Positions 1 through 64,000 of a stretch of 64,000 bases of DNA are shown piece after piece. The stretch lies in assembly GCA_964406505.1 (NCBI GenBank), contig CAYORX010000008.1, positions 859 through 64,858 of the forward strand, written 5' to 3'. How positions within the stretch are numbered: the first letter of the stretch is position 1; each line of letters opens with the position of its first letter. Source of the stretch: an uncultured Eubacteriales bacterium. Its GTDB lineage: Bacteria; Bacillota; Sulfobacillia; Fermentithermobacillales; Fermentithermobacillaceae. A program made the position numbers and the translations under genes. The notes under the pieces were generated by a model. It was given only the letters and a program-made list of their open reading frames with translations, did not search any database and was not told the DNA's origin.

Positions 1-550
1 ATTTACGCTTCTTTACCTGCTGCAAAAGGTTTTTGACAACCGTTCTTACCGCAGAATGTTCTAACAAACAATTATCTGTAGGGATAACATTGTGAGAAAA
101 AGCTTCGTAGAATCCTGCGACGACCTGGCCATTGATGAAACCAAGAGGCATTTGCACTTTGTTGCGATATCCAAACACTTTCGGTGAAGGTATGCACTGT
201 AAAATCGCACAATCGGAAATTCCGGCAATTCTTCTGAAAGATTCTTTAACCAATCGAGTTTTCCATTGAAGCTGAAGGTCATAGTCGACATGCTGCCATG
301 TGCATCCACCGCATTGTGAAGATATCTTACATCGCGGCTCTACTCGACCTTGACCGGAGCCTAAAACATCTATAAGGCGACCGCGTGCAAATGTTTTTTT
401 ACGTTCTATTAAAATACATTTCACCAAATCGCCGGGCAAAGTTTCCGGAACAAATATAACAAGGCCTTTACCAGGCCCCGACTGAATCTTGCCCACTCCT
501 TCTCCTCGATGATTAAAGTTTGTGATCTCAACTGTACATGATAGACTCAT
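1..550 (-). CDS. RumA/RlmD(TrmA)-family RNA (uracil-5)-methyltransferase, N-terminal part; the gene runs off the window start
   Basis: This gene is absent from the ORF track because it has no stop inside the window. My reverse-complement translation from the ATG at 550 stays open to base 1. It reads MSLSCTVEITNFNHRGEGVGK...VKCILIERKKTFARGRL (TRAM-like barrel), then CKISSQCGGCTWQHVDYDLQLQWK (the family's Cys cluster). The listed ORF 61..309 is a different frame of the same DNA. Confidence 0.8.
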   Translation of the reverse strand, partial: MSLSCTVEITNFNHRGEGVGKIQSGPGKGLVIFVPETLPGDLVKCILIERKKTFARGRLIDVLGSGQGRVEPRCKISSQCGGCTWQHVDYDLQLQWKTRLVKESFRRIAGISDCAILQCIPSPKVFGYRNKVQMPLGFINGQVVAGFYEAFSHNVIPTDNCLLEHSAVRTVVKNLLQQVKKRK

Positions 551-551
551 T

Positions 552-1517
552 TTATTCTAACTTACAATCACTCTCTCGCTCTAAATCTTCTCCTATTACA
601 ATAATCTCTGGCTGCAAAACAACATCGAAATTTTCGCGCACTTTATCTTTTATCATTTCCATAAGAGTAAGCACATCTTTAGCGGTAGCTCCACCTTGAT
701 TGACGATAAAACCCGCGTGTTTAGACGATACCGCGGCACCTCCATATGAAAACCCTTTTAGCCCTAATTTTTCGATCATATAGCCCACGAATTTGCCTGG
801 AGGTCTTCGAAACGCGCTTCCGGCAGATGGAATATTCAATGGCTGTTTTTCTTGCCTTTGTCTTAAGTGTGTTTCCATTACTTTATAAATTTTATCTCTA
901 TCGCCTAACTTAAGATTTACTTCTATGTTTAAAACAAGAAGATCCTTCCTGCTCAAAAACAAAGAATGCCTATATGAAAATTCTGCCTCATCACTATAAA
1001 TCCATTCTATTTCGCCATCACCGGTAGCTACTTCAACCCGATTTACTAAAGAAGCCACATCACCACCATATGCCCCGGCATTCATCGTTACTGCTCCACC
1101 CATACTTCCTGGAATACCAACCGCAAATTCTAAACCAGATAACTGATATCTAACGCAGTCTTTAACGATGCTCTTAAGAAGGGTTCCTGAACTAATCATT
1201 AGACTTTTGTAACCGTTTCTTTCAATTCCGGTATAACCGGAGGCCATTTTTAGTACGCAACCTCTTACCCCACCGTCTTTTACCAACAGATTGGTTCCAT
1301 TTCCAATTACATGGCAGGGCACCTGAAGTTTTTTGCATATTTGCCAAGCCTTAACCGCATCTTCGCGAGTACCGGGAACGACGAGGAGGTCACAAGGCCC
1401 ACCGATTCGAAAAGATGTGTGATTTGACATTGGTTCAGAAAAAAACACACGGGAACCGGTTAGCAAAGATGCAATTTCTTCGTAAATCGCATTATAATCA
1501 TCGCTTCCAATGATCAT
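552..1517 (-). CDS. murB: UDP-N-acetylenolpyruvoylglucosamine reductase
   Basis: The 321-aa product has MurB-typical strings: SFRIGGP, GNGTNLLV, PGSMGGAVTMNAGAYGG, SAGSAFRRP. Confidence 0.93.
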   Translation of the reverse strand: MIIGSDDYNAIYEEIASLLTGSRVFFSEPMSNHTSFRIGGPCDLLVVPGTREDAVKAWQICKKLQVPCHVIGNGTNLLVKDGGVRGCVLKMASGYTGIERNGYKSLMISSGTLLKSIVKDCVRYQLSGLEFAVGIPGSMGGAVTMNAGAYGGDVASLVNRVEVATGDGEIEWIYSDEAEFSYRHSLFLSRKDLLVLNIEVNLKLGDRDKIYKVMETHLRQRQEKQPLNIPSAGSAFRRPPGKFVGYMIEKLGLKGFSYGGAAVSSKHAGFIVNQGGATAKDVLTLMEMIKDKVRENFDVVLQPEIIVIGEDLERESDCKLE

Positions 1518-1559
1518 GGCCGTTCCTCCTCTCTTTACAAATAGATTATGCTCATAAAA

Positions 1560-3011
1560 TCACGATAGTAGTTTGTCCTTCAATATTATGTTTACCTTAG
1601 TCGGATTAGCTTTTCCTTTAGTTAGTTTCATAACCTGTCCTACTAAAAACCCTACTGCTTTATCCTTTCCGGCCCTTATCTCCTCAACAACTAAAGGATG
1701 AGCACTTAGTACTTTTTCGACGACAGATGCCAAACTTTCGTCATCAGAAATTTGCTCCAAGTTCTGTTCCTTAACTATAATATGCGGATCTTTGTCGGTC
1801 TCGATCATAAGAACCAATATATCTTTCGCTATTTTACCGCTAATTACACCTTTATCAATAAGTTTAAGCATCGATACAAGATATTCAGGACGTAAAGGAA
1901 TGTTTTCGTATGGAATATTTTCAGACTTCATATATCCCAAAAGTTCTACCATAATCCAATTGGATGCAGTTTTGGGGTCAGCGCCAAGTGAAACGCATCT
2001 ATCAAAAAATTGTGATAACGAAGGGTCAGCCGTAAGCACCTCTGCGTCGTATTTTGGCAAATCTAGCTTCTCGACATAATAAGAGATAATTTCATCGGGA
2101 AGTCTGGGCATTTCCGACCTTATTTGCTCTATGAATTCACTGTTAAGTTCAAGCATAGGCAAGTCAGCATCAACAAAATATCTGTAATCGTCACTGTCTT
2201 GTTTTGTGCGCAACACTTTGGTCCTTTGTTCGTCCTCATCCCAATGTCGTGTTTCCCTAATAACCCGTTTACCTTGCTCCAATAATCGTTTCTGTCTTTG
2301 GAATTCATAAGAAAGTGCCCTGACAACCGCCCTAAAAGAACTTAAGTTTTTCATTTCACAGGGTGTTCCTAAAATTTCACTACCTCGGGGCTTTACAGAT
2401 ATATTACAATCAACCCTCATTGAGCCTTCTTCCATTTTCACATCGGACACGCCCGCGAATTTAAGCATACTTTGCAGTTTCTCCAAGTATTCCCTAGCTT
2501 CTTCCGGCGAAGATATATCAGGTTCTGATACAATCTCAGCCAACGGTACCCCTGCTCTATTAAAATCAACTAATGAATACTCGGCGGTAATTATTTCATC
2601 ACCTGCATGAATTGATTTACCCGCATCTTCTTCTATATGAATCCGATTAATTCTAATTTTCTTTTGGGGGTTTTCCAATTGAATATAACCACATAGGGCT
2701 ATGGGCTCGTAAAATTGGGTTATCTGATACCCTTTGGGAAGATCAGGATAAAAATAGTTTTTACGATCAAATCTGCTAAATAGATTAATTGAACAATTAA
2801 GAGCTAAGCCGGCTCTAACAGCTAATCTTACCGCTTCCGCGTTGACGATAGGTAATGCTCCCGGCATTCCTAGGCACACCGGACATATGTTGGTATTAGC
2901 TGCATCTCCAAAACGGGATAAGCATCTGCAAAACAACTTTGTATTTGTTGAAAGTTCTACATGGACTTCTAGTCCAATCATCATTTCATATCGATTAGTC
3001 AACCAACTCAC
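1560..3011 (-). CDS. gatB: Asp/Glu-tRNA amidotransferase subunit B
   Basis: Motifs IGLEVHVEL, CPVCLGMPGALP and NRAGVPLAEIVSEPD are present, with a YqeY-like C-terminus. The gene overlaps the gatA stop, consistent with an operon. Confidence 0.95.
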   Translation of the reverse strand: MSWLTNRYEMMIGLEVHVELSTNTKLFCRCLSRFGDAANTNICPVCLGMPGALPIVNAEAVRLAVRAGLALNCSINLFSRFDRKNYFYPDLPKGYQITQFYEPIALCGYIQLENPQKKIRINRIHIEEDAGKSIHAGDEIITAEYSLVDFNRAGVPLAEIVSEPDISSPEEAREYLEKLQSMLKFAGVSDVKMEEGSMRVDCNISVKPRGSEILGTPCEMKNLSSFRAVVRALSYEFQRQKRLLEQGKRVIRETRHWDEDEQRTKVLRTKQDSDDYRYFVDADLPMLELNSEFIEQIRSEMPRLPDEIISYYVEKLDLPKYDAEVLTADPSLSQFFDRCVSLGADPKTASNWIMVELLGYMKSENIPYENIPLRPEYLVSMLKLIDKGVISGKIAKDILVLMIETDKDPHIIVKEQNLEQISDDESLASVVEKVLSAHPLVVEEIRAGKDKAVGFLVGQVMKLTKGKANPTKVNIILKDKLLS

Positions 3012-4506
3012 ACTCCCTAGTGGGATTAAGCTTACGCCTTATCACCGAGCGTTCATGATAAACCTCCGACCCGATTTGGTCTTCCAAAGAATATCCGACA
3101 TTAAGTACCGTCTGTTCACCATAAGGTTTGCCTATTATTTGCAAACCACAAGGAAGACGTGTGTCATCCAAATCAACCAGCCCCATGGGCAGGCTAAGCG
3201 CACATAAGTTAGCAAGATTAACCGGCAGGGTCAAAAGATCTCCGATATGCACACTCAAAGGCTCTTGTTGCTTTCCCCCTATTTTGAATGCTACTTCGGG
3301 TGAAGCAGGTGATACAATCAAATCGAATCTCTCAAAAATATTTTCAAACTCACGCTTTATAAGCGTTCTGATCCGAGCGGCTCTCATATAATACCGCTCT
3401 TTGTACCCAGAACCTAAGATTAAAGTGCCGAAAAGTATCCTTTTAATCGCTTCTTTGCCGAAGCCATGGGTGCGAGATCGTGTATACATGGTGTCAAGCG
3501 AGTTGGCAGATGCTCTTTTGCCAAATCTCACTCCATCAAATCTTGATAGATTAGAAGCACCCTCAGCGGTAGCAATAATATAATAAACATCACCTGCATA
3601 GATTATTGAAGGTATGCTAATTTCTTCAACTACCATGCCCATGTCTTCCATAACCTTTAAGGATTGGATGAACTTATCTTTTACTGAAACACTCACACCT
3701 TCTAGAAGTTCTTTGGGGTAACCTACCCGTAGCGTTTCAACATTTTTGTCAAGGTTTTTTGTATAAGATACGGACTCCCTGGAAGAAGAAGTAGCATCAA
3801 GATTATCATTTCCAGCTATAGCTTCTAAAACTAGCGCGCAATCCCATACTGTTTCGGTCATGGGTCCCACAGTATCTAACGATGAAGCATATGCAGCAAC
3901 TCCAAATCTTGACACCAAACCATAACTAGGCTTCACTCCACAAATACCAGTAAAACTTGCGGGCTGCCTAATTGAACCTCCGGTATCCGTTCCAAGCGCT
4001 AAAGGGGCCATTCCGGCTGCAACAGCTGCGGCGGAGCCACCGCTGGAACCCCCGGGCACCCGACTTAAATCCCATGGGTTGGCTGTAGAACCGTAGGCTG
4101 ATGTTTCGGTAGAAGAACCCATAGCAAACTCGTCCATATTTGTTTTCCCGATTATAATTGCGCCATGCTTGCGTAGCCTTTTGATAACTGTGGCGTCATA
4201 TGGGGACATCCAGTTTTCCATCATCGCAGAACCGCAAGTACATCCGGCTCCTTCTACGCATATATTGTCTTTTATCGCAATGGGCAAGCCCGCCAAAATG
4301 CCCGGGTTTTCCCCTTTTTCAAGCAGCGAATCAAGTTCTCGTGCATCCGCTCGCGCAGACGATTCTAGTACCTGCACAAAAGCGTTGATCTCTGAATCTA
4401 TATCATCTATCCTTTTCAGATAAATATCTAATACTTCAGTCGCGGAAATTTCCCTTGACGAAATTTTTTCCAAAATATGTTTCGTTCGCATATCTTGTAT
4501 TTCCAC
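2995..4506 (-). CDS. gatA: Asp/Glu-tRNA amidotransferase subunit A (amidase signature family)
   Basis: The amidase signature GGSSGGSAAAVAAG and the motif IAIKDNI are present. The gene sits between gatC and gatB. Confidence 0.95.
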   Translation of the reverse strand: MEIQDMRTKHILEKISSREISATEVLDIYLKRIDDIDSEINAFVQVLESSARADARELDSLLEKGENPGILAGLPIAIKDNICVEGAGCTCGSAMMENWMSPYDATVIKRLRKHGAIIIGKTNMDEFAMGSSTETSAYGSTANPWDLSRVPGGSSGGSAAAVAAGMAPLALGTDTGGSIRQPASFTGICGVKPSYGLVSRFGVAAYASSLDTVGPMTETVWDCALVLEAIAGNDNLDATSSSRESVSYTKNLDKNVETLRVGYPKELLEGVSVSVKDKFIQSLKVMEDMGMVVEEISIPSIIYAGDVYYIIATAEGASNLSRFDGVRFGKRASANSLDTMYTRSRTHGFGKEAIKRILFGTLILGSGYKERYYMRAARIRTLIKREFENIFERFDLIVSPASPEVAFKIGGKQQEPLSVHIGDLLTLPVNLANLCALSLPMGLVDLDDTRLPCGLQIIGKPYGEQTVLNVGYSLEDQIGSEVYHERSVIRRKLNPTRECELVD

Positions 4507-4524
4507 TATATGACACCTCTTTGC

Positions 4525-4818
4525 CTAAACACTTTGAGATTCCCTTGGTACTTTAAAATATCCGTTATCAATTGAAGGGGCATATTCCATCACAACTTCG
4601 CGGGGAAGACTTTGGTGAGGAGTATCCTTTGCCAAGCGTAAGCGATCGGCATCTCCCAAAGTAAAGGTAGGAGGAATATTTTCTACGTTAACGTCTAACA
4701 AACTTTTCATGCGAGTTAAAACAGTTTCGAATTCGGCAGATATAATGCTTTCTTCGTCCTCATTTAAAGCAATTCCGGCTAGATCTGCTATTTGCTTCAA
4801 ATCAATTTTCAATTTCAC
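4525..4818 (-). CDS. gatC: Asp/Glu-tRNA amidotransferase subunit C
   Basis: This is a small acidic protein reading (V)KLKIDLKQIADLAGIALNEDEE..., placed upstream of gatA. The ORF-track TTG at 4833 overlaps ligA by 32 nt. I prefer the GTG at 4818, but the start is uncertain. Confidence 0.8.
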   Translation of the reverse strand: MKLKIDLKQIADLAGIALNEDEESIISAEFETVLTRMKSLLDVNVENIPPTFTLGDADRLRLAKDTPHQSLPREVVMEYAPSIDNGYFKVPRESQSV

Positions 4819-6856
4819 TGCTCCATTCCTCAACTAAATTTAAAAATTCCGCTTCCGTGAACACTTGAACCCCTAATTCCATCGCTCTTTTCAATTTCGA
4901 ACCCGGTGAACTACCGACTACCAAGGCAAACGTATTTCTTGATACAGAAGATGATATTTTACCGCCCGATTTCAAGATAAACTCACTGATTTCGCGGCGG
5001 GTAAATTTTTTCAAAGTTCCGGTAATCACGAATGTTTTGCCTGATAAAAACGCGTCTCGGGATTCATTAGATGCACCTGCGACAACAGCCTCCACGCCAG
5101 CGATTTTGAGCTTACGTATAATTTCTTTTGCAGAATCTGTTTCAAAGAAGGCAACTACCGCTTTTGCTATCCCGGGCCCTATCTCTTTGATTGACATCAA
5201 ACTTTCTTCATTCGCGTCCATTATCCGGTCTAATGTTTTCAGCTTTTGGCTAATAAGATCTGCTGTATGCAATCCCACATTTCTGATACCAAAAGCATAA
5301 ATAAGCTTAGCGAGAGGGCGCTTTTTAGACGATTCTATACTATACATAAGATTTTCTGCCGATTTTTGGCCCATTCTTGGAAGCGAAGCTACCTCATTCG
5401 TCTTTAAAGCATATAAATCACCAGCATCGGCAACAAGCCCGGTTTGTAAAAGAGATTCGATAATAGATGGTCCTAACCCTCTTATATCCATAGCATCTCT
5501 GGAGCAAAAATGAATCAGTCTTTCCTTGACTTGAGCGGGACACGAAAGGTTTATACATCTATGCGCGATCTCATCTGGAAATTTCATCACTGGAGAGCTA
5601 CATGACGGACAAAATTCAGGCATGTGAAATACCTTTTCATCTCCTGTACGTTTTTCCCTTACCACTTCTACTATTTCCGGTATAATCTCACCGGCCTTTC
5701 GCACTATCACGATGTCTCCTATTCGAATATCTTTTTGTTTAATTAAATCTTCATTATGTAAATTTGCGCGGGCAACCACGGAGCCTGAAACGGTAACCGG
5801 TTCCAAAACTGCCACAGGGGTAACTACGCCGGTTCGACCAACCTGAGCCAATATATCTTTCACTTTAGTTTGAACTTGTTCAGATGGAAACTTATACGCT
5901 ATTTGGGATCGCGGAGAATGCCCCGTGGCACCGAGCTTTTTGCCGAGAATACGATCTTGGATTTTTACCACAATACCATCTATATCATACGAAAATATGT
6001 TTTTATTTCGCTGCCACTGGTGAATTACAGATATGACCTTGTCCAAGCTGCTGCAATACTCATATTTGGGCACGGGAAAACCCAATTTCTTTAAAAGTTC
6101 CAAACAGCCTGTTTCGTTGTCGGGTATCTGCCAATGCGTACCTTTTATATCTCTAAGTTCATAAAACAAAGCTACTAAAGGTCTAGATGCTGACACCTTC
6201 GGATCTAATTGCCTCAACGAACCTGCAGCTGCATTACGAGGGTTTGCGAAAAGCGAAAGTCCCTCCTTCTGACGACGTTCATTTAGTTTTTCAAAATCAT
6301 TAGTAGGCAAAAACACTTCGCCACGCACTTCTAAAAAATCAGGTGTTTGATTTTGAGTATCCCTAAGACCTAGAGGCACTGATTGTACAGTTTTTATGTT
6401 AACCGTTATATCCTCTCCGGATATTCCATCGCCCCGGGTAAGTGCTAACGCGAACTTGCCTTCTTCATATCGCAAAATCACCGAGATACCGTCGATCTTG
6501 GGTTCAACTACATAATCGATTTTTGCACTGTTCGCCAATTGCTTAGCACGTTGATCAAAACGTCTCAGTTCATTTTCATCAAAAGCATTAGATAAACTGA
6601 GAACCGGGCCAATGTGAGGTACAGATCTGAACGAAGAAGAAACCTTACCGCCTACACGCATTGTTGGCGAATCGGAGGTAATCAACTCAGGAAACTCCTC
6701 TTCTAACTGGTGAAGTTTTCTGAACATGCCATCGAACTCAGCGTCGCTTATGACCGGATCATCTAAAACATAGTAGCGGTATTGGTGCTCAGTTATAAGT
6801 TTTCTAAGTTCTAATATCTGTTCAGCTGCCTCAGTTTTAGACAAGGTATCGCTCAT
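4802..6856 (-). CDS. ligA: NAD-dependent DNA ligase
   Basis: The 684-aa product has the adenylation motif EPKIDGISV, the Zn-finger CPSCSSPV...HRCINLSCPAQ, HhH repeats and a C-terminal BRCT-like segment (GKTFVITGTL). Confidence 0.95.
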   Translation of the reverse strand: MSDTLSKTEAAEQILELRKLITEHQYRYYVLDDPVISDAEFDGMFRKLHQLEEEFPELITSDSPTMRVGGKVSSSFRSVPHIGPVLSLSNAFDENELRRFDQRAKQLANSAKIDYVVEPKIDGISVILRYEEGKFALALTRGDGISGEDITVNIKTVQSVPLGLRDTQNQTPDFLEVRGEVFLPTNDFEKLNERRQKEGLSLFANPRNAAAGSLRQLDPKVSASRPLVALFYELRDIKGTHWQIPDNETGCLELLKKLGFPVPKYEYCSSLDKVISVIHQWQRNKNIFSYDIDGIVVKIQDRILGKKLGATGHSPRSQIAYKFPSEQVQTKVKDILAQVGRTGVVTPVAVLEPVTVSGSVVARANLHNEDLIKQKDIRIGDIVIVRKAGEIIPEIVEVVREKRTGDEKVFHMPEFCPSCSSPVMKFPDEIAHRCINLSCPAQVKERLIHFCSRDAMDIRGLGPSIIESLLQTGLVADAGDLYALKTNEVASLPRMGQKSAENLMYSIESSKKRPLAKLIYAFGIRNVGLHTADLISQKLKTLDRIMDANEESLMSIKEIGPGIAKAVVAFFETDSAKEIIRKLKIAGVEAVVAGASNESRDAFLSGKTFVITGTLKKFTRREISEFILKSGGKISSSVSRNTFALVVGSSPGSKLKRAMELGVQVFTEAEFLNLVEEWSSEIEN

Positions 6857-6865
6857 TTTACCCTC

Positions 6866-8827
6866 CTAAAATTCATCCCATGCAAAGGTATGCATGTCAA
6901 TTAGATCCTCGGGAATTTCTTTGACAAATCTCGAAATTCCAGTCAAAGAGGTCCCGTAATATGTTTCCCTGTAAGCGGCCAAAGTAAGATACAAAATCTG
7001 CTTCGCTCGAGTCATACCTACATAACATAAGCGTCGCTCTTCTTCTATTTGCACTTCATCTCCTATAGATCTTGCATGAGGAAGAAGTCCCTCTTCCATG
7101 CCAACCATAAATACTACATCAAATTCCAGCCCCTTAGCCGCATGAAGCGACATCATTACGCAAGCATCTGCCTTTTCATCATACATATCTTGATCGCTTG
7201 CGAGCGCTAAATTCTCTAAATAGTCATGAAGCGTTTCTCCTTTTGCCGCAGATTGCTTCATGGAAACCAAAAGTTCTTGAAGGTTTTCAAGCCTTGCCTC
7301 ATCTTCCCTGGTACGTTTGTTAGAAATATAATGCTTATATCCTGTACTTTCTAAAATAGTCGTCATAATGTCGTGAATCGCAAAATCATCTACATGTGAA
7401 AGGTCCCTGAGAATCTCTCCCAATTCCTGCGCCGATCGCCTTCTTTGCAAGGTTAATCCCGAAATTCGCGATGCTAGACATAGTGTATCGATAATGTCCA
7501 AATTATTTTGCTCAGAATATTCAATTATTTTGCGTAAACTCACCGCTCCAAGCCCTCGCGGCGGTTGATTTATAATTCTCTCCAACGAAATATAGTCTCT
7601 TGGATAAACTAATAAACGAAGGTAACTAACAGCATCTTTGATTTCTTTGCGCTCGTAAAACTTAAGTCCACCGACTATAGCATACGGTATCCCGATACGC
7701 ATAAAGGCATCTTCGAGATTTCTTGATTGTGCATGGGTGCGGTAAAGTATAGTTATGGAACTAAGAGGCATTCGATCAGATAGTTTAAGCACTTCTTCCG
7801 CCACAAACTGTGCTTCTTCGTCCTGATTTTGGGTTACAGAAACAATTATAGGCTCCCCACCTTTACGCGAAGTCCACAAACGTTTTTCCTTCCTAAGAAA
7901 GTTTTTAGAAACCACATGATACGCCCCGTCAAGTATTATCTGGGTTGAACGATAGTTTTCTTCAAGCTTTACCACTTTGCATTGAGGGTAATCTTTTTCA
8001 AAATCTAATATGTTTCGTAGATCTGCACCGCGAAAATTATATATACTTTGATCATCATCGCCTACAACAGCTAAGTTTTTATGACCGGCGGCGAGAATTT
8101 TCGTCAATTCATATTGAACCCGATTTGTGTCTTGATATTCATCTACAAGTATGTATCTGAATTTGTTTTGATATTTTTCCCGTATCTCTTTGTGGTTTTT
8201 TAGCAAACTAACAGTTTGCATAAGCAAATCGTCGAAATCCATGCCGTTGAGCTGTTCAAGTTTAGCTTGATATAAAACATAAGCCTGAGCTACTTTTGTT
8301 TCATAAAAAGATGAAGCTTTTTTGGTCAAGTCTGCCGGTAGCCACATCTTATCTTTAGCGCTAGATACCGCCCTTAGAACCCCTGAAGGACTGTATTGTT
8401 TTTCTGACAAATTCATCTCTTTCAATACCTGACGCATTATGCGCAACTGATCTTGAGCGTCCATTATAGAAAAACGATGCGGTTTACCGATTGTCGGATA
8501 CTCGGTACGCAAAATCCTTAAACATGCAGCATGGAAAGTCATAGCCCAAACACCTTTAGCTTTTGAATCAAGAAGCATTTCAATTCGACTTTTGAGCTCG
8601 TTAGCCGCTTTGTTTGTAAAAGTAATCGCCAAAATCGACCACGGCTCAACACCCTGAGCGATCAAATATGCAACCCGCCTAGTAAGAACAGTAGTTTTGC
8701 CGCTGCCGGCTCCTGCAAGTATTAAAAGCGGCCCATCTTTATGGGTCACCGCATGTCTTTGAGGTTGGTTTAGTCCTTTAAGGATTTTTACGGATTGTAC
8801 ATCATCAAAAAACTTTGCTTTCACCAA
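6866..8827 (-). CDS. pcrA: UvrD/PcrA-type ATP-dependent DNA helicase (SF1)
   Basis: Motifs present are the Walker A AGAGSGKTTVL, DEYQDTN, VGDDDQSIYNFRGA, TFHAACLRIL and VGMTRAK. At 653 aa it is at the short end for PcrA. Confidence 0.88.
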   Translation of the reverse strand: MVKAKFFDDVQSVKILKGLNQPQRHAVTHKDGPLLILAGAGSGKTTVLTRRVAYLIAQGVEPWSILAITFTNKAANELKSRIEMLLDSKAKGVWAMTFHAACLRILRTEYPTIGKPHRFSIMDAQDQLRIMRQVLKEMNLSEKQYSPSGVLRAVSSAKDKMWLPADLTKKASSFYETKVAQAYVLYQAKLEQLNGMDFDDLLMQTVSLLKNHKEIREKYQNKFRYILVDEYQDTNRVQYELTKILAAGHKNLAVVGDDDQSIYNFRGADLRNILDFEKDYPQCKVVKLEENYRSTQIILDGAYHVVSKNFLRKEKRLWTSRKGGEPIIVSVTQNQDEEAQFVAEEVLKLSDRMPLSSITILYRTHAQSRNLEDAFMRIGIPYAIVGGLKFYERKEIKDAVSYLRLLVYPRDYISLERIINQPPRGLGAVSLRKIIEYSEQNNLDIIDTLCLASRISGLTLQRRRSAQELGEILRDLSHVDDFAIHDIMTTILESTGYKHYISNKRTREDEARLENLQELLVSMKQSAAKGETLHDYLENLALASDQDMYDEKADACVMMSLHAAKGLEFDVVFMVGMEEGLLPHARSIGDEVQIEEERRLCYVGMTRAKQILYLTLAAYRETYYGTSLTGISRFVKEIPEDLIDMHTFAWDEF

Positions 8828-8897
8828 AATCTATGCACCGCCATCAGGAATACTGGAACATCTAGATTATAACGGATATGCCGCTGGTGGGGCAAAA

Positions 8898-8919
8898 CTT
8901 CAAAATTGAAATTTTGAAG
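8898..8919. promoter_or_regulatory. Perfect 10-bp inverted repeat CTTCAAAATT-GA-AATTTTGAAG in the divergent pcrA/XPB intergenic region (candidate operator)
   Basis: I read this directly from the sequence. It lies 70 bp from the pcrA start and 80 bp from the XPB start. It is AT-rich, so chance occurrence is not negligible. Confidence 0.3.
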
Positions 8920-8999
8920 GATCAATAGGCGAGGACGTAGAATATACACCATGGAACTATACCCATAAGCAAAAACATTGTAATTCAGGAGGCACGTTA

Positions 9000-10706
9000 T
9001 TGCAACGGAACTTACCTGCAACAATCCAAAGCGATGGTACCATATTGCTCGAGGTAAACAATCCTTATTACGAAGATGCCCGAGACATGATAATGCGGTT
9101 TTCTGATTTGGTCAAAAGCCCCGAATATATTCACACATACAAGTTATCTGTATTATCACTATGGAATGCCGCTTCTTGCGGCTTTACACCCGAAGAAGTA
9201 ATTGAAGGTCTCAATCAATATTCAAGATATCCATTACCTGAAAATATTATAGTCCATATCTACGATACAATGAAAAAGTTCGGGATCATCAAACTCACAC
9301 GCGAAAACGATAGATTCTTGCTTACTTCCTCTGATGAATTCATTATGGAGGAAATAAGACGGTCTGATAAAATGCTCCCTCACATTGAAAAGGTAACAGG
9401 AAAAGATTCATTAATTATAAAACCACATACCCGGGGATTAGTTAAGCAAATTCTCATAAAAATGGGCTATCCATGTGAAGATCTTGCAGGATATACTCGC
9501 GGGGATCCAATTGAAATGTCTTTACGCAAAAACACAGCTGATGGAACACCTTTTGGTCTTCGACAATACCAAAGAGCAGCTCGCGATTCTTTCTGGGCAA
9601 AAGGTAGCGTTAGGGGTGGCAGTGGCGTAATTGTACTGCCATGCGGAGCTGGCAAAACCATCGTCGGCATGGGAGTCATGGAACTTATAGGAGCCCAAAC
9701 TTTGATTCTCACTACAAATGTTATAGCGCTTAGACAATGGATAGCTGAACTTCTTGATAAAACCGATCTTACAGATGATATGGTAAAAGAATATAGTGGC
9801 GAGAAAAAGGATGTTGGTCCCGTAACCGTTACCACATATCAAATTCTTACGTACAGAAAAAGAGGTACTGTTGAAGAAATTTATCCTCACTTCACTTTAT
9901 TCAATGAAAGAAACTGGGGACTTATAATCTACGATGAGGTACATCTTTTACCGGCTCCGGTATTCAGGATCACCGCCGACTTGCAAGCTAGGAGAAGGTT
10001 GGGTCTCACAGCTACGTTGGTTAGGGAAGACGGACGTGAAGACGATGTGTTTAGTCTGATAGGACCAAAAAAATTTGATAAACCTTGGAAGGAGTTAGAA
10101 GCACAAAATTGGATCGCAGCTGCCCAATGTCACGAAATTAGAGTTGAACTGTCGCAGGAAAGCCGAATGGACTACCATACAGCGGGAGAAAGGGATAAAT
10201 ACAGAATTGCCGCAACCAGCGCAGAAAAATATCCTATTGTTGCAGAAATCGTTAAACGGCACTCTGATGATCAAATCCTGGTGCTAGGACAATATATTGA
10301 ACAACTAAATTACATATCTGAAATGCTTGGTGCACCTATGATATACGGCCAAACCCCTAATAAGACCCGCCAAGAACTATACGCCAAATTCAGAAAAGGT
10401 CTTATTAAAGTTTTGGTAGTATCCAAAGTAGCGAATTTTGCGATAGATCTTCCCGACGCCAATATAGCTATACAAGTCTCCGGCACTTTTGGATCTCGCC
10501 AAGAAGAAGCACAGCGCCTTGGAAGAATTCTTCGCCCCAAGCCTTTGGGCGAATGCGCAACTTTTTACACTATAGTTACCCGAAACACGAAAGATCAAGA
10601 ATTTAGCCAAAAAAGACAACTTTTTTTGACCGAACAAGGTTATAAATATACGATTTGGGAAAGCCAAAATTTTCTTAACCAACTGGAAAGGGGAATCAGG
10701 GAATGA
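9000..10706 (+). CDS. XPB/Ssl2(ERCC3)-type SF2 DNA helicase
   Basis: The N-terminal XPB-type domain reads YKLSVLSLWNAASCGFTPEEVIEGLNQYSRYPLPENI. Helicase motifs are the Walker A LPCGAGKT, the DEVH box (IYDEVHLL) and TATLVRED. Helicase-C motifs are also present (QVSGTFGSRQEEAQRLGRILR). AGGAGG lies 7 nt upstream of the TTG start. Confidence 0.85.
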   Translation: MQRNLPATIQSDGTILLEVNNPYYEDARDMIMRFSDLVKSPEYIHTYKLSVLSLWNAASCGFTPEEVIEGLNQYSRYPLPENIIVHIYDTMKKFGIIKLTRENDRFLLTSSDEFIMEEIRRSDKMLPHIEKVTGKDSLIIKPHTRGLVKQILIKMGYPCEDLAGYTRGDPIEMSLRKNTADGTPFGLRQYQRAARDSFWAKGSVRGGSGVIVLPCGAGKTIVGMGVMELIGAQTLILTTNVIALRQWIAELLDKTDLTDDMVKEYSGEKKDVGPVTVTTYQILTYRKRGTVEEIYPHFTLFNERNWGLIIYDEVHLLPAPVFRITADLQARRRLGLTATLVREDGREDDVFSLIGPKKFDKPWKELEAQNWIAAAQCHEIRVELSQESRMDYHTAGERDKYRIAATSAEKYPIVAEIVKRHSDDQILVLGQYIEQLNYISEMLGAPMIYGQTPNKTRQELYAKFRKGLIKVLVVSKVANFAIDLPDANIAIQVSGTFGSRQEEAQRLGRILRPKPLGECATFYTIVTRNTKDQEFSQKRQLFLTEQGYKYTIWESQNFLNQLERGIRE

Positions 10707-12295
10707 ATCTAAAAGAAGCTCTTGCAGACTTACCCGTTGAACGTCTTAATTCCATAGCACACTTTTATGGAATTGTTCAGTCAGATAGTATGACGTTAAC
10801 AAACGCTAATCACAAGTCAAGAGTATCTGATTTGCTCTCTGCTCATCTCCTTATTCCTGCAAACGCATTGGTTGCCATGAAAGGGTTGAACGAAGAAGAA
10901 ATTTTAGCACTGCGTATGATAACCATTGCTGGCGGGGGAACAGGTGTAATTATAGAACAATGCCACCAGAAACTTAACCAATTGTCTAGGAAGTGGCGCC
11001 GAAACGGATTTAAGGTCATAGAAAATCTTATAACCAGAGGACTCACTTTTACCAGACGGGAGGGTTACAGACAAGTATACTTCGTTCCGAAAGATTTGCG
11101 GAGCATACTTGCAGACTTTTTTCTAACTGACATCTTCCAAAATGCCAGCATCGACCCTGAGCGTTTTACTCCTCGATATAAACACGATTTTGCCGCACCG
11201 CTTCGGCATATATGCCTTCTTTTATCGTATATACGTAAAAACGAGGTAAAAGTCACTCAAGCCGGCACGATATTCAAAAAATCTCAAGAGGATTTAGCCG
11301 TGATTATAGAAGAAGACGAGCTTACCCTAGGCCAATCCTTTTTCCCTGTGAGATATCCACCAAGACTTGCATTCCTTTTATATTTTGCAAAATCCAATAG
11401 TTTGTATGAGGAAAAGGATAATGTTTTGAAACTTAGGGCTGAATCGAAAAAATGGCTTGGCGCTTCGTATTCCGAATGGCGCAAAGATCTATATAAATAC
11501 TGGCTGCGTACTTTCATATCTCAGGATTCGGATTTGCAAACCATATTTTGGATAATTGCTAACTCATCTGAAGGTACGATAATATCAATTTCTTCCCTAC
11601 TTGATGAAATGAAAGTGCTATCAACAAGTCATTCATCTCATGGGTTAAGTTTGAGAGTAGAGAAAAATTTGATTGACGTTTTGGAATATTTGGGGGGTAT
11701 TGAAGTCTCTTTGTTCAGAAATGACATTTTGGTTAGAGTAACTAAAACAGGAAGATCGCTTTTCACCGGCACACCTTTGTCCGATGAAAAGTTTGATACT
11801 GAAATTTATGTACAATCTAATTTCGAAGCGCTTGTCCCGTGTACCATTGAGCCAAGAATTTTATGGTCAATAGATGCATTTGCCCAAATAACAAAAGTTG
11901 ACCAAATGATGGTCTACAAATTATCGCGAGATTCTGTGTACCATGCCCTGCTCCATGGCTATACTCCGCAGACAATTGAAAACCTACTTAAGAAGCACTC
12001 AAAAACTCCGCTACCGCAAAATGTGAGTTACTCTATTATTCAATGGGGTACCTCTTATGGGCGAATAGAATTTGAAAATGTTATTTTACTCAAATGTGAT
12101 ACTGAAGATCTTGCCGAAGAACTTATGCTGTCTCCTAAAATTGAAACTTTCATTGAGAAAAAAATAGGGCCACAGTACCTTGTGGTAAACAAAAATTCCT
12201 ATCAATCTTTGGTAAATGCACTATCAGATGAAGGTTACATGCCTAAAGTCAAACCCAACAAATCCCAGGCCATCACTGATTCAAATCATACTTGA
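10703..12295 (+). CDS. XPB-associated protein of unknown function; its C-terminus repeats the XPB N-terminal domain
   Basis: The ATGA start/stop overlap with the helicase gene indicates translational coupling. The C-terminal segment MVYKLSRDSVYHALLHGYTPQTIENLLKKHSKTPLPQNVSYSIIQWGTSYGRIEF aligns by eye with the XPB N-terminus (HTYKLSVLSLWNAASCGFTPEEVIEGLNQYSRYPLPENIIVHIYDTMKKFGIIKL). Confidence 0.7.
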   Translation: MNLKEALADLPVERLNSIAHFYGIVQSDSMTLTNANHKSRVSDLLSAHLLIPANALVAMKGLNEEEILALRMITIAGGGTGVIIEQCHQKLNQLSRKWRRNGFKVIENLITRGLTFTRREGYRQVYFVPKDLRSILADFFLTDIFQNASIDPERFTPRYKHDFAAPLRHICLLLSYIRKNEVKVTQAGTIFKKSQEDLAVIIEEDELTLGQSFFPVRYPPRLAFLLYFAKSNSLYEEKDNVLKLRAESKKWLGASYSEWRKDLYKYWLRTFISQDSDLQTIFWIIANSSEGTIISISSLLDEMKVLSTSHSSHGLSLRVEKNLIDVLEYLGGIEVSLFRNDILVRVTKTGRSLFTGTPLSDEKFDTEIYVQSNFEALVPCTIEPRILWSIDAFAQITKVDQMMVYKLSRDSVYHALLHGYTPQTIENLLKKHSKTPLPQNVSYSIIQWGTSYGRIEFENVILLKCDTEDLAEELMLSPKIETFIEKKIGPQYLVVNKNSYQSLVNALSDEGYMPKVKPNKSQAITDSNHT

Positions 12296-12298
12296 AAA

Positions 12299-12724
12299 TC
12301 AACTAGTTTCAACAGATCTTGCTACTGGTTTATATTTTCCGGATTTTAAACTTAAAGCATCATATTGTTTGAGCCAAAAGAAATAAGCCATTGGACTGCC
12401 GACCGCCAACGTTCTAGCCCAAATTAATGCACTTCCCACCAGTTGGCCTAACAGCCACCCTATCGCATATCCTACACCGCAAAACAGCAAAGGTAGCATA
12501 TAAACCAAAAATGAAAGGCGCAAAACATGAGTGTCTGGAAGTTCTAGTTTAACAGTATCGCCAATCTTAAGATTTCCTACTTTTACTGCTTCTACAACTA
12601 TCGATTCAGTATCCGCAGATATATAGCCAGCACAGCGGCCACAATCTTTACAAGAACCCTTTCTATTTACCCTAACCATGACCGATTGATTTTTAACCGA
12701 AATTACTATCCCCGTTTCTACCAT
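12299..12724 (-). CDS. RseC/MucC-family (SoxR-reducing-system-like) small membrane protein
   Basis: The N-terminus GIVISVKNQSVMVRVNRKGSCKDCGRCAG is the typical RseC barrel with a Cys pair. It is followed by two hydrophobic helices. Confidence 0.65.
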   Translation of the reverse strand: MVETGIVISVKNQSVMVRVNRKGSCKDCGRCAGYISADTESIVVEAVKVGNLKIGDTVKLELPDTHVLRLSFLVYMLPLLFCGVGYAIGWLLGQLVGSALIWARTLAVGSPMAYFFWLKQYDALSLKSGKYKPVARSVETS

Positions 12725-12761
12725 TTGCTACCTCCATATGGGCGAAATCGTATTAACGCAT

Positions 12762-13901
12762 CTAAAATAAAATTTTGTGCCTCTGCCAGCTTACATTGAG
12801 TACAAGCCCAATGGCAAAGGCATTTACTACCGATGCAGTTCCACCATAGCTCAAAAATGGCAGGGGTATACCAGTAACCGGCGCAATGCCCATAGTCATA
12901 CCTATATTGATTAAACTTTGAAATAAGATCATTGAAAGAACGCCGCCGGCGATTAAAGCACCCTCTTTGTCGGCAGATGTAAACGAGGCACACAAGCAGC
13001 GGTACAAAATAAATACATAAGTGCCGAGCACTACCATAGTGCCCACAAATCCCAATTCTTCACCAACCACCGAGAAGATAAAGTCTGTTTCTTGATGAGG
13101 TATAAAATTCAGCCTGTTCTGGGTACCCTTTCCAAGCCCTTTACCCCAAATCCCTCCAGACCCTATACCAATTTTGGATTGTAATACTTGATATCCCTTA
13201 CCGAGTGGATCCTTTTCCGGATTGAATCCTGATACAATTCTATCAATCCAATGCTTTTCAATCGGTAAAGGAATGTCTGCATATAAATACAATCCGCATA
13301 AAATGGCAAGTACAACAACACTTATTACGACCAATGTAATTAGTAGTTTAGCTTCTGTACCCGAAAAATATAACATTCCGGTGGCGATAGCCAATATTAC
13401 CAGAGTAGTACCTAAATCAGGCTGTTTAAGAATAAGAAATGCCGGAAAAGCTAACCAACTGTAAAACGAAACTGCGGGCCATATAGATTGAATCGGCATA
13501 TCTTTAATACATAGCATTCGCGCTGCAAACAGTATTGTAGACAGTTTAAATAACTCAGACGGTTGCAAATCGAAAAATCCTAACGGGATCCATCTCGTGG
13601 AGCCGTAAGCAGTCCTGCCCATAAAAAATACTGCAATAAGCAACAACACATTTATACCCAACAACCAAGGAGACGACCGAACCAAATCGCGGTAATCAAT
13701 AAATGTGCCAATACACATCATAACTAAAGACAATGCCAACAAAATCAGCTGTTTTTTGAGATAATAATGTCCTTCAGCTGAATTAGTTGCACTATCTATC
13801 AGCGGTAAAGACAAAATCTCAAGGAACAATACGGCGAATAAAAGATAAAAATCTATACGCCGTACCGCCTTTTTTTCAATTCTGATACTAGGCAGTTCAA
13901 T
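12762..13901 (-). CDS. rodA: Rod-shape-determining SEDS glycosyltransferase (FtsW/RodA/SpoVE family)
   Basis: The product is polytopic with motifs PSELFKLS, GKGLGKGTQ, HQETDFIFSVVGEELG and PLPFLSYGGTA. The first canonical start (TTG at 13829) would delete the first TM helix. The frame stays open upstream (ELPSIRIEKKAVRRIDFYLLFAV) with only ATT, ATC, ATA or CTG available. The end coordinate 13901 (ATT overlapping the minE TGA) is my best guess. The minimal ORF is 12762..13829. Confidence 0.85.
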   Translation of the reverse strand: MELPSIRIEKKAVRRIDFYLLFAVLFLEILSLPLIDSATNSAEGHYYLKKQLILLALSLVMMCIGTFIDYRDLVRSSPWLLGINVLLLIAVFFMGRTAYGSTRWIPLGFFDLQPSELFKLSTILFAARMLCIKDMPIQSIWPAVSFYSWLAFPAFLILKQPDLGTTLVILAIATGMLYFSGTEAKLLITLVVISVVVLAILCGLYLYADIPLPIEKHWIDRIVSGFNPEKDPLGKGYQVLQSKIGIGSGGIWGKGLGKGTQNRLNFIPHQETDFIFSVVGEELGFVGTMVVLGTYVFILYRCLCASFTSADKEGALIAGGVLSMILFQSLINIGMTMGIAPVTGIPLPFLSYGGTASVVNAFAIGLVLNVSWQRHKILF

Positions 13902-14160
13902 CGTTAGCTTTTCCTCTCTTTCTTACAGATCTTAAGGGTATATTAGCTATCAAAGCTTTTCTGTCGTCATGACCCTTCCATTCAAATTCAAGCCCATCTT
14001 CATCGATCTCCACAAATTGGGAAATCGCATTGATTACAGCATCTTTCATTTGCTCCATGGTATGAGGGGCAAGGGCTAGCCTGTCTTGCATTAAAACGAG
14101 CTGCAACCTATCTTTGGCTACATCTTTAGAACGTTTTTTCTTGCTAAACCACCTAAACAA
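13897..14160 (-). CDS. minE: Cell division topological specificity factor
   Basis: The 87-aa product contains KDRLQLVLMQDR and lies downstream of minD. Confidence 0.9.
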   Translation of the reverse strand: MFRWFSKKKRSKDVAKDRLQLVLMQDRLALAPHTMEQMKDAVINAISQFVEIDEDGLEFEWKGHDDRKALIANIPLRSVRKRGKAND

Positions 14161-14172
14161 GTTTGTACCCCC

Positions 14173-14985
14173 TTACTCCGCCTTGAACAAATGAAGCAAT
14201 TTTGCCCAAAAACTTTCATGTTCGTTTAAATCTAACAAAGGCACATCTTCCCCCAACAAACGGCGTGCTACATTCAAGAAAGCTGCACCGGCTTTTGATT
14301 TATCAGCAGCCAAAACAGCAGGTTCCCCACGATTAGTCGAAATAACTATATACTCATCGTCAGGTATAACTCCCATAAGATCTACGGCGAGAATGTCTAT
14401 TATATCGGGTATGTCCATCATGTCGCCCCGGGCAACCATTTTAGGCTTTAATCTATTAACAACCAGTCCCGGACTTTCAAAACCGTTCGCTTCGAGCAAT
14501 CCGATTATTCTGTCGGCATCTCTCACAGCAGATACTTCTGGGGTAGTTATGATTAGGGCTTTATCGGCTCCCGCAACCGCATTTTTGAACCCTTGCTCAA
14601 TACCCGCAGGACAATCAACCAATATGTAATCATGATCATCTTTCAACTGAGCGATCAAATCTTTCATCTGCTCCATGGTTATAGAAGTTTTGTCTTTAGT
14701 TTGGGCCGCAGGCAGTAAAAACAAACTATCTAGCCTTTTGTCTTTTATCAAAGCTTGCCTAAGCCTGCAAAAGCCTTCAACTACGTCTACGAGATCATAT
14801 ACTATACGATTTTCAAGCCCCATTACTACATCTAGATTTCTTAGCCCAATATCTGCATCAACGAGAACAACTTTATGCCCCAAAGATGCAAGAGCCACTC
14901 CCAAATTTGCGCAAGCTGTCGTTTTTCCCACGCCGCCCTTGCCGGAAGTGATCACTATTGCTTCACTCAACGTTCTCCCTCCCAA
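14173..14985 (-). CDS. minD: Septum site-determining ATPase
   Basis: The deviant Walker A SGKGGVGKTT is present, with a C-terminal amphipathic helix (FWAKLLHLFK). Confidence 0.95.
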   Translation of the reverse strand: MGGRTLSEAIVITSGKGGVGKTTACANLGVALASLGHKVVLVDADIGLRNLDVVMGLENRIVYDLVDVVEGFCRLRQALIKDKRLDSLFLLPAAQTKDKTSITMEQMKDLIAQLKDDHDYILVDCPAGIEQGFKNAVAGADKALIITTPEVSAVRDADRIIGLLEANGFESPGLVVNRLKPKMVARGDMMDIPDIIDILAVDLMGVIPDDEYIVISTNRGEPAVLAADKSKAGAAFLNVARRLLGEDVPLLDLNEHESFWAKLLHLFKAE

Positions 14986-15713
14986 CGACTTCCATCTAAC
15001 GGTTCTACCAAAATTACTCCATCTTCAAGTTTTGCAACCTCCGGCTCTTTTGGGATTCCTAAATCACCCTCTGGAGGCCGCCCAATGACGTCGCCAATTC
15101 TAATTTGAGTAGGTGCCAGGCGAAAAGCGACAATTACTACCTCTGTATTCCCACTTGCACCCGCATGTGCCAACCCCCTGAGACTACCCATAATAATTAT
15201 GTCACCTGCAGCCCTTATTTCAGCACCGGGATTAACATCTCCTACAATAACCACATTACCTTCATGCACGATGCGTTGTCCCGACCTTAAAGTTCCTTTG
15301 TATAATATCGTTTCCGGGTTGTTTAGTCCTGTAGTCCAATCCGCTAGAGACCTTTTCCTTTGGGCCATTGCCTTTATTTTTGGCGACGATGTCCTTTGCT
15401 GTTTTTCGACAGATTTTGCAATTTTTTGATTTTTCAAGATCGGTTCTTGGGTTCCATGTATAATTTTCTTAAGTCGCAACCCATGGGGAAAAGCAAGTAT
15501 ATTTTGAATCTCTAGAACTTGATCAATCGAAAAACCTAAGTCTCCTATATCCAACACGACATCGGCACCTTGGAAGAATAGTTCGGCTTTTTGCAAATGT
15601 GCTTGTAGCTTTTGCTTCAAAATGTCAAAGTCTTGTTGATCATTAAAAATAAGTTGGAGACCATCTTTATTGCCCCTAAATATCACATCTTGCTTCCGAG
15701 TCATTACACGCAC
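14967..15713 (-). CDS. minC: Septum site-determining protein MinC
   Basis: The C-terminal beta-helix repeat reads GNVVIVGDVNPGAEIRAAGDIIIMGSLRGLAHAG. The gene lies upstream of minD. Confidence 0.85.
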   Translation of the reverse strand: MRVMTRKQDVIFRGNKDGLQLIFNDQQDFDILKQKLQAHLQKAELFFQGADVVLDIGDLGFSIDQVLEIQNILAFPHGLRLKKIIHGTQEPILKNQKIAKSVEKQQRTSSPKIKAMAQRKRSLADWTTGLNNPETILYKGTLRSGQRIVHEGNVVIVGDVNPGAEIRAAGDIIIMGSLRGLAHAGASGNTEVVIVAFRLAPTQIRIGDVIGRPPEGDLGIPKEPEVAKLEDGVILVEPLDGSRWEGER

Positions 15714-15725
15714 ACCTCCCCATGA

Positions 15726-17600
15726 TCAATCTTCTGCCACCCGCTCCGCATGTGATTGATACCCCAAAATCTCTACAGACTTATCGAAAATCTCTCTAGC
15801 TATGGGAGCAGCTACTGTAGAACCAGAACCACCTTGATCTACTACCACTGCTAATACGATTTCCGGATCTTCATAGGGGCCGAATGCTACAAACCAAGAA
15901 TGATCCTCACCTAATGGATTTTGAGCAGTGCCCGTCTTTCCACCTATTTTTATCGGACAATCATAAAACGTCCAATAGGCTGTGCCTTCGATTTCTGTTG
16001 TCACTTTGAGCATTCCTGCCATTACGATATCAAAAACACTCTGATCGACTTGCAGTTCTCCTGCTATCTCTGGCAAAAATTCCTCCACTACATTGTTTTG
16101 GGAATCTAATATCTTATTTACAAGCCTTGGTTTCATTCTTACCCCATTATTTACAATCGCTTGGGTTGCAGAAGCCATTTGAATAGGGGTATACATGTGA
16201 AAAGTTTGACCCATAGCAGTCATCATATGTTCAGAAAACAAAAATTCAGGCTGTGCCACCCTGCCTTCACCATAAGCTTTTTGTTTCCATTCGGTGCTTG
16301 GAACCGTACCGTAATTTTCGCCATAAAGGTCTATTCCGGTTTTTTCCCCCAACCCTAAAGCGCGGCAATATTGTGCAAGGGTATCTACCCCAAGGCGCCT
16401 ACCCATTTCATAAAAGTATGTATTGCATGAAACTTTCAATGCCTTTTCCATGTTAACGTAACCGTGGCCCCCTCGTTTGTGACAAATCAATGTCGGTACA
16501 GAAGGATGATAACCAGGGTCAAAAAACTCCTCGAATTGATCTGTTTTTTCTTCGGCAAGCGCTGCAACTGCCGTTACTATTTTGAAAGCTGAACCCGGAG
16601 GATATAATCCGGTCGTAGCTAAATTTGAAAACCGCCATTTGCCTGAATTGATGTTGTCGTTCAATTCTTTAGCACTAATTCCGGAAATCAAAGCATTAGG
16701 ATCAAACCCGGGCATCGAGGCAATAGCTAAAACTCCACCTGTCTTGGCATTTAGAACAACGGCAGACCCACCTACGGCTTTTTCGTTCTTTTCAAGCGCG
16801 CTTTTCAATGAATCTTCAACAGCCCGTTGAAAATCCAGATCTATTTCCAATTGGAGTGAGTTTCCAGGTTCAGGTTCGATACCAGGACCTTGATTACCTG
16901 TAGGTCTTCCCCTATAATCAACCTCAACCTGATAACCTCCGTTTATACCTCTTAGAACATGTTCGTAATATAATTCCAGGCCCTGTTGACCTACTATATT
17001 ACCCATTCGGTAATCCCGCCAAGAAGGATCATCTAACTGAGCACGTGTGATCTCAGCGACATACCCAGTAGTCGTACTGGTAAGTTCATTCTCAGGATAA
17101 TACCGAATAGGCTGTGGGTCAATGAAAACACCTGGCAAGGTCGGCGAATTTTCGACGATTTTTGTGTAGACCTCAGGAGTGATGTCCTTAGCAATAGCAA
17201 CAGGCTCAAAGTACCTGCCTTGGTGCAACTCAACTTTGTCCTGAATCTCGGCCAGTTCAACATCAAGTATATCTGCTAAACGCGAAAGCGTTTTCTCGGC
17301 TTCACCCTCATCCATATACCAATAAAACACTGAGAAAGCAGGTCGGGAAGTTGCTAAAAGTTTACCATTTCGATCGACTATTTCGCCCCTAGGGGCAAGG
17401 ATTGGAGTTATTCTCAGATAATTCTCTTCAGAAAGAGTACGGTACCTTTCACCTTTTATGACTTGAAGATTGAATAGTTGCGACACAAGAAATATAAAAC
17501 TTATGATTATGGTTACTAAAACCCATTGCCTAATTCTTTTTAATTGACGTAGAGGTAAATTAGGCGAACTATCTTCTCTATTTTTATAGGCGGGATTCAT
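15726..17600 (-). CDS. mrdA: Penicillin-binding protein 2 (class B transpeptidase)
   Basis: An N-terminal TM anchor is followed by the SxxK (GSAFK), SxN (SCN) and KTG (GKTGTA) motifs. The gene lies between mreD and minC. Confidence 0.9.
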   Translation of the reverse strand: MNPAYKNREDSSPNLPLRQLKRIRQWVLVTIIISFIFLVSQLFNLQVIKGERYRTLSEENYLRITPILAPRGEIVDRNGKLLATSRPAFSVFYWYMDEGEAEKTLSRLADILDVELAEIQDKVELHQGRYFEPVAIAKDITPEVYTKIVENSPTLPGVFIDPQPIRYYPENELTSTTTGYVAEITRAQLDDPSWRDYRMGNIVGQQGLELYYEHVLRGINGGYQVEVDYRGRPTGNQGPGIEPEPGNSLQLEIDLDFQRAVEDSLKSALEKNEKAVGGSAVVLNAKTGGVLAIASMPGFDPNALISGISAKELNDNINSGKWRFSNLATTGLYPPGSAFKIVTAVAALAEEKTDQFEEFFDPGYHPSVPTLICHKRGGHGYVNMEKALKVSCNTYFYEMGRRLGVDTLAQYCRALGLGEKTGIDLYGENYGTVPSTEWKQKAYGEGRVAQPEFLFSEHMMTAMGQTFHMYTPIQMASATQAIVNNGVRMKPRLVNKILDSQNNVVEEFLPEIAGELQVDQSVFDIVMAGMLKVTTEIEGTAYWTFYDCPIKIGGKTGTAQNPLGEDHSWFVAFGPYEDPEIVLAVVVDQGGSGSTVAAPIAREIFDKSVEILGYQSHAERVAED

Positions 17601-18132
17601 GGTCTATTCCCCCTATTTTGGTCTTTGTCTCATCGGGTAAAACTATACAAAGTATGTTAAGCAGGCCTTTTATCAAAAAATTGACAGGTACAATAAGGAC
17701 AAATGGCCAAGCCATGCTATAAGGTAATATTTCACGAATAAAAAATCCTGAGTCAAAAGGCAGATCCATAAAGTATATCAACATATACGCGGTACAATCT
17801 CCTGCACCGGTGGCAATCGAAGCAGCAATACTGCCAGAAAACAACATAGAGGGGTTTAAAAACTGACGCATCCACGACATTATGGTAGAAACTACAGTTA
17901 ACACGAAGGCCGAAAATCCAACCACGCGACCTATGAACATATCTTGAATAAATCCAATACCAAAGCCTATAACAGCACTTATAGGTAAGGGATTTAACCA
18001 TCCCGCAGAACACGCAAGTACCAAACCCAAATCTAAAGTCCTTGTAGTTTTAAGGTAAACGAACTGAAAAAGTAGTGCCAAAGGTGTTAAGATACCGTAA
18101 GAAATAAAAGAGCGAATGGTTTCTCGATTCAT
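17584..18132 (-). CDS. mreD: Rod shape-determining protein MreD
   Basis: This is a 182-aa polytopic membrane protein immediately after mreC. Its start overlaps the mreC stop. Confidence 0.8.
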   Translation of the reverse strand: MNRETIRSFISYGILTPLALLFQFVYLKTTRTLDLGLVLACSAGWLNPLPISAVIGFGIGFIQDMFIGRVVGFSAFVLTVVSTIMSWMRQFLNPSMLFSGSIAASIATGAGDCTAYMLIYFMDLPFDSGFFIREILPYSMAWPFVLIVPVNFLIKGLLNILCIVLPDETKTKIGGIDHESRL

Positions 18133-18941
18133 TTTATCATCACTAAAACTTCTTCAAGATGTTCGAAATTAACAGCAGGTTTTACATGGCACTCTTTAAC
18201 CAACCCCGGCTTCGGAATATAAACATCAGTAACTTTTCCTATAAACAAGCCTTCAGGATAAATACTTCCAACCCCCGAAGTAAGTACATTATCCCCTGGG
18301 CGTACTTCGGCCGAGCGTAAGAAAAACCGCATGATTAAAGCATCATGCCCACTGCCTCCAATCACGACTCCGTAATCCCTTGAACGTAATATCAATGACC
18401 CAACTCCGCTTTCTGGATCTGTCAGTAACAATACTTGAGCACTATGAGCATCTGCCTTAATAACTCGCCCTACAAGACCTCCCTGAGCGACAACCGGTGC
18501 ATCTATAGTCACGCCATGATCTGTGCCTAAAGAAATAGTAATGGTAGAAAACCATTTACTTGGGTTTCGGCCTATGACATTAGCTGCTTTATATTCGTGT
18601 TCTAACTGTTCTTTGAATTCTAGCAGTTTTTTTAACCTTTGATTTTCGTTTTCAAGATCTTGCAAACGAGTTAGAAGTGCCTCTGACGAACCAAGTTTTT
18701 CTTGAAATTCCCGATTTTCTTCCCAAAGTTCTTTCTTTGAATAGAAAAATGCACGATATTCTTCGGATTTCTGTTTAACATTTAGGAAAACCTTTAAACA
18801 TGGCTCCACTCCAGTCCATAATAGCTTTTCCCAAAAAGATGGAGCGTCCTGAGAACTCCCTGTTACATTCATCAAAACCACCGAGGCGGCCACAAGAAGA
18901 ACAGAAGTAATAAGCTTCTTATATGGAAACAGCCGCCTCAA
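18129..18941 (-). CDS. mreC: Rod shape-determining protein MreC
   Basis: An N-terminal TM segment is followed by a coiled coil (LQDLENENQRLKKLLEFKEQ) and beta-barrel repeats (GGLVGRVI..., GLFIGKV). Confidence 0.9.
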   Translation of the reverse strand: MRRLFPYKKLITSVLLVAASVVLMNVTGSSQDAPSFWEKLLWTGVEPCLKVFLNVKQKSEEYRAFFYSKKELWEENREFQEKLGSSEALLTRLQDLENENQRLKKLLEFKEQLEHEYKAANVIGRNPSKWFSTITISLGTDHGVTIDAPVVAQGGLVGRVIKADAHSAQVLLLTDPESGVGSLILRSRDYGVVIGGSGHDALIMRFFLRSAEVRPGDNVLTSGVGSIYPEGLFIGKVTDVYIPKPGLVKECHVKPAVNFEHLEEVLVMIK

Positions 18942-18959
18942 TTAACGTCATCCTTCCCT

Positions 18960-19964
18960 TTAGCGTTTAGAAGAAGCTAACACTTTCCTCAACGTTTCAA
19001 TCTCTTCTAAAGCCTTTCCAGCACCTTTAACCACTGCATATAGGGGCTCATCCACCGTATGAACAGGCATACCGGTTTCCTGACTGATCAATCTATCCAG
19101 CCCCTTCAACATAGATCCGCCGCCGGTCATAACGATTCCTCGATCCATAATATCTGCAGCAAGCTCAGGAGGAGTGTTCTCAAGAGTTTCTTTCACAGCT
19201 TCTAAAATAGCATTTACAGGTTCAGAAAGCGCTTTACGTATTTCCCTAGAGTCTATACTTATAGTTCTGGGCAAGCCGGTAACGAGATCACGGCCTCTGA
19301 TTTCCATCGTCTCTTCCTGCTCTAGCTCGTGAGCAGAACCTATAGTAGTCTTTACTTCTTCAGCCGTCCTTTCACCGATAAGCAGATTATAGGCCCGTTT
19401 TACATAATTAACTACTGCTTCATCCATTTCATCTCCGCCAACCCGGATAGATCGCGAAGCCACAATCCCTTCGAGAGAGATCACAGCTACCTCACTTGTA
19501 CCACCGCCAATATCTACTATCATGTTGCCTGTAGGTTCGTTAACAGGCAATCCGGCGCCAATAGCAGCAGCCATAGGTTCTTCAATGGTATAAGCCTCCC
19601 GGGCGCCAGCTCTAAGAACTGCATCTAGCACAGCCCTTCTTTCAACTTCAGTACAGCCTGATGGAACAGCTACAATCACCCTAGGCTTTAAAAGCCCACG
19701 CCTGTAAGCTTTTCTAATGAAATGGTGCATCATAGTTTGAGTTATGTCGAAATCGGCGATAACTCCGTCCTTCATAGGCCTGATGGCAACAATATTGCCA
19801 GGGGTTCTACCTATCATTTGTTTAGCTTCGGTACCTACAGCAAGTAACTCTTTAGCTTCAGCGTGAATAGCGACAACTGAAGGCTCAACCAACACTATTC
19901 CTTTTCCCCGCAGGTGTACCAAAGTATTTGCAGTACCAAGATCCATCCCAATATCCCTGGCCAT
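18960..19964 (-). CDS. mreB: Actin-like rod shape-determining protein MreB
   Basis: Motifs present are [30 protein letters not shown] and [12 protein letters not shown] prefer the ATG at 19964 over the ORF-track start at 20012. Confidence 0.95.
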
Positions 19965-20023
19965 GTATTTAAAAAGCCATTGCACCTTCTGCCACTCCCC
20001 TCTAAATTGCAAACGTCACAGGT

Positions 20024-20746
20024 TTACCAAGTAAACCATCCTGAAAGAGATTCTCTCATACTGACATATTGTCCATGTCCAATTACCACGTGATCCAATA
20101 CAGTAATTCCAACAATTTTACCTGCTTCTATAATTCGTTTGGTCATTTTAATATCATCATCGCTCGGTGCTGCCTCCCCGCTAGGATGGTTGTGAGCAAG
20201 AATTACAGCCGCTGCACTTTTTTTTATACAGTTTTTAAATATTTCCCTTGGGTGCACAATAGACGTATCTAAACTTCCAACAGATACTACTTCGTGATGA
20301 ATCAACTGTTTTCGCACATTGAGCATAACGACCCAAACTTGTTCCCGATCAAGATGTTCTATGTCACTTCTTAACAGCTCGTACACATCACGCCCACTCA
20401 GTATCGTTATCCGCGATTTCGGATATTCCAGCGCTTTCGTCAACCGTTTATGGATCTCAACACATGTTTTCAATCTAGCTGCTTTTGCTATGCCTATGCC
20501 CGAGAGCGACATGAGTTCTTGTTTGGAGCATTCTGCCAAAAACCTTAACCCGGGCCCATAATGGTTTTCGCCCCAATACAACATTCTTTTGGCGACATCA
20601 AGTGCGGTTTCTTTAGAATTCCCTGTACCTAATTGTATCGCTAAAAGTTCTGCATCAGATAAGGCTTGAGCGCCTAATTTAAACAATCTTTCTCTTGGTT
20701 TCTCACGATCTGGCCAATCTTTGATCGTTAATCTATTCAGGGTAAT
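20024..20746 (-). CDS. radC: RadC-family JAMM protein (UPF0758)
   Basis: The JAMM motif LAHNHPSGEAAPSDDD and the HhH region LSGIGIAKAARL are present. The conserved N-terminus (TIKDWPDREKPRERL) lies upstream of the first canonical start (TTG at 20686). An ATT at 20746 sits 5 nt after GGAGG. The minimal ORF is 20024..20686. Confidence 0.88.
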   Translation of the reverse strand: MTLNRLTIKDWPDREKPRERLFKLGAQALSDAELLAIQLGTGNSKETALDVAKRMLYWGENHYGPGLRFLAECSKQELMSLSGIGIAKAARLKTCVEIHKRLTKALEYPKSRITILSGRDVYELLRSDIEHLDREQVWVVMLNVRKQLIHHEVVSVGSLDTSIVHPREIFKNCIKKSAAAVILAHNHPSGEAAPSDDDIKMTKRIIEAGKIVGITVLDHVVIGHGQYVSMRESLSGWFTW

Positions 20747-20791
20747 GGCTACCTCCTCCTATTTTTCCCTCCGCAGCCATTCCTGAGATGC

Positions 20792-21391
20792 TTAAGTAAT
20801 GAAATTCACAATATCGATTCTGGCTTCCTTTAGTATCTCATAAAACTTCGGTAAGGGAAGCCCTATTATGCTGGTATAATCTCCTTTTATTTCTGTAACA
20901 AATAAAGCTGCCTTGCCCTGGATGGCATAACCGCCAGCCTTCCCTAATGGTTCACCAGTGCTTACATACCATTCGATCTCACAGGGCCTCATTTTACGTA
21001 TTGTTACAAGTGAACGATCAACTTTTGTGTAAGTTTTTCGCTCAAAAGGCTCGTACAAAGCGATACCTGTATACACTTCATGGGTTTTTCCGGATAGCTT
21101 CTTCAACATGCGCTCTGCATCTTCAAAACTTGCCGGCTTGCCGAAAACAAACGAGTCAAGGACCACAACCGTATCAGCTCCAAGCACCACATCTTGAGGG
21201 TATCGCTTGACCACATCGGCAGTCTTCTCTTTAGCAAATACTGTAACAAGTTCCTCAGCGTCCATTGGAGCATATTTAAAGCATTTTTCATCAAATTGGG
21301 AAGGTACTACCAATGCTTGTATGCCTATTGTACTTAGCAAATCTTTTCTGCGAGCGGAACCAGATGCAAGTATCAACTTCAAATATTTCAC
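20792..21391 (-). CDS. maf: Maf-family nucleoside triphosphate pyrophosphatase (septum formation protein)
   Basis: Motifs LILASGSARRKDLL, GADTVV and GGYAIQG are present. Confidence 0.9.
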   Translation of the reverse strand: MKYLKLILASGSARRKDLLSTIGIQALVVPSQFDEKCFKYAPMDAEELVTVFAKEKTADVVKRYPQDVVLGADTVVVLDSFVFGKPASFEDAERMLKKLSGKTHEVYTGIALYEPFERKTYTKVDRSLVTIRKMRPCEIEWYVSTGEPLGKAGGYAIQGKAALFVTEIKGDYTSIIGLPLPKFYEILKEARIDIVNFIT

Positions 21392-21633
21392 CTTCCAAGG
21401 ACCAATACTAAAATCAAAACAAGTATCGCGCCCGCTAAATTGAACTGAACGCTGAAACCTAAAGTCAATGACACTACATTAAGGTCCAAGTTAAAAGGAG
21501 GCTGTAATCCTATCGAAAAGCCTCGCGCAAGAATAGGTGCCACATTAGATAAAACTTCGCCTATAACGCTCCCAACAATTGCTCCGGTCAGCAAAACTAT
21601 GATCCACACCCACGCTCGGGACTGTCTCCTCAT
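21388..21633 (-). CDS. Small membrane protein (DUF4321-like)
   Basis: The product has two hydrophobic helices around GFSIGLQPPFNLDLNVVSLTLGFSVQFNLAG. It sits just upstream of maf-radC-mreB. Confidence 0.6.
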   Translation of the reverse strand: MRRQSRAWVWIIVLLTGAIVGSVIGEVLSNVAPILARGFSIGLQPPFNLDLNVVSLTLGFSVQFNLAGAILVLILVLVLGR

Positions 21634-21714
21634 GGCTTCTCCCCCCAAATTATACCAATATCAATATGCCCTGTTTTATCGTAGCTATGCTTTTAATTGA
21701 ACTCTGTTCAAAGG

Positions 21715-22764
21715 TTATTTCAGTTCAAACTGCTCTAACAACCCCTGGGTTACAATATTGCCATCTTGTTTCACATAAATTGCTCCAATTTCATCAAATT
21801 CTGAAATCAATTTTTGACTCTCATCAGGTCCCAATATAAATAGAATAGTAGAAAGCGCGTCTGCATCTGTAGACGAAGGTAAAAGTACTGTAGTTCCCCG
21901 ACAGGCTTGGGAAGGATATCCTGTTATGGGATCAATTATGTGGTGGAATATAGTACCATCCAAAACAAAATACCTTCTATAATCCCCAGAACTTACGACC
22001 GCCAAATGCTCGGCACTCACTACTCCTATAATTTCTTCAGGTTTTCTTGGATCAGTAACTCCAACCCGCCATAAAGATTTATCAGGTTTTTTACCACCTA
22101 AATAAACGTTTCCACCAGCGTTTATAAGGAAAGAGTCCACTTCAGATGCATAGAAAATTTCAGCCATTTTATCCACGGCATATCCTTTAGCAATGGCACC
22201 TAAATCGATCCCCATCCCTTTTTTCGGAAGAAAAACAGTAGAACGGTCAACGTCAATTTCCACTTGCGTGTAATCCACTAGGCTAAGGGCTTTCTCTATT
22301 TCTGCTTGATCCGGCAATTGTTTTTGCTCCTCAGACACAGACCATAATTTGATCAAAGGCAGAATAGTTGGTTCAAATATCCCTTCTGAAATTTCCGCAA
22401 AAAACAAAGATCTATCTATTACCGCTAGGGTATCGTCAGAAACTTCAACAGGTGATTCGCCCGCCATTTTATTTATCATAGAGATTTCGGAATCGTCTGC
22501 ATATGCATTGAGTAGCGAATCTAATCGACTGATCTCATCTGCAGCAAGAAGTACAGCTGACTCAGCCTCCGAACCATATGCCTTAATTTCAACATCCGTA
22601 TCCATTACACCAAAGATATGTTTTTCAACGATTGTATCCGTAGGGCCAAATAATGAACACCCATTTAAGCAAAACGACAAAACTATAAAAATACCGACCA
22701 ACCTACAAAACTCGTATCGCACAACCTTAAGCTCATACAGAAATTTGTAAAGCCGTTGAAACAC
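21715..22764 (-). CDS. apbE: FAD:protein FMN transferase (ApbE family lipoprotein)
   Basis: A lipobox (LNGCS) is present, with motifs GAIAKGYAVD and FHHIIDPITGYP. Confidence 0.88.
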   Translation of the reverse strand: MFQRLYKFLYELKVVRYEFCRLVGIFIVLSFCLNGCSLFGPTDTIVEKHIFGVMDTDVEIKAYGSEAESAVLLAADEISRLDSLLNAYADDSEISMINKMAGESPVEVSDDTLAVIDRSLFFAEISEGIFEPTILPLIKLWSVSEEQKQLPDQAEIEKALSLVDYTQVEIDVDRSTVFLPKKGMGIDLGAIAKGYAVDKMAEIFYASEVDSFLINAGGNVYLGGKKPDKSLWRVGVTDPRKPEEIIGVVSAEHLAVVSSGDYRRYFVLDGTIFHHIIDPITGYPSQACRGTTVLLPSSTDADALSTILFILGPDESQKLISEFDEIGAIYVKQDGNIVTQGLLEQFELK

Positions 22765-22785
22765 ATCCTACCCCCTATACATTAA

Positions 22786-22811
22786 GTCCGCCAAACCAAA
22801 CATCGGCGGAC
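22786..22811 (-). terminator. Hairpin GTCCGCC-N12-GGCGGAC between rnfB and apbE (possible weak terminator or attenuator)
   Basis: This is a 7-bp GC-rich stem read from the sequence. The downstream minus-strand tail TTAATGTAT is only weakly U-rich. Confidence 0.3.
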
Positions 22812-22876
22812 GTATATAACATGCCATATTTAGCTGCAACACAAATCTAGATACGGCAGCAAATATTTCGTACCTG

Positions 22877-23707
22877 TTACGACACTTGTTTTTGTTTATC
22901 TATTTTGGCTAGTTTTTCATCAATGATGGTCTTAGTAGGACATTTGGTAACACAAATCCCGCAATTATCGCATAATGAATAGTCAATTTTCGCCAAACTG
23001 TTATTATCCATAAATATAGCCTTTTGTGGACAAGAGCGAACGCAAAGTCTGCAAGCTATGCACCCTATCTTACAATACTGCCTAACTTTAGCACCCATAT
23101 CGTATGATCTACAAAGAATGTGTACTTCTTTATCAACGGGCACAAGTTCGATTATATTTCTAGGGCACGCCCTTACACAAGCGCCGCAACCTGTACATTT
23201 ATCTTTAATAACAACAGGTAAACCCTGGGGAGACATATACATTGCACCAAAAGGGCAAGCCTCTACGCAGCTACCAAGTCCCAAGCACCCATACGGGCAC
23301 CCATTTATTCCGCCAAGTTGATCTAAGGCTTTGCAATCCATAATCCCATCATACTCAGCAACGCACTTAGCATGTTCACAATCGCCTTGGCAATATACCA
23401 CGGCGACCATAGGATCAACTGCCTCATCATCAACCCCCATGATCGAAGCAATCTTTTGCGCGGTTGCACTTCCCCCGGGTATACAAGCATTGCAGGGAGC
23501 CTTACCTTCGTATATTGCAATAGCTAATCCAGAACACCCCGGGAGCCCACACGCACCACAATTAGCCCCAGGTAGTGCAGAAAGAATTGCAGCCACCTTA
23601 GGATCTTCTTCGACCTTAAACTTTTGAGCAGCAAACGCAAGTACTCCCCCGAATATAAGTCCAGCTACTCCCATCGCTAAAATCGCCTCTAGCATTTTTG
23701 CTCCCAT
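22877..23707 (-). CDS. rnfB: Rnf complex subunit B (polyferredoxin)
   Basis: An N-terminal TM helix is followed by several CxxCxxCxxxCP clusters (CTGCGACVRACP, CIACRLCVRSCP, CDNCGICVTKCP). Confidence 0.9.
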   Translation of the reverse strand: MGAKMLEAILAMGVAGLIFGGVLAFAAQKFKVEEDPKVAAILSALPGANCGACGLPGCSGLAIAIYEGKAPCNACIPGGSATAQKIASIMGVDDEAVDPMVAVVYCQGDCEHAKCVAEYDGIMDCKALDQLGGINGCPYGCLGLGSCVEACPFGAMYMSPQGLPVVIKDKCTGCGACVRACPRNIIELVPVDKEVHILCRSYDMGAKVRQYCKIGCIACRLCVRSCPQKAIFMDNNSLAKIDYSLCDNCGICVTKCPTKTIIDEKLAKIDKQKQVS

Positions 23708-23709
23708 CC

Positions 23710-24297
23710 TTATTTGACCAAGTTTTTAAACAACCCTGTAAACCCTAAAAATGCAAGTGACATAAGACCCGTCGAAATTAAAGCTAACGGAAAACCTTCA
23801 AGTACCGAAGGTACATCCATCAGTTCCCATCGTTCACGTATACCGGCAAATATTATTATTGCTAAACTCCAACCTAAAGCCCCTGCAAACCCGTTAAATG
23901 CACTAAGACCTACTCCATATAAATTTCTTACATTCAACATAGCTACTCCAAGCACAGCACAGTTCGTAGTAATTAAGGGAAGATATATCCCGAGAGCTTG
24001 ATACAAGTTAGGCAGGGTTTTCTTCATGAATATTTCAACTAATTGTACAAACGAAGCAATAATCAAGATGTATGCTATCGTTCGCAAATATTCAAGCCCC
24101 AGGGGACCCAAAACCAAATGTTCAAAAACGGCAGTAACTGCAGATGCTACTGTCATCACGAATATTACCGCGCCGGACATGCCCACGGCCATATCAAGAT
24201 TTTTAGAAACGCCTAAAAACGGACACAATCCAAGGTACTGCATAAAAATGAAGTTGTTAACTAAGACGCCGCCAAGAAATATTCCTAGCATTGACAT
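23710..24297 (-). CDS. rnfA: Rnf complex subunit A
   Basis: The 195-aa polytopic protein contains NNFIFMQYLGLCPFLGVS and ITTNCAVLG. Confidence 0.9.
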   Translation of the reverse strand: MSMLGIFLGGVLVNNFIFMQYLGLCPFLGVSKNLDMAVGMSGAVIFVMTVASAVTAVFEHLVLGPLGLEYLRTIAYILIIASFVQLVEIFMKKTLPNLYQALGIYLPLITTNCAVLGVAMLNVRNLYGVGLSAFNGFAGALGWSLAIIIFAGIRERWELMDVPSVLEGFPLALISTGLMSLAFLGFTGLFKNLVK

Positions 24298-24312
24298 TCA
24301 AAAGCCCCCTTT

Positions 24313-24972
24313 CTAACAGCTGCCATAACCAACATCAGAATTAGAGTTTTTGCGCTGATTCATACGAGCCGATGCTATATTAAACAGAGCCATTAGTATT
24401 CCCAAAGTTATAAACCCACCCGGAGGTGTCAGCATTACGGCAGCAGGTTCAAATAGAGGATTCGTTGGAAATACTACACTACCAACTGCAATTTGGCCAG
24501 TACCCAAAAATTCTCTTATAACACCTAACACCATCAAGTTTAGAGTAAAAGCCATTCCTGAACCTAAACCATCTGCTAATGAATAGATCACCGAATGCTT
24601 GTAAGCAAACGCCTCTGCACGATGAATAATCAAACAATTAACTACTATCAAAGGTACGAAGATACCCAGGATCTCATATATTGCAGGTAAATAAGCCCTC
24701 ATTAGCAATTCTACTATTACCACAGGCGTGGCGATAAAAATTACGAAGACGGGAATTCGTATTTCATCGGGAATTACTTTTCTTAAAACAGAAACAAACA
24801 CATTGGAAAACGAAAGCACGAATATTACGGCAACACCCATCCAAAATCCGTTCGTTAAAGAAGTAGTCACCGCTAATGTAGGACACATACCGATTGCGAG
24901 TTTAAAAGTTGGGTTTTCATCTAAAAACCCTTTGATAAAATCGTAGCTAAGAGATGCTTTGTTATCATTCAT
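24313..24972 (-). CDS. rnfE: Rnf complex subunit E
   Basis: Motifs NPTFKLAIGMCPTLAVTTS and IVVNCLI are present. An ATGA overlap links it to the rnfD stop. Confidence 0.9.
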   Translation of the reverse strand: MNDNKASLSYDFIKGFLDENPTFKLAIGMCPTLAVTTSLTNGFWMGVAVIFVLSFSNVFVSVLRKVIPDEIRIPVFVIFIATPVVIVELLMRAYLPAIYEILGIFVPLIVVNCLIIHRAEAFAYKHSVIYSLADGLGSGMAFTLNLMVLGVIREFLGTGQIAVGSVVFPTNPLFEPAAVMLTPPGGFITLGILMALFNIASARMNQRKNSNSDVGYGSC

Positions 24973-25958
24973 AGGGTTTCACCTCCAACCGCCTTTTTGC
25001 GAGCTCGTACATCATGTTCATAACCGTAATACCGAGGCACTACATATCTGTCAATTAGCGGGGTAACAAGGTTCATGAACAATATCGCATAGGTAACCCC
25101 TTCGGGGTATCCTCCCCACAACCTTATTACCAGAGTGATAATCCCTGCACCTATCCCCATATATAGCCGCCCTCTAGAAGTCACAGGCGAAGTTACATAA
25201 TCAGTGGCCATAAAAAAGGCTCCAAGAAATGCTCCGCCTAAGCATATTGCACCTAATGGATCACCTTGAAAAAACGTCCCTGGTGCCCCAAAAATCCACG
25301 TACCGATAGCTAAAGAACCCAGGTAACCTATAGGAATTCGAAAGTCTATCACATCTCTGATGACAAGATAAATTCCGCCAAGTAAAAGCGCAACAATGCT
25401 TGTCTCTCCGAGCGAACCGAGCCTTTGCCCCAAAAGCAGTTTGCCTAACGTTAAATCAGCTTGCCCTGTGCCATTGAAGGCGAGCAACGGTGTTGCAGAG
25501 GTAACCGCATCGTAGGTCATGGGGGTAACCCAATCTTGCGTCATATGCAAAGGCCAAGCAGCTAGCAAAAAAGCCCTAGCAGCAAGGGCTGGATTGACAA
25601 AATTAGTTCCCAAACCACCAAAAAGTTGCTTTACGATAATTATTGCAAAAACAGACCCGATAATTGGTATCCAAACGGGTACATTTGGCGGCAATGTCAA
25701 AGCTAGCAGTAAACCCGTGATCACTGCCGAATAATCGGTAATAGTTACGCTTCGTTTTACCATCTTTTGATAAATCATTTCAGAAACTACCGCTGAAACT
25801 ATTGATGTCAATATCACCAACAAAGATCTCAACCCGAATAAAACCGCTCCCGCTATCACGGCAGGGACAAGAGATATTACAACATCAAGCATAAGCCCCC
25901 GGACAGTTCTGGGATCTCTTACATGGGGTGACGATGTTATCAGCAATTTATCTTCCAT
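24969..25958 (-). CDS. rnfD: Rnf complex subunit D
   Basis: The polytopic protein starts SSPHVRD and carries the flavinylation-type motif DAVTSATPL (Dxx[ST][GS]A[ST]). Confidence 0.9.
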   Translation of the reverse strand: MEDKLLITSSPHVRDPRTVRGLMLDVVISLVPAVIAGAVLFGLRSLLVILTSIVSAVVSEMIYQKMVKRSVTITDYSAVITGLLLALTLPPNVPVWIPIIGSVFAIIIVKQLFGGLGTNFVNPALAARAFLLAAWPLHMTQDWVTPMTYDAVTSATPLLAFNGTGQADLTLGKLLLGQRLGSLGETSIVALLLGGIYLVIRDVIDFRIPIGYLGSLAIGTWIFGAPGTFFQGDPLGAICLGGAFLGAFFMATDYVTSPVTSRGRLYMGIGAGIITLVIRLWGGYPEGVTYAILFMNLVTPLIDRYVVPRYYGYEHDVRARKKAVGGETL

Positions 25959-25989
25959 AAGGTATGCCCTCCGTATTTATAAACCAGTC

Positions 25990-27330
25990 CTAGGTCTTCT
26001 TTTGGGAATTACGCTTCGATACATCTGCCTTGGCCATTCTTATCCATTGCATTAATGGTCTTTTAGCAGGACATATAAAAGTGCAAGCCCCACATTCACA
26101 GCAATCCATTACTCTATATTTTTCCGCTTCTTCAAAAAGTCCCCGCTCAGCGTAAGACGACATCCATACGGGTTGTAACCCCATTGGGCACACATCCACA
26201 CATTTTCCACATCGTATGCACGGCAAAATAGGTTCCTGAACAGTCTGATCTTTTGTGAACACCAATACTCCAGAAGTACCTTTCAAAATCGGAACATCAA
26301 GACTCTTAATTGCCGGACCCATCATCGGTCCCCCCATCACAACTTTACCAACTTCACCGGCGAATCCACCTGCTTGTTCAATCAAGTATGATACGGGTGT
26401 GCCGATCAAAGTTTTAAAGTTGGAAGGATTGGCGACCCCTTCACCGGTAACGCTTACAATTCTTTCGACCAAAGGAAGACCGGTTAACAAAGTCTCAGCC
26501 ATGGCAAAAGCTGTGCCAACGTTGGATACTATGACTCCTACATCAAGAGGTAATCCGTAAGTAGGGGGTACTTCTTTATCTAAAACCGATTGTATCAACG
26601 ATTTCTCCCCACCCCTTGGGTATCGAGCGGTAAGCACCGCAAGTTCGAGCCCACGGTAACCAGACATAGCGTTCTTCATACTGCTTATAGCATCAGGTTT
26701 ATTATTTTCTATACAAATAATTCCGCGCTTAACACCCGTCGCTTTCATAAATGCTTTAAACCCAAAAATCACCTTTTGGGCTTCCTCGATCATTAATCTG
26801 TCATCCGCAGTTATATATGGCTCACACTCGGCCCCATTAAGGAGGTAGGTATCTATAAGCTTGTCTTTAGGAGGAGAAAGTTTTACAGCAGTCGGAAACG
26901 CTGCTCCCCCCAGACCTACAAGACCACTTTCTTTGGCTTTCTCTATGATAGCTTCGACGGATATCTCGTCTAATTTTGATACAGTAGGCCACAGTTCTTC
27001 TAAACTTTCGTGTTCCCCGTCGGGTTCAATTATAATAGCTTCAGACATACAAGCTTTCACAGGCTGATACCTAGGTTCGATAGCCTTAACAGTTCCAGAA
27101 GTAGGAGCATGAAGCGCAGCACTTACATATCCCTGGGACTCCGCAATTACTTGCCCCCGTTTAACCGATTGACGCCGCTTTACCACAGGCACCGACGGTG
27201 CACCTGTATGTTGGGATAAAAAAAGCACAAGTTCATCAGGTATCCCGGCGAACTTTATCGGAGAATTCTCAGACAGCTCTTTTTTATGGGGTACATCAAC
27301 CCCTCCGAACATCTTTTTTATGATGTTCAC
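25990..27330 (-). CDS. rnfC: Rnf complex subunit C
   Basis: The N-terminus has FGGVDVPHKKE, followed by GLVGLGGAAFPT and two ferredoxin motifs (CIRCGKCVDVCP, CCECGACTFICP). A GTG at 27330 follows GAGGTGG by 5 nt. The ORF-track start is 27354. Confidence 0.9.
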   Translation of the reverse strand: MNIIKKMFGGVDVPHKKELSENSPIKFAGIPDELVLFLSQHTGAPSVPVVKRRQSVKRGQVIAESQGYVSAALHAPTSGTVKAIEPRYQPVKACMSEAIIIEPDGEHESLEELWPTVSKLDEISVEAIIEKAKESGLVGLGGAAFPTAVKLSPPKDKLIDTYLLNGAECEPYITADDRLMIEEAQKVIFGFKAFMKATGVKRGIICIENNKPDAISSMKNAMSGYRGLELAVLTARYPRGGEKSLIQSVLDKEVPPTYGLPLDVGVIVSNVGTAFAMAETLLTGLPLVERIVSVTGEGVANPSNFKTLIGTPVSYLIEQAGGFAGEVGKVVMGGPMMGPAIKSLDVPILKGTSGVLVFTKDQTVQEPILPCIRCGKCVDVCPMGLQPVWMSSYAERGLFEEAEKYRVMDCCECGACTFICPAKRPLMQWIRMAKADVSKRNSQKKT

Positions 27331-27446
27331 TTTTTCCACCTCAATTGCAGCCAATGATTATATGAATAAAGCGTCAACTTAAACAGAATTTGATAAAAAT
27401 ATCACTAATACTTTGAACGATTCAGATCGTGAATTACACAATGTTA

Positions 27447-27475
27447 ATTTTAGTGCTTAACCACTAAGACGTCAA
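27447..27475 (-). promoter_or_regulatory. Candidate sigma-70 promoter for the rnf operon (TTGACG-17 nt-TAAAAT on the minus strand)
   Basis: I read this from the reverse complement. The -35 element is at 27470..27475 and the -10 at 27447..27452, with a 17-nt spacer, about 115 nt upstream of rnfC. This is a pattern match only. Confidence 0.35.
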
Positions 27476-27530
27476 ATGATCAAATTGCCAATCAGTAGAT
27501 TTTAATACTCACTCAACAAGCTCAATTTAT

Positions 27531-28910
27531 TCACAGTTTCTTCCTGCGATTAAATGCCGGGATACCAAGAACAGATCGATATTTGGCGACTGTCCGTCTT
27601 GCAATTTTTATCTGGTGTTGTTCCAACTTTTCAACTATTTGATTATCAGTTAATGGCTCCCGTGGATCTTCGTCATCCACAATTTGTCTGATCATTTCTT
27701 TTACATTGTAGCGAGAGATTGTCTGTCCGTCAGATTCTATGCCCAATGTAAAAAACATCTTACATGGAAACACACCAAAAGGGGTGTCAACATATTTGTC
27801 CGAAACCGCTCTAGATACCGTTGAACTGTGTATGCCTAATTCATCTGCTACGTCTTGAAGGATTAAAGGTTCAAGATGCCCAGGTCCTTCTAAAAAGAAC
27901 CGCTTTTGACGACTGACAATGCTTTTCATTACATTAGTTATAGTTGTTCGTCTTTGTTCGATACTTTTTAGCAAAAAGCGAGCTTTTTTAAGCTGCTGCA
28001 ACAAGTAATTTTTAGCCTCTGTCTGTCCTACCGAAAGCAATCTTCGGTAATATGGATTCCACCTTATCACCGGAAGAATATTTTCATTTAAATATATCAC
28101 TAATTCTTCTCCTATTTTCTTTACGATGATATCAGCCTTCACAAAAGCAGTATGGCCTCCTGAGAACACAGAACCCGGCTTAGGATCTAGACTTGTGATA
28201 GCATCTCTCATACGCAACACCTGTTCAACAGCAACATGACAGTCTTTGGCTATTTTCGCATATCTGGCATGCCCGAGGTCGTCTAGATGATTTCTTATTA
28301 TGCATAACGCAAGATCATCAAAAGATTGGGCTTTTGCTTGTAGTTCAAGACATTCTCTAAGGTCTCTGGCCGCAACGCCCGGGGGCTCAAAAGTTTGGAT
28401 GATGTTAAGGACCGATTCCACTTTAGATTCCGTATTTGATGTGTCCGAAGCTATTTGGCTTATAGAAGATTTAAGATAACCGTTATTATCAATATTTCCA
28501 ATTATAAATTCGGCGATTCTAAACTCGCTGTCGCTAATCTGTAATTCACCTAATTGAAACAACAAGTGTTTTCTAATCGAATAATTTGGTTGAAAATGAG
28601 TGTAATCTGTAAAACTTGGTTCATTTTGCCTTGACCTATTCACATTTCCGGAAGCCCTACAATTGATCCCTAAATCAGAAGAATCGCTAAAATACGCTAC
28701 CCAGTCTTCTTCGTCTTCAAATACATGTTCTTGCAGTTCTTCTTCCATTACGTTTTCTAATTCAATGAGCGGGTTTTTTTCAGCTTCCTCAACGAGTAAG
28801 TTACAGAGCTCGTATGTATTCATCTGTAGAATCATTATAGCTTGATGCAATTCCGGGGTAAGAGTTAATCTTTGTTTCTGTACAAGTTCTAACTCAAATA
28901 TTTGTTTCAT
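27531..28910 (-). CDS. rpoN: RNA polymerase sigma-54 factor
   Basis: The N-terminal region I reads LTLTPELHQAIMILQM. An acidic linker, an HTH and the RpoN box ARRTVAKYR follow. Confidence 0.93.
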   Translation of the reverse strand: MKQIFELELVQKQRLTLTPELHQAIMILQMNTYELCNLLVEEAEKNPLIELENVMEEELQEHVFEDEEDWVAYFSDSSDLGINCRASGNVNRSRQNEPSFTDYTHFQPNYSIRKHLLFQLGELQISDSEFRIAEFIIGNIDNNGYLKSSISQIASDTSNTESKVESVLNIIQTFEPPGVAARDLRECLELQAKAQSFDDLALCIIRNHLDDLGHARYAKIAKDCHVAVEQVLRMRDAITSLDPKPGSVFSGGHTAFVKADIIVKKIGEELVIYLNENILPVIRWNPYYRRLLSVGQTEAKNYLLQQLKKARFLLKSIEQRRTTITNVMKSIVSRQKRFFLEGPGHLEPLILQDVADELGIHSSTVSRAVSDKYVDTPFGVFPCKMFFTLGIESDGQTISRYNVKEMIRQIVDDEDPREPLTDNQIVEKLEQHQIKIARRTVAKYRSVLGIPAFNRRKKL

Positions 28911-28934
28911 AATACCCCCCCGCTAAACAACACC

Positions 28935-29795
28935 CTAACCTAAACCTATTTTCTTCGTCACCACATCGACGCTTAATAAATAAATCCCGGTAAAATATTC
29001 GAGCTTTTGTTTTAGTTGGGTTTGTACTTGTCGCATGACAGTGAACACCTTAGAACCGAATTTCAAAACAAGCTGAACTTCGAGAATGGCCCCTTGGCTA
29101 GTGGTGAGCACAAGCACTTTCGATACGTGCTTTACACCTTTTATCTCATAACAAATCTCAGTAGCTATTTGCATCACCACATTATCAGCTATGTAAAAGT
29201 TACCAAAATAGCTGTACGTAGGTCTAACCACACTTCTTTCTAAAACGGTATCTTTTTTCTCACGAGATCTTATAAACATTTGTAACGGATCTACCATATA
29301 GCCTGAGAAAGTTTTTTTCACCTCAAATGCCGGCGCAGGAATAACATGCTTACCTTCCTGGCGCCGTCTCCACAAAGCTTCTTTGACTTCTTCTTCACTA
29401 GCTAAATCTCTTATGTTTAGCAATCGCGAAGGTTGAGAAAGCCCTAATCTAGAAACAATTCTTTGTATCATGTTTACAGACGTGCCAAGTACCAAAATTC
29501 GTTCAAAACCAAGACTTTCGATAGCTGATCTTACTTCTAAAGCGTGGCCAGGCGAAGTAAATACCGCGCGTCTTACCGCCGCGGTTTTAGTTTCTTCTCT
29601 TTTCGCTGACCTGCCCGCCACTATTCTAGAACCTGAAATTAGCAAGCCATCGTCAATGATCGCTTGACATTTATATTCTTGAGCCACCCACATTGCATGG
29701 TGCGATTTGCCTGTTCCGCTAGAACCCACTAAAGCAACAACATCCGCACTTTGCAAATTTGAGTCAGCTACCGTTTCTTTCCTTTTGAGAACCAC
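28935..29795 (-). CDS. Fusion protein: HprK-like P-loop domain + Asp23/Gls24-like domain
   Basis: The N-terminus VVALVGSSGTGKSHHAMWVAQEYKCQAIIDDGLLI shows the GxSGxGKS...DD pattern seen in the HPr kinase C-domain. The C-terminus GNFYIADNVVMQIATEICYEIKGVKHV...LEVQLVLKFGSKVFTVMRQVQTQLKQKLEYFTGIYLLSVDVVTKKI follows the Asp23-family pattern. It lies 24 nt upstream of rpoN. Confidence 0.55.
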   Translation of the reverse strand: MVLKRKETVADSNLQSADVVALVGSSGTGKSHHAMWVAQEYKCQAIIDDGLLISGSRIVAGRSAKREETKTAAVRRAVFTSPGHALEVRSAIESLGFERILVLGTSVNMIQRIVSRLGLSQPSRLLNIRDLASEEEVKEALWRRRQEGKHVIPAPAFEVKKTFSGYMVDPLQMFIRSREKKDTVLERSVVRPTYSYFGNFYIADNVVMQIATEICYEIKGVKHVSKVLVLTTSQGAILEVQLVLKFGSKVFTVMRQVQTQLKQKLEYFTGIYLLSVDVVTKKIGLG

Positions 29796-31219
29796 CTAAA
29801 ACCTGCCTTTCTCGGTGCCTCCACTCGGGGAATCACGTCTACACCCTTGGGAGGTTTAGTGTCTTCTTTTACAAAACTACCCGCTAGACTTAGTACCTTT
29901 TTTTGGTTTTCAGTAGCGGCGTGTTCACGAGCTAAATCTATTAACTCCGGCCAAATTCCTCCAGATATAAATCCGCTGCATTTAAGGGCAAAATTAGGAT
30001 TGAGTTCCATAGCTTGCACCCAGTTTTCCAACGCTTCATTGACTTTGCCTGAAGCCATAAGCACTGAACCATGTAAAAACGCTATATCTGATTTTGCTTC
30101 ACGCGTTTCCTTATCCTTAGTATCAACCTGTTCTAAATGGTTAACCAACGCTTCAGTAATATTTTCCGCCTTTTTAAGAGCCCCGGCAGTATAATAAAGC
30201 TCTCCTAGCCGCATTTGCGGATATATCGAACTCGGTTCCAATCGACTGATCTCTTGCCATTGTTTAATCGCCTGATCGTAATTTCCTGACATAGTTGCAA
30301 CAGTAGCTAAGTTTTGCCTTGGAGGAATATACTCGGGGTTAAGTACGATACATTTTTGCCAAAACTCCATAGCCTTATCCCTCTGCTCTTTTTGAAAATA
30401 ACCGAGGCCTAAATTGTATGTGGCAAAAATATCATCAGGCTTAATTTCAAGAGCCTTTTGCCATTTTTCTATAGCTACATCAATATCTCCGGCCATAGCA
30501 TGGGCTTCACCAAGGGTTGTAAGGGTAGCTGTATTTTCCGGTTCTAGCTCATGCGCCTGATTAAGTGCGTTTATAGCTGGTTCAAATTCTTGTTTGCCCA
30601 AATAACAAAGCCCCTTATTATAAAAAAGCAGTGGTACGGTTGAGCCAAGCCGTTCGGCCCGCTCCAAAACCTCTAAGGCTTCGTCAAACATTTTTAGATC
30701 TGTGTAAATGGCACCGACGTTATGCAGCCCCTGAAGATTTGAGGGCTCTATTTTCAAAACTTCAAGCCACTCACCTAGGCTTTCTTTTACCATGCCTTTA
30801 GCTAAATATAATTCACCAAGCTGAACATGGGCTAAAATGCTTCCCGGAGTAACATCTCGAGATTTTTCAGTTTGAGAGATAGCAGCATCTAAGTCACCTT
30901 CATAAGCATAGATTTTACCCAAAAAATAGTGCGACGGACCGTGAGATTTATCTAAACTGATAGCTTTTTGCCAAACCCTTTTAGCTTCCTCAAAATTTCC
31001 TGCATCCGCTAAAAGTACGCCTAAATAATAATGAGCATCAATATTACGCCGATCTAGCTGGATTACTACCTCCAGATGAGCCTTAGCGTTATCAGACTCG
31101 CCCAATTTCATATAAGATAATGCCAATTGAAGCCTTAAAGCTATATCTTTGGGCCTCCTAGAAATATCTTTTTCGAGATTTTTAATTATTGCCCGAAGAG
31201 ACTTTTCATCAATATTCAC
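29768..31219 (-). CDS. TPR-repeat protein
   Basis: The 483-aa product has about ten repeats of the type A..Y.LG..Y...G....A...... along its length, with a basic C-terminal tail. Its 3' end overlaps the next gene by 28 nt. Confidence 0.8.
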   Translation of the reverse strand: MNIDEKSLRAIIKNLEKDISRRPKDIALRLQLALSYMKLGESDNAKAHLEVVIQLDRRNIDAHYYLGVLLADAGNFEEAKRVWQKAISLDKSHGPSHYFLGKIYAYEGDLDAAISQTEKSRDVTPGSILAHVQLGELYLAKGMVKESLGEWLEVLKIEPSNLQGLHNVGAIYTDLKMFDEALEVLERAERLGSTVPLLFYNKGLCYLGKQEFEPAINALNQAHELEPENTATLTTLGEAHAMAGDIDVAIEKWQKALEIKPDDIFATYNLGLGYFQKEQRDKAMEFWQKCIVLNPEYIPPRQNLATVATMSGNYDQAIKQWQEISRLEPSSIYPQMRLGELYYTAGALKKAENITEALVNHLEQVDTKDKETREAKSDIAFLHGSVLMASGKVNEALENWVQAMELNPNFALKCSGFISGGIWPELIDLAREHAATENQKKVLSLAGSFVKEDTKPPKGVDVIPRVEAPRKAGFRWFSKGKKR

Positions 31220-31329
31220 AATTAACCCCTCACGATACTAATAAGGTATGATCAGATTTCGCTCCTAGTTAATATAATACCTTCTACGGCAAGCGTTCTA
31301 CAAAACAAACAGTTTATTACCGATTGAAC

Positions 31330-31365
31330 TTGACTTGGTGTAATCCTAGTAGAATAATAGGATTA
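31330..31365 (+). promoter_or_regulatory. Candidate promoter (TTGACT-17 nt-AATAAT) overlapped by the inverted repeat TAATCCTA-N9-TAGGATTA; probable Rrf2 autoregulatory operator
   Basis: The -35 element is at 31330..31335 and the -10 at 31353..31358. The inverted-repeat arms are at 31341..31348 and 31358..31365. The site is about 40 nt upstream of the Rrf2 gene. Confidence 0.4.
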
Positions 31366-31400
31366 GTTCAAATATAGAATCTGTGATGAGGTGATCCAAA

Positions 31401-31844
31401 CTGGCTTTTTCTGTTTCAACTAAAGGGCAATATGCAGTATTGCTTATGTGTGAATTGGCCAGAAAAGAAAAAGAGTTCACGTCGCTTGCTGCGATTTCAA
31501 GAACTCAAAATGTTTCTCAAGGTTACCTTGAGCAAATCGTGATTCCACTTCGAGAAAACCGCCTTGTTCGAGGAAAACGGGGATTTGGGGGCGGCTACAA
31601 ACTAGCTAGGCCTGCCAATACGATTACCGTAGGCGAGATTATAAGAGTTACAGAAGGTCCTGTTGCACCTGTTGACTGCCTACACGAAGACTTTTCTTAC
31701 TGTAATTGTCCTGACAATTGCAAGGCAAAACCGGTTTGGAAAAAGGTGGGCGCCGCCATTGAAGGTGTCCTTAATTCCATAACACTTGGCGATCTAATAC
31801 AACATACAACAAAAGAGGGGGATCCTCAACATGAGCAATCATGA
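31401..31844 (+). CDS. Rrf2-family transcriptional regulator (IscR/CymR-like)
   Basis: The winged-helix N-terminus reads (L)AFSVSTKGQYAVLLMCELARKE, followed by GGGYKLARP and a Cys-rich region (CLHEDFSYCNCPDNC). The conserved STKGxYA box lies upstream of the first canonical start (TTG at 31440). A CTG at 31401 sits 6 nt after GAGGTGA. Confidence 0.85.
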   Translation: MAFSVSTKGQYAVLLMCELARKEKEFTSLAAISRTQNVSQGYLEQIVIPLRENRLVRGKRGFGGGYKLARPANTITVGEIIRVTEGPVAPVDCLHEDFSYCNCPDNCKAKPVWKKVGAAIEGVLNSITLGDLIQHTTKEGDPQHEQS

Positions 31845-33021
31845 AAACATTCGCAAATACGTCTACCTTGATCATTCAGCAACAACTCCCGTATGCCCGG
31901 AAGTATTAGCTGCTATGTTACCATATTTTGCCGGAAAATTCGGTAATGCATCAAGCGTACACAGGTGGGGATATGAAGCCCAAAGCGCTGTCGCTAACGG
32001 ACGAGAAAAAGTCGCAACGCTCATTGGCGCCTCTCCCGACGAAATAATATTCACTTCTGGAGGTACTGAAGCAGACAACTTGGCTATAAAAGGCGCAGCA
32101 TATGCCCAAAAGCAACGAGGTAATCATCTGATCACCACCCAAATCGAGCATCATGCAGTACTGCATACATTTAAAGCACTTGAAAAAGAGGGTTTCAAAG
32201 TTACCTACATTCCGTGTGATAAATATGGATTAATTGATCCGGATGATATAACTAAAGCTGCCACAAATGAAACTACTCTTATCTCTATTATTCACGGTCA
32301 AAATGAAGTGGGTACAATTCAACCCATACGCGAAATAGGTGAGATAGCTAAAGACAAAAACATTTTGTTTCATTCAGATGCAGTGCAAACCGTGGGCAAA
32401 ATTCCTATAGATGTCGATAATTTAAATGTAGATCTGCTTACCATGTCTAGCCACAAAATCTATGGGCCAAAAGGGGTAGGGGGCTTATTTGTAAGAAAAG
32501 GTGTACGTCTTGTTCCGCAGTCTATTGGGGGTAGCCATGAACGCCGAATGCGCGCTGGCACCGAAAACGTGCCAGGGATAGTAGGCTTCGGCGAAGCATG
32601 TAGGTTAGCTAAAACACATCTTCCTGAAGAATCCAAGAGACTTATTTATCTCCGAGATAAATTTATACAAGGACTTTTGAAAGATATTCCCGATGTAATT
32701 CTTAACGGACATCCAATACTTAGGCTACCTCATAATGTCAACGTCAGCGTAAAATACTTAGAAGGCGAATCAATGCTACTCAACCTGGATCGCCTAGGAA
32801 TAGCTGCTTCTTCTGGTTCAGCTTGTACTTCTGGTTCTTTAGAACCATCCCATGTGCTTTTAGCTATGGGTCTTTCCCATGAAACAGCACACGGCTCGTT
32901 GAGGTTTTCCTTGGGCATGTCAAATACAGAAGAAGATATTGGTTATGTTTTAGAAGTCTTGCCACCAATAGTTGAAAGACTTCGTTCAATGTCGCCTTTA
33001 AGCTTGAATATAAGCTCATGA
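31831..33021 (+). CDS. nifS: Cysteine desulfurase (NifS/IscS class)
   Basis: The motifs are YLDHSATTP, the PLP lysine in SSHKIYGPKG and the catalytic Cys in SSGSACTSG. Confidence 0.92.
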   Translation: MSNHENIRKYVYLDHSATTPVCPEVLAAMLPYFAGKFGNASSVHRWGYEAQSAVANGREKVATLIGASPDEIIFTSGGTEADNLAIKGAAYAQKQRGNHLITTQIEHHAVLHTFKALEKEGFKVTYIPCDKYGLIDPDDITKAATNETTLISIIHGQNEVGTIQPIREIGEIAKDKNILFHSDAVQTVGKIPIDVDNLNVDLLTMSSHKIYGPKGVGGLFVRKGVRLVPQSIGGSHERRMRAGTENVPGIVGFGEACRLAKTHLPEESKRLIYLRDKFIQGLLKDIPDVILNGHPILRLPHNVNVSVKYLEGESMLLNLDRLGIAASSGSACTSGSLEPSHVLLAMGLSHETAHGSLRFSLGMSNTEEDIGYVLEVLPPIVERLRSMSPLSLNISS

Positions 33022-33041
33022 AACGAAGGTAGGGATTAACC

Positions 33042-33431
33042 ATGTATAACGACAAAGTAATGGACCACTTTTTTAACCCTAGAAATGTAGGAGAAATTGA
33101 AAATCCTGACGGCATGGGACAGGTCGGAAACCCTGTATGCGGTGATGTGATGAGAATCACTTTAAAGATCAGCGACAACAAGATCGAAGACATCAAGTTT
33201 AAAACATTTGGGTGCGGAGCGGCAATCGCTACGAGTTCAATGGTTACCGAGATGGTCAAGGGGCTTTCTTTAGATAAGGCTATGAAAATTTCAAATAAAG
33301 ATGTAGCTGACGCGCTAGGTGGATTACCAGCCTTAAAGCTGCACTGCTCTAATCTAGCTGCTGAAGCATTACAAGCTGCCATAAAGAATTATCTTGAAAA
33401 ACAAGCGGTAAGTAGCAAGCAAAACTCATGA
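33042..33431 (+). CDS. nifU: Fe-S cluster scaffold protein (NifU N-terminal/IscU type)
   Basis: The motifs are GNPVCGD, FGCGAAIA and LHCS. Confidence 0.92.
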   Translation: MYNDKVMDHFFNPRNVGEIENPDGMGQVGNPVCGDVMRITLKISDNKIEDIKFKTFGCGAAIATSSMVTEMVKGLSLDKAMKISNKDVADALGGLPALKLHCSNLAAEALQAAIKNYLEKQAVSSKQNS

Positions 33432-33444
33432 ACATCAATAAATT

Positions 33445-33486
33445 ATGCAGCTGCCTGAAAAGTTCATCGAGCAGCTGCATTTTATC
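33445..33486. terminator. Rho-independent terminator between convergent nifU and the M42 peptidase gene
   Basis: A perfect 10-bp stem ATGCAGCTGC-N16-GCAGCTGCAT is followed by TTTATCTT. Confidence 0.7.
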
Positions 33487-34488
33487 TTATCTTAAAAAGT
33501 CAAAATGACTTTCACAAACCGCTATAGAAAGTTTAACACAAGCTTCTACATCTGCGATGTCGATCATTTCGCTTGGGCTATGAACATATCTACAAGGAAT
33601 AGAAATTACCGCGGCCGGTATTCCATCTTTAGCCATTTGAATAGCTCCTGCGTCAGTGCCTCCCCGCTCTAATACCTCTCGCTGGTAGGGAATATCGTTT
33701 TCTTCAGCAAGCTTAATAAGATGATTCCGAAGTTCGGGATGACAAATTAAACTTGAGTCCTTCACCTTGATAGCAGCTCCTTTGCCAAGGGAAACATCCA
33801 TAATCGAAGATTTCGGTGTGTCACCGGTTCTTGTCACGTCAAATGCTATGCCAACATCAGGATCGACGCCGAAAGTTGCTACCCTTGCACCCCTAAGCCC
33901 TACCTCTTCCTGTGTGGTAAACACCGCAAAAATATCATGAGGAATTTCGCTTAGCTTTTTGAGCGTTTCAATTACCGCTACGCAACCGATCCTATCATCC
34001 ATCGCTTTTGATACCATACGATCTCCAAGATCAATTACAGGCTGAAAAAACGCGGCGCTGTCTCCAACCTTAATCTTTTCCGCAGCTCCTTCGTAACTAT
34101 CGACGCCAATGTCAATATACAGTTTATCTAATTTTAGTTCATTAGGTTCTTCAATCTTTTCACACCCGATTACCCCGAAAACACCGTTTTCAAAGTACAC
34201 CCGCTGTCCTAAACAAATTGTAGGGTTAACCCCTCCTATGTTGCCAAACCGCAAAAAGCCCTTTTCATCTAAATGGGTAACCATTAGCCCAATTTCGTCC
34301 ATATGGGCTGCCAAAAGAATCTTTATACCTTCTCCGTCTCCTTTTTTCAGGCATACAAGATTGCCTAAAGCATCTTCAGTAATTTCGTCAACATAAGGTT
34401 TTACTTCTTCCCTGATCGCTTCTCTTATAGGTCCTTCTGAACCGGAAGGTCCATAGATTTGAGTTAATTTTTTTATAAGATCCTTCAA
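33487..34488 (-). CDS. M42-family (FrvX/TET-type) aminopeptidase, copy 3
   Basis: The motifs are AHMDEIGLMV, MDDRIGC and TTQEEVGLRGA. Confidence 0.88.
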   Translation of the reverse strand: MKDLIKKLTQIYGPSGSEGPIREAIREEVKPYVDEITEDALGNLVCLKKGDGEGIKILLAAHMDEIGLMVTHLDEKGFLRFGNIGGVNPTICLGQRVYFENGVFGVIGCEKIEEPNELKLDKLYIDIGVDSYEGAAEKIKVGDSAAFFQPVIDLGDRMVSKAMDDRIGCVAVIETLKKLSEIPHDIFAVFTTQEEVGLRGARVATFGVDPDVGIAFDVTRTGDTPKSSIMDVSLGKGAAIKVKDSSLICHPELRNHLIKLAEENDIPYQREVLERGGTDAGAIQMAKDGIPAAVISIPCRYVHSPSEMIDIADVEACVKLSIAVCESHFDFLR

Positions 34489-35504
34489 GGCATGAAACCC
34501 CCCTCAACACTTTTGAGAAAATGAATAGTTAATTTACGCGCTGCCTCAAAATCCGATATGTACATAATTGAACAAGGGGTATGAATATATCGACATGGAA
34601 CCGATATTGATGCCACGGCGCAACCTGTCCCTGCTTGTTGTATCGCACCGGCATCATTGCTCCCGAAAGTTGACTCTCTGTATTGAAATGGAATGTCGTT
34701 GCCTTCGGCGAGTTTCACAAACTTTTCTACCATGCCACGGTTAGGTATAGAACCGCGATCCATCACGCTAATGACAGCACCCTGGCCAAGCCGAGTCACT
34801 TGATACTCTTTATCTGTACCGGGTATGTCAGCGCAAACCGTACCTTCAAGGGCTATACCTAGATCCGGCCGTATCGCGTAGGCCGCTACTTGCGCTCCAC
34901 GTAAACCCACTTCTTCTTGAACTGTAAACACGGCATAGAGTTGAAGATTCTGCCAGTCTTGCTTGATAATCTCGAACAAAAGGGCGCAACCTACACGATC
35001 GTCTAGTGCCTTAGCTTTGATTATGCCAGAACTAAGTTCTTCATACTGCGTGTCAAAAACTGCATAATCACCTAATTGTACTTTCGTCCCAGCCTGTTCC
35101 TGTGATTTAGCCCCAATATCGATCGATAGCCCATCGATAGGTATCACTTTAGTTCGCTCATCAGGTTTTTGTAGATGAATCGCTTTAGCCCCTATAACAC
35201 CAGGCACTTTCTTCGCACCTACAAGCACCCGCTTTGATACCAAGACCCTTGGATCAATACCGCCCACCGGTGCAAATCGGAGGAATCCATTTTTCTCTAT
35301 GTGAGTAATGATAAGCCCCACTTCATCCATATGGGCATCTACCAAAACTTTAGGACCTCGCGTACCCCTTTTTGCGATCACGTTACCTAACACATCGCAT
35401 TCGTAAGAAATGCCCAAAGATTCTAATTCTGCCATTATAGCTGTACGAATTTCATATTCGTTTCCAGACACTCCTGAAAGCGATGTAAGAGTTTTTATGT
35501 CCAT
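34485..35504 (-). CDS. M42-family aminopeptidase, copy 2
   Basis: The motifs are AHMDEVGLII, LDDRVGC and TVQEEVGLRGA. It overlaps both neighbouring genes. Confidence 0.88.
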   Translation of the reverse strand: MDIKTLTSLSGVSGNEYEIRTAIMAELESLGISYECDVLGNVIAKRGTRGPKVLVDAHMDEVGLIITHIEKNGFLRFAPVGGIDPRVLVSKRVLVGAKKVPGVIGAKAIHLQKPDERTKVIPIDGLSIDIGAKSQEQAGTKVQLGDYAVFDTQYEELSSGIIKAKALDDRVGCALLFEIIKQDWQNLQLYAVFTVQEEVGLRGAQVAAYAIRPDLGIALEGTVCADIPGTDKEYQVTRLGQGAVISVMDRGSIPNRGMVEKFVKLAEGNDIPFQYRESTFGSNDAGAIQQAGTGCAVASISVPCRYIHTPCSIMYISDFEAARKLTIHFLKSVEGGFMP

Positions 35505-36556
35505 ATCTTCAACCCCTTAACAAAACATGCATCAACCGATGCAATAAATCTAGCTAATAGCTTGCCAGACTTCTCTACGTCACCCAATGCAACGGTTTCG
35601 ACAGATGTATGCATATAACGAAGTGGAATAGAAACTAATCCTGTAGCCACACCTGACCCCGCAACTTGAATAGCCCATGCATCAGTGCCTGTGGCAGCTG
35701 GTGCAACTTCCTCTTGCACATCGATGCCCAGCTGTTTAGCTGCTTCCTTCAGCGCAAAATAAACCTTAGGATGAATGTTTCCGCCTTGAGCCAATGCAGG
35801 CCCTTTACCCATAGATGAAGTTCTCCATTCGGGAACCCCGGGAGTCTCGGCATGACATACGTCGATAGCGATACCAATATCAGGTTTAACTTTGTAAGAT
35901 GAAACAGCAGCCCCTCGTAAACCAACTTCTTCCTGAGTCGTAGCAATTGCAAAAACATCGGCATTTACTCTGTATCTTTTTAATTCATTAAGGCATATAA
36001 GAATAACCGCTATCCCTGCTCGGTCATCAAGCGACTTGCCCGAAAACACATCCCCCATCATCTTGCTAGGTTGTCGTTTAAAGGTAATAATATCGCCTAC
36101 ATTGATAAGATCACGCACTTCCTTTTCAGGCAGTCCAGTATCTATAAACAACTCTTCCATTTTGTAAGCCTTTTTGGCCTCTTCACGAGAAGTTAAATGA
36201 GGTGGTTTCACGCCAATAACTCCTGTCAAAGGCTTTTTGCCATACACTATTACTTCATGAGCAGGTAAAGTTCTCGGATCAACCCCACCCATTTGACTAA
36301 ACCTAAGAAATCCGCCTTCTTCAATTTTTGTGACAATAAGGCCTACTTCGTCCATATGGGCCGCTAACATTACAGACGGTCTGGGTCGGGATCCCTCACC
36401 ATGTTTAATCCCAACGATATTTCCAAGCGCATCAGTTTCAATTTCATTGACTAAAGGTGACATAGCGTCTTTAACCACGTCATAAATGTTCATAAACTCA
36501 AAACCAGATACTCCATGAGCTAAAGATGCGGTTGATAAAAATTTCAGTACATCCAA
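35495..36556 (-). CDS. M42-family aminopeptidase, copy 1
   Basis: The motifs are AHMDEVGLIV, LDDRAGI and TTQEEVGLRGA. Confidence 0.88.
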   Translation of the reverse strand: MDVLKFLSTASLAHGVSGFEFMNIYDVVKDAMSPLVNEIETDALGNIVGIKHGEGSRPRPSVMLAAHMDEVGLIVTKIEEGGFLRFSQMGGVDPRTLPAHEVIVYGKKPLTGVIGVKPPHLTSREEAKKAYKMEELFIDTGLPEKEVRDLINVGDIITFKRQPSKMMGDVFSGKSLDDRAGIAVILICLNELKRYRVNADVFAIATTQEEVGLRGAAVSSYKVKPDIGIAIDVCHAETPGVPEWRTSSMGKGPALAQGGNIHPKVYFALKEAAKQLGIDVQEEVAPAATGTDAWAIQVAGSGVATGLVSIPLRYMHTSVETVALGDVEKSGKLLARFIASVDACFVKGLKIWT

Positions 36557-36643
36557 TGAGATTAACCCCCTATAAGCTTGATTGTGCAGTATAGTTATGT
36601 ACCCCTTAGCATTCGCTTAAATTAAGGATAATCCTTCCAATGG

Positions 36644-37984
36644 TCATCCTAGCACGATAGGTTTGCCGATACCCTCTTCAAATGTTTTATACGATATGCC
36701 TTCAAGATCCCGACCCCACGGATCAAAAGATCTTTGGGGTAAAGTCACAAAATCAGGATCAAAATCACGTAGATCACTATTTTCATAAGCAAAGATGAAA
36801 TCTCTCACTGTAAGCAAGCCAGCCACTTCAATGTTCCCACCGAAAAAGATCGAAGGCACTGCTTTCACTTTTGCATTGAGGTTGCGCTGTCGCAGCATAT
36901 CCTCAATAATTGGTTTTGCGGGTGCCGAAGTCATAATCAACACGCGTCTGCGTTTCACCCGTGATTTAAGTTCCCACTCGTACCATGCTCTGGTATCAAG
37001 ATCGTCATACATAACAAGCCCTGAAGACTCAAACTGCCTTTTTTTAATAATCGTTTCATAAGCGACACCATGCCTATCATAAGATACGCGAGGCCGCTCA
37101 CCGTCACGTATTAATTCAAAAGCTTCGGTACGCGATATTACCGGCCGCTTAGATACTTCGGTTATTACATCTTCTGCTCTCAATCCCGCCCTTCTTGCGG
37201 GTGAGCCCGGTAATACGTATTCAACAACAGGGCGTACCGAAGTAATCCCACTAGGTTCAAAAAGCACCGGGATCTTTAATTTTTTGGTGAGCTCTGTACT
37301 CAATTTTTTTAATTGATTGAGCAAATCAGCATCTACTTGATCCGCAAAAGGATGCAACTTTGAAAAACCTGGAGATAGTATCCGAACAGACCATGCTCCC
37401 GACTCTTTTAAGAAACTTGAAGTATCTTCAATATCTTGCCAGCCTGTAATAAATGGCAAAGCTACGATGCTTCCTTCAAATTTTATTCTGCCCCCTAAAT
37501 TTTCTACATTACGTAAAGTTAAGTTCGACTGTGTATCTCCCATGACTTTTTCCCGAAAGTTTATAGTGTTTAGTGACACCATCAATTCCACATTGAGTTT
37601 TGCCATATCGTCTATCAAATCTTTTGTGAGCAATGAAGCGTTGGTGGTAATTTTAATACTTCGATCTGGATATTGTTTGTGAACTAACCGTATAATCTCT
37701 AAGAACTGCGGATGGGTTAAAGGTTCTCCCTCGTTAATTCTAGTAACTGATTCGCCTATTACAATGGGACCCTTTGAGCCCACAAGCCAAAGAATTTGCG
37801 CTTCGATTTCCTCAAGCGGCCTTGGGGGTATTACGAATACTTCACATGTTTTAGGGTTACAGGCATTAGAACAAAAATTACATTTCATATTACATTGAGA
37901 CGTTAACGGCAAAATTCCTTGCATCAGAGCATTGTACAGTAACGCCTCGATAGAAGGGGCCGGCGTAGGTTCAAGGTGCATCAT
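36644..37984 (-). CDS. Radical-SAM protein with internal PDZ-like domain (DUF512-type architecture)
   Basis: The CxxxCxxC motif is CNMKCNFC. A PDZ-like segment follows (VLPGSPARRAGLRAEDVITEV). The ATG at 37984 forms an ATGA overlap with the tsaD stop. Confidence 0.75.
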   Translation of the reverse strand: MMHLEPTPAPSIEALLYNALMQGILPLTSQCNMKCNFCSNACNPKTCEVFVIPPRPLEEIEAQILWLVGSKGPIVIGESVTRINEGEPLTHPQFLEIIRLVHKQYPDRSIKITTNASLLTKDLIDDMAKLNVELMVSLNTINFREKVMGDTQSNLTLRNVENLGGRIKFEGSIVALPFITGWQDIEDTSSFLKESGAWSVRILSPGFSKLHPFADQVDADLLNQLKKLSTELTKKLKIPVLFEPSGITSVRPVVEYVLPGSPARRAGLRAEDVITEVSKRPVISRTEAFELIRDGERPRVSYDRHGVAYETIIKKRQFESSGLVMYDDLDTRAWYEWELKSRVKRRRVLIMTSAPAKPIIEDMLRQRNLNAKVKAVPSIFFGGNIEVAGLLTVRDFIFAYENSDLRDFDPDFVTLPQRSFDPWGRDLEGISYKTFEEGIGKPIVLG

Positions 37985-39009
37985 TTCACATTCCCCTTCC
38001 ATGGTTTTAGTTTAAGACCCGAAACCGGATTAAGTTCGGCATCATTGTAAAGACGGCGATCGTCCATTTTATACTTATAGTAACCAGCCGCGGCGATCAT
38101 CGCTCCGTTATCGGTACATAAATCCTTTGGGGGTATAAATAGTGGTATGTTTAGCCTAGAGGCTATCTTTTTACTTTCGCGCCTAAGTAGCATATTGGCA
38201 GCAACGCCTCCCGAAACAGATAAGCTTTTCGCCCCTGTTTTCGCTACTAGTTCTTCAACCGAATGCAAAAGTTGATCTACAACCGCTTTACGAAAACTTG
38301 AAGCTAAATCCCTTTTAAAACCTTCCGATTTTTCGCTCGATTCAAATTCTTGTAATGCACGGGTTTTAATGCCCGAAAAACTATAATCATATTCTGAATC
38401 CCGGATTTTAGGCAAGGGAAAACCTACACGATAAGGGTCCCCAATTTCAGCCAATCTGTCCAAATAAGGCCCGCCAGGATAACCTAAGCCCAATTCTCTC
38501 GCAACCTTATCGAACGCTTCCCCCGCAGCATCATCCCTTGTTTCAGCTACAACTTCAAAGGAGCCGTGGGATCTCATAAATATAAGTTCTGAATGACCTC
38601 CTGACACAACCAAGTTAAGCATAGGGAATTGAGGTACATTTTGCCCAAGAAAATTTGCGTAAATGTGGCCCGCCAAATGATGAACGTCTATTAGAGGAAT
38701 TTTTGCAGCATAAGCTAAACTTTTTGCGTATGAAACACCCACAAACAGCGATCCCATAAGGCCAGGACCTTGAGTGACAGCAATGGCATCAATATCCCTT
38801 ATGTTAAGGTTCGCCTTATTCAAAGCTTCCTTGCTAACGGGAATAATAGATTCCAAATGCTTTCTAGAAGCTATTTCGGGAACAACTCCTCCATATTGTT
38901 GATGCAAATCGGTTTGGGAAGAAACTACATTAGACAACACTTGTCTGCCATTTTTAACAACGGCACAAGATGTATCGTCACAGGATGTATCGATTCCAAA
39001 TATGAGCAT
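37981..39009 (-). CDS. tsaD: tRNA N6-adenosine threonylcarbamoyltransferase
   Basis: The motifs are MLIFGIDTSCDDTS, VHHLAGHIYA and SGGVAAN. GAGGTGG lies 4 nt before the ATG at 39009. Confidence 0.93.
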   Translation of the reverse strand: MLIFGIDTSCDDTSCAVVKNGRQVLSNVVSSQTDLHQQYGGVVPEIASRKHLESIIPVSKEALNKANLNIRDIDAIAVTQGPGLMGSLFVGVSYAKSLAYAAKIPLIDVHHLAGHIYANFLGQNVPQFPMLNLVVSGGHSELIFMRSHGSFEVVAETRDDAAGEAFDKVARELGLGYPGGPYLDRLAEIGDPYRVGFPLPKIRDSEYDYSFSGIKTRALQEFESSEKSEGFKRDLASSFRKAVVDQLLHSVEELVAKTGAKSLSVSGGVAANMLLRRESKKIASRLNIPLFIPPKDLCTDNGAMIAAAGYYKYKMDDRRLYNDAELNPVSGLKLKPWKGNVK

Positions 39010-39140
39010 ATGACCACCTCTCAAATCTATTTCGATTATATCGTGAAACCTTTGCAGAAATACACTTGCAGCCCCCACGACCTATTGATAACCTTGTCTA
39101 GGCAAGCTAGATGATTTCGCAAGATAGAGAGGTAATTTCT

Positions 39141-40064
39141 ATGCATTTTGCTGACATGCTCAACCAGAGAATCACAAAGTTACAATCGCGACTCGTTATC
39201 GGAATCGATCCTCATCAAGAATTACTACTTAAAGACCAGTCGAGATTCAAAAGTGTATTTGCCGGAAAATCAGACGAATTTTTGCTTAGCGCGTTTTGCT
39301 CTATCATCATCGATGTGGCGGAAAATCGAGCCTGTGCCGTGAAGCCCCAAGCCGCCTTTTTTGAAAGTATGGGTATAATGGGCTATACAATACTTGGGCA
39401 ATGCATCCGTCAAGCCCGAAAACGTGATATTCCTGTCGTACTAGATGCAAAACGTGGCGATATCGGTTCGACCGCTTCTGCCTACGCTAAGGCATACTTA
39501 CACCCTGACTCTGAGTTTTGCGCCGATGCGCTTACGGTAAATCCGTACCTTGGTCCCGACACGCTAGAACCGTTTATAACTGCGGCTGATAAATATGATG
39601 CAGGACTATTCGTGTTAGTTAAAACATCGAATCTAAAGTCTGGAGCATTCCAAAACTTGAAGATTTACTCCCAAGCAGACACAAGCATTGACACCGTTTC
39701 GGCAAAAATAGGCCAAAGCATACATCAGTTAGGTAGCAATAATATCGGGGAATCCGGATTTTCTAATATCGGCGCAGTGGTAGGAGCCACTTATCCAAAA
39801 GATCTAAAACAAATGCGGGAAATTATGCCTACCTCTATATTTTTGGTACCGGGTTATGGTGCACAGGGCGGAAAAGCAGATGATGTAAAAACAGCTTTTT
39901 ATTCCAACGGCACCGGAGCGATCGTTTCATCATCTAGGGGCATTATTTTCGCACACGAAGATCGAAAATATAGCGATCTTGAACTCGATGAAACTGATAT
40001 ATACAGATCCATGGATGATGCAGCGAAGATAGCTCAAAACGATATTAACAAAGTAATTGGATAG
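39141..40064 (+). CDS. pyrF: Orotidine-5'-phosphate decarboxylase, long (type 2) form
   Basis: The motifs are LVIGIDPH, VLDAKRGDIGST and VPGYGAQGG. The ATG at 39141 has an upstream GAGAGGT. The ORF-track start is 39111. Confidence 0.85.
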   Translation: MHFADMLNQRITKLQSRLVIGIDPHQELLLKDQSRFKSVFAGKSDEFLLSAFCSIIIDVAENRACAVKPQAAFFESMGIMGYTILGQCIRQARKRDIPVVLDAKRGDIGSTASAYAKAYLHPDSEFCADALTVNPYLGPDTLEPFITAADKYDAGLFVLVKTSNLKSGAFQNLKIYSQADTSIDTVSAKIGQSIHQLGSNNIGESGFSNIGAVVGATYPKDLKQMREIMPTSIFLVPGYGAQGGKADDVKTAFYSNGTGAIVSSSRGIIFAHEDRKYSDLELDETDIYRSMDDAAKIAQNDINKVIG

Positions 40065-40107
40065 CGATATCACATAATAACGATAAAGTAGATTTCAACG
40101 GTATGAT

Positions 40108-40608
40108 TTAAAGCATCCATTTTACCCTATTTTTTTCAGCAGTTTTAGGACCTAAATTATCTTTCCACATAATAATTGCGTCTTCATTAGTGTCTGTGTA
40201 ATAACCTTTTCTTATACCCCTGTCTACAAAACCTAGCTTCCGATAAAGATTCTGAGCCCCGTGATTTGAAAGCCTAACTTCTAAAGTCATCTTTGTAGCC
40301 CCAAGACGAACGGCTTCTGCCAAGGCAAATTTCAACATTCGTTCACCTATTCCTTTTCGTCGCAGCTGAGGACAAACCGCTATATTGGTGAGATGGGCTT
40401 CATCGAAAAAAACCCACATACCGAAATACCCCACAACCTGCTCTTTACAGCGCGTAACGTAATAATGGGCGTAAATATTGGCAGTGAGCTCGGAAATAAA
40501 GGCACTCCTAGACCAAGGCGTCGGATACGATTGTCGTTCGACTTCAAGCACCTCGTCTACATCTTTTAAAGCCATTTTATCTATCACCAAATGTTTGCTA
40601 ATATTCAA
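40108..40608 (-). CDS. rimI: Ribosomal-protein-alanine N-acetyltransferase (GNAT)
   Basis: The GNAT motif A is QLRRKGIGERML. The gene lies downstream of tsaB, the classic tsaE-tsaB-rimI arrangement. Confidence 0.85.
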   Translation of the reverse strand: MNISKHLVIDKMALKDVDEVLEVERQSYPTPWSRSAFISELTANIYAHYYVTRCKEQVVGYFGMWVFFDEAHLTNIAVCPQLRRKGIGERMLKFALAEAVRLGATKMTLEVRLSNHGAQNLYRKLGFVDRGIRKGYYTDTNEDAIIMWKDNLGPKTAEKNRVKWML

Positions 40609-40621
40609 ATATCCTCACCTT

Positions 40622-41380
40622 TCACAGTTTACGAGAAAGTATTGCTTCGGCTTGGGACTTACGGTAATATTCAGGAATTGCTGAGCAAGCATTAGATGCT
40701 TTATCAGTGCTAAGCATTTCAAAACCTATTAAGCTTAATATCCCCGGCCTAGGTAATCTGAGATACGGATCGACAAGCCGAACATGTTTCATACCTTTAT
40801 CTGCCGCAGCGTGAAAGAACTGTTCCGAAGCATCTCCCGTTATCCAAACAGGCGCCGATATCTCGGTTTTCAAATATTTCATAAAACCGTCATATCCTAG
40901 CTCTCCTGCAGGTATGATTTGCCGAAATCCATTTCTAGCCCAAAATTCTCGATGAGCTAACGCTTTATGTGTACCGCCACACCATAGTCGTTTATCATAC
41001 AAAGCACATACAGTTTGGCTTTTAGATCTTCCTTGCACTATCCCAATTTTTGGGTACAGCGAACACTGTTTTAAATATATCTGAAACGTTGGTACTTTTG
41101 CCACAGGCTTATCTTCAAAAAATGCTAAGCCTTGCGCCGTAGCTGCACCTATTCTTAATCCCGTAAAAGAACCCGGCCCAATTGAAAGCGCTAAACAATC
41201 TATATCCTCAAACGCCAATCCTACCATTTCTAAAGCTTGCATACACAACGGTAGCAACATCTTAGAGTGAACTTTGGGTTTAACAATTGAAATTTCACAC
41301 TTTACGCCGGATATATCTGCGAGAGCAACACCAAGAAGATTAGTGCTTGTTTCAATAGCAAGAACTTTTGCTGTATCCAT
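40622..41380 (-). CDS. tsaB: tRNA threonylcarbamoyladenosine biosynthesis protein TsaB (YeaZ)
   Basis: The motifs are VLAIETSTN and GPGSFTGLRIG. Its position lies between tsaE and rimI. Confidence 0.88.
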   Translation of the reverse strand: MDTAKVLAIETSTNLLGVALADISGVKCEISIVKPKVHSKMLLPLCMQALEMVGLAFEDIDCLALSIGPGSFTGLRIGAATAQGLAFFEDKPVAKVPTFQIYLKQCSLYPKIGIVQGRSKSQTVCALYDKRLWCGGTHKALAHREFWARNGFRQIIPAGELGYDGFMKYLKTEISAPVWITGDASEQFFHAAADKGMKHVRLVDPYLRLPRPGILSLIGFEMLSTDKASNACSAIPEYYRKSQAEAILSRKL

Positions 41381-41390
41381 GTTAATTTCT

Positions 41391-41879
41391 TTAAAATTTT
41401 TCAAAAATATCTACCCACTTTGCATCGGAACTTTCCAAAGTGATCTTACGCTTATTCATAAAATTGTCTGTCTGATCCGGGTGAAACTCCAAGCTTATTT
41501 TAAGGGTCCAGTTAGACAACATATCACCAGCGCGCTCAGGCCACTCTATAGCGATTACCGCCGAATCTTCTATGTCATACAAAAGCCCCGATTCAACTAC
41601 TTCTTTGCTCGTTAGTCGGTAAAAATCGAAATGGTGAAGAATCAAACGACCGCTATAAACGCGTTCTAAAACGAAACTAGGACTCTTCACGATATCATCT
41701 ATTTCAAGCCCGACTGCGATACCCTGTGCCATAGTGGTTTTACCTGTTCCAAGAGATCCTACGATCAAAATTACCTCGCCGCCGGTAACTTGCTTGCCTA
41801 AAAACTCTCCCAACTTTCTAGTTTCATCTGCCGATTTAACGAACAAAGTACGCCTTCCGATCCCATCACTCGTAGGCAT
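41391..41879 (-). CDS. tsaE: tRNA threonylcarbamoyladenosine biosynthesis ATPase TsaE (YjeE)
   Basis: The Walker A is GSLGTGKTT, with SPSFVL and HFDFYRL also present. Confidence 0.9.
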   Translation of the reverse strand: MPTSDGIGRRTLFVKSADETRKLGEFLGKQVTGGEVILIVGSLGTGKTTMAQGIAVGLEIDDIVKSPSFVLERVYSGRLILHHFDFYRLTSKEVVESGLLYDIEDSAVIAIEWPERAGDMLSNWTLKISLEFHPDQTDNFMNKRKITLESSDAKWVDIFEKF

Positions 41880-42610
41880 TACCGCGTTTCTCCTCGTTGA
41901 AGCAGCCGCTCATACTTTTGCTTTAAACTTCGAAAATCCTCCCACACAGGCCGTTTTCTGCGCCTTTCATCTCGCAAGACTGCGGCCGGATGGAAGGTTA
42001 TCAGATAATGAATACCGTCTTTTTCAAACCATTTACCTCTGTCTCTTGTAACTCTTATATCCGGGTTAAGCAAGGTTTGAGCGGACAAGGCTCCCAACAA
42101 TACTATTATTTTAGGTTGAATTATTCTTATTTGGGCCCTCAGATTCGGCATACACGCCTCGACCTCTTTTGCGGTAGGTAACCTATTACCAGGTGGCCGG
42201 CATTTTACGATATTAGTAATAAATATTTCTTTCCTAGGAATATCGTGAGATTTGAGCATAAGATCTAATAATTGGCCCGCCCTGCCTACAAATGGTTCAC
42301 CGGTTTCATCCTCATTTTTACCGGGCCCCTCTCCTACAAACATTATATCGGCGGTAGGTTTACCATCTCCAAACACTACATTTTGAGCGCCTTTCCTCAA
42401 ATCACACAATGAGCATCTAAGCACAATCTGTTTTAATTTATCCAGGCCATTGATCCCCGCGAAATCATTGTCAGCATTTGCTTTACGGGGTTCGGTGTCG
42501 ACAATGTTCAATTCAAATTGCTGTGCAGACTGTTCCGACCGGGTTCCTGATTCTGATACGCGCCCAACATCAAACAAAGAATGCTGTACCATATTCAATT
42601 TATCCTTCAA
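41879..42610 (-). CDS. Family-4 uracil-DNA glycosylase with an N-terminal extension of about 70 aa
   Basis: The motifs are GEGPGKNEDETGEPFVGRAGQLL, NIVKCRPP and HPAAVLR. Confidence 0.85.
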   Translation of the reverse strand: MKDKLNMVQHSLFDVGRVSESGTRSEQSAQQFELNIVDTEPRKANADNDFAGINGLDKLKQIVLRCSLCDLRKGAQNVVFGDGKPTADIMFVGEGPGKNEDETGEPFVGRAGQLLDLMLKSHDIPRKEIFITNIVKCRPPGNRLPTAKEVEACMPNLRAQIRIIQPKIIVLLGALSAQTLLNPDIRVTRDRGKWFEKDGIHYLITFHPAAVLRDERRRKRPVWEDFRSLKQKYERLLQRGETR

Positions 42611-43577
42611 AAGGATCAGTCCCTTCAGAACTCGTTTCCTGTTTCAAACTTGCCATTCTTTTTTGTATAAGTTCCGGATATTGTTTCACCAACGCCTTGT
42701 TTCCATCTAAATGTTTTAAATAGTTATCAGCCAATTCAGGATCTAATCGCTTAAACGCATTGTAGATTTTTTCCCCCAATTTCACCGCTTCCTTACAATC
42801 CGGTTGACACGGGAAAAAATCCTTTGTGAAATAAGCAAAACGATTTATTTCTGAAGCGCTTTCTGCATGTTTGATCTGATTAGAGGCTCTCACTTCGGGA
42901 CTTAAAACTCCTGATTGCCGGTCGAAAACATATCGATCAATACAGCAAACTGGATATCCTAATATTTTGCCGGATTTCGTCAAAAATGAAGCGGTATGTT
43001 CTTCGGGAAAGGCACGAAGTGCTCCTGGTATAGAAGGATCAGGTCTTTTGGCGAATTCGTAACGAATATCTTTTCGAAGATCTTGAAGTTTCTCTAGTTC
43101 GTTTGCAATAGAATTATCTGTAAAAACGTAAAGTTCACGTATCGTAGGGCGTGACTCCAATTGTTTTTGGATTAAACCAAGTTTGTCGGCCCAATCGACA
43201 TATAGCTTGTATGAATTCGAGTTTTCAACAACGTTGCTATAGATATCCCTTAATACCTGAAGTCTAAACCGTATATCTCGAATTTTGCTTCTTTTTCGAA
43301 AACCAGCAACCCTGCTTTTAAGAAAATCGGTTAATGATTCACCGGGAAGTCGTTCACCGGCCATCTTTTGCCGAAACCTATCATCGATAGTAGCACCTAA
43401 TATAGCCGCGTCGGGTAGCTCGGCAGGTATTATTATCTGGGCAGCTCTTCGCGCTCCTAAAACAACGGGCAGAAAATCATCTAGTTTTGCCTTTAATGTT
43501 ATCACATGTTCATTTAGAAACTTTTGATATAACTGTTGATCCATAGCTTTTATAGGCGGTAAGACACCTACTTTCAA
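42600..43577 (-). CDS. Hypothetical protein with a GYPxCC ... PCxxxC cysteine motif
   Basis: This 325-aa soluble-looking protein has no family I can name with confidence. It carries ILGYPVCCIDRY and FFPCQPDCKEA, four Cys in two pairs. Its 3' end overlaps the UDG gene by 11 nt. Confidence 0.6.
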   Translation of the reverse strand: MKVGVLPPIKAMDQQLYQKFLNEHVITLKAKLDDFLPVVLGARRAAQIIIPAELPDAAILGATIDDRFRQKMAGERLPGESLTDFLKSRVAGFRKRSKIRDIRFRLQVLRDIYSNVVENSNSYKLYVDWADKLGLIQKQLESRPTIRELYVFTDNSIANELEKLQDLRKDIRYEFAKRPDPSIPGALRAFPEEHTASFLTKSGKILGYPVCCIDRYVFDRQSGVLSPEVRASNQIKHAESASEINRFAYFTKDFFPCQPDCKEAVKLGEKIYNAFKRLDPELADNYLKHLDGNKALVKQYPELIQKRMASLKQETSSEGTDPFEG

Positions 43578-43727
43578 TTTCCTCCTTTCGTGACCGTAGT
43601 TAATATTGTAGCGGTTTTCGCTTATACCAAATTTTCATGCAATCAACTTTGTTCTTCACACAAACATTTTATCCCTTTATCTCGAAACAAAAATAATACC
43701 GCGAAAATACCTAAGAGATCATACTTA

Positions 43728-43761
43728 TATCCAAATATAAAGAGAGGGGTTAACCCCTCTC
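43728..43761 (-). terminator. Rho-independent terminator after the A1 gene
   Basis: A perfect palindrome GAGAGGGG-TTAA-CCCCTCTC (43742..43761) is followed on the minus strand by TTTATATTTGG. Confidence 0.7.
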
Positions 43762-43786
43762 CTATTGCTTTACTACTAAATCGGTC

Positions 43787-44911
43787 TTAACCTTCTATCA
43801 TCTCTACGTTAGCCCGCGGCACAGTTACAATGCTACCATCTTCGAGTTTAGCACGTAAAATTCGTACCTTGGCTTCAGACTCGATCTGCTCGAGATGCGG
43901 CGGCAATTCAACTATCTCAGCCAGTGCTCCAAAATAAGGCTCTCGGATAATTCGAATGGGCGTTCCGGGCACAAGCCCTTTGGTAAGGTCCAACAGCTCA
44001 TCATCGCTAATTTCTGCCTCATACCCGGGCACGATAATTTCCGGACGCATTACCCCCGCTCGAATTTGCGTAGCTCCATTGATCGAAGCCTTAAACCCAT
44101 TAAGTTTCTTGAGTAGATTAAAAGTACGGTCGGCCATCCTCATTTTGCCGAAGCCTTCAGTAATTATTACGGTGACTGGAATATCTTCATGTCCTGTAAT
44201 AGCAACGCCTATATCAAAGCCGAGATATTCGATTAAATCGGTATCAATAATACCACCTGCGACGATCCCTTTAGCACCTACTTCTCCTGCTTTATTAATA
44301 GCATCGACCGTAACTAGCGAACCACCGACCAATATTTTACCTTTATCATCTTCTTTAATATGAGAAGCATCTAAAAGATCGTCGGGATCTTCTACTGCCA
44401 CCCTAATAATTCCTTGGGTTTCTCCACCGACTCCGAAGATACCCTGTATGAAAGCACCTTCGGTCTTTACTACTACCCCTTCATTGGGGATAACTTCTTC
44501 AACAACGCCGTCCACGTATGCATTAATCTCGATAGGAATGGGGGGTTCGCGCAAAGTAACCTGCCCTGTAACAGCAGAAATCATTTCAATGGTTCCGGCA
44601 GTAGGTGATTGTGCATTGTGTTTGATGAGGCCAAAAAATGCTCTGTATTCTGCTAAGGTTTCACCTTTTTCAACATAATCTCCTTCAGATTTTTGCATAA
44701 AGTCAACAATATCCGAAGGCTCTACGCCCAATATATTTGCTACATTAACTGTCTGTGGATCTCCAGGTATATCGGTTTTTGCTACAACTGTATCAGGAGA
44801 AACCGCCTGTCCCTTCTCAACCAATACTTCGCCGAGGATAGGAAGGCGGCGTTCTTTTGTAACCACCGCTTTTTCAGTAACCTTAAGCCCAGGTGTATAT
44901 GCATGTGCCAT
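43787..44911 (-). CDS. Partner protein A1 of the GlmL-like ATPase (unknown family; lipoyl-like hairpins + alpha/beta domain + KOW/SH3-like tail)
   Basis: The 374-aa product is paralogous to 47429..48787. Shared strings are RRLP..GEVLV, SINGATQIRAG..RPEIIVP, EPYFGA...IVE and VPRANVE. GGGAGGGAAGG lies 6 nt before the ATG, and the gene starts 16 nt after the B1 stop. Confidence 0.75.
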   Translation of the reverse strand: MAHAYTPGLKVTEKAVVTKERRLPILGEVLVEKGQAVSPDTVVAKTDIPGDPQTVNVANILGVEPSDIVDFMQKSEGDYVEKGETLAEYRAFFGLIKHNAQSPTAGTIEMISAVTGQVTLREPPIPIEINAYVDGVVEEVIPNEGVVVKTEGAFIQGIFGVGGETQGIIRVAVEDPDDLLDASHIKEDDKGKILVGGSLVTVDAINKAGEVGAKGIVAGGIIDTDLIEYLGFDIGVAITGHEDIPVTVIITEGFGKMRMADRTFNLLKKLNGFKASINGATQIRAGVMRPEIIVPGYEAEISDDELLDLTKGLVPGTPIRIIREPYFGALAEIVELPPHLEQIESEAKVRILRAKLEDGSIVTVPRANVEMIEG

Positions 44912-44927
44912 TTGTACCTTCCCTCCC

Positions 44928-46784
44928 CTATACCTGCACGTATTTCTTAAGTGATTCTTCAGGATACATACCCATAGCGATGAACCACTCTACTAGTTTC
45001 TTGTTGCGTTCTTCTACATTTTCTGGGAAAACGATTGGGCGGCCTCTACAGTCAATTAACACACCGACTACGCCACCGTTAATGGTTGTTTTCAGCTCAT
45101 GTCCGGGGCCTCTGCCTAAGTCGAATTGCCTAGCTGGTCGAGCTGTAACTTCAACCGTTTTATCTTCGGGTATTTTTATCAATTTTATGGAACCGAAAGG
45201 TACTGATTCTTCGATCGTTTCTCCGTCAACTGTAAGATTAACCTCAACACAAGGGGCTCCGAATTTTGCAGAACCGCTAGGCCCGACGGGGGCAATGGAT
45301 GTGCCAAGTTTGACTAAGCAATCTCGATCGAACACCTGCATAGATGCTTTCGGGTGAATTGACGCTAATATACCTAACTGCGGCATCATAAAGATCGAGT
45401 CTACCGCCAACATAGTATCTGCCTCAGGTTGAAAAGCATCTAAAAGCATCATAGCAGCCTGCGGCCGTCTTGGCGCGTGAGACAACACTCCGCCTGAACC
45501 GATTAGCATACCAAGATCGGTCATATCAATATAAGTATCACCGCTGCCAGTTTGCTCAAAAGTATCACCAATCGTCCTTTGTTTGTGCACACCCCTAAGC
45601 CCAACCGCTAAACTCTTGTGATGCTCAAAAGCAAGACGCAGTGCTTCTCTGGCGATAGCTTGCTCAATTATCAATTCATCAAGGGTTTGAGGTATGGTTG
45701 TTGGACGAATCATCTTATTTCGTATCCTGTTTCTAAGAATTCCTTCTTCTATGAAGAATGGAATCCATCTCATGATTCTCTCCACACCAGCCTCAAGGAG
45801 CACGTTACAAATAGAATAGCTCATGCCTAAATTGGCCGAAACGGTCCTGTTAAAATGTTCCTCAAATACAGAAAAAACGTCCGTAGTTGCTCCACCCGCG
45901 TCTACCCCTATAACGCTCATATTATATTCCTTGGAAGCTGTCTGCATACCGACACCAACAGCTCCGGGGGTCGGCATAATCGGAACCGGACTCCATTTCA
46001 TTAATTTGTTGTAACCCGGTGCTTGTGCCATAACGTGTTCCATAAACAAATTATGAATTTCTTCCCTAGCAGGCCCAAGCACTTCTGCTTCAAGAACAGG
46101 CCTTAAATTGTCAACTATTCTTAGGTCGGTTTTTTCGCCAAGAATATCGCCAATGTGCTTTCTGGCAAATTTGTTTCCGGCATAAATGATGGGCAACCTA
46201 TAACCGATACCTAACCTCGGCTTTGGTTCGGCCGCTGAAATCAATTCGCCGATCTCGGCCACGTGAGTAATTGTACCGCCGTCGATCCCTCCAGAAAGAA
46301 GGATCATATCTGGCCTAAGATGCCTAATTCGTTCAATTTTTTCGTGAGGCCTGCGGCCATCATCTACGGAAATTACGTCCATTACAATTGCACCGGCTCC
46401 AAGTGCTGCTCTAGCCGCAGATTCCGCAGTCATAGTTTTAACCACGCCTGCTACCATCATCTGAAGCCCGCCGCCAGCTGAAGAAGTAGACATATAAATG
46501 TCCACGCCTGAGCCGTCTGGCTGCGAAGGAGTGATCACTCCTTCATCATTCAGAAATTTTCTTCCCGTAAGCTCCTCGATTTCTCTCATAGCATTTCTAG
46601 CGCCCATTGTAACATCTTCAAAAGGCGCTTCAACTGTTGTCGGGGCTTCTCCCCGTACGATTAAGCGGTACTCATCATCAACCTTTTCAATAAGAATGGC
46701 TTTAGTTGTTGTAGAACCACAATCAGTAGCCAGAACAGACTTGATTTCTCTGTCCGGCTTAATCTCATTAGAATGTTCCTGCAC
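44928..46784 (-). CDS. GlmL/MutL-family (glutamate-mutase-accessory-like) ASKHA actin-fold ATPase, long form, copy B1
   Basis: The 618-aa product has the phosphate-1 motif DCGSTTTKAILIEK, plus STSSAGGGLQMMVAG, DVISVDDGR, GVDAGGATTDVFS and GSGGVLSHAPRR. It carries an extra beta-rich C-terminal tail relative to my recollection of GlmL length. Confidence 0.75.
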   Translation of the reverse strand: MQEHSNEIKPDREIKSVLATDCGSTTTKAILIEKVDDEYRLIVRGEAPTTVEAPFEDVTMGARNAMREIEELTGRKFLNDEGVITPSQPDGSGVDIYMSTSSAGGGLQMMVAGVVKTMTAESAARAALGAGAIVMDVISVDDGRRPHEKIERIRHLRPDMILLSGGIDGGTITHVAEIGELISAAEPKPRLGIGYRLPIIYAGNKFARKHIGDILGEKTDLRIVDNLRPVLEAEVLGPAREEIHNLFMEHVMAQAPGYNKLMKWSPVPIMPTPGAVGVGMQTASKEYNMSVIGVDAGGATTDVFSVFEEHFNRTVSANLGMSYSICNVLLEAGVERIMRWIPFFIEEGILRNRIRNKMIRPTTIPQTLDELIIEQAIAREALRLAFEHHKSLAVGLRGVHKQRTIGDTFEQTGSGDTYIDMTDLGMLIGSGGVLSHAPRRPQAAMMLLDAFQPEADTMLAVDSIFMMPQLGILASIHPKASMQVFDRDCLVKLGTSIAPVGPSGSAKFGAPCVEVNLTVDGETIEESVPFGSIKLIKIPEDKTVEVTARPARQFDLGRGPGHELKTTINGGVVGVLIDCRGRPIVFPENVEERNKKLVEWFIAMGMYPEESLKKYVQV

Positions 46785-46879
46785 TAACTTTTCCCCTCCC
46801 TCACTGCCGCCATCAATACATGAAATAATACCACATGGTTGAGTACGACATTAACTATATAAACTCCTCCTATGTTACA

Positions 46880-47287
46880 CTATTTTTTACTTTTATCCGA
46901 GGCCCTGTGATTATCTGATTCCATTTTCAACGCATCACCCATCACAGAGTCTTTTACTTTCTTCTCTCGTTCTGCCTTTTTTAGAGCTCTGCGCTTTCTT
47001 TTTTCTTCTTCTTCCTCCATAGCGATAGCTTCAATTCTTTGAATTAAAAGTTCTACATTTTCTCTATTATCAAAAAAGTAGGCGTAATCCTCAAAAGTCC
47101 GAAAGAACACTCCGACTATGGGCGCAAAAAAATGCATGGCCTGTCCGCCTATATAACTTAGCGGCTTGTGCATTTCAAGAAAGAAAATCGCAGGCACCAT
47201 CATACCGTATTGTTTAATTCTGTTTGCAATAGCTTCGATTAGCTCATCTCGCCGCTTATTATCAATCGGTTCTCGAAAATTAATCAT
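46880..47287 (-). CDS. Small hypothetical protein (hydrophobic core segment + Glu/Lys-rich tail)
   Basis: The 135-aa product contains MMVPAIFFLEMHKPLSYIGGQAMHFFAPIVGVFF followed by EEEEEKRKRRALKKAEREKK. A strong SD (GGTAGGAGGGGAG) lies 9 nt upstream of the ATG. Confidence 0.65.
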   Translation of the reverse strand: MINFREPIDNKRRDELIEAIANRIKQYGMMVPAIFFLEMHKPLSYIGGQAMHFFAPIVGVFFRTFEDYAYFFDNRENVELLIQRIEAIAMEEEEEKRKRRALKKAEREKKVKDSVMGDALKMESDNHRASDKSKK

Positions 47288-47428
47288 TTATTCAATCTCC
47301 CCTCCTACCTTCGGTGATAGCTTTGTCTCTATTTTACAATATTTCAGGCAATTACTTGCAAGCATTTAATTCCAGAAAAATATGGTACATCGGTTGTCGA
47401 CGCTATCTTACCGCAAAATACAGGGTCT

Positions 47429-48787
47429 TCAAAGCAATTCAACGTTAGCTCTAGGAACATAAACTTCGTTGTCGTCAGAAATCTGAACTTTAACCACAGG
47501 AACTTTTGCTTCGGTTTCAATAGCTACCGGTTCTCGTTTAATTTCAACAATTTTCCCCACGGCACCAAAATAAGGTTCATTAATTACACGAACATCTTTT
47601 CCGACGCGCAAGTCAACATCTAGATCGGTTTCAATTTCGATATCACCTTCATAATCAGGGAACGGAACAATTATTTCAGGCCTAATAGCACCTGCTCTAA
47701 TCTGTGTAGCCCCGTTTATAGAAGCTAATCTTCCTTCGAGATCAGCCAAAGTCGCCCATACTTCCTTTCGCATAGATAGGTGCCCAAAACCTTCCATCAA
47801 AATCACGGTCATATTGATATCTTCCTGCCCCGTTATACCCACGCCGAGTTTAACACCCAACGATTGAGTTAAATTAAAATAGTTAACTGTTCCGGTAACT
47901 ACCCCCCTTACACCGACTTCCAGTGCCTTTGATAACGCCTCATTGGTTGCGAAGGCTCCCCCAACTATAATTTTATCTTTACAGTCTGGTGTAATCATAT
48001 CCGCTTCCAGTATTTCATCCGGCCCTGAGGTAACCATTTTCAGTTCGCCGTACACCTCGCGCCCTAATCCAAACACCCCGTTTAACCGAATCCCAGGCGT
48101 ATCTACAATGCATCCGCGATTTTCGATAACTTCAGACACTGTACCTTGCACATATCCTCGCACAACAACTTCTCTAAAAGGTCTAGATATGGTGACTTTA
48201 CCCGTTTTACAGCAAACTTTGGAGATAATACCCGACACAGGAGCTACCGCCGTAGTGGTAAAAAAGGCTTGCGCCTCCCCTTTTTTAGCTACCATTTGGC
48301 CTCGTTTGATCTCTTGCCCTACTTGCCTCAACATATGCTTAGGCAATTCATGCGGTCTACATTTTATCTCAAAGGCAACATCAAAGGTCACCGGGGGTTC
48401 TTCCCTACCAAATTCTTCCCGAATAGTTATTCTTCCGGAACGAACAGAAACATCTTCTATTATCCCATCAGTAGGTGAAGTAATTTCTTTCCTACCATAT
48501 ATTCCCTCGTCTGCCCGTGCAATGGCGTCTTGGGTTTTAACTCTGTCTCCGATATTTTTAAGCATACAATCTTTTAATTGCGAAGGCTTGACGCCGAGCA
48601 ACCGTGCACCTGGAATTACCCAGGGAATACCCGGCCTGAGAGCAATTTTAGCAACTGGTGTATCAGGATAAACAACATCACCTATCTTTACCAAAACTTC
48701 TCCAGGCAAGGGCAACCTTCTCACTTTTCTTATGAGTTCAATCTGATTTTTAGTACTATCTGAAAAGGAATCTGAAAAGACCGCCAC
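47429..48787 (-). CDS. Partner protein A2 (paralog of A1 with an extra N-terminal unit)
   Basis: The 452-aa product has a GTG start 7 nt after GGGGAG. That start lies 32 nt inside the 3' end of B2, indicating translational coupling. It shares the C-terminal blocks with A1. Confidence 0.75.
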   Translation of the reverse strand: MAVFSDSFSDSTKNQIELIRKVRRLPLPGEVLVKIGDVVYPDTPVAKIALRPGIPWVIPGARLLGVKPSQLKDCMLKNIGDRVKTQDAIARADEGIYGRKEITSPTDGIIEDVSVRSGRITIREEFGREEPPVTFDVAFEIKCRPHELPKHMLRQVGQEIKRGQMVAKKGEAQAFFTTTAVAPVSGIISKVCCKTGKVTISRPFREVVVRGYVQGTVSEVIENRGCIVDTPGIRLNGVFGLGREVYGELKMVTSGPDEILEADMITPDCKDKIIVGGAFATNEALSKALEVGVRGVVTGTVNYFNLTQSLGVKLGVGITGQEDINMTVILMEGFGHLSMRKEVWATLADLEGRLASINGATQIRAGAIRPEIIVPFPDYEGDIEIETDLDVDLRVGKDVRVINEPYFGAVGKIVEIKREPVAIETEAKVPVVKVQISDDNEVYVPRANVELL

Positions 48788-50651
48788 GTTTTTTCTCCCC
48801 TTTTATCTCTGTTTGTTTAACCGGATACTTTTCTTGTAATTCAGAAATAAGATCTGCCGGGTACACTTTCATAGATTCCAACCATGAAGTAACTTTAGCT
48901 ACACGCTCAAATTCCGTTTCAGGCATGTTTATAGGCCTACCTCTGCCATCTAAAATGATTCCTACAAGTCCCCCATGAAGCTGCTTGTCTACAGTGTTTC
49001 CCTTACCGGCACCTATGTCTACACGTCCGCTAGCAGGTTGAATAGTGCACGATGCAATTTCGCCCACCCCTAAGGGAACGACACTAATTTCCCCGCTATC
49101 GATCTTATGTTCCAAAATTTGGCCATCAGGCATGGTGATGCTAATCGAAGCTAACTTACCGCTACGGCTTGGTTGACCAACAGGTGCCACCACCGTACCC
49201 AATCTCACTAAACAGTCTTTTTCAAACACCTCCGCCGCAATTTCCGGATACACGGATGAGAGCACGCCTAAGTGAGGCATCATAAAAATTGAGTCTACGG
49301 CTAACTGGGTCACTCCTTCGGGCTGAAATGCATCCATAAGCATTAAGGCTGCCTGCTCCCGCCTAGGTGCGTGTGATAAAACACCACCTGAACCTACTAG
49401 CATATCAAGATGCATCATATTGATAATATCCCGGCCCGATGCTTTAGCTACCCCGGCATCGCGACCAAATCCAACTACCTCTTCTTCAACTTTTTTAGCG
49501 AGGCTTTTATGATGTTCGAAACTGAGCCTTAATGCTTCCCTAGCAAGCGCCTGTTCAATTACGAGGTGGTACAAAGTTTGAGGTATTGTAGTGGGTCTAA
49601 CCATTTTATTGGCGATCCAATCAGAAATTTGCGACTGATCCATACTAAACGGTACCCACCGCAAAATATGTTCAAAGCCTGCTTCTTCAAGTACATTACA
49701 AATGGAATAGCTCATACCTAGATTTGCAGAAACAGTTCGGGTAAAAGTATCCTCGAAATACGAAAATACGTCGGTAGTAGCCCCTCCGATGTCAACACCA
49801 ATTATCGTTTCATTTTGTTGTTCAGCAAGCACTCTTATTAAAGTTCCTACGGCACCTGGCGTTGGCATAATGGTGGTATCCACTAGTTCCATAAGATCAC
49901 CGTATCCAGGTGCTTGGGCCATAACGTGATTCATAAATAGATCATGTATCGCTTCTCTGGCGGGACCAAGATTTTCGATATCGTGGCGCGGTCTTAAGTT
50001 TTGGGCGAGATGAACATCCATCGTTTCACCACAAATTTCGATTACGATATCTTGAGCATCAACATTTCCCGCATAAATCAAGGGCAATTTATAAGTAGCA
50101 CCGAAGCGAGGTTGGGGATTTGCTTGTTTAATAATCTCAGCAATTAGAGCGATATAAGCAACAGAACCACCATCAACCCCACCTGACACCAAAAGTATAT
50201 CTGGCCGCAATTCTGTTATACGTGTAATCTGTTCCGACTGAGATCTTCCATCGTCAACGGAAATAACGTCTAACACTACTGCACCCGCCCCAAGGGCCGC
50301 CCTATGAGCTGAACTTGCACTTATGGTATTTACCAAACCGGCAACCATCATTTGAAGCCCGCCCCCGGCAGAAGATGTAGAAACATACATATCTACACCT
50401 TTTTTACCTTGTCTCGGCCTAATTAAACTTCCTGACTCGTCAAGGATGGGCCTATCTACAAGTTCTTCTATACGCCTTACAGCATTCCTTACACCTATCA
50501 TGACATTTTCCCATGGGACCTCTACCGTTGTCGGCATTTCTCCACGTGTAGTAAGCCTGTACTCATCGCCACACTTTTCAATAAGAATAGCCTTAGTAGT
50601 GGTGGACCCAACGTCTGTAGCTAAAATGCATTGTATCTCTTTTTTACCCAA
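48756..50651 (-). CDS. GlmL/MutL-family ASKHA ATPase, long form, copy B2
   Basis: The 631-aa product is collinear with B1: DVGSTTTKAILIEK, STSSAGGGLQMMVAG, DVISVDDGR, GVDIGGATTDVFS, RTVSANLGMSYSICNVLEEAG, GSGGVLSHAPRR and AVDSIFMMPHLG. Confidence 0.75.
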   Translation of the reverse strand: MGKKEIQCILATDVGSTTTKAILIEKCGDEYRLTTRGEMPTTVEVPWENVMIGVRNAVRRIEELVDRPILDESGSLIRPRQGKKGVDMYVSTSSAGGGLQMMVAGLVNTISASSAHRAALGAGAVVLDVISVDDGRSQSEQITRITELRPDILLVSGGVDGGSVAYIALIAEIIKQANPQPRFGATYKLPLIYAGNVDAQDIVIEICGETMDVHLAQNLRPRHDIENLGPAREAIHDLFMNHVMAQAPGYGDLMELVDTTIMPTPGAVGTLIRVLAEQQNETIIGVDIGGATTDVFSYFEDTFTRTVSANLGMSYSICNVLEEAGFEHILRWVPFSMDQSQISDWIANKMVRPTTIPQTLYHLVIEQALAREALRLSFEHHKSLAKKVEEEVVGFGRDAGVAKASGRDIINMMHLDMLVGSGGVLSHAPRREQAALMLMDAFQPEGVTQLAVDSIFMMPHLGVLSSVYPEIAAEVFEKDCLVRLGTVVAPVGQPSRSGKLASISITMPDGQILEHKIDSGEISVVPLGVGEIASCTIQPASGRVDIGAGKGNTVDKQLHGGLVGIILDGRGRPINMPETEFERVAKVTSWLESMKVYPADLISELQEKYPVKQTEIKGEKKRGGLFRFLFR

Positions 50652-50751
50652 AACAGACCCCTCCTTGTCCTCCCTATCAACAATTAGAATTAAAAACTAT
50701 GAAAGCGTTGAATTTGTAGTGTATTTGCGAGGCTGTGGAACAATGAAACTG

Positions 50752-51417
50752 CTAGGATTTTTTTCGTGAGCGAAATTTACGTATACGCTCAAACGCCGAT
50801 CGCAGTCCCCCTCTATCTTCTTTCTTAGCATCTTCTACAGAATATGCTTCGTGTAGGGGCTTTAATTTCGATTCTACTATTTTAAGTATCTCGTCTTTAT
50901 TGGAGCCATCTTCTTTATAGTAAAGAAACAACCCCTCCCGCAACCGACCTCGTAAAGTTCGCGTATCATGTGTTAAAAATACACCATCATCAAACTCTCT
51001 ATAAGCTAAAAATCTGTCCCAACGGCGAATATCCCTTGCCATAAATGTTTTGTAGCCTACTGTTTCCTCGGTCAAAATAAATTTTACTGGGAAAAGATAC
51101 GGGGCTAAACGATTAGTAAAAATAATGGTAATAATCGCTACAAAAAAGAATTGTGGTACCGCCCAATAAGCCATGCCCATACTCGCCAAAAGGGAAGCTA
51201 CTACTACAACTGCAACTAACGGTCGTTTGGGCAGAAGCCAATTTTCCCAACTGTATAGTTCAACATCTTCCTTTACTTCCTCTTTCTTGTCAACCGGACT
51301 TTCTTCTTCAATCTCGGTTTCTGGTTTTTCGTCAGGTACTATTCGTCTTAGGTATGAAGGTCTCCCGGTGCTCGACCGAGTATTCCCCGCTTTAAACTTT
51401 CTGTTTTCTTGGGACAT
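50752..51417 (-). CDS. Hypothetical two-TM membrane protein with a basic/acidic N-tail and a soluble C-domain
   Basis: A hydrophobic pair (LVAVVVVASLLASMGMAYWAV / FFFVAIITIIFTN) is followed by FPVKFILTEETVGYKTF...DGVFLTH...GLFLYY. GAGGAGG lies 6 nt before the ATG at 51417. The ORF-track start is 51450. Confidence 0.6.
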   Translation of the reverse strand: MSQENRKFKAGNTRSSTGRPSYLRRIVPDEKPETEIEEESPVDKKEEVKEDVELYSWENWLLPKRPLVAVVVVASLLASMGMAYWAVPQFFFVAIITIIFTNRLAPYLFPVKFILTEETVGYKTFMARDIRRWDRFLAYREFDDGVFLTHDTRTLRGRLREGLFLYYKEDGSNKDEILKIVESKLKPLHEAYSVEDAKKEDRGGLRSAFERIRKFRSRKKS

Positions 51418-51546
51418 TGCAAACCTCCTCAAACGCTGCCTATAGAGCATTAAACTTTTTGCAAAAAGGTTTTGTATGCCATTCGACAGTTTTTACTTTT
51501 ATCCTGCTGGTAATGGCATTTCTACAAATAGCCATGAGTTTTGTGT

Positions 51547-52680
51547 TTATTTGAAAGTTTGTCGACTTTTCAAGATATCGATAACCTTTTGTACTGGTAA
51601 ACCTATCCTCAAATTATTATCCCGACCCTCCATGGTTTTAGCAGCAAATAGTGAATTAAGTATCGCTTCTTCGGTAGATTCAACAGAAGCAGCAAAAATA
51701 TATCCCAATTCTCGGGAACCATCGCGCAACCGTTTCTCTGTGACAAAAGAAGAAGCGCTTTTATGGTTTATACGATTAGCAGTAGAAAAAGACACTACAA
51801 AGTCACCGCTTCCATTTGAAAAGACTGAGCCTACACGCGCAAGCCCACCTTGGCATCTTTTGGCGATCCTCAAAAGCTGTCTATCTGAAACCGGCGCATC
51901 TGTAGCTAGCACAACCACTATAGAACCTGGTAAACTTTCAGGTTGTGTTTCAAGAAATTCTTTAAGTTGTTTCCCTACGGGTACTCCAGATATCAAAAGG
52001 TTTTCCATTTTACCGAAATTCGACATTACCAATACACCAACTGTCCACGTTTCAGCACCAACTTCTATACGTCTGGATGCTGTACCTATGCCTCCCTTGA
52101 ATCCAAAACACGACATTCCGGTGCCGCCTCCTACGTTTCCTTCATCCACCGGACCAGAAGCAGCAGCATCTAACGCAGAAAACACGTGGTGTTTACCTAC
52201 ATGCCTACCTCTAATATCGTTCAAAAAACCATCATTACACTCTAACACCAAAGGATTCACTGTGCCAGTATCTACACCGATTTCGGGATTAGAGTCAAGC
52301 ATATACTCGCAAAGAGCATCCCATGCCCGACCAACACTTAAAGTATTGGTTAAAATGATAGGAGTCTCAATATTCCCTAGCTCTTGTACCTGGGCAATGC
52401 CTGTTGCTTTGCCAAATCCATTAATGACATAAATTGCGCCGGGAACTTTTTCTTTGAACAAATTGCCCGGGTGAGGCTTAATGGCTGTTACACCGGTTCT
52501 AACAGGTCCTTCGCCTTGAACGAGAGTTCCGCTACCTTTTATTATAGTAGAGTGCCCTACGAGAACACCCGGCACATCAGTAATAGCGTTAAAACGCCCT
52601 GTGGGAAGATGTCCGATACAAATGCCGTAGCCCCTACACCGTAGATTTGAACCATTTTTCGATTTAAACTGAGTTTCCAT
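51547..52680 (-). CDS. DmpA/S58 (P1) family aminopeptidase-like Ntn hydrolase
   Basis: The motifs are NAITDVPGVLVGH, PIILTNTLSVG and GGGTGMSCFGFKGGIGTASR. The opposite-strand ORF 51476..52432 is an antisense artefact. Confidence 0.75.
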   Translation of the reverse strand: METQFKSKNGSNLRCRGYGICIGHLPTGRFNAITDVPGVLVGHSTIIKGSGTLVQGEGPVRTGVTAIKPHPGNLFKEKVPGAIYVINGFGKATGIAQVQELGNIETPIILTNTLSVGRAWDALCEYMLDSNPEIGVDTGTVNPLVLECNDGFLNDIRGRHVGKHHVFSALDAAASGPVDEGNVGGGTGMSCFGFKGGIGTASRRIEVGAETWTVGVLVMSNFGKMENLLISGVPVGKQLKEFLETQPESLPGSIVVVLATDAPVSDRQLLRIAKRCQGGLARVGSVFSNGSGDFVVSFSTANRINHKSASSFVTEKRLRDGSRELGYIFAASVESTEEAILNSLFAAKTMEGRDNNLRIGLPVQKVIDILKSRQTFK

Positions 52681-52702
52681 AAATTAAAACCCCCGGTTGA
52701 CC

Positions 52703-53404
52703 TTAAAATGCCTTAGATGCTTCCACAAGAGCCTGGTAAGGTTTAATAAAAATTGGATCGTGTTTCCACATAGCTTCAGGATGCCATTGCAATAAAAGCA
52801 CAAAATTCTTTCTCGCTTCAACTACCTCAGCAATACCGTCTAGCGCCCTGCCTGTAACAGTTAAGCCATCCCCAGGTTCTCTTACGGACTGATGATGATA
52901 TGAATTGACCGAAAGTTTGCCGGTTCCAAATATCTCAAAAGCTAAAGAATCATCATCTAGCACAACTTCGTGCGTACCATACCATTTGGGAGCCTCTTGT
53001 CTGTGTTTCATGGCACCACCGATTTGAGAAGATATATCTTGTACCAGTGTCCCCCCCGCAGCAACGTTAACGATTTGGCATCCTCTGCATAACCCTAAAA
53101 TCGGCAATCCCGATTTAAGGGATTTTTCGGCGAGAAAAAGTTCTAATTCATCAAGACGTGGATTTATCTTTCCGAGTTTAGGCAAAGGACGCTCTCTATA
53201 CCTGGCGGGATCGACATCTGCTCCGCCCGGGAAAACGATGCCATCTAACTTCGATAAGATCAATTCTCCATGGCTTTTTTCTACCATGGGTATTAATAAA
53301 GGTATTCCACCTGCTTCAGCCACCGATTCAACATAAGCATGGGGCGTAATTGAAGACATTCTATCTTCGTTCCAACTAGAAACGATACCAATTAGTGGTT
53401 TCAT
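52703..53404 (-). CDS. Class-I glutamine amidotransferase-like gamma-glutamyl hydrolase (peptidase C26/PuuD family)
   Basis: The motifs are GADVDPARY, the nucleophile elbow GLCRGCQIVN, and SYHHQ and LLQWHPE. Confidence 0.8.
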   Translation of the reverse strand: MKPLIGIVSSWNEDRMSSITPHAYVESVAEAGGIPLLIPMVEKSHGELILSKLDGIVFPGGADVDPARYRERPLPKLGKINPRLDELELFLAEKSLKSGLPILGLCRGCQIVNVAAGGTLVQDISSQIGGAMKHRQEAPKWYGTHEVVLDDDSLAFEIFGTGKLSVNSYHHQSVREPGDGLTVTGRALDGIAEVVEARKNFVLLLQWHPEAMWKHDPIFIKPYQALVEASKAF

Positions 53405-53458
53405 TTACACTCTCCCCCTAGAATTAATTCGAATCTTTTAATCGACAGATCATGTTAG

Positions 53459-53809
53459 TTAAAGAGATTTGACCCCTAAAGAAATCTTCAGCGCTTCATC
53501 CACTTGCGACATAATGTTATCTTCGATCTTCGCCACTTTTTCTTTTAGACGTTTTTTATCTATAGTCCTTATTTGCTCGAGCAAAATCACTGAATCCTTT
53601 TCAAGATTTGAAATATCGGCAGGAAGTTCCACATGTGTGGGTAATCTTGCCTTTTGAATTTGAGAAGTAATCGCAGAAATAATTACCGTGGGGCTATACT
53701 TGTTCCCTATATCGTTTTGAATGATCAAAACAGGCCTAAATCCTCCTTGTTCTGAACCAAGAACAGGGTTTAAATCCGCGTAATAAATGTCGCCTCTGTA
53801 GGGCACCAA
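53459..53809 (-). CDS. mazF: MazF/PemK(EndoA)-type toxin endoribonuclease
   Basis: The sequence [58 protein letters not shown] is near-collinear with Bacillus EndoA/NdoA. Confidence 0.9.
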
Positions 53810-54166
53810 TCAAGATTTCCTCCATTTGGTCGGTACTTCATTTGGGGAAACATTTTTACTAGCATGAGCACAATATTCATCTGCGAAAAATAATTTTGGC
53901 GAACAATCGAAGTCACACGCTAATTCTTCAGCCAAAATTCTGTTGATTTCCGCCATTTCCAAGTAGCCGTTTCTCATTTGCTCTCGCATGGTCTCCTTTT
54001 TTACCTTTTGAATGTAAAAACAACATGCTTCACGTATAAATAATGAGCGAGATTTGTTCGTTTCTACTACTATATCGTCAATACCTTCTAATATGTCTTC
54101 AGGAAACCCTACCGACACACGTTTGATTTTCGACAAGGTAAGTTCGGCCCCCTTAGATTCGGCCAT
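53810..54166 (-). CDS. RHH/CopG-type antitoxin (EndoAI/MazE-like)
   Basis: The motif RVSVGFPEDILEGIDDIVVETNKSRSLFIREA is present. The gene abuts mazF. I prefer the ATG at 54166 because the longer ORF-track start would overlap nnr. Confidence 0.8.
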   Translation of the reverse strand: MAESKGAELTLSKIKRVSVGFPEDILEGIDDIVVETNKSRSLFIREACCFYIQKVKKETMREQMRNGYLEMAEINRILAEELACDFDCSPKLFFADEYCAHASKNVSPNEVPTKWRKS

Positions 54167-54176
54167 CGGCCTTACG

Positions 54177-55820
54177 TTAATATCGGTTAAACTTTTGTTC
54201 AATTTGGGCTCGAGCCCTAGGCAAGTTATCGGCAATATCGCCAGCTAACAATCCATAAGATCCTTTGCGCTCAAACGCAATTTCTCCTGCAATTCCATGC
54301 CAAAAAACACCTAGCCAAGAGCTTGCGTAAGTAGAAAGTCCTTGGGCGACGAGAGCTGCAATAACTCCAGTAAGAACATCACCCGAACCTGCTGTAGCCA
54401 TGCCAGGACCGCCTGACGTGTTTATACATAATCGACCTTGAGGACTCGCCGTGCAAGTTCCGGCCCCTTTTAAACATACAATACTATTTGATAAGCGTGC
54501 CACCTCTTTAGCATAACCCGGCCTGTCTTTTTCCAGTTCCTTTGTACTGACGCCAGTAAGCATTGACATTTCGCCCGGGTGGGGCGTTAGAATAAAGTTT
54601 CCCTTTATATCCGCAAGATATGACAGGCCTCCAAGCTGCTTCAACGCGAAAAACGCGTCAGCATCTACTATAAACGCTTTTTTCGACGCAAAAGACAAGA
54701 TCTCCTTCAAAAACTGTGTTTGAAAATATCCCCTGCCCCAACCTGGGCCAATCACTACCGAATTCGCTTTTTCAATATGACGTTCAATCAAACTAATACA
54801 TTCCGGTTTGGGATAAAACATCCCTGCAGAACCATAAGGGATCACCATTATTTCTGGCAAAGAAGAAGCACATATATTATAAATCTCGTTTGGGCAAAAC
54901 AAAGTAACCGTGCCAGCACCGGCTCTCAAAGCGCTTTTCGCAGCCAAAACCGCAGCACCGGACATACCGACCGAACCTGCAATCACAACCACATGCCCGG
55001 CATGCCCTTTATGATAATCGGCCTTTCTCTTAGGCAAAAGACTTGCCGCTTGTTCAATCGATGAGATTTGTGCGAAAACTTCTTTTATGTGCGCCGATCG
55101 GTTATCATTGGTACTTTTACAGCAATATTCCTCCATCAACTTAGGAGGAAATGCGAGATGTTCAACAAAAATCTTTCCAGAATACATCCGCCCCGGATAA
55201 CTAAACAAACCCACTTTGGCAAAACCCATAGTAACTGTAAGATCTGCGCGAATGCATACGGAATGGGCATATCCCGTATCTGCCGAAACTCCTGAGGGAA
55301 CGTCGCAAGCTACCAATAAAGCTTTTTGGGAATTTGCCCACCTAATCGCAACGTCAATGGGAAATCGTGGGCTCCCTTTTGCTCCTATTCCCAACAAAGC
55401 ATCGATTATTAAATCGGGATTCCCTAGATGCTCGGTAACTTCGTGGGGTTCCATGAATTCGCAACAATATATATTCACAGGATAACGTTTAAGCATATTC
55501 CAATTGATAGATGCAGCGTTACGCAGCTGGGATTTGCGACCGAAAAACCCAACTTTCACGCGATAACCTTTTGACGCTAAATGCCGAGCAGCGCAAAAAC
55601 CGTCGCCACCATTTTGCCCCGGACCTGCCAAAACCGCAATAGTACCGCATTTTGAATTGTAAGATGAATGCGGTATTTTGCGCATCTGACCGCTTAATAG
55701 CTTTTCGCATTGTTCAGCGAGTGCCCTTCCGGCATTTTCCATAAGGATCAAGTTAGATATATCCATGTCTTGAGCTAAAGCATCTAGTCGCAGCATTTGG
55801 GCACCTGACACAATAAACAT
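54177..55820 (-). CDS. nnr: Bifunctional NAD(P)H-hydrate repair enzyme (epimerase/ADP-dependent dehydratase)
   Basis: The YjeF_N motif GPGQNGGDG is present. The C-terminal carbohydrate-kinase motifs are KGHAGHVVVIAGS and GSGDVLTG. Confidence 0.88.
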   Translation of the reverse strand: MFIVSGAQMLRLDALAQDMDISNLILMENAGRALAEQCEKLLSGQMRKIPHSSYNSKCGTIAVLAGPGQNGGDGFCAARHLASKGYRVKVGFFGRKSQLRNAASINWNMLKRYPVNIYCCEFMEPHEVTEHLGNPDLIIDALLGIGAKGSPRFPIDVAIRWANSQKALLVACDVPSGVSADTGYAHSVCIRADLTVTMGFAKVGLFSYPGRMYSGKIFVEHLAFPPKLMEEYCCKSTNDNRSAHIKEVFAQISSIEQAASLLPKRKADYHKGHAGHVVVIAGSVGMSGAAVLAAKSALRAGAGTVTLFCPNEIYNICASSLPEIMVIPYGSAGMFYPKPECISLIERHIEKANSVVIGPGWGRGYFQTQFLKEILSFASKKAFIVDADAFFALKQLGGLSYLADIKGNFILTPHPGEMSMLTGVSTKELEKDRPGYAKEVARLSNSIVCLKGAGTCTASPQGRLCINTSGGPGMATAGSGDVLTGVIAALVAQGLSTYASSWLGVFWHGIAGEIAFERKGSYGLLAGDIADNLPRARAQIEQKFNRY

Positions 55821-55865
55821 TGAACTTCCCCCTGATCTACGGCTTAATTTCCCCTTAAAATCCGA

Positions 55866-56315
55866 TTAACTTTCAATGTCACGGCAACCAACTCTAAAAG
55901 GTCTCGGAATTCCAATAGCTACGGCGGCCGCCATCTGTTCATGATGAGTTATTGAAACTTCTATACCATGCAAATTATGGGAATTCATGAGTTTTAGAGC
56001 CTTCCCTGCAAGTTTAACATAGGGACGTCTTGAGTCGTCATGTAGTATTTCAATATCAGTCCACGAAACATAAGGCCATCCATCACCTAGCACCTTCATC
56101 ACAGCTTCTTTAACTGCAATGCGTCCGGCCATTCGTTCTAATCGACGAGATTCTGTTGAGCTATTAAGGCAATATGCTGCTTCGTTATCAGTAAAAAATC
56201 TCTTGATAAATAATGAGGATCTTCTTTCATAAATTTGAGCTATTTTAGAAACAAACACTAAATCTAAACCTATCTTAAAACCTCCCGGCACGTTCACATC
56301 AATCACACCCTTCAT
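55866..56315 (-). CDS. acpS: Holo-[acyl-carrier-protein] synthase
   Basis: The motifs are KIGLDLVFVSKI, FTDNE and AGRIAVKEAVMK. The start is uncertain: I take the ATG at 56315, the ORF track gives 56348. Confidence 0.8.
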   Translation of the reverse strand: MKGVIDVNVPGGFKIGLDLVFVSKIAQIYERRSSLFIKRFFTDNEAAYCLNSSTESRRLERMAGRIAVKEAVMKVLGDGWPYVSWTDIEILHDDSRRPYVKLAGKALKLMNSHNLHGIEVSITHHEQMAAAVAIGIPRPFRVGCRDIES

Positions 56316-56831
56316 ACACATTCCAATCAATATAAGGAACTTTGTCAATAAACTTGCAATTTATCTTGTGGGGGAAGTTAGCAAGAATTTACGTGTATAT
56401 GGCGAACAATTTTGAACCCGTGCACCGGCCCCTGCGTACCGTGGTATTTTGGGATTAATAATATTCCTTTCGGTCATAAATGGTTATCGCCAAAAGCATC
56501 GATGAAAAGCCGCTTCAACATGCCTATAAACGACCTAGTATATCGCCCGACGCTTCTTATGGCTAAATAATCTCTGTCGTAACCCAAAAAAGAAGCGCCC
56601 TTGAGAAACTATGGACACATTTACAATTTGAATTTGAAAATTCCACACAGAAAATTTTCGAGCACAGCCCTGTCAAACTTAAGCAAAAACTCACGCAATA
56701 TACTGATGCTCAGACAAGCAAGGCTTGGCGTACATGGAGGGAATTATTCGAACAACTGATGAACTCATAATCAAAAGATTCAAACAGAACACTTCTAAAT
56801 AAAATTCTTAAAAAAGGGAAAGGGATCTGAT

Positions 56832-58166
56832 TTATTGAATACTCGCTTGTTCTCGAATAACTGATTTTAGATAGTGTATACATTGCTCTAACAACATCTC
56901 ATCATTCGATTCAACCATTATCCTTACCACCGGTTCTGTGCCTGAAGGGCGTACTAAAACCCTTCCTTTACCAGCAAGATGAGCCGATACACTTTCAACT
57001 GCCCGCTGTACTTTAACTGACTCGACAACCTGCCTGGGGTATTCAGATTTTATATTCACCAATAATTGGGGAATTTGAGGAACAACAGCAGCCAATTCTG
57101 ATAAGGTGCGGTTAGAACGAGCTAGAATGCTTGCAAAAAGCAAAGATGTAAGTATGCCGTCACCTGACGGTAAAATATCTCGAAAAATAATATGACCTGA
57201 TTGTTCACCGCCGAGCGCATAGCCGCCGCGATCCATCTCTTGAAGAACAAAACGATCCCCGACTGAAGTTCTTAGCAACGTAATATCTTGGGATAAAAGA
57301 TATTGTTCTAATCCAAGGTTCGCCATTACCGTACCCACAACTGTATTTTTTGTAAGCTTGTCAAATCGTGCCATATCAGAAGCCATTAAAGCTAATATAT
57401 GGTCACCGCTCACTACGTTACCTTTTTCGTCTACCGCGATGCATCTATCCCCATCACCATCGTATGCAAATCCCACATCATAATCGCCGTTAACTACCTC
57501 ACGGGCTAGAAATGACGGATAAGTTGAACCACAATTACGATTAATGTTTTTACCGTCAGGACTACAATTGATAAACGATACGTTTGCGTTAGATGTTTCC
57601 CAAGCACCTATAGCTAACTTAGCAGCAGAACCATTGGCAGCATCAATTAATACCTTTCTCCCGGGCATATTAATTTGAGGTAAGCTAGACAAAAACCGAA
57701 CGTAACTTTGAACCATGTATCTGCCGTCAATCACTTGCCCCGCCCTGCAAGCATGGGGCAAATGCTCATCTTTTATTTCGCCTCGTATCATCTTAGAAAA
57801 TTCCAATTCCGTTCGTTCGGAAATCTTTCGACCATAACGATCAAATACTTTAAGCCCATTGTATTCGAAAGAATTGTGTGACGCTGAAATCATGACGCCC
57901 CCGCCTAAGTTAAACCGATTCACTAAAAACGAAAGCCCCGGAGTGGTTATCACTCCCAAACGCACTGCATTTACACCGCCGGATATAATTCCTTGGATTA
58001 AAGACTCCTCTAAAGTGTCACCCGACGCTCTAGTGTCTTTTCCGACACAAATCTGCTTATTCGACGGGCAAAATGTAGCTACTGCCCTACCTAACTTAAA
58101 AGCAATTTCACATGTTAAGTCTTTATTTGCCAAACCGCGAATTCCATCGGTTCCGAACAAATTCAT
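56832..58166 (-). CDS. glmM: Phosphoglucosamine mutase
   Basis: The motifs are LFGTDGIRG, the phosphoserine loop SASHNSFEYNGLK, and DGDGDR. AGGAG lies 7 nt before the ATG at 58166. Confidence 0.93.
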   Translation of the reverse strand: MNLFGTDGIRGLANKDLTCEIAFKLGRAVATFCPSNKQICVGKDTRASGDTLEESLIQGIISGGVNAVRLGVITTPGLSFLVNRFNLGGGVMISASHNSFEYNGLKVFDRYGRKISERTELEFSKMIRGEIKDEHLPHACRAGQVIDGRYMVQSYVRFLSSLPQINMPGRKVLIDAANGSAAKLAIGAWETSNANVSFINCSPDGKNINRNCGSTYPSFLAREVVNGDYDVGFAYDGDGDRCIAVDEKGNVVSGDHILALMASDMARFDKLTKNTVVGTVMANLGLEQYLLSQDITLLRTSVGDRFVLQEMDRGGYALGGEQSGHIIFRDILPSGDGILTSLLFASILARSNRTLSELAAVVPQIPQLLVNIKSEYPRQVVESVKVQRAVESVSAHLAGKGRVLVRPSGTEPVVRIMVESNDEMLLEQCIHYLKSVIREQASIQ

Positions 58167-58215
58167 CCCCATGCTCCTTTGGTTCTCCATACGCTTTCAT
58201 GGTTATGACCGACCG

Positions 58216-59445
58216 TCACCGCGTGGTTAAGGTCAATTTAACGCGTGGCGGTTTAATGTTTGCCTGAAGCGTATTTTTGTCGACTTCTTTAGGAGTTTTA
58301 ATTTCGTAAGCCACAACTAGATCAGTAGTGCCCTCAGTTCTGCCCTGAGCATCGATATATACTACTATGTCGTCTTTTTCGATTTTCTCTAAAATATCAC
58401 TTCGGCCTGTAAGATCTACATCAACCATAGTCGGCTTTATGTTCCATTCATAACCTACTGGAGGAAATTCTAGCTGAACGATCACATCTTCATACGTCTT
58501 AGTTTGAATATCTTCAACGATCTCGACCGTAGTTAAGACGCGTCCATCTTGTACAAGAATTTCATCCGTGAGATCAAGAATAGCTTGATGCAAAAAAGTG
58601 CTGTCCTTACCGCTTACGTCTATAGGTTTTGTAGATATATGCTCTAATGAATCAAGTAATTCCTGTTCAGCCCTAATTTTAATTTGTGCCGGGTTCACTT
58701 TCACGGGGCCGACAGCGAAGCCTGGCGCGGGAGTACCGGTAATCACAGCTTGTACAGGTACGAGTTTTGAAGGTGGCAAAGAGATAAGCGGTATGCTAAC
58801 TTCTATTTCCTTCGGTTCCAGATCAACACCAAAAACTTCGTCTCCCACAGAATCTCTGGCCGATAGCGTAGTCATTACATTTTTCGTTTGTGCGGCTCCA
58901 GCGATATCTACGTAACCTTGTACATACTTAACCTTATCTACCAATCTTTTAGGCCCTGTTACCCGTACGGAACCTGTAAGTGGTACCAACTCGCCTACCT
59001 CAAAATCTTCGTGGGGCTCACCTTGGACCTGTACATCCACACCAACTTTTGCAGCAGAAAACACATCTATTTCTACATTTACTTCCGTGGGGCTTATCTC
59101 AACAACTTTTGCACCATAAGGAATATCCACAGATAATCCAACAGGATAGACTCCTTCTTTGACTTCTGAAAAACGAGCTATCGCCTTTAGATTTTCTTTG
59201 TCGATTTCATCTAAAGTTCTAGCCCTGCCTTCCACAGCCACGTTAACCCTAGCTGGATCTACAGAGACAATAATAATTTCATTTTCCACGCCTTCAGGAA
59301 ACACTTGCGCGGAAAAAACCCGTCTTTCTAAAGGGTTTTTATCATTGAATACCTGCACCCAAACAATTAAAGCCAAAATCAAGGCTACAATTTTGGGAGC
59401 ATAATCTTTGATTAATGCCTTACGAATCATTTTTTGGGCCTCCAA
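58216..59445 (-). CDS. cdaR: YbbR-domain protein (CdaA regulator)
   Basis: An N-terminal TM segment is followed by four repeated beta-rich YbbR-like units. The gene lies between cdaA and glmM. Confidence 0.8.
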   Translation of the reverse strand: MEAQKMIRKALIKDYAPKIVALILALIVWVQVFNDKNPLERRVFSAQVFPEGVENEIIIVSVDPARVNVAVEGRARTLDEIDKENLKAIARFSEVKEGVYPVGLSVDIPYGAKVVEISPTEVNVEIDVFSAAKVGVDVQVQGEPHEDFEVGELVPLTGSVRVTGPKRLVDKVKYVQGYVDIAGAAQTKNVMTTLSARDSVGDEVFGVDLEPKEIEVSIPLISLPPSKLVPVQAVITGTPAPGFAVGPVKVNPAQIKIRAEQELLDSLEHISTKPIDVSGKDSTFLHQAILDLTDEILVQDGRVLTTVEIVEDIQTKTYEDVIVQLEFPPVGYEWNIKPTMVDVDLTGRSDILEKIEKDDIVVYIDAQGRTEGTTDLVVAYEIKTPKEVDKNTLQANIKPPRVKLTLTTR

Positions 59446-60320
59446 CCGGGAAACTGGGTAATCTGCTGTGGAACAAACGACTCTAAAAGTTTTTCTTTTA
59501 GGGTTTTAGCATCAAGCCCTCTTATCAGCCTTCCGCCTGATGCAAGTGAAACAGTACCTGTTTCTTCAGAGACCACTATTGCCAATGAATCTGATACTTG
59601 AGTAATACCCAAGGCTGCCCTATGCCGTGAACCCAATTCTACCGTTACAGAATCTTGAGTAGAGGGCAAAAAACTTGCAGCAACTGCAATTCTATCCTCT
59701 CGAATAATAACAGCGCCATCATGAAGCGGACTGCCAAACAAAAAAATATTCTCAAGAAGTTCACTTGTTACGAGGCCGTCGATCCGAACAGCATCTTCCA
59801 TATATTCACCAAGCCCAACGGTTTTTTCAAGCACAATGAGCGCACCCGTTTTAGCATGAGAAAGATGAAAACAAGCATTAACCAACTCGTCTACGATTCT
59901 AACCATGTCCTCTTCCTCAAATCCAAGCATAGTTTTTGTAAAAAACTTGCCGCGTCCTATTTGTTCAAGTCCTCTTCGTAATTCAGGTTGAAATACTATA
60001 GGCAAAGCTACAAGTAACATTGTTCTAGCTTGAACCAATATCCAATTGACTGTGTAAAGCCGGGCCCATTGGGTTAACGAAACAAGAACAAATAAAAAGG
60101 CTACCCCTTTTAGGAGTTGAACAGCCCTAGTGCCTCGAATAAGCGTGAATAATTTATAAAAAATATACGCGACCACAGCGATATCTACTATGGCTAGAAA
60201 CATGTCTTGCCATGTAAAAAAACGAAGCTGTTCTAACAAACGACTGTCCACGCCCTTTCCATACGTATAGGATATCATTCGACTACAGGTTGCGGAACCC
60301 TTTTTTCTCGATACATCCAA
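59427..60320 (-). CDS. cdaA: Diadenylate cyclase (DisA_N/DAC domain, membrane anchored)
   Basis: Three N-terminal TM helices are followed by GALIVLE, HDGAVII and GSRHRAALG. The exact start is uncertain. Confidence 0.88.
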   Translation of the reverse strand: MDVSRKKGSATCSRMISYTYGKGVDSRLLEQLRFFTWQDMFLAIVDIAVVAYIFYKLFTLIRGTRAVQLLKGVAFLFVLVSLTQWARLYTVNWILVQARTMLLVALPIVFQPELRRGLEQIGRGKFFTKTMLGFEEEDMVRIVDELVNACFHLSHAKTGALIVLEKTVGLGEYMEDAVRIDGLVTSELLENIFLFGSPLHDGAVIIREDRIAVAASFLPSTQDSVTVELGSRHRAALGITQVSDSLAIVVSEETGTVSLASGGRLIRGLDAKTLKEKLLESFVPQQITQFPGWRPKK

Positions 60321-60424
60321 TAAATGTTTAACATGTTTAGTTAATTTCGTCAGCCTAAACTGCTTGATCTCAAGATATATTGTATATTATTAATACCACT
60401 GCCCCAACGAAGGAGATGATAATA

Positions 60425-60985
60425 GTGACCATCTATTATGACAGTACCGGAAAAACACATACAGGAAAGACTGCACAGTTAGCGCTAAAACGCGCCAAAG
60501 AATTAAACATTGAACATATAGTAGTAGCTTCGAATACTGGGTACACAGCCGGTTTTTTTACGCAAAGCGATTTGAATATAGTATGCGTAACGCATCATGT
60601 AGGCTTTCGAGAACCAGGTACCGATGAGATGACTGCTGAAACCAGAAAAAAACTAAAAATGCAAGATTTTAAAATCTTGACTACAACGCACCTTCTGGGT
60701 AATGTTGAACGAGCTGTAACCGGCCAATTCGGTGGTTTATATCCTGGCGGATTAATCTCCCAAACGCTAAGAATGCTATCGCAGGGTGTCAAGGTAGCTG
60801 TAGAAATTGCAGTCATGGCCCTAGATGCGGGTTTGATTCCATACGGAGAACCCGTGATCGCTGTAGGGGGCACAGGACGTGGTGCAGATACAGCTCTAGT
60901 AATAAAACCTTCTCACGCCAAATCTATATTTGATACGCAAATTTTAGAAATAATTTGCAAACCAAGGAAGACTACGGACACTTAA
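60425..60985 (+). CDS. Stand-alone pyruvate-kinase C-terminal (alpha/beta) domain-like protein
   Basis: The motifs are IVVASNTGYTA, VCVTHHVGF and VIAVGGTGRGADTALVIKP. A GTG at 60425 sits 9 nt after AGGAG. The ORF-track start is 60380. Confidence 0.55.
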   Translation: MTIYYDSTGKTHTGKTAQLALKRAKELNIEHIVVASNTGYTAGFFTQSDLNIVCVTHHVGFREPGTDEMTAETRKKLKMQDFKILTTTHLLGNVERAVTGQFGGLYPGGLISQTLRMLSQGVKVAVEIAVMALDAGLIPYGEPVIAVGGTGRGADTALVIKPSHAKSIFDTQILEIICKPRKTTDT

Positions 60986-61002
60986 AGCAGGAGGCAGTAA
61001 AA

Positions 61003-61803
61003 ATGATAGACTTATCTGAACTTGCCGGATTTCCCTTAACCTTGAGCGATGATGGCGATTTGAAATTCGGGCCGGGCGTTGTTGCTCCTTCTTTCCATAT
61101 CACAAAACCAAGTAATATGTCTGATGTGTTGCTTTATCCTGAGCAAAAAGGGCCAGAAATTTTATACAAAACGTATAAATCAACTGGACTTGAGTCTGAC
61201 AAAATAGCGATGATGAACGAGGGGCTGCAGTACAACATTGCAGTGATTTACCCAGGTACGATAGGTTCAGAATATGTAAAAACCTTTGGGCATTATCATT
61301 CGATGGCACCTGGCCGACTGTATTCGTACCCTGCAATATATCAAGTGATGCACGGAACCGCTCATTTTTTGATGCAAAAAGGCGGGGTTCTAACCGGTGA
61401 AGTAGAAAATTTTGTAATAGCTGATTTCCAAAAAGGAGATATATTGCTGATTCCACCGTTTTACGGACACGCAATTGTCAATCCAGGCTCGAAACCTTTA
61501 GCGATATCAAGTTGGGTTGCTAAAAATTCCAACCCCATTTACGATGCGATTCGAGCGCGCAAAGGAATAGCATATTACAATGTTAAACATAAGGATCAAA
61601 GCATTTTCATGCCTAACGATCGTTACGTGGGGCATCCGAAACCTGAATTGCAAAATTCTAAAGGCGTTCCCGAATTTGGATTATATAAATTAAAAAGCAT
61701 TTACACATCTTGGCAAGAAAGCGCGGATCTGAACTTTTTAGTTAACCCAAATATATATGCGAAGTTTTGGAAATCCATGGGCATCGCTTCGGCACAGGAT
61801 TAA
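61003..61803 (+). CDS. Cupin-type glucose-6-phosphate isomerase family protein
   Basis: The cupin metal motifs are TFGHYHS and PPFYGHAIVNPG. AGGAGG lies 8 nt before the ATG at 61003. Confidence 0.6.
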   Translation: MIDLSELAGFPLTLSDDGDLKFGPGVVAPSFHITKPSNMSDVLLYPEQKGPEILYKTYKSTGLESDKIAMMNEGLQYNIAVIYPGTIGSEYVKTFGHYHSMAPGRLYSYPAIYQVMHGTAHFLMQKGGVLTGEVENFVIADFQKGDILLIPPFYGHAIVNPGSKPLAISSWVAKNSNPIYDAIRARKGIAYYNVKHKDQSIFMPNDRYVGHPKPELQNSKGVPEFGLYKLKSIYTSWQESADLNFLVNPNIYAKFWKSMGIASAQD

Positions 61804-61833
61804 TCAAAAAATCAATTTTTTAGAATTGAGGTT

Positions 61834-62712
61834 ATGTATTTGGAACCTAGTGCTAACTTGATTATAATTACTGGATTCTCGGGTGCCGGTAAATCACATG
61901 CACTTAAAACCTTGGAAGATCTAGACTATTTTTGCGTAGACAACCTTCCACCTTCTCTGATCCCAAAATTTATGAAACTTTGCGACCAGGCCATAGAACC
62001 GCGGGAAAAGATAGCTTTAGTTGTCGATATTCGCGGCGGAGAGTTTTTTCAGGATCTTGATGACACCATGTTATACGTGAAAAGTTCCGGAATAAACCCA
62101 CTTGTGCTGTTTCTTGAAGCAGATGACGATACTTTGATCCAGCGCTACAAGCTTACCCGTCGCAGGCATCCGCTGTCACTTAGCGGCGGTATCTTGGAAG
62201 GAATTAAAGATGAACGAAGCAAACTTGAATCTATACGTAAAGTAGCTACCAAAATCATCGATACTTCCCGATTAACGCCCAGAGATTTCAGAAAACAGCT
62301 CATTGAAATAGTTTCACGCTATGCTAAAATAAGGAAGCTTATCGTTAGCCTTGTTACATTTGGATTTAAGCACGGACTTCCTAAAGATGCAGATCTCGTG
62401 TTTGACGTTAGATTTTTGCCCAATCCATACTATGTGCCAAAATTACGTCCTCGTACTGGGCTTGACCCCAAAGTATCAAAATTCGTGCTAGATTCTGCTC
62501 TTACAAAAGAGTTTTTAAAACGATTCATTGAATTCGTTGATTTTCTATTGCCCAATTTCATTGATGAAGGTAAAACACATCTAACTATAGCTATAGGTTG
62601 TACCGGCGGACAACATAGATCTGTCACGATCGGTGAATATATGAAATCTTATTTTGAAAACAAAGAACATATAGTAACTATTGAACACAGAGACATTCAA
62701 CATGAGCAATGA
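61834..62712 (+). CDS. rapZ: RNase adapter/nucleotide-binding protein RapZ (YvcJ)
   Basis: The Walker A is GFSGAGKS, with DVRFLPNPY and CTGGQHRSV also present. Confidence 0.92.
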   Translation: MYLEPSANLIIITGFSGAGKSHALKTLEDLDYFCVDNLPPSLIPKFMKLCDQAIEPREKIALVVDIRGGEFFQDLDDTMLYVKSSGINPLVLFLEADDDTLIQRYKLTRRRHPLSLSGGILEGIKDERSKLESIRKVATKIIDTSRLTPRDFRKQLIEIVSRYAKIRKLIVSLVTFGFKHGLPKDADLVFDVRFLPNPYYVPKLRPRTGLDPKVSKFVLDSALTKEFLKRFIEFVDFLLPNFIDEGKTHLTIAIGCTGGQHRSVTIGEYMKSYFENKEHIVTIEHRDIQHEQ

Positions 62713-63713
62713 GTGTTTTAAGGAGGCTCCGCTCAATGAACCAACCGAATCGAAAAATAGTAGCTTTAGGCGGAGGTACTGGCCTAGGTGTCGTTTTGAG
62801 AGGTTTAAAAACATTCGCTTGTGAACTTACTGCAGTGGTGACAGTAACAGACGATGGAGGAAGTTCGGGACGTTTACGTGAACACATGGGAATTCTTCCC
62901 CCGGGCGATATTCGTAATTGCCTTTTAGCGCTCGCTGAAGCAGAACCCGATATGGCAGCTTTATTCAATCATAGATTTTCGAAAGGCGAACTTAAAGGGC
63001 ACAATTTCGGCAACTTGTTTTTAGCTGCAATGACCGAAATTACCGGAGATTTTCAAAAGGCAGTTAGAGCTATGTCGCGTATTTTAGCCGTCAAAGGGAA
63101 AGTGTTGCCTGCCACTTTGACTGATGTATCTCTTAAAGCAAGAATGGAAGATGGATCTGTAATTACAGGTGAGGTAGCAATATCTTCAGCCCCGGGAAAA
63201 ATTGAGAAAATCGAACTTCAACCTGCAAATCCACCTGCCTTAGACGATGCGATAGCGCAAATTCAAAGCGCGAATGGAATTATAATTGGACCCGGTAGCT
63301 TATTCACATCGATTATCCCTAATTTGTTGGTGAAGGACATAAGAAACGCTATATATGAATCCAAAGCACCAAAGCTTTACATATGCAATGTGATGACTGA
63401 ACCAGGGGAAACGGATAAATTTGCGGCTTCTGATCACGTTTTAGCGATTGAAAAACATGCGGGAACATTGTTTTCACATGTGTTAATCAATACCGCCAAA
63501 GCTCCAATGCAGGTGATAGAAAAATACGCTGTGGAAGAGAAACAAGCAGTCATACCTGATCTAGATGTACTTAAAAGTTTAGGCTATAAACCGATTTCAG
63601 GGGATTATCTCGCGAAAGGGGATTTAGCTCATCATGATCCATTCAAACTTGCTCAGTCTGTAACGAAATTTCTGAATGCGAACACCAAAACCCATAAAAC
63701 AAACGTGAGTTGA
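62709..63713 (+). CDS. yvcK: YvcK/CofD-like gluconeogenesis factor family protein
   Basis: The motifs are VALGGGTGL, VTVTDDGGSSGRLR and GPGSLFTSI. An ATGA overlap links it to rapZ. Confidence 0.9.
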   Translation: MSVLRRLRSMNQPNRKIVALGGGTGLGVVLRGLKTFACELTAVVTVTDDGGSSGRLREHMGILPPGDIRNCLLALAEAEPDMAALFNHRFSKGELKGHNFGNLFLAAMTEITGDFQKAVRAMSRILAVKGKVLPATLTDVSLKARMEDGSVITGEVAISSAPGKIEKIELQPANPPALDDAIAQIQSANGIIIGPGSLFTSIIPNLLVKDIRNAIYESKAPKLYICNVMTEPGETDKFAASDHVLAIEKHAGTLFSHVLINTAKAPMQVIEKYAVEEKQAVIPDLDVLKSLGYKPISGDYLAKGDLAHHDPFKLAQSVTKFLNANTKTHKTNVS

Positions 63714-63719
63714 ACTGAG

Positions 63720-64000
63720 ATGAAAATCGACAGAGATACTTTTTCAAGAACGTTAAAAGATGAACTATCCAGAATTAAAATAATTGATCTTAAACAAGCT
63801 TATTGGGAAAAATATGCACTCACAAAGCTCATTAGCGCTAAAAACATCCGAAACAGACAGAAAACGCCTAAACGAAAATCAAATTTGAAACCATACCTGC
63901 TTCGCAGACTCTTTTATTTGAACAAGGCTGTTCCTGACACCTTTGAACATAAAAATCCAAACCTAAACATTGTAGAAATTGGCAGTGAGGGCCGTAAAGG
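63720..64000 (+). CDS. whiA: Probable WhiA-family sporulation/cell-division regulator, N-terminal part (runs off the window end)
   Basis: The reading frame from the ATG at 63720 is open to the window end (MKIDRDTFSRTLKDELSRIKIID...). The F..(T/V)K.EL.R start and the conserved rapZ-yvcK-whiA synteny support the call. Sequence similarity is modest. Confidence 0.55.
   Translation, partial: MKIDRDTFSRTLKDELSRIKIIDLKQAYWEKYALTKLISAKNIRNRQKTPKRKSNLKPYLLRRLFYLNKAVPDTFEHKNPNLNIVEIGSEGRK

Follow-up and report, generated by a model that had tools for sequence, protein, structure and literature searches.

A widespread, conserved module built on a long-form GlmL/MutL-like ATPase and its partner protein

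The 64-kb stretch of DNA analysed here (the window) carries a module best explained as a conserved, so far uncharacterised ATPase system, an ATP-driven, membrane-associated machine, a reading to which we give about an even chance. Its core is an actin-fold ATPase, B, with an obligate partner protein, A. The module is widespread and highly conserved across many bacterial and archaeal phyla, its function is uncharacterised, and a search of the literature and of structures found no paper and no solved structure for it. All six of its open reading frames lie on the minus strand, the four ATPase and partner genes at the positions given in the first-pass annotation: two ATPase genes recognised by PF13941, B1 (44928..46784, 618 aa) and B2 (48756..50651, 631 aa); two partner genes, A1 (43787..44911, 374 aa) and A2 (47429..48787, 452 aa); and the genes for two smaller proteins, c6 and S.

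Within each pair, B and A are translationally coupled in this window, as had been proposed. A1 starts at an ATG at 44911, leaving a 16-nt gap after B1 (stop codon TAG, 44930-44928) that holds the Shine-Dalgarno stretch GGGAGGGAAGG (44927-44917), and A2 starts at a GTG at 48787, 32 nt within B2 (which ends at 48756), with GGGGAG at 48800-48795. The module is closed by an intrinsic terminator on the minus strand (43740..43763), also anticipated, with a 10-bp stem containing six GC pairs, a 4-nt loop, and a T-run (TATATTT).

B is a distinct branch of the GlmL/MutL ATPases

Among the actin-fold (ASKHA) ATPases of the GlmL/MutL type, B makes up a separate long-form branch that is extremely conserved. 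The earlier description of B as a divergent GlmL/MutL-type ATPase with a C-terminal extension holds in both parts: the Pfam MutL model is matched end to end, over residues 17-489 of B1 (E 2.9e-121) and 9-480 of B2 (E 5.1e-122), and about 130 C-terminal residues fall outside it, which are beta-rich with one helix in the AlphaFold2 model of a homologue. B1 divides into an ATPase part (~17-489) and a beta-rich domain plus helix (~490-618). The phosphate-1, phosphate-2, and adenosine motifs common to GlmL/MutL are invariant, B2 included, and B keeps its nucleotide-binding motifs intact, with a C-terminal beta-domain added. Across Bacteria and Archaea the B alignment has a mean column identity of 61% and ~150 invariant positions (with motifs including DxGSTTTK, GGATTD, and GSGGxLSHAP), and B1 is 54-66% identical to bacterial and archaeal B proteins.

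The same profile searches set B apart from GlmL proper. While the Pfam match is strong, the suggested membership of TIGR01319 fell through, the two B proteins scoring 147 and 171 bits where 204 are required, and both are under the cut-off of all three NCBIfam GlmL-family models used (NF040745, NF040744, and TIGR01319); for B1 the scores are 211 versus 475 bits for GlmL, 198 versus 600 for Or-4, and 147 versus 204 for TIGR01319. Identity to genuine GlmL, represented by a 461-aa protein whose gene lies between glmS and glmE, is only 24-30%. The gene context differs as well. The window was said to lack any mutase or B12 gene, and none was found in its 64 kb by Pfam annotation of ORFs not identifiable by eye, by a six-frame scan for the B12-binding motif DxHxxG..SxL..GG, or by tblastn with real GlmS, GlmE, and Mal queries; Pfam also detected none in the corresponding syntenic region of relatives. 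Across ~170 loci (2.45 Mb in total) from more than 15 phyla, including Archaea, GlmS, GlmE, Mal, and the B12-binding motif are likewise absent and B never adjoins glmS, glmE, or other B12 enzymes, in line with the suggestion that the pair sits outside mutase operons.

These results bear on the reading that the family name invites, in which B-A is a reactivating chaperone of the GlmL, DdrAB, or EutA type and its client a radical enzyme, B12-dependent or otherwise, with a gene elsewhere in the genome. B does belong to Pfam MutL, GlmL/MutL is viewed as a reactivating chaperone of glutamate mutase (PMC4682846), and public annotation names B homologues 'glutamate mutase L'. We nevertheless consider this role very unlikely, given the missing mutase genes, the sub-threshold GlmL scores and low identity, an architecture and partner unlike those of GlmL, and conserved neighbours that are membrane proteins. 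On our reading B-A is not an accessory pair of glutamate mutase.

The partner protein A and its pairing with B

A is an obligate partner of B with a three-domain make-up. In A1 (AlphaFold2 model, mean pLDDT 87.7) an N-terminal barrel-sandwich hybrid (~11-130) is followed by a conserved alpha/beta domain (~131-300) and a C-terminal KOW/SH3-like barrel (~315-374). The middle domain, which has no assigned family and a weak RraA-like resemblance, carries the motifs QGIFGVGGE, ITGHED, TEGFG, and NGATQIRAGVMRPE and the invariant polar residues Q156, E164, T239, E242, E252, T281, Q282, R284, R289, and E291. In keeping with its description as unrecognised, A resembles neither HyuB-type subunits nor any enzyme family in Pfam, NCBIfam, or the PDB, where its matches are at the level of single domains only. 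The KOW barrel resembles that of NusG/Spt5 (including domain II of T. maritima NusG), and the barrel-sandwich domain resembles N-terminal domains of RnfC/NqrA and domains of membrane-fusion proteins. Unlike these proteins, A lacks an NGN domain, Fe-S and flavin domains, a conserved biotin/lipoyl lysine, and a signal peptide, and its conserved middle domain sets it further apart.

B and A are adjacent in most lineages and form a single chain in others. Of 71 genome loci, 46 have B immediately upstream of A; of 72 metagenome loci, 47 place A no more than 300 nt from B and 58 no more than 4.3 kb away. Fusions of ~1000 aa occur in at least 44 clusters, the named ones from Marinimicrobia and Planctomycetota, and the AlphaFold2 model of a fusion is compact (pLDDT 81, pTM 0.81), which suggests that the B and A halves pack together; we infer contact between them from the pTM and the fusions only. 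Adjacency, coupling, and fusion all bear out the pairing claim. Whether the two always co-occur is answered in part: they are neighbors in most loci, but are unlinked in 25 of 71 A-centred loci (A-only loci include Poribacteria, WOR-3, and Stahlbacteria) and in 14 of 72 B-centred loci.

The label 'orphan' does not suit a family in which A alone makes up 8000 or more clusters when grouped at 90% identity, with 2605 representatives at the 50% level. An ATPase with an unknown partner is superficially like some defence pairs, and an anti-phage defence or mobile-element cargo system might be considered on that ground. This reading is effectively refuted: there is no PADLOC match, no plasmid carries A, the housekeeping synteny is stable, and the proteins are very highly conserved rather than rapidly diversifying.

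Paralogous pairs, membrane tails, and the wider gene cluster

The two pairs in the window are paralogues, as the first-pass annotation held, with 55% identity between B1 and B2 (605 residues, E=0), 42% between A1 and A2 (326 residues, E=5e-76), and every quoted shared string present. They are not, however, a recent tandem copy; the tree makes the paralogy old, placing B2, together with L001/5/6, L011, and L013, in a clade apart and B1 as the orthologue of single-copy B in other phyla. A2-type proteins always stand behind B2-type genes in the surveyed loci, and A2 has an extra, partly duplicated barrel-sandwich-hybrid segment at its N-terminus. Most lineages have a single pair, so the module is not always duplicated, and B2-A2 occurs in some Bacillota only. 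B1-A1 is the orthologue of the universal pair and B2-A2 an old, Bacillota-restricted paralogue, which argues against (B-A)x2 as the basic unit.

B2 ends in a basic-hydrophobic tail, KKRGGLFRFLFR (48759..48794, minus strand), MinD/FtsA-like in character; its coding stretch coincides with the start codon and Shine-Dalgarno site of A2. All true B2 proteins carry such a tail: it is at the C-terminal end in 12 of the 15 loci whose best match is B2 (the other three being one partial mis-hit and two variant tails) and on none of 135 B1-type proteins, and such tails are also found on ~10% of S proteins. A short tail of this kind on a cytoplasmic ATPase is a trait B2 shares with MinD and FtsA, and the MinD encoded in this window terminates in SFWAKLLHLFKAE; B is unrelated to MinD itself, and the B2 tail is a putative membrane-targeting sequence, MinD-like by sequence character. 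Such tails, together with an extreme cross-domain conservation like that of cytoskeletal proteins and a housekeeping context (mreBCD and minCD are in the window, though not adjoining the module), could fit a cytomotive, polymer-forming B regulated by A and anchored to the membrane by tails or S. We regard this as highly improbable, as the closest folds belong to Hsp70 and to ASKHA enzymes that do not polymerise, with PilM only at rank 47, and no polymer former is known from the GlmL/hydantoinase branch (PMC5597319).

S and the two-TM protein c6, conserved genes overlooked in the first-pass annotation, belong to the same cluster as B-A. S (46880..47287, minus strand, 135 aa) is encoded between A2 and B1. 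In organisms ranging from Bathyarchaeia to Bacillota its gene precedes B, at 35 of 46 genome loci and at 51 of the 72 metagenome loci. The protein combines a conserved core of hydrophobic/amphipathic character (..PAIFFLE..KPLSY.GGQ...F..P..) with a tail rich in Lys and Glu. The c6 protein (50752..51450, minus strand, 232 aa), encoded by the first gene of the module, has a hydrophobic stretch (~71-120) predicted from hydropathy to form two TM helices, followed by a cytoplasmic domain, and homologous genes come immediately before S-B-A in Bacillota, Eisenbacteria, Zixibacteria, Synergistia, and Planctomycetota. Neither S nor c6 has a Pfam or NCBIfam match. Often joined to the module is a four-gene membrane set, DUF6754 and three other integral membrane proteins, which stands beside S-B-A in Planctomycetota, Marinimicrobia, Zixibacteria, Eisenbacteria, Synergistia, Bathyarchaeia, and Bacillota relatives, in one to three copies and sometimes with two or three in tandem. 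Three loci labelled Bacillota/Chloroflexota have the set without B-A, so the link is frequent but not obligatory.

The conserved unit across phyla is therefore TM protein - S - B - A, often with the DUF6754 set, rather than a self-contained two-component machine. The earlier proposal that (B-A)x2 needs no other component, possibly as a hetero-oligomer of both pairs, gains something from the coupled, intact pairs being kept together in the window lineage and in L011, L013, L023, L091, L094, and L095, and from the lack of DUF6754-set genes within reach in the window and its closest relatives (L001-L008). It is still decidedly unlikely: a single pair is usual among the lineages, the window retains both S and the TM protein, which are conserved together with B-A, and L011, with both pairs, has the membrane set directly upstream.

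A possible machine at the membrane

The solved structures nearest to B in Foldseek are hydantoinase/acetone-carboxylase-type ASKHA proteins and Hsp70. One reading, unlikely but with some points in its favor, makes B-A a soluble metabolic enzyme that depends on ATP, like those of the hydantoinase, oxoprolinase, or acetone-carboxylase type, with B activating a small substrate with ATP and A binding or transforming it. The top structural neighbours of B are acetophenone carboxylase, N-methylhydantoinase, acetone carboxylase, and caprolactamase (5l9w_B, 9h03_A, 5svc_B, and 6yra_A among these hydantoinase A/oxoprolinase/carboxylase/caprolactamase subunits), such ATP-binding subunits form heteromers with a second subunit as B would with A, Pfam Hydantoinase_A is just over its cut-off (23.9 and 25.7 versus 22.9 bits), and invariant polar residues are numerous in the middle domain of A. 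Where the membrane set occurs, it would act as the matching transporter, and the substrate could be amino-acid- or glycine-derived, a notion helped by frequent glycine-cleavage, peptidase, racemase, and aminotransferase neighbours. However, TM-scores are low (0.2-0.3), and Hydantoinase_A aligns over no more than ~40-48 residues, at the phosphate-2 motif of the generic ASKHA core, and the module has no HyuB-type partner, A being of a different fold set. An enzyme would also leave S, the TM protein, and the putative membrane-targeting tails unexplained, and such cross-domain conservation is unusual for a peripheral catabolic enzyme.

Under our preferred reading of an ATP-driven machine, the module probably operates at the cell membrane. 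B and A would form a stable cytoplasmic complex in which ATP binding and hydrolysis by B drive conformational work that is passed on through A, much as in the chaperone-like relatives GlmL, DdrA, EutA, and Hsp70. In DdrAB/PduGH, EutA, and Hsp70 an actin-fold ATPase does such work on a protein partner; DdrA/DdrB has the two-subunit organisation of B-A, and B, running from ATPase core through beta-rich domain to helix, is reminiscent of Hsp70 with its succession of NBD, SBD-beta, and lid. The likeness has limits, in that A has no detectable sequence relationship to DdrB/PduH, no client enzyme is encoded near B-A, and the TM-scores are low. The complex would be brought to the cytoplasmic face of the membrane, where its work may be done, by S, the TM protein, and the tail of B2, and the DUF6754 four-protein complex, where encoded, would be its likely client or effector, for example if B-A energises transport by this complex or remodels it. 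Glycine-cleavage and peptidase genes recur near the module, a loose hint at amino-acid metabolism.

Downstream of the module, in a separate transcription unit, lies a gene for a DUF483-like Cys-motif protein (42600..43577, minus strand; PF04467, E 6.7e-7). It adjoins A1 in the relatives L001-L010, and a DUF483-like gene also stands beside the module in a Bathyarchaeia locus (L083); the protein is possibly associated with the module.

Gene layout and family placement of protein B

The window, from a Bacillota genome near Candidatus Fermentithermobacillaceae, is housekeeping DNA of uniform composition, in which we read murB, gatCAB, ligA, pcrA, minCD, mreBCD, rnf, rpoN, iscSU, M42 peptidases, tsaBDE, glmM, and cdaA from their translations, some of them backed by Pfam or by the annotation of relatives; A1 is 83-85% identical to its counterparts in two surveyed loci, L005 and L006. 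The six open reading frames of the module, all on the minus strand, were confirmed without change of coordinates. The ATPase genes B1 (44928-46784) and B2 (48756-50651) encode proteins 55% identical across 605 residues, and their partners A1 (43787-44911) and A2 (47429-48787) are 42% identical across 326 residues, which bears out the description of two paralog pairs in the first-pass annotation; the N-terminus of A2 carries an additional barrel-sandwich segment, partly duplicated. The signals of translational coupling that it proposed are exact on the minus strand: the B1 stop codon (44930-44928) is followed by GGGAGGGAAGG (44927-44917) and the A1 ATG (44911), and GGGGAG (48800-48795) precedes the A2 GTG (48787), 32 nt inside B2. 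The terminator said to close the unit is present at 43763-43740 (minus strand).

B is a GlmL-like ASKHA accessory ATPase within a wholly different conserved system. The D-x-G-S-T-x-T-K start and overall layout had suggested the GlmL/MutL family, to be checked against Pfam MutL and TIGR01319, and the first of these models matches while the second does not: MutL (PF13941, cut-off 27 bits) is matched end to end, over profile positions 1-450 of 450, at 405.8 bits by B1 and 408.3 bits by B2 (E about 1e-121), whereas TIGR01319 gives 147 and 171 bits, below its cut-off of 204. The NCBIfam models NF040745 GlmL (211 and 225 bits, cut-off 475) and NF040744 Or-4 for ornithine (198 and 219 bits, cut-off 600) likewise score below threshold. 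B proteins 54-66% identical to B1 occur in Bacillota, FCB-group phyla, Planctomycetota, Synergistia, and Bathyarchaeia/Thermoproteota, with about 150 invariant positions that include the phosphate-1 (DxGSTTTK), phosphate-2 (GGATTD), and adenosine (GSGGxLSHAP) motifs; D21-x-G-S-T-T-T-K28, G297-G-A-T-T301, and G431-G-x-L-S-H-A-P438 are invariant across 18 diverse B proteins. With all three nucleotide motifs intact and a Foldseek probability of 1.0 to ASKHA proteins, B belongs to that superfamily.

The closest Foldseek neighbors of B are the ATP-binding subunits of acetophenone/acetone carboxylase, N-methylhydantoinase, and caprolactamase; Hsp70s, glycerol kinase, and PilM rank behind them, every TM-score is low, and a PDB sequence search with B1 matched no solved structure. 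The main rival to the membrane-associated role considered below, in which B-A would be an enzyme of hydantoinase/carboxylase type with a transporter encoded next to it, takes up this nearest group, and we consider it unlikely. Membership in the hydantoinase/oxoprolinase (HyuA/HyuB) family itself was rejected: Pfam Hydantoinase_A is matched only at profile positions 62-108 of 291 (23.9 and 25.7 bits), and A has no Hydantoinase_B match in Pfam or NCBIfam. B as a filament former is less likely still.

The first-pass annotation had noted a C-terminal extension foreign to canonical GlmL, and this proved correct. GlmL models stop at residue 486-489 or so of B, leaving the final 130 or so residues of the 618- and 631-aa proteins outside every such model; in the AlphaFold2 model of a homolog they form a beta-rich domain and then a helix. 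GlmL of Peptoclostridium acidaminophilum (461 aa, locus L171) is 24-30% identical to the B proteins in an alignment confined to residues 14-488 or thereabouts, and it lacks both the extension and an A-type partner. It is embedded in the B12 mutase operon glmS-glmL-glmE, whereas B has partner A and no mutase nearby. Pfam, the annotation of relatives, a motif scan, and a search for GlmS, GlmE, and Mal, with queries that included the real P. acidaminophilum proteins, uphold the earlier statement that no mutase or B12-binding gene lies within these 64 kb, and none was found beside A or B in 170 related loci. On the analogy of diol dehydratase reactivase, GlmL/MutL is regarded as a chaperone by which glutamate mutase is reactivated (PMC4682846), the single source in which we found a functional statement for this family. 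The corresponding reading of B-A as a B12 reactivase acting in trans is a less likely one. Among plasmids, the B query matched solely genuine GlmL genes and A was absent.

NCBI names for B homologs and B-A fusions (protein records or clusters P0147, P0271-P0313, P0324, P0327, P0356, and P0369, from Marinimicrobia and Planctomycetota) include 'glutamate mutase L', 'methylaspartate mutase', and 'GlmL-related ornithine degradation protein'. These names are probably an annotation error that distorts metabolic reconstructions: such labels stand in thousands of genomes and metagenomes, and by implication falsely credit Marinimicrobia, Planctomycetota, Bathyarchaeia, and others with a B12-dependent fermentation of glutamate or ornithine.

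Protein A and its association with B

A is an obligate partner of the conserved ATP-binding ASKHA protein B. In answer to whether A and B co-occur across genomes, B is the gene immediately before A in 46 of 71 evaluable A-centered loci (one genome per species); of the 72 evaluable B-centered metagenome loci, 47 have A no more than 300 nt from B and 58 have it no more than 4.3 kb away. Natural B-A fusions of about 990-1005 aa form at least 44 clusters, with Marinimicrobia and Planctomycetota as named sources. The AlphaFold2 model of a fusion is compact (pLDDT 81.3, pTM 0.81) with a short, disordered linker, which suggests that B and A pack together. In a minority of lineages the two genes are unlinked, each amid housekeeping genes and with no substitute partner, and A alone is seen in Poribacteria, WOR-3, and Stahlbacteria.

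Clustered at 90% identity, the A family, which the first reading could not recognize, forms at least 8000 groups, all 'hypothetical'; at 50% identity it has 2605 representatives, of which 532 reach E <= 1e-30. No Pfam or NCBIfam model matches it above its threshold, and its hits to barrel-sandwich (Biotin_lipoyl, RnfC_N) and KOW models are weak. The AlphaFold2 model of A1 (pLDDT 87.7) has three domains: a barrel-sandwich hybrid, an alpha/beta middle domain that in the alignment holds most of the invariant residues (QGIFGVGGE, TGxE, TEGFG, GATQIRAGxxRPE), and a KOW/SH3-like barrel. A PDB search with the A profile returned nothing useful, and Foldseek with the A1 model found no full-length analog; the PDB analogs are domain-level only, namely NusG/Spt5 KOW, domain II of T. 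maritima NusG, a membrane-fusion protein, and, weakly, RraA.

Several identities for A were tried and rejected. NusG/Spt5 proteins, NusG being the name of a homolog in one JGI record, combine NGN and KOW domains, whereas A has no NGN match; a KOW hit in A2 stays below the cut-off (14.5 against 22.3 bits), and structural resemblance does not go beyond KOW and barrel-sandwich domains. A biotinyl/lipoyl carrier does not fit the Biotin_lipoyl scores (18.2 and 14.6 against 22.1 bits), and the barrel-sandwich domain offers no conserved lysine at the hairpin where the group would attach, none of its columns with 90% or higher conservation being a lysine. In RnfC/NqrA proteins, flavin/NADH and 4Fe-4S domains come after a barrel-sandwich domain at the N-terminus, whereas A has no invariant or near-invariant cysteine and falls below the thresholds of RnfC_N (16.1 and 23.5 against 25.6 bits) and TIGR01945 (13.5 against 246 bits); a genuine RnfC is encoded elsewhere in the window, at 25990-27354. 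A phosphohistidine swivel domain, suggested by the histidine in ITGHED, was rejected because that histidine is not conserved in a diverse alignment.

Conserved genes around the B-A pair

The first-pass annotation proposed that the two B-A pairs form a self-contained, two-component, ATP-driven machine; we regard this as very unlikely. The gene for the small protein S (46880-47287) lies upstream of B at 35 of 46 genome loci and at 51 of the 72 metagenome loci, and is often preceded by that of the two-TM protein (50752-51450); S has a hydrophobic core conserved from Bathyarchaeia to Bacillota. Nor is the module always duplicated. In a neighbor-joining tree, B2 and its orthologs (L001/5/6, L011, L013) form a clade of their own apart from all B1-type proteins, and B2-type genes, always followed by an A2-type gene, are confined to a subset of Bacillota and to unassigned contigs from metagenomes that resemble those of Bacillota; B1-A1 is therefore the ortholog of the universal pair and B2-A2 an old paralog.

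Basic-hydrophobic C-terminal tails are the membrane-binding mode of MinD and FtsA, and the window's own MinD ends in SFWAKLLHLFKAE. Every true B2 protein ends in a similar, putatively membrane-binding tail of the form KKRGGLF(G/R)(L/F)F(R)R or GGFLSRLFRR, which none of 135 B1-type proteins carries; it was seen at 12 of the 15 loci best matched by B2, the remaining three being a partial mis-hit and two variants of the tail. Such tails are found on about 10 of 97 S proteins, where they are aromatic-basic (GLFPWIKR, GIFSWLKFPKKK, GWRRWLPF, PFWKRFVRKGGR, and KPWWRFW; loci L009, L011, L016, L017, L019, L029, L065, L097, L112, L135, and L162), as if the membrane anchor moved between subunits in different lineages.

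In Planctomycetota, Marinimicrobia, Zixibacteria, Eisenbacteria, Synergistia, and Bathyarchaeia, and in the Bacillota relatives L009 and L011, the cluster runs on into a set of four integral membrane proteins (DUF6754, c5, c7, and c3). DUF6754, with at least 7500 clusters, all hypothetical, is the single Pfam/NCBIfam match in the set, the other three families having no model; PDB sequence searches with the c4, c7, c5, and c3 profiles found no relative for any member, and hhalign gave no homology between c4 and c7 or c5 and c3. The set occurs in one to three tandem copies, and two or three copies beside a single S-B-A (L063, L084, L109, L110, L128, and L158) are reminiscent of several substrate-specific modules sharing one energizing unit. 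Linkage of B-A to the set is frequent, not obligatory, because the set was not found locally in the window or its nearest relatives and stands alone, without B-A, in three loci (L089, one labeled Firmicutes, and one labeled Chloroflexota). A DUF483-like protein with a GYPxCC...FFPCxPxC motif (42600-43577, minus strand) is encoded beside A1 in the window's relatives (L001-L010, with L022 listed as well); in one locus from Bathyarchaeia, L083, its gene separates B from the membrane set. It may be an additional accessory component of the module.

Glycine-cleavage genes (gcvT, gcvH, gcvPA, or gcvPB) are found no more than 10 kb from the module or from a stand-alone DUF6754 set at L014, L025, L027, L030, L046, L053, L054, L065, L070, L078-L082, L087/L088, L100-L102, L108, L111, L114, L117, L120, L130, L132, L137, L145, L149, L153, L162, L165, L167, and L172, and 33 of the loci examined carry gcv genes with L172 excluded. 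In Eisenbacteria, Fermentibacteraceae, and bacterial MAGs without assignment, gcvT-H-PA-PB immediately precede the module; in Planctomycetota, gcvP genes are divergent from it; gcvT is downstream of A in L153; and gcvTHP lies 6 kb from the stand-alone set in L172. Linkage in at least four arrangements over distant phyla far exceeds chance adjacency. The window itself has no gcv gene. An Rfam scan of the window and 13 module loci gave no riboswitch as a clue to a ligand, the sole exception being a glycine riboswitch ahead of gcvT in L172, with the membrane set outside its control.

Possible mechanism and other genes of the window

The system consists of a conserved ATP-binding ASKHA protein, its obligate partner, and conserved small and membrane proteins around both; it has two to eight genes, is very conserved, and has no characterized member, solved structure, or paper that we could find. 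Literature searches for DUF6754, PF13941, and TIGR01319 found no paper mentioning them, nor did a relevant one emerge for PF20539, for 'glutamate mutase L', or for ASKHA combined with gene-cluster terms. We give an even chance to the reading that B-A is an ATP-driven complex recruited to the membrane, with the DUF6754 complex as its client or effector. B-A would be cytoplasmic and act at the inner face of the membrane, to which S, the two-TM protein, and, in the window's lineage, the B2 tail would recruit it, and the DUF6754 four-protein complex, where encoded, would be its likely client or effector. An anti-phage defense system is less likely; none of the seven proteins has a PADLOC match.

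More tentatively, and with the balance leaning against it, S-B-A could be the cytoplasmic motor of an unrecognized class of membrane machine, spread over more than 15 bacterial and archaeal phyla, in which the ASKHA ATPase docks on the DUF6754 complex to energize transport or another membrane process, possibly feeding glycine or amino-acid catabolism, and to which Bacillota add a second, membrane-tethered motor pair, B2-A2. Such a motor would be an actin-fold ASKHA ATPase and not an ABC, AAA+, or P-type ATPase, and, should the DUF6754 link prove real, the system would be the first case of an actin-fold ATPase driving a membrane machine. At a minimum, several large unassigned families (A, S, DUF6754, and three unnamed membrane families) gain partners and a testable location.

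Other genes of the window deserve mention. Directly upstream of the module, in a peptidase-rich stretch (51547-53404, minus strand), are genes for a DmpA-type S58 aminopeptidase and a C26 gamma-glutamyl peptidase, a pair kept in relatives and in L016, L017, L022, and L023; three M42 peptidases are encoded further downstream (33487-36556, minus strand). Between the peptidase genes and an NAD(P)HX repair gene lies a MazF/PemK-type toxin gene (53459-54235, minus strand), and the small ORF upstream of it is probably the antitoxin. The genes at 9000-12295 (plus strand), for an XPB/ERCC3-type helicase (ERCC3_RAD25_C, ResIII) and then a second Helicase_C_3 protein, are an archaeal/eukaryotic-style XPB pair in a Bacillota genome. 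A 286-aa protein (28935-29795, minus strand) is an unusual fusion of an N-terminal P-loop-like GSSGTGKS segment to a C-terminal Asp23 domain, and its gene adjoins rpoN and the gene of a TPR protein.
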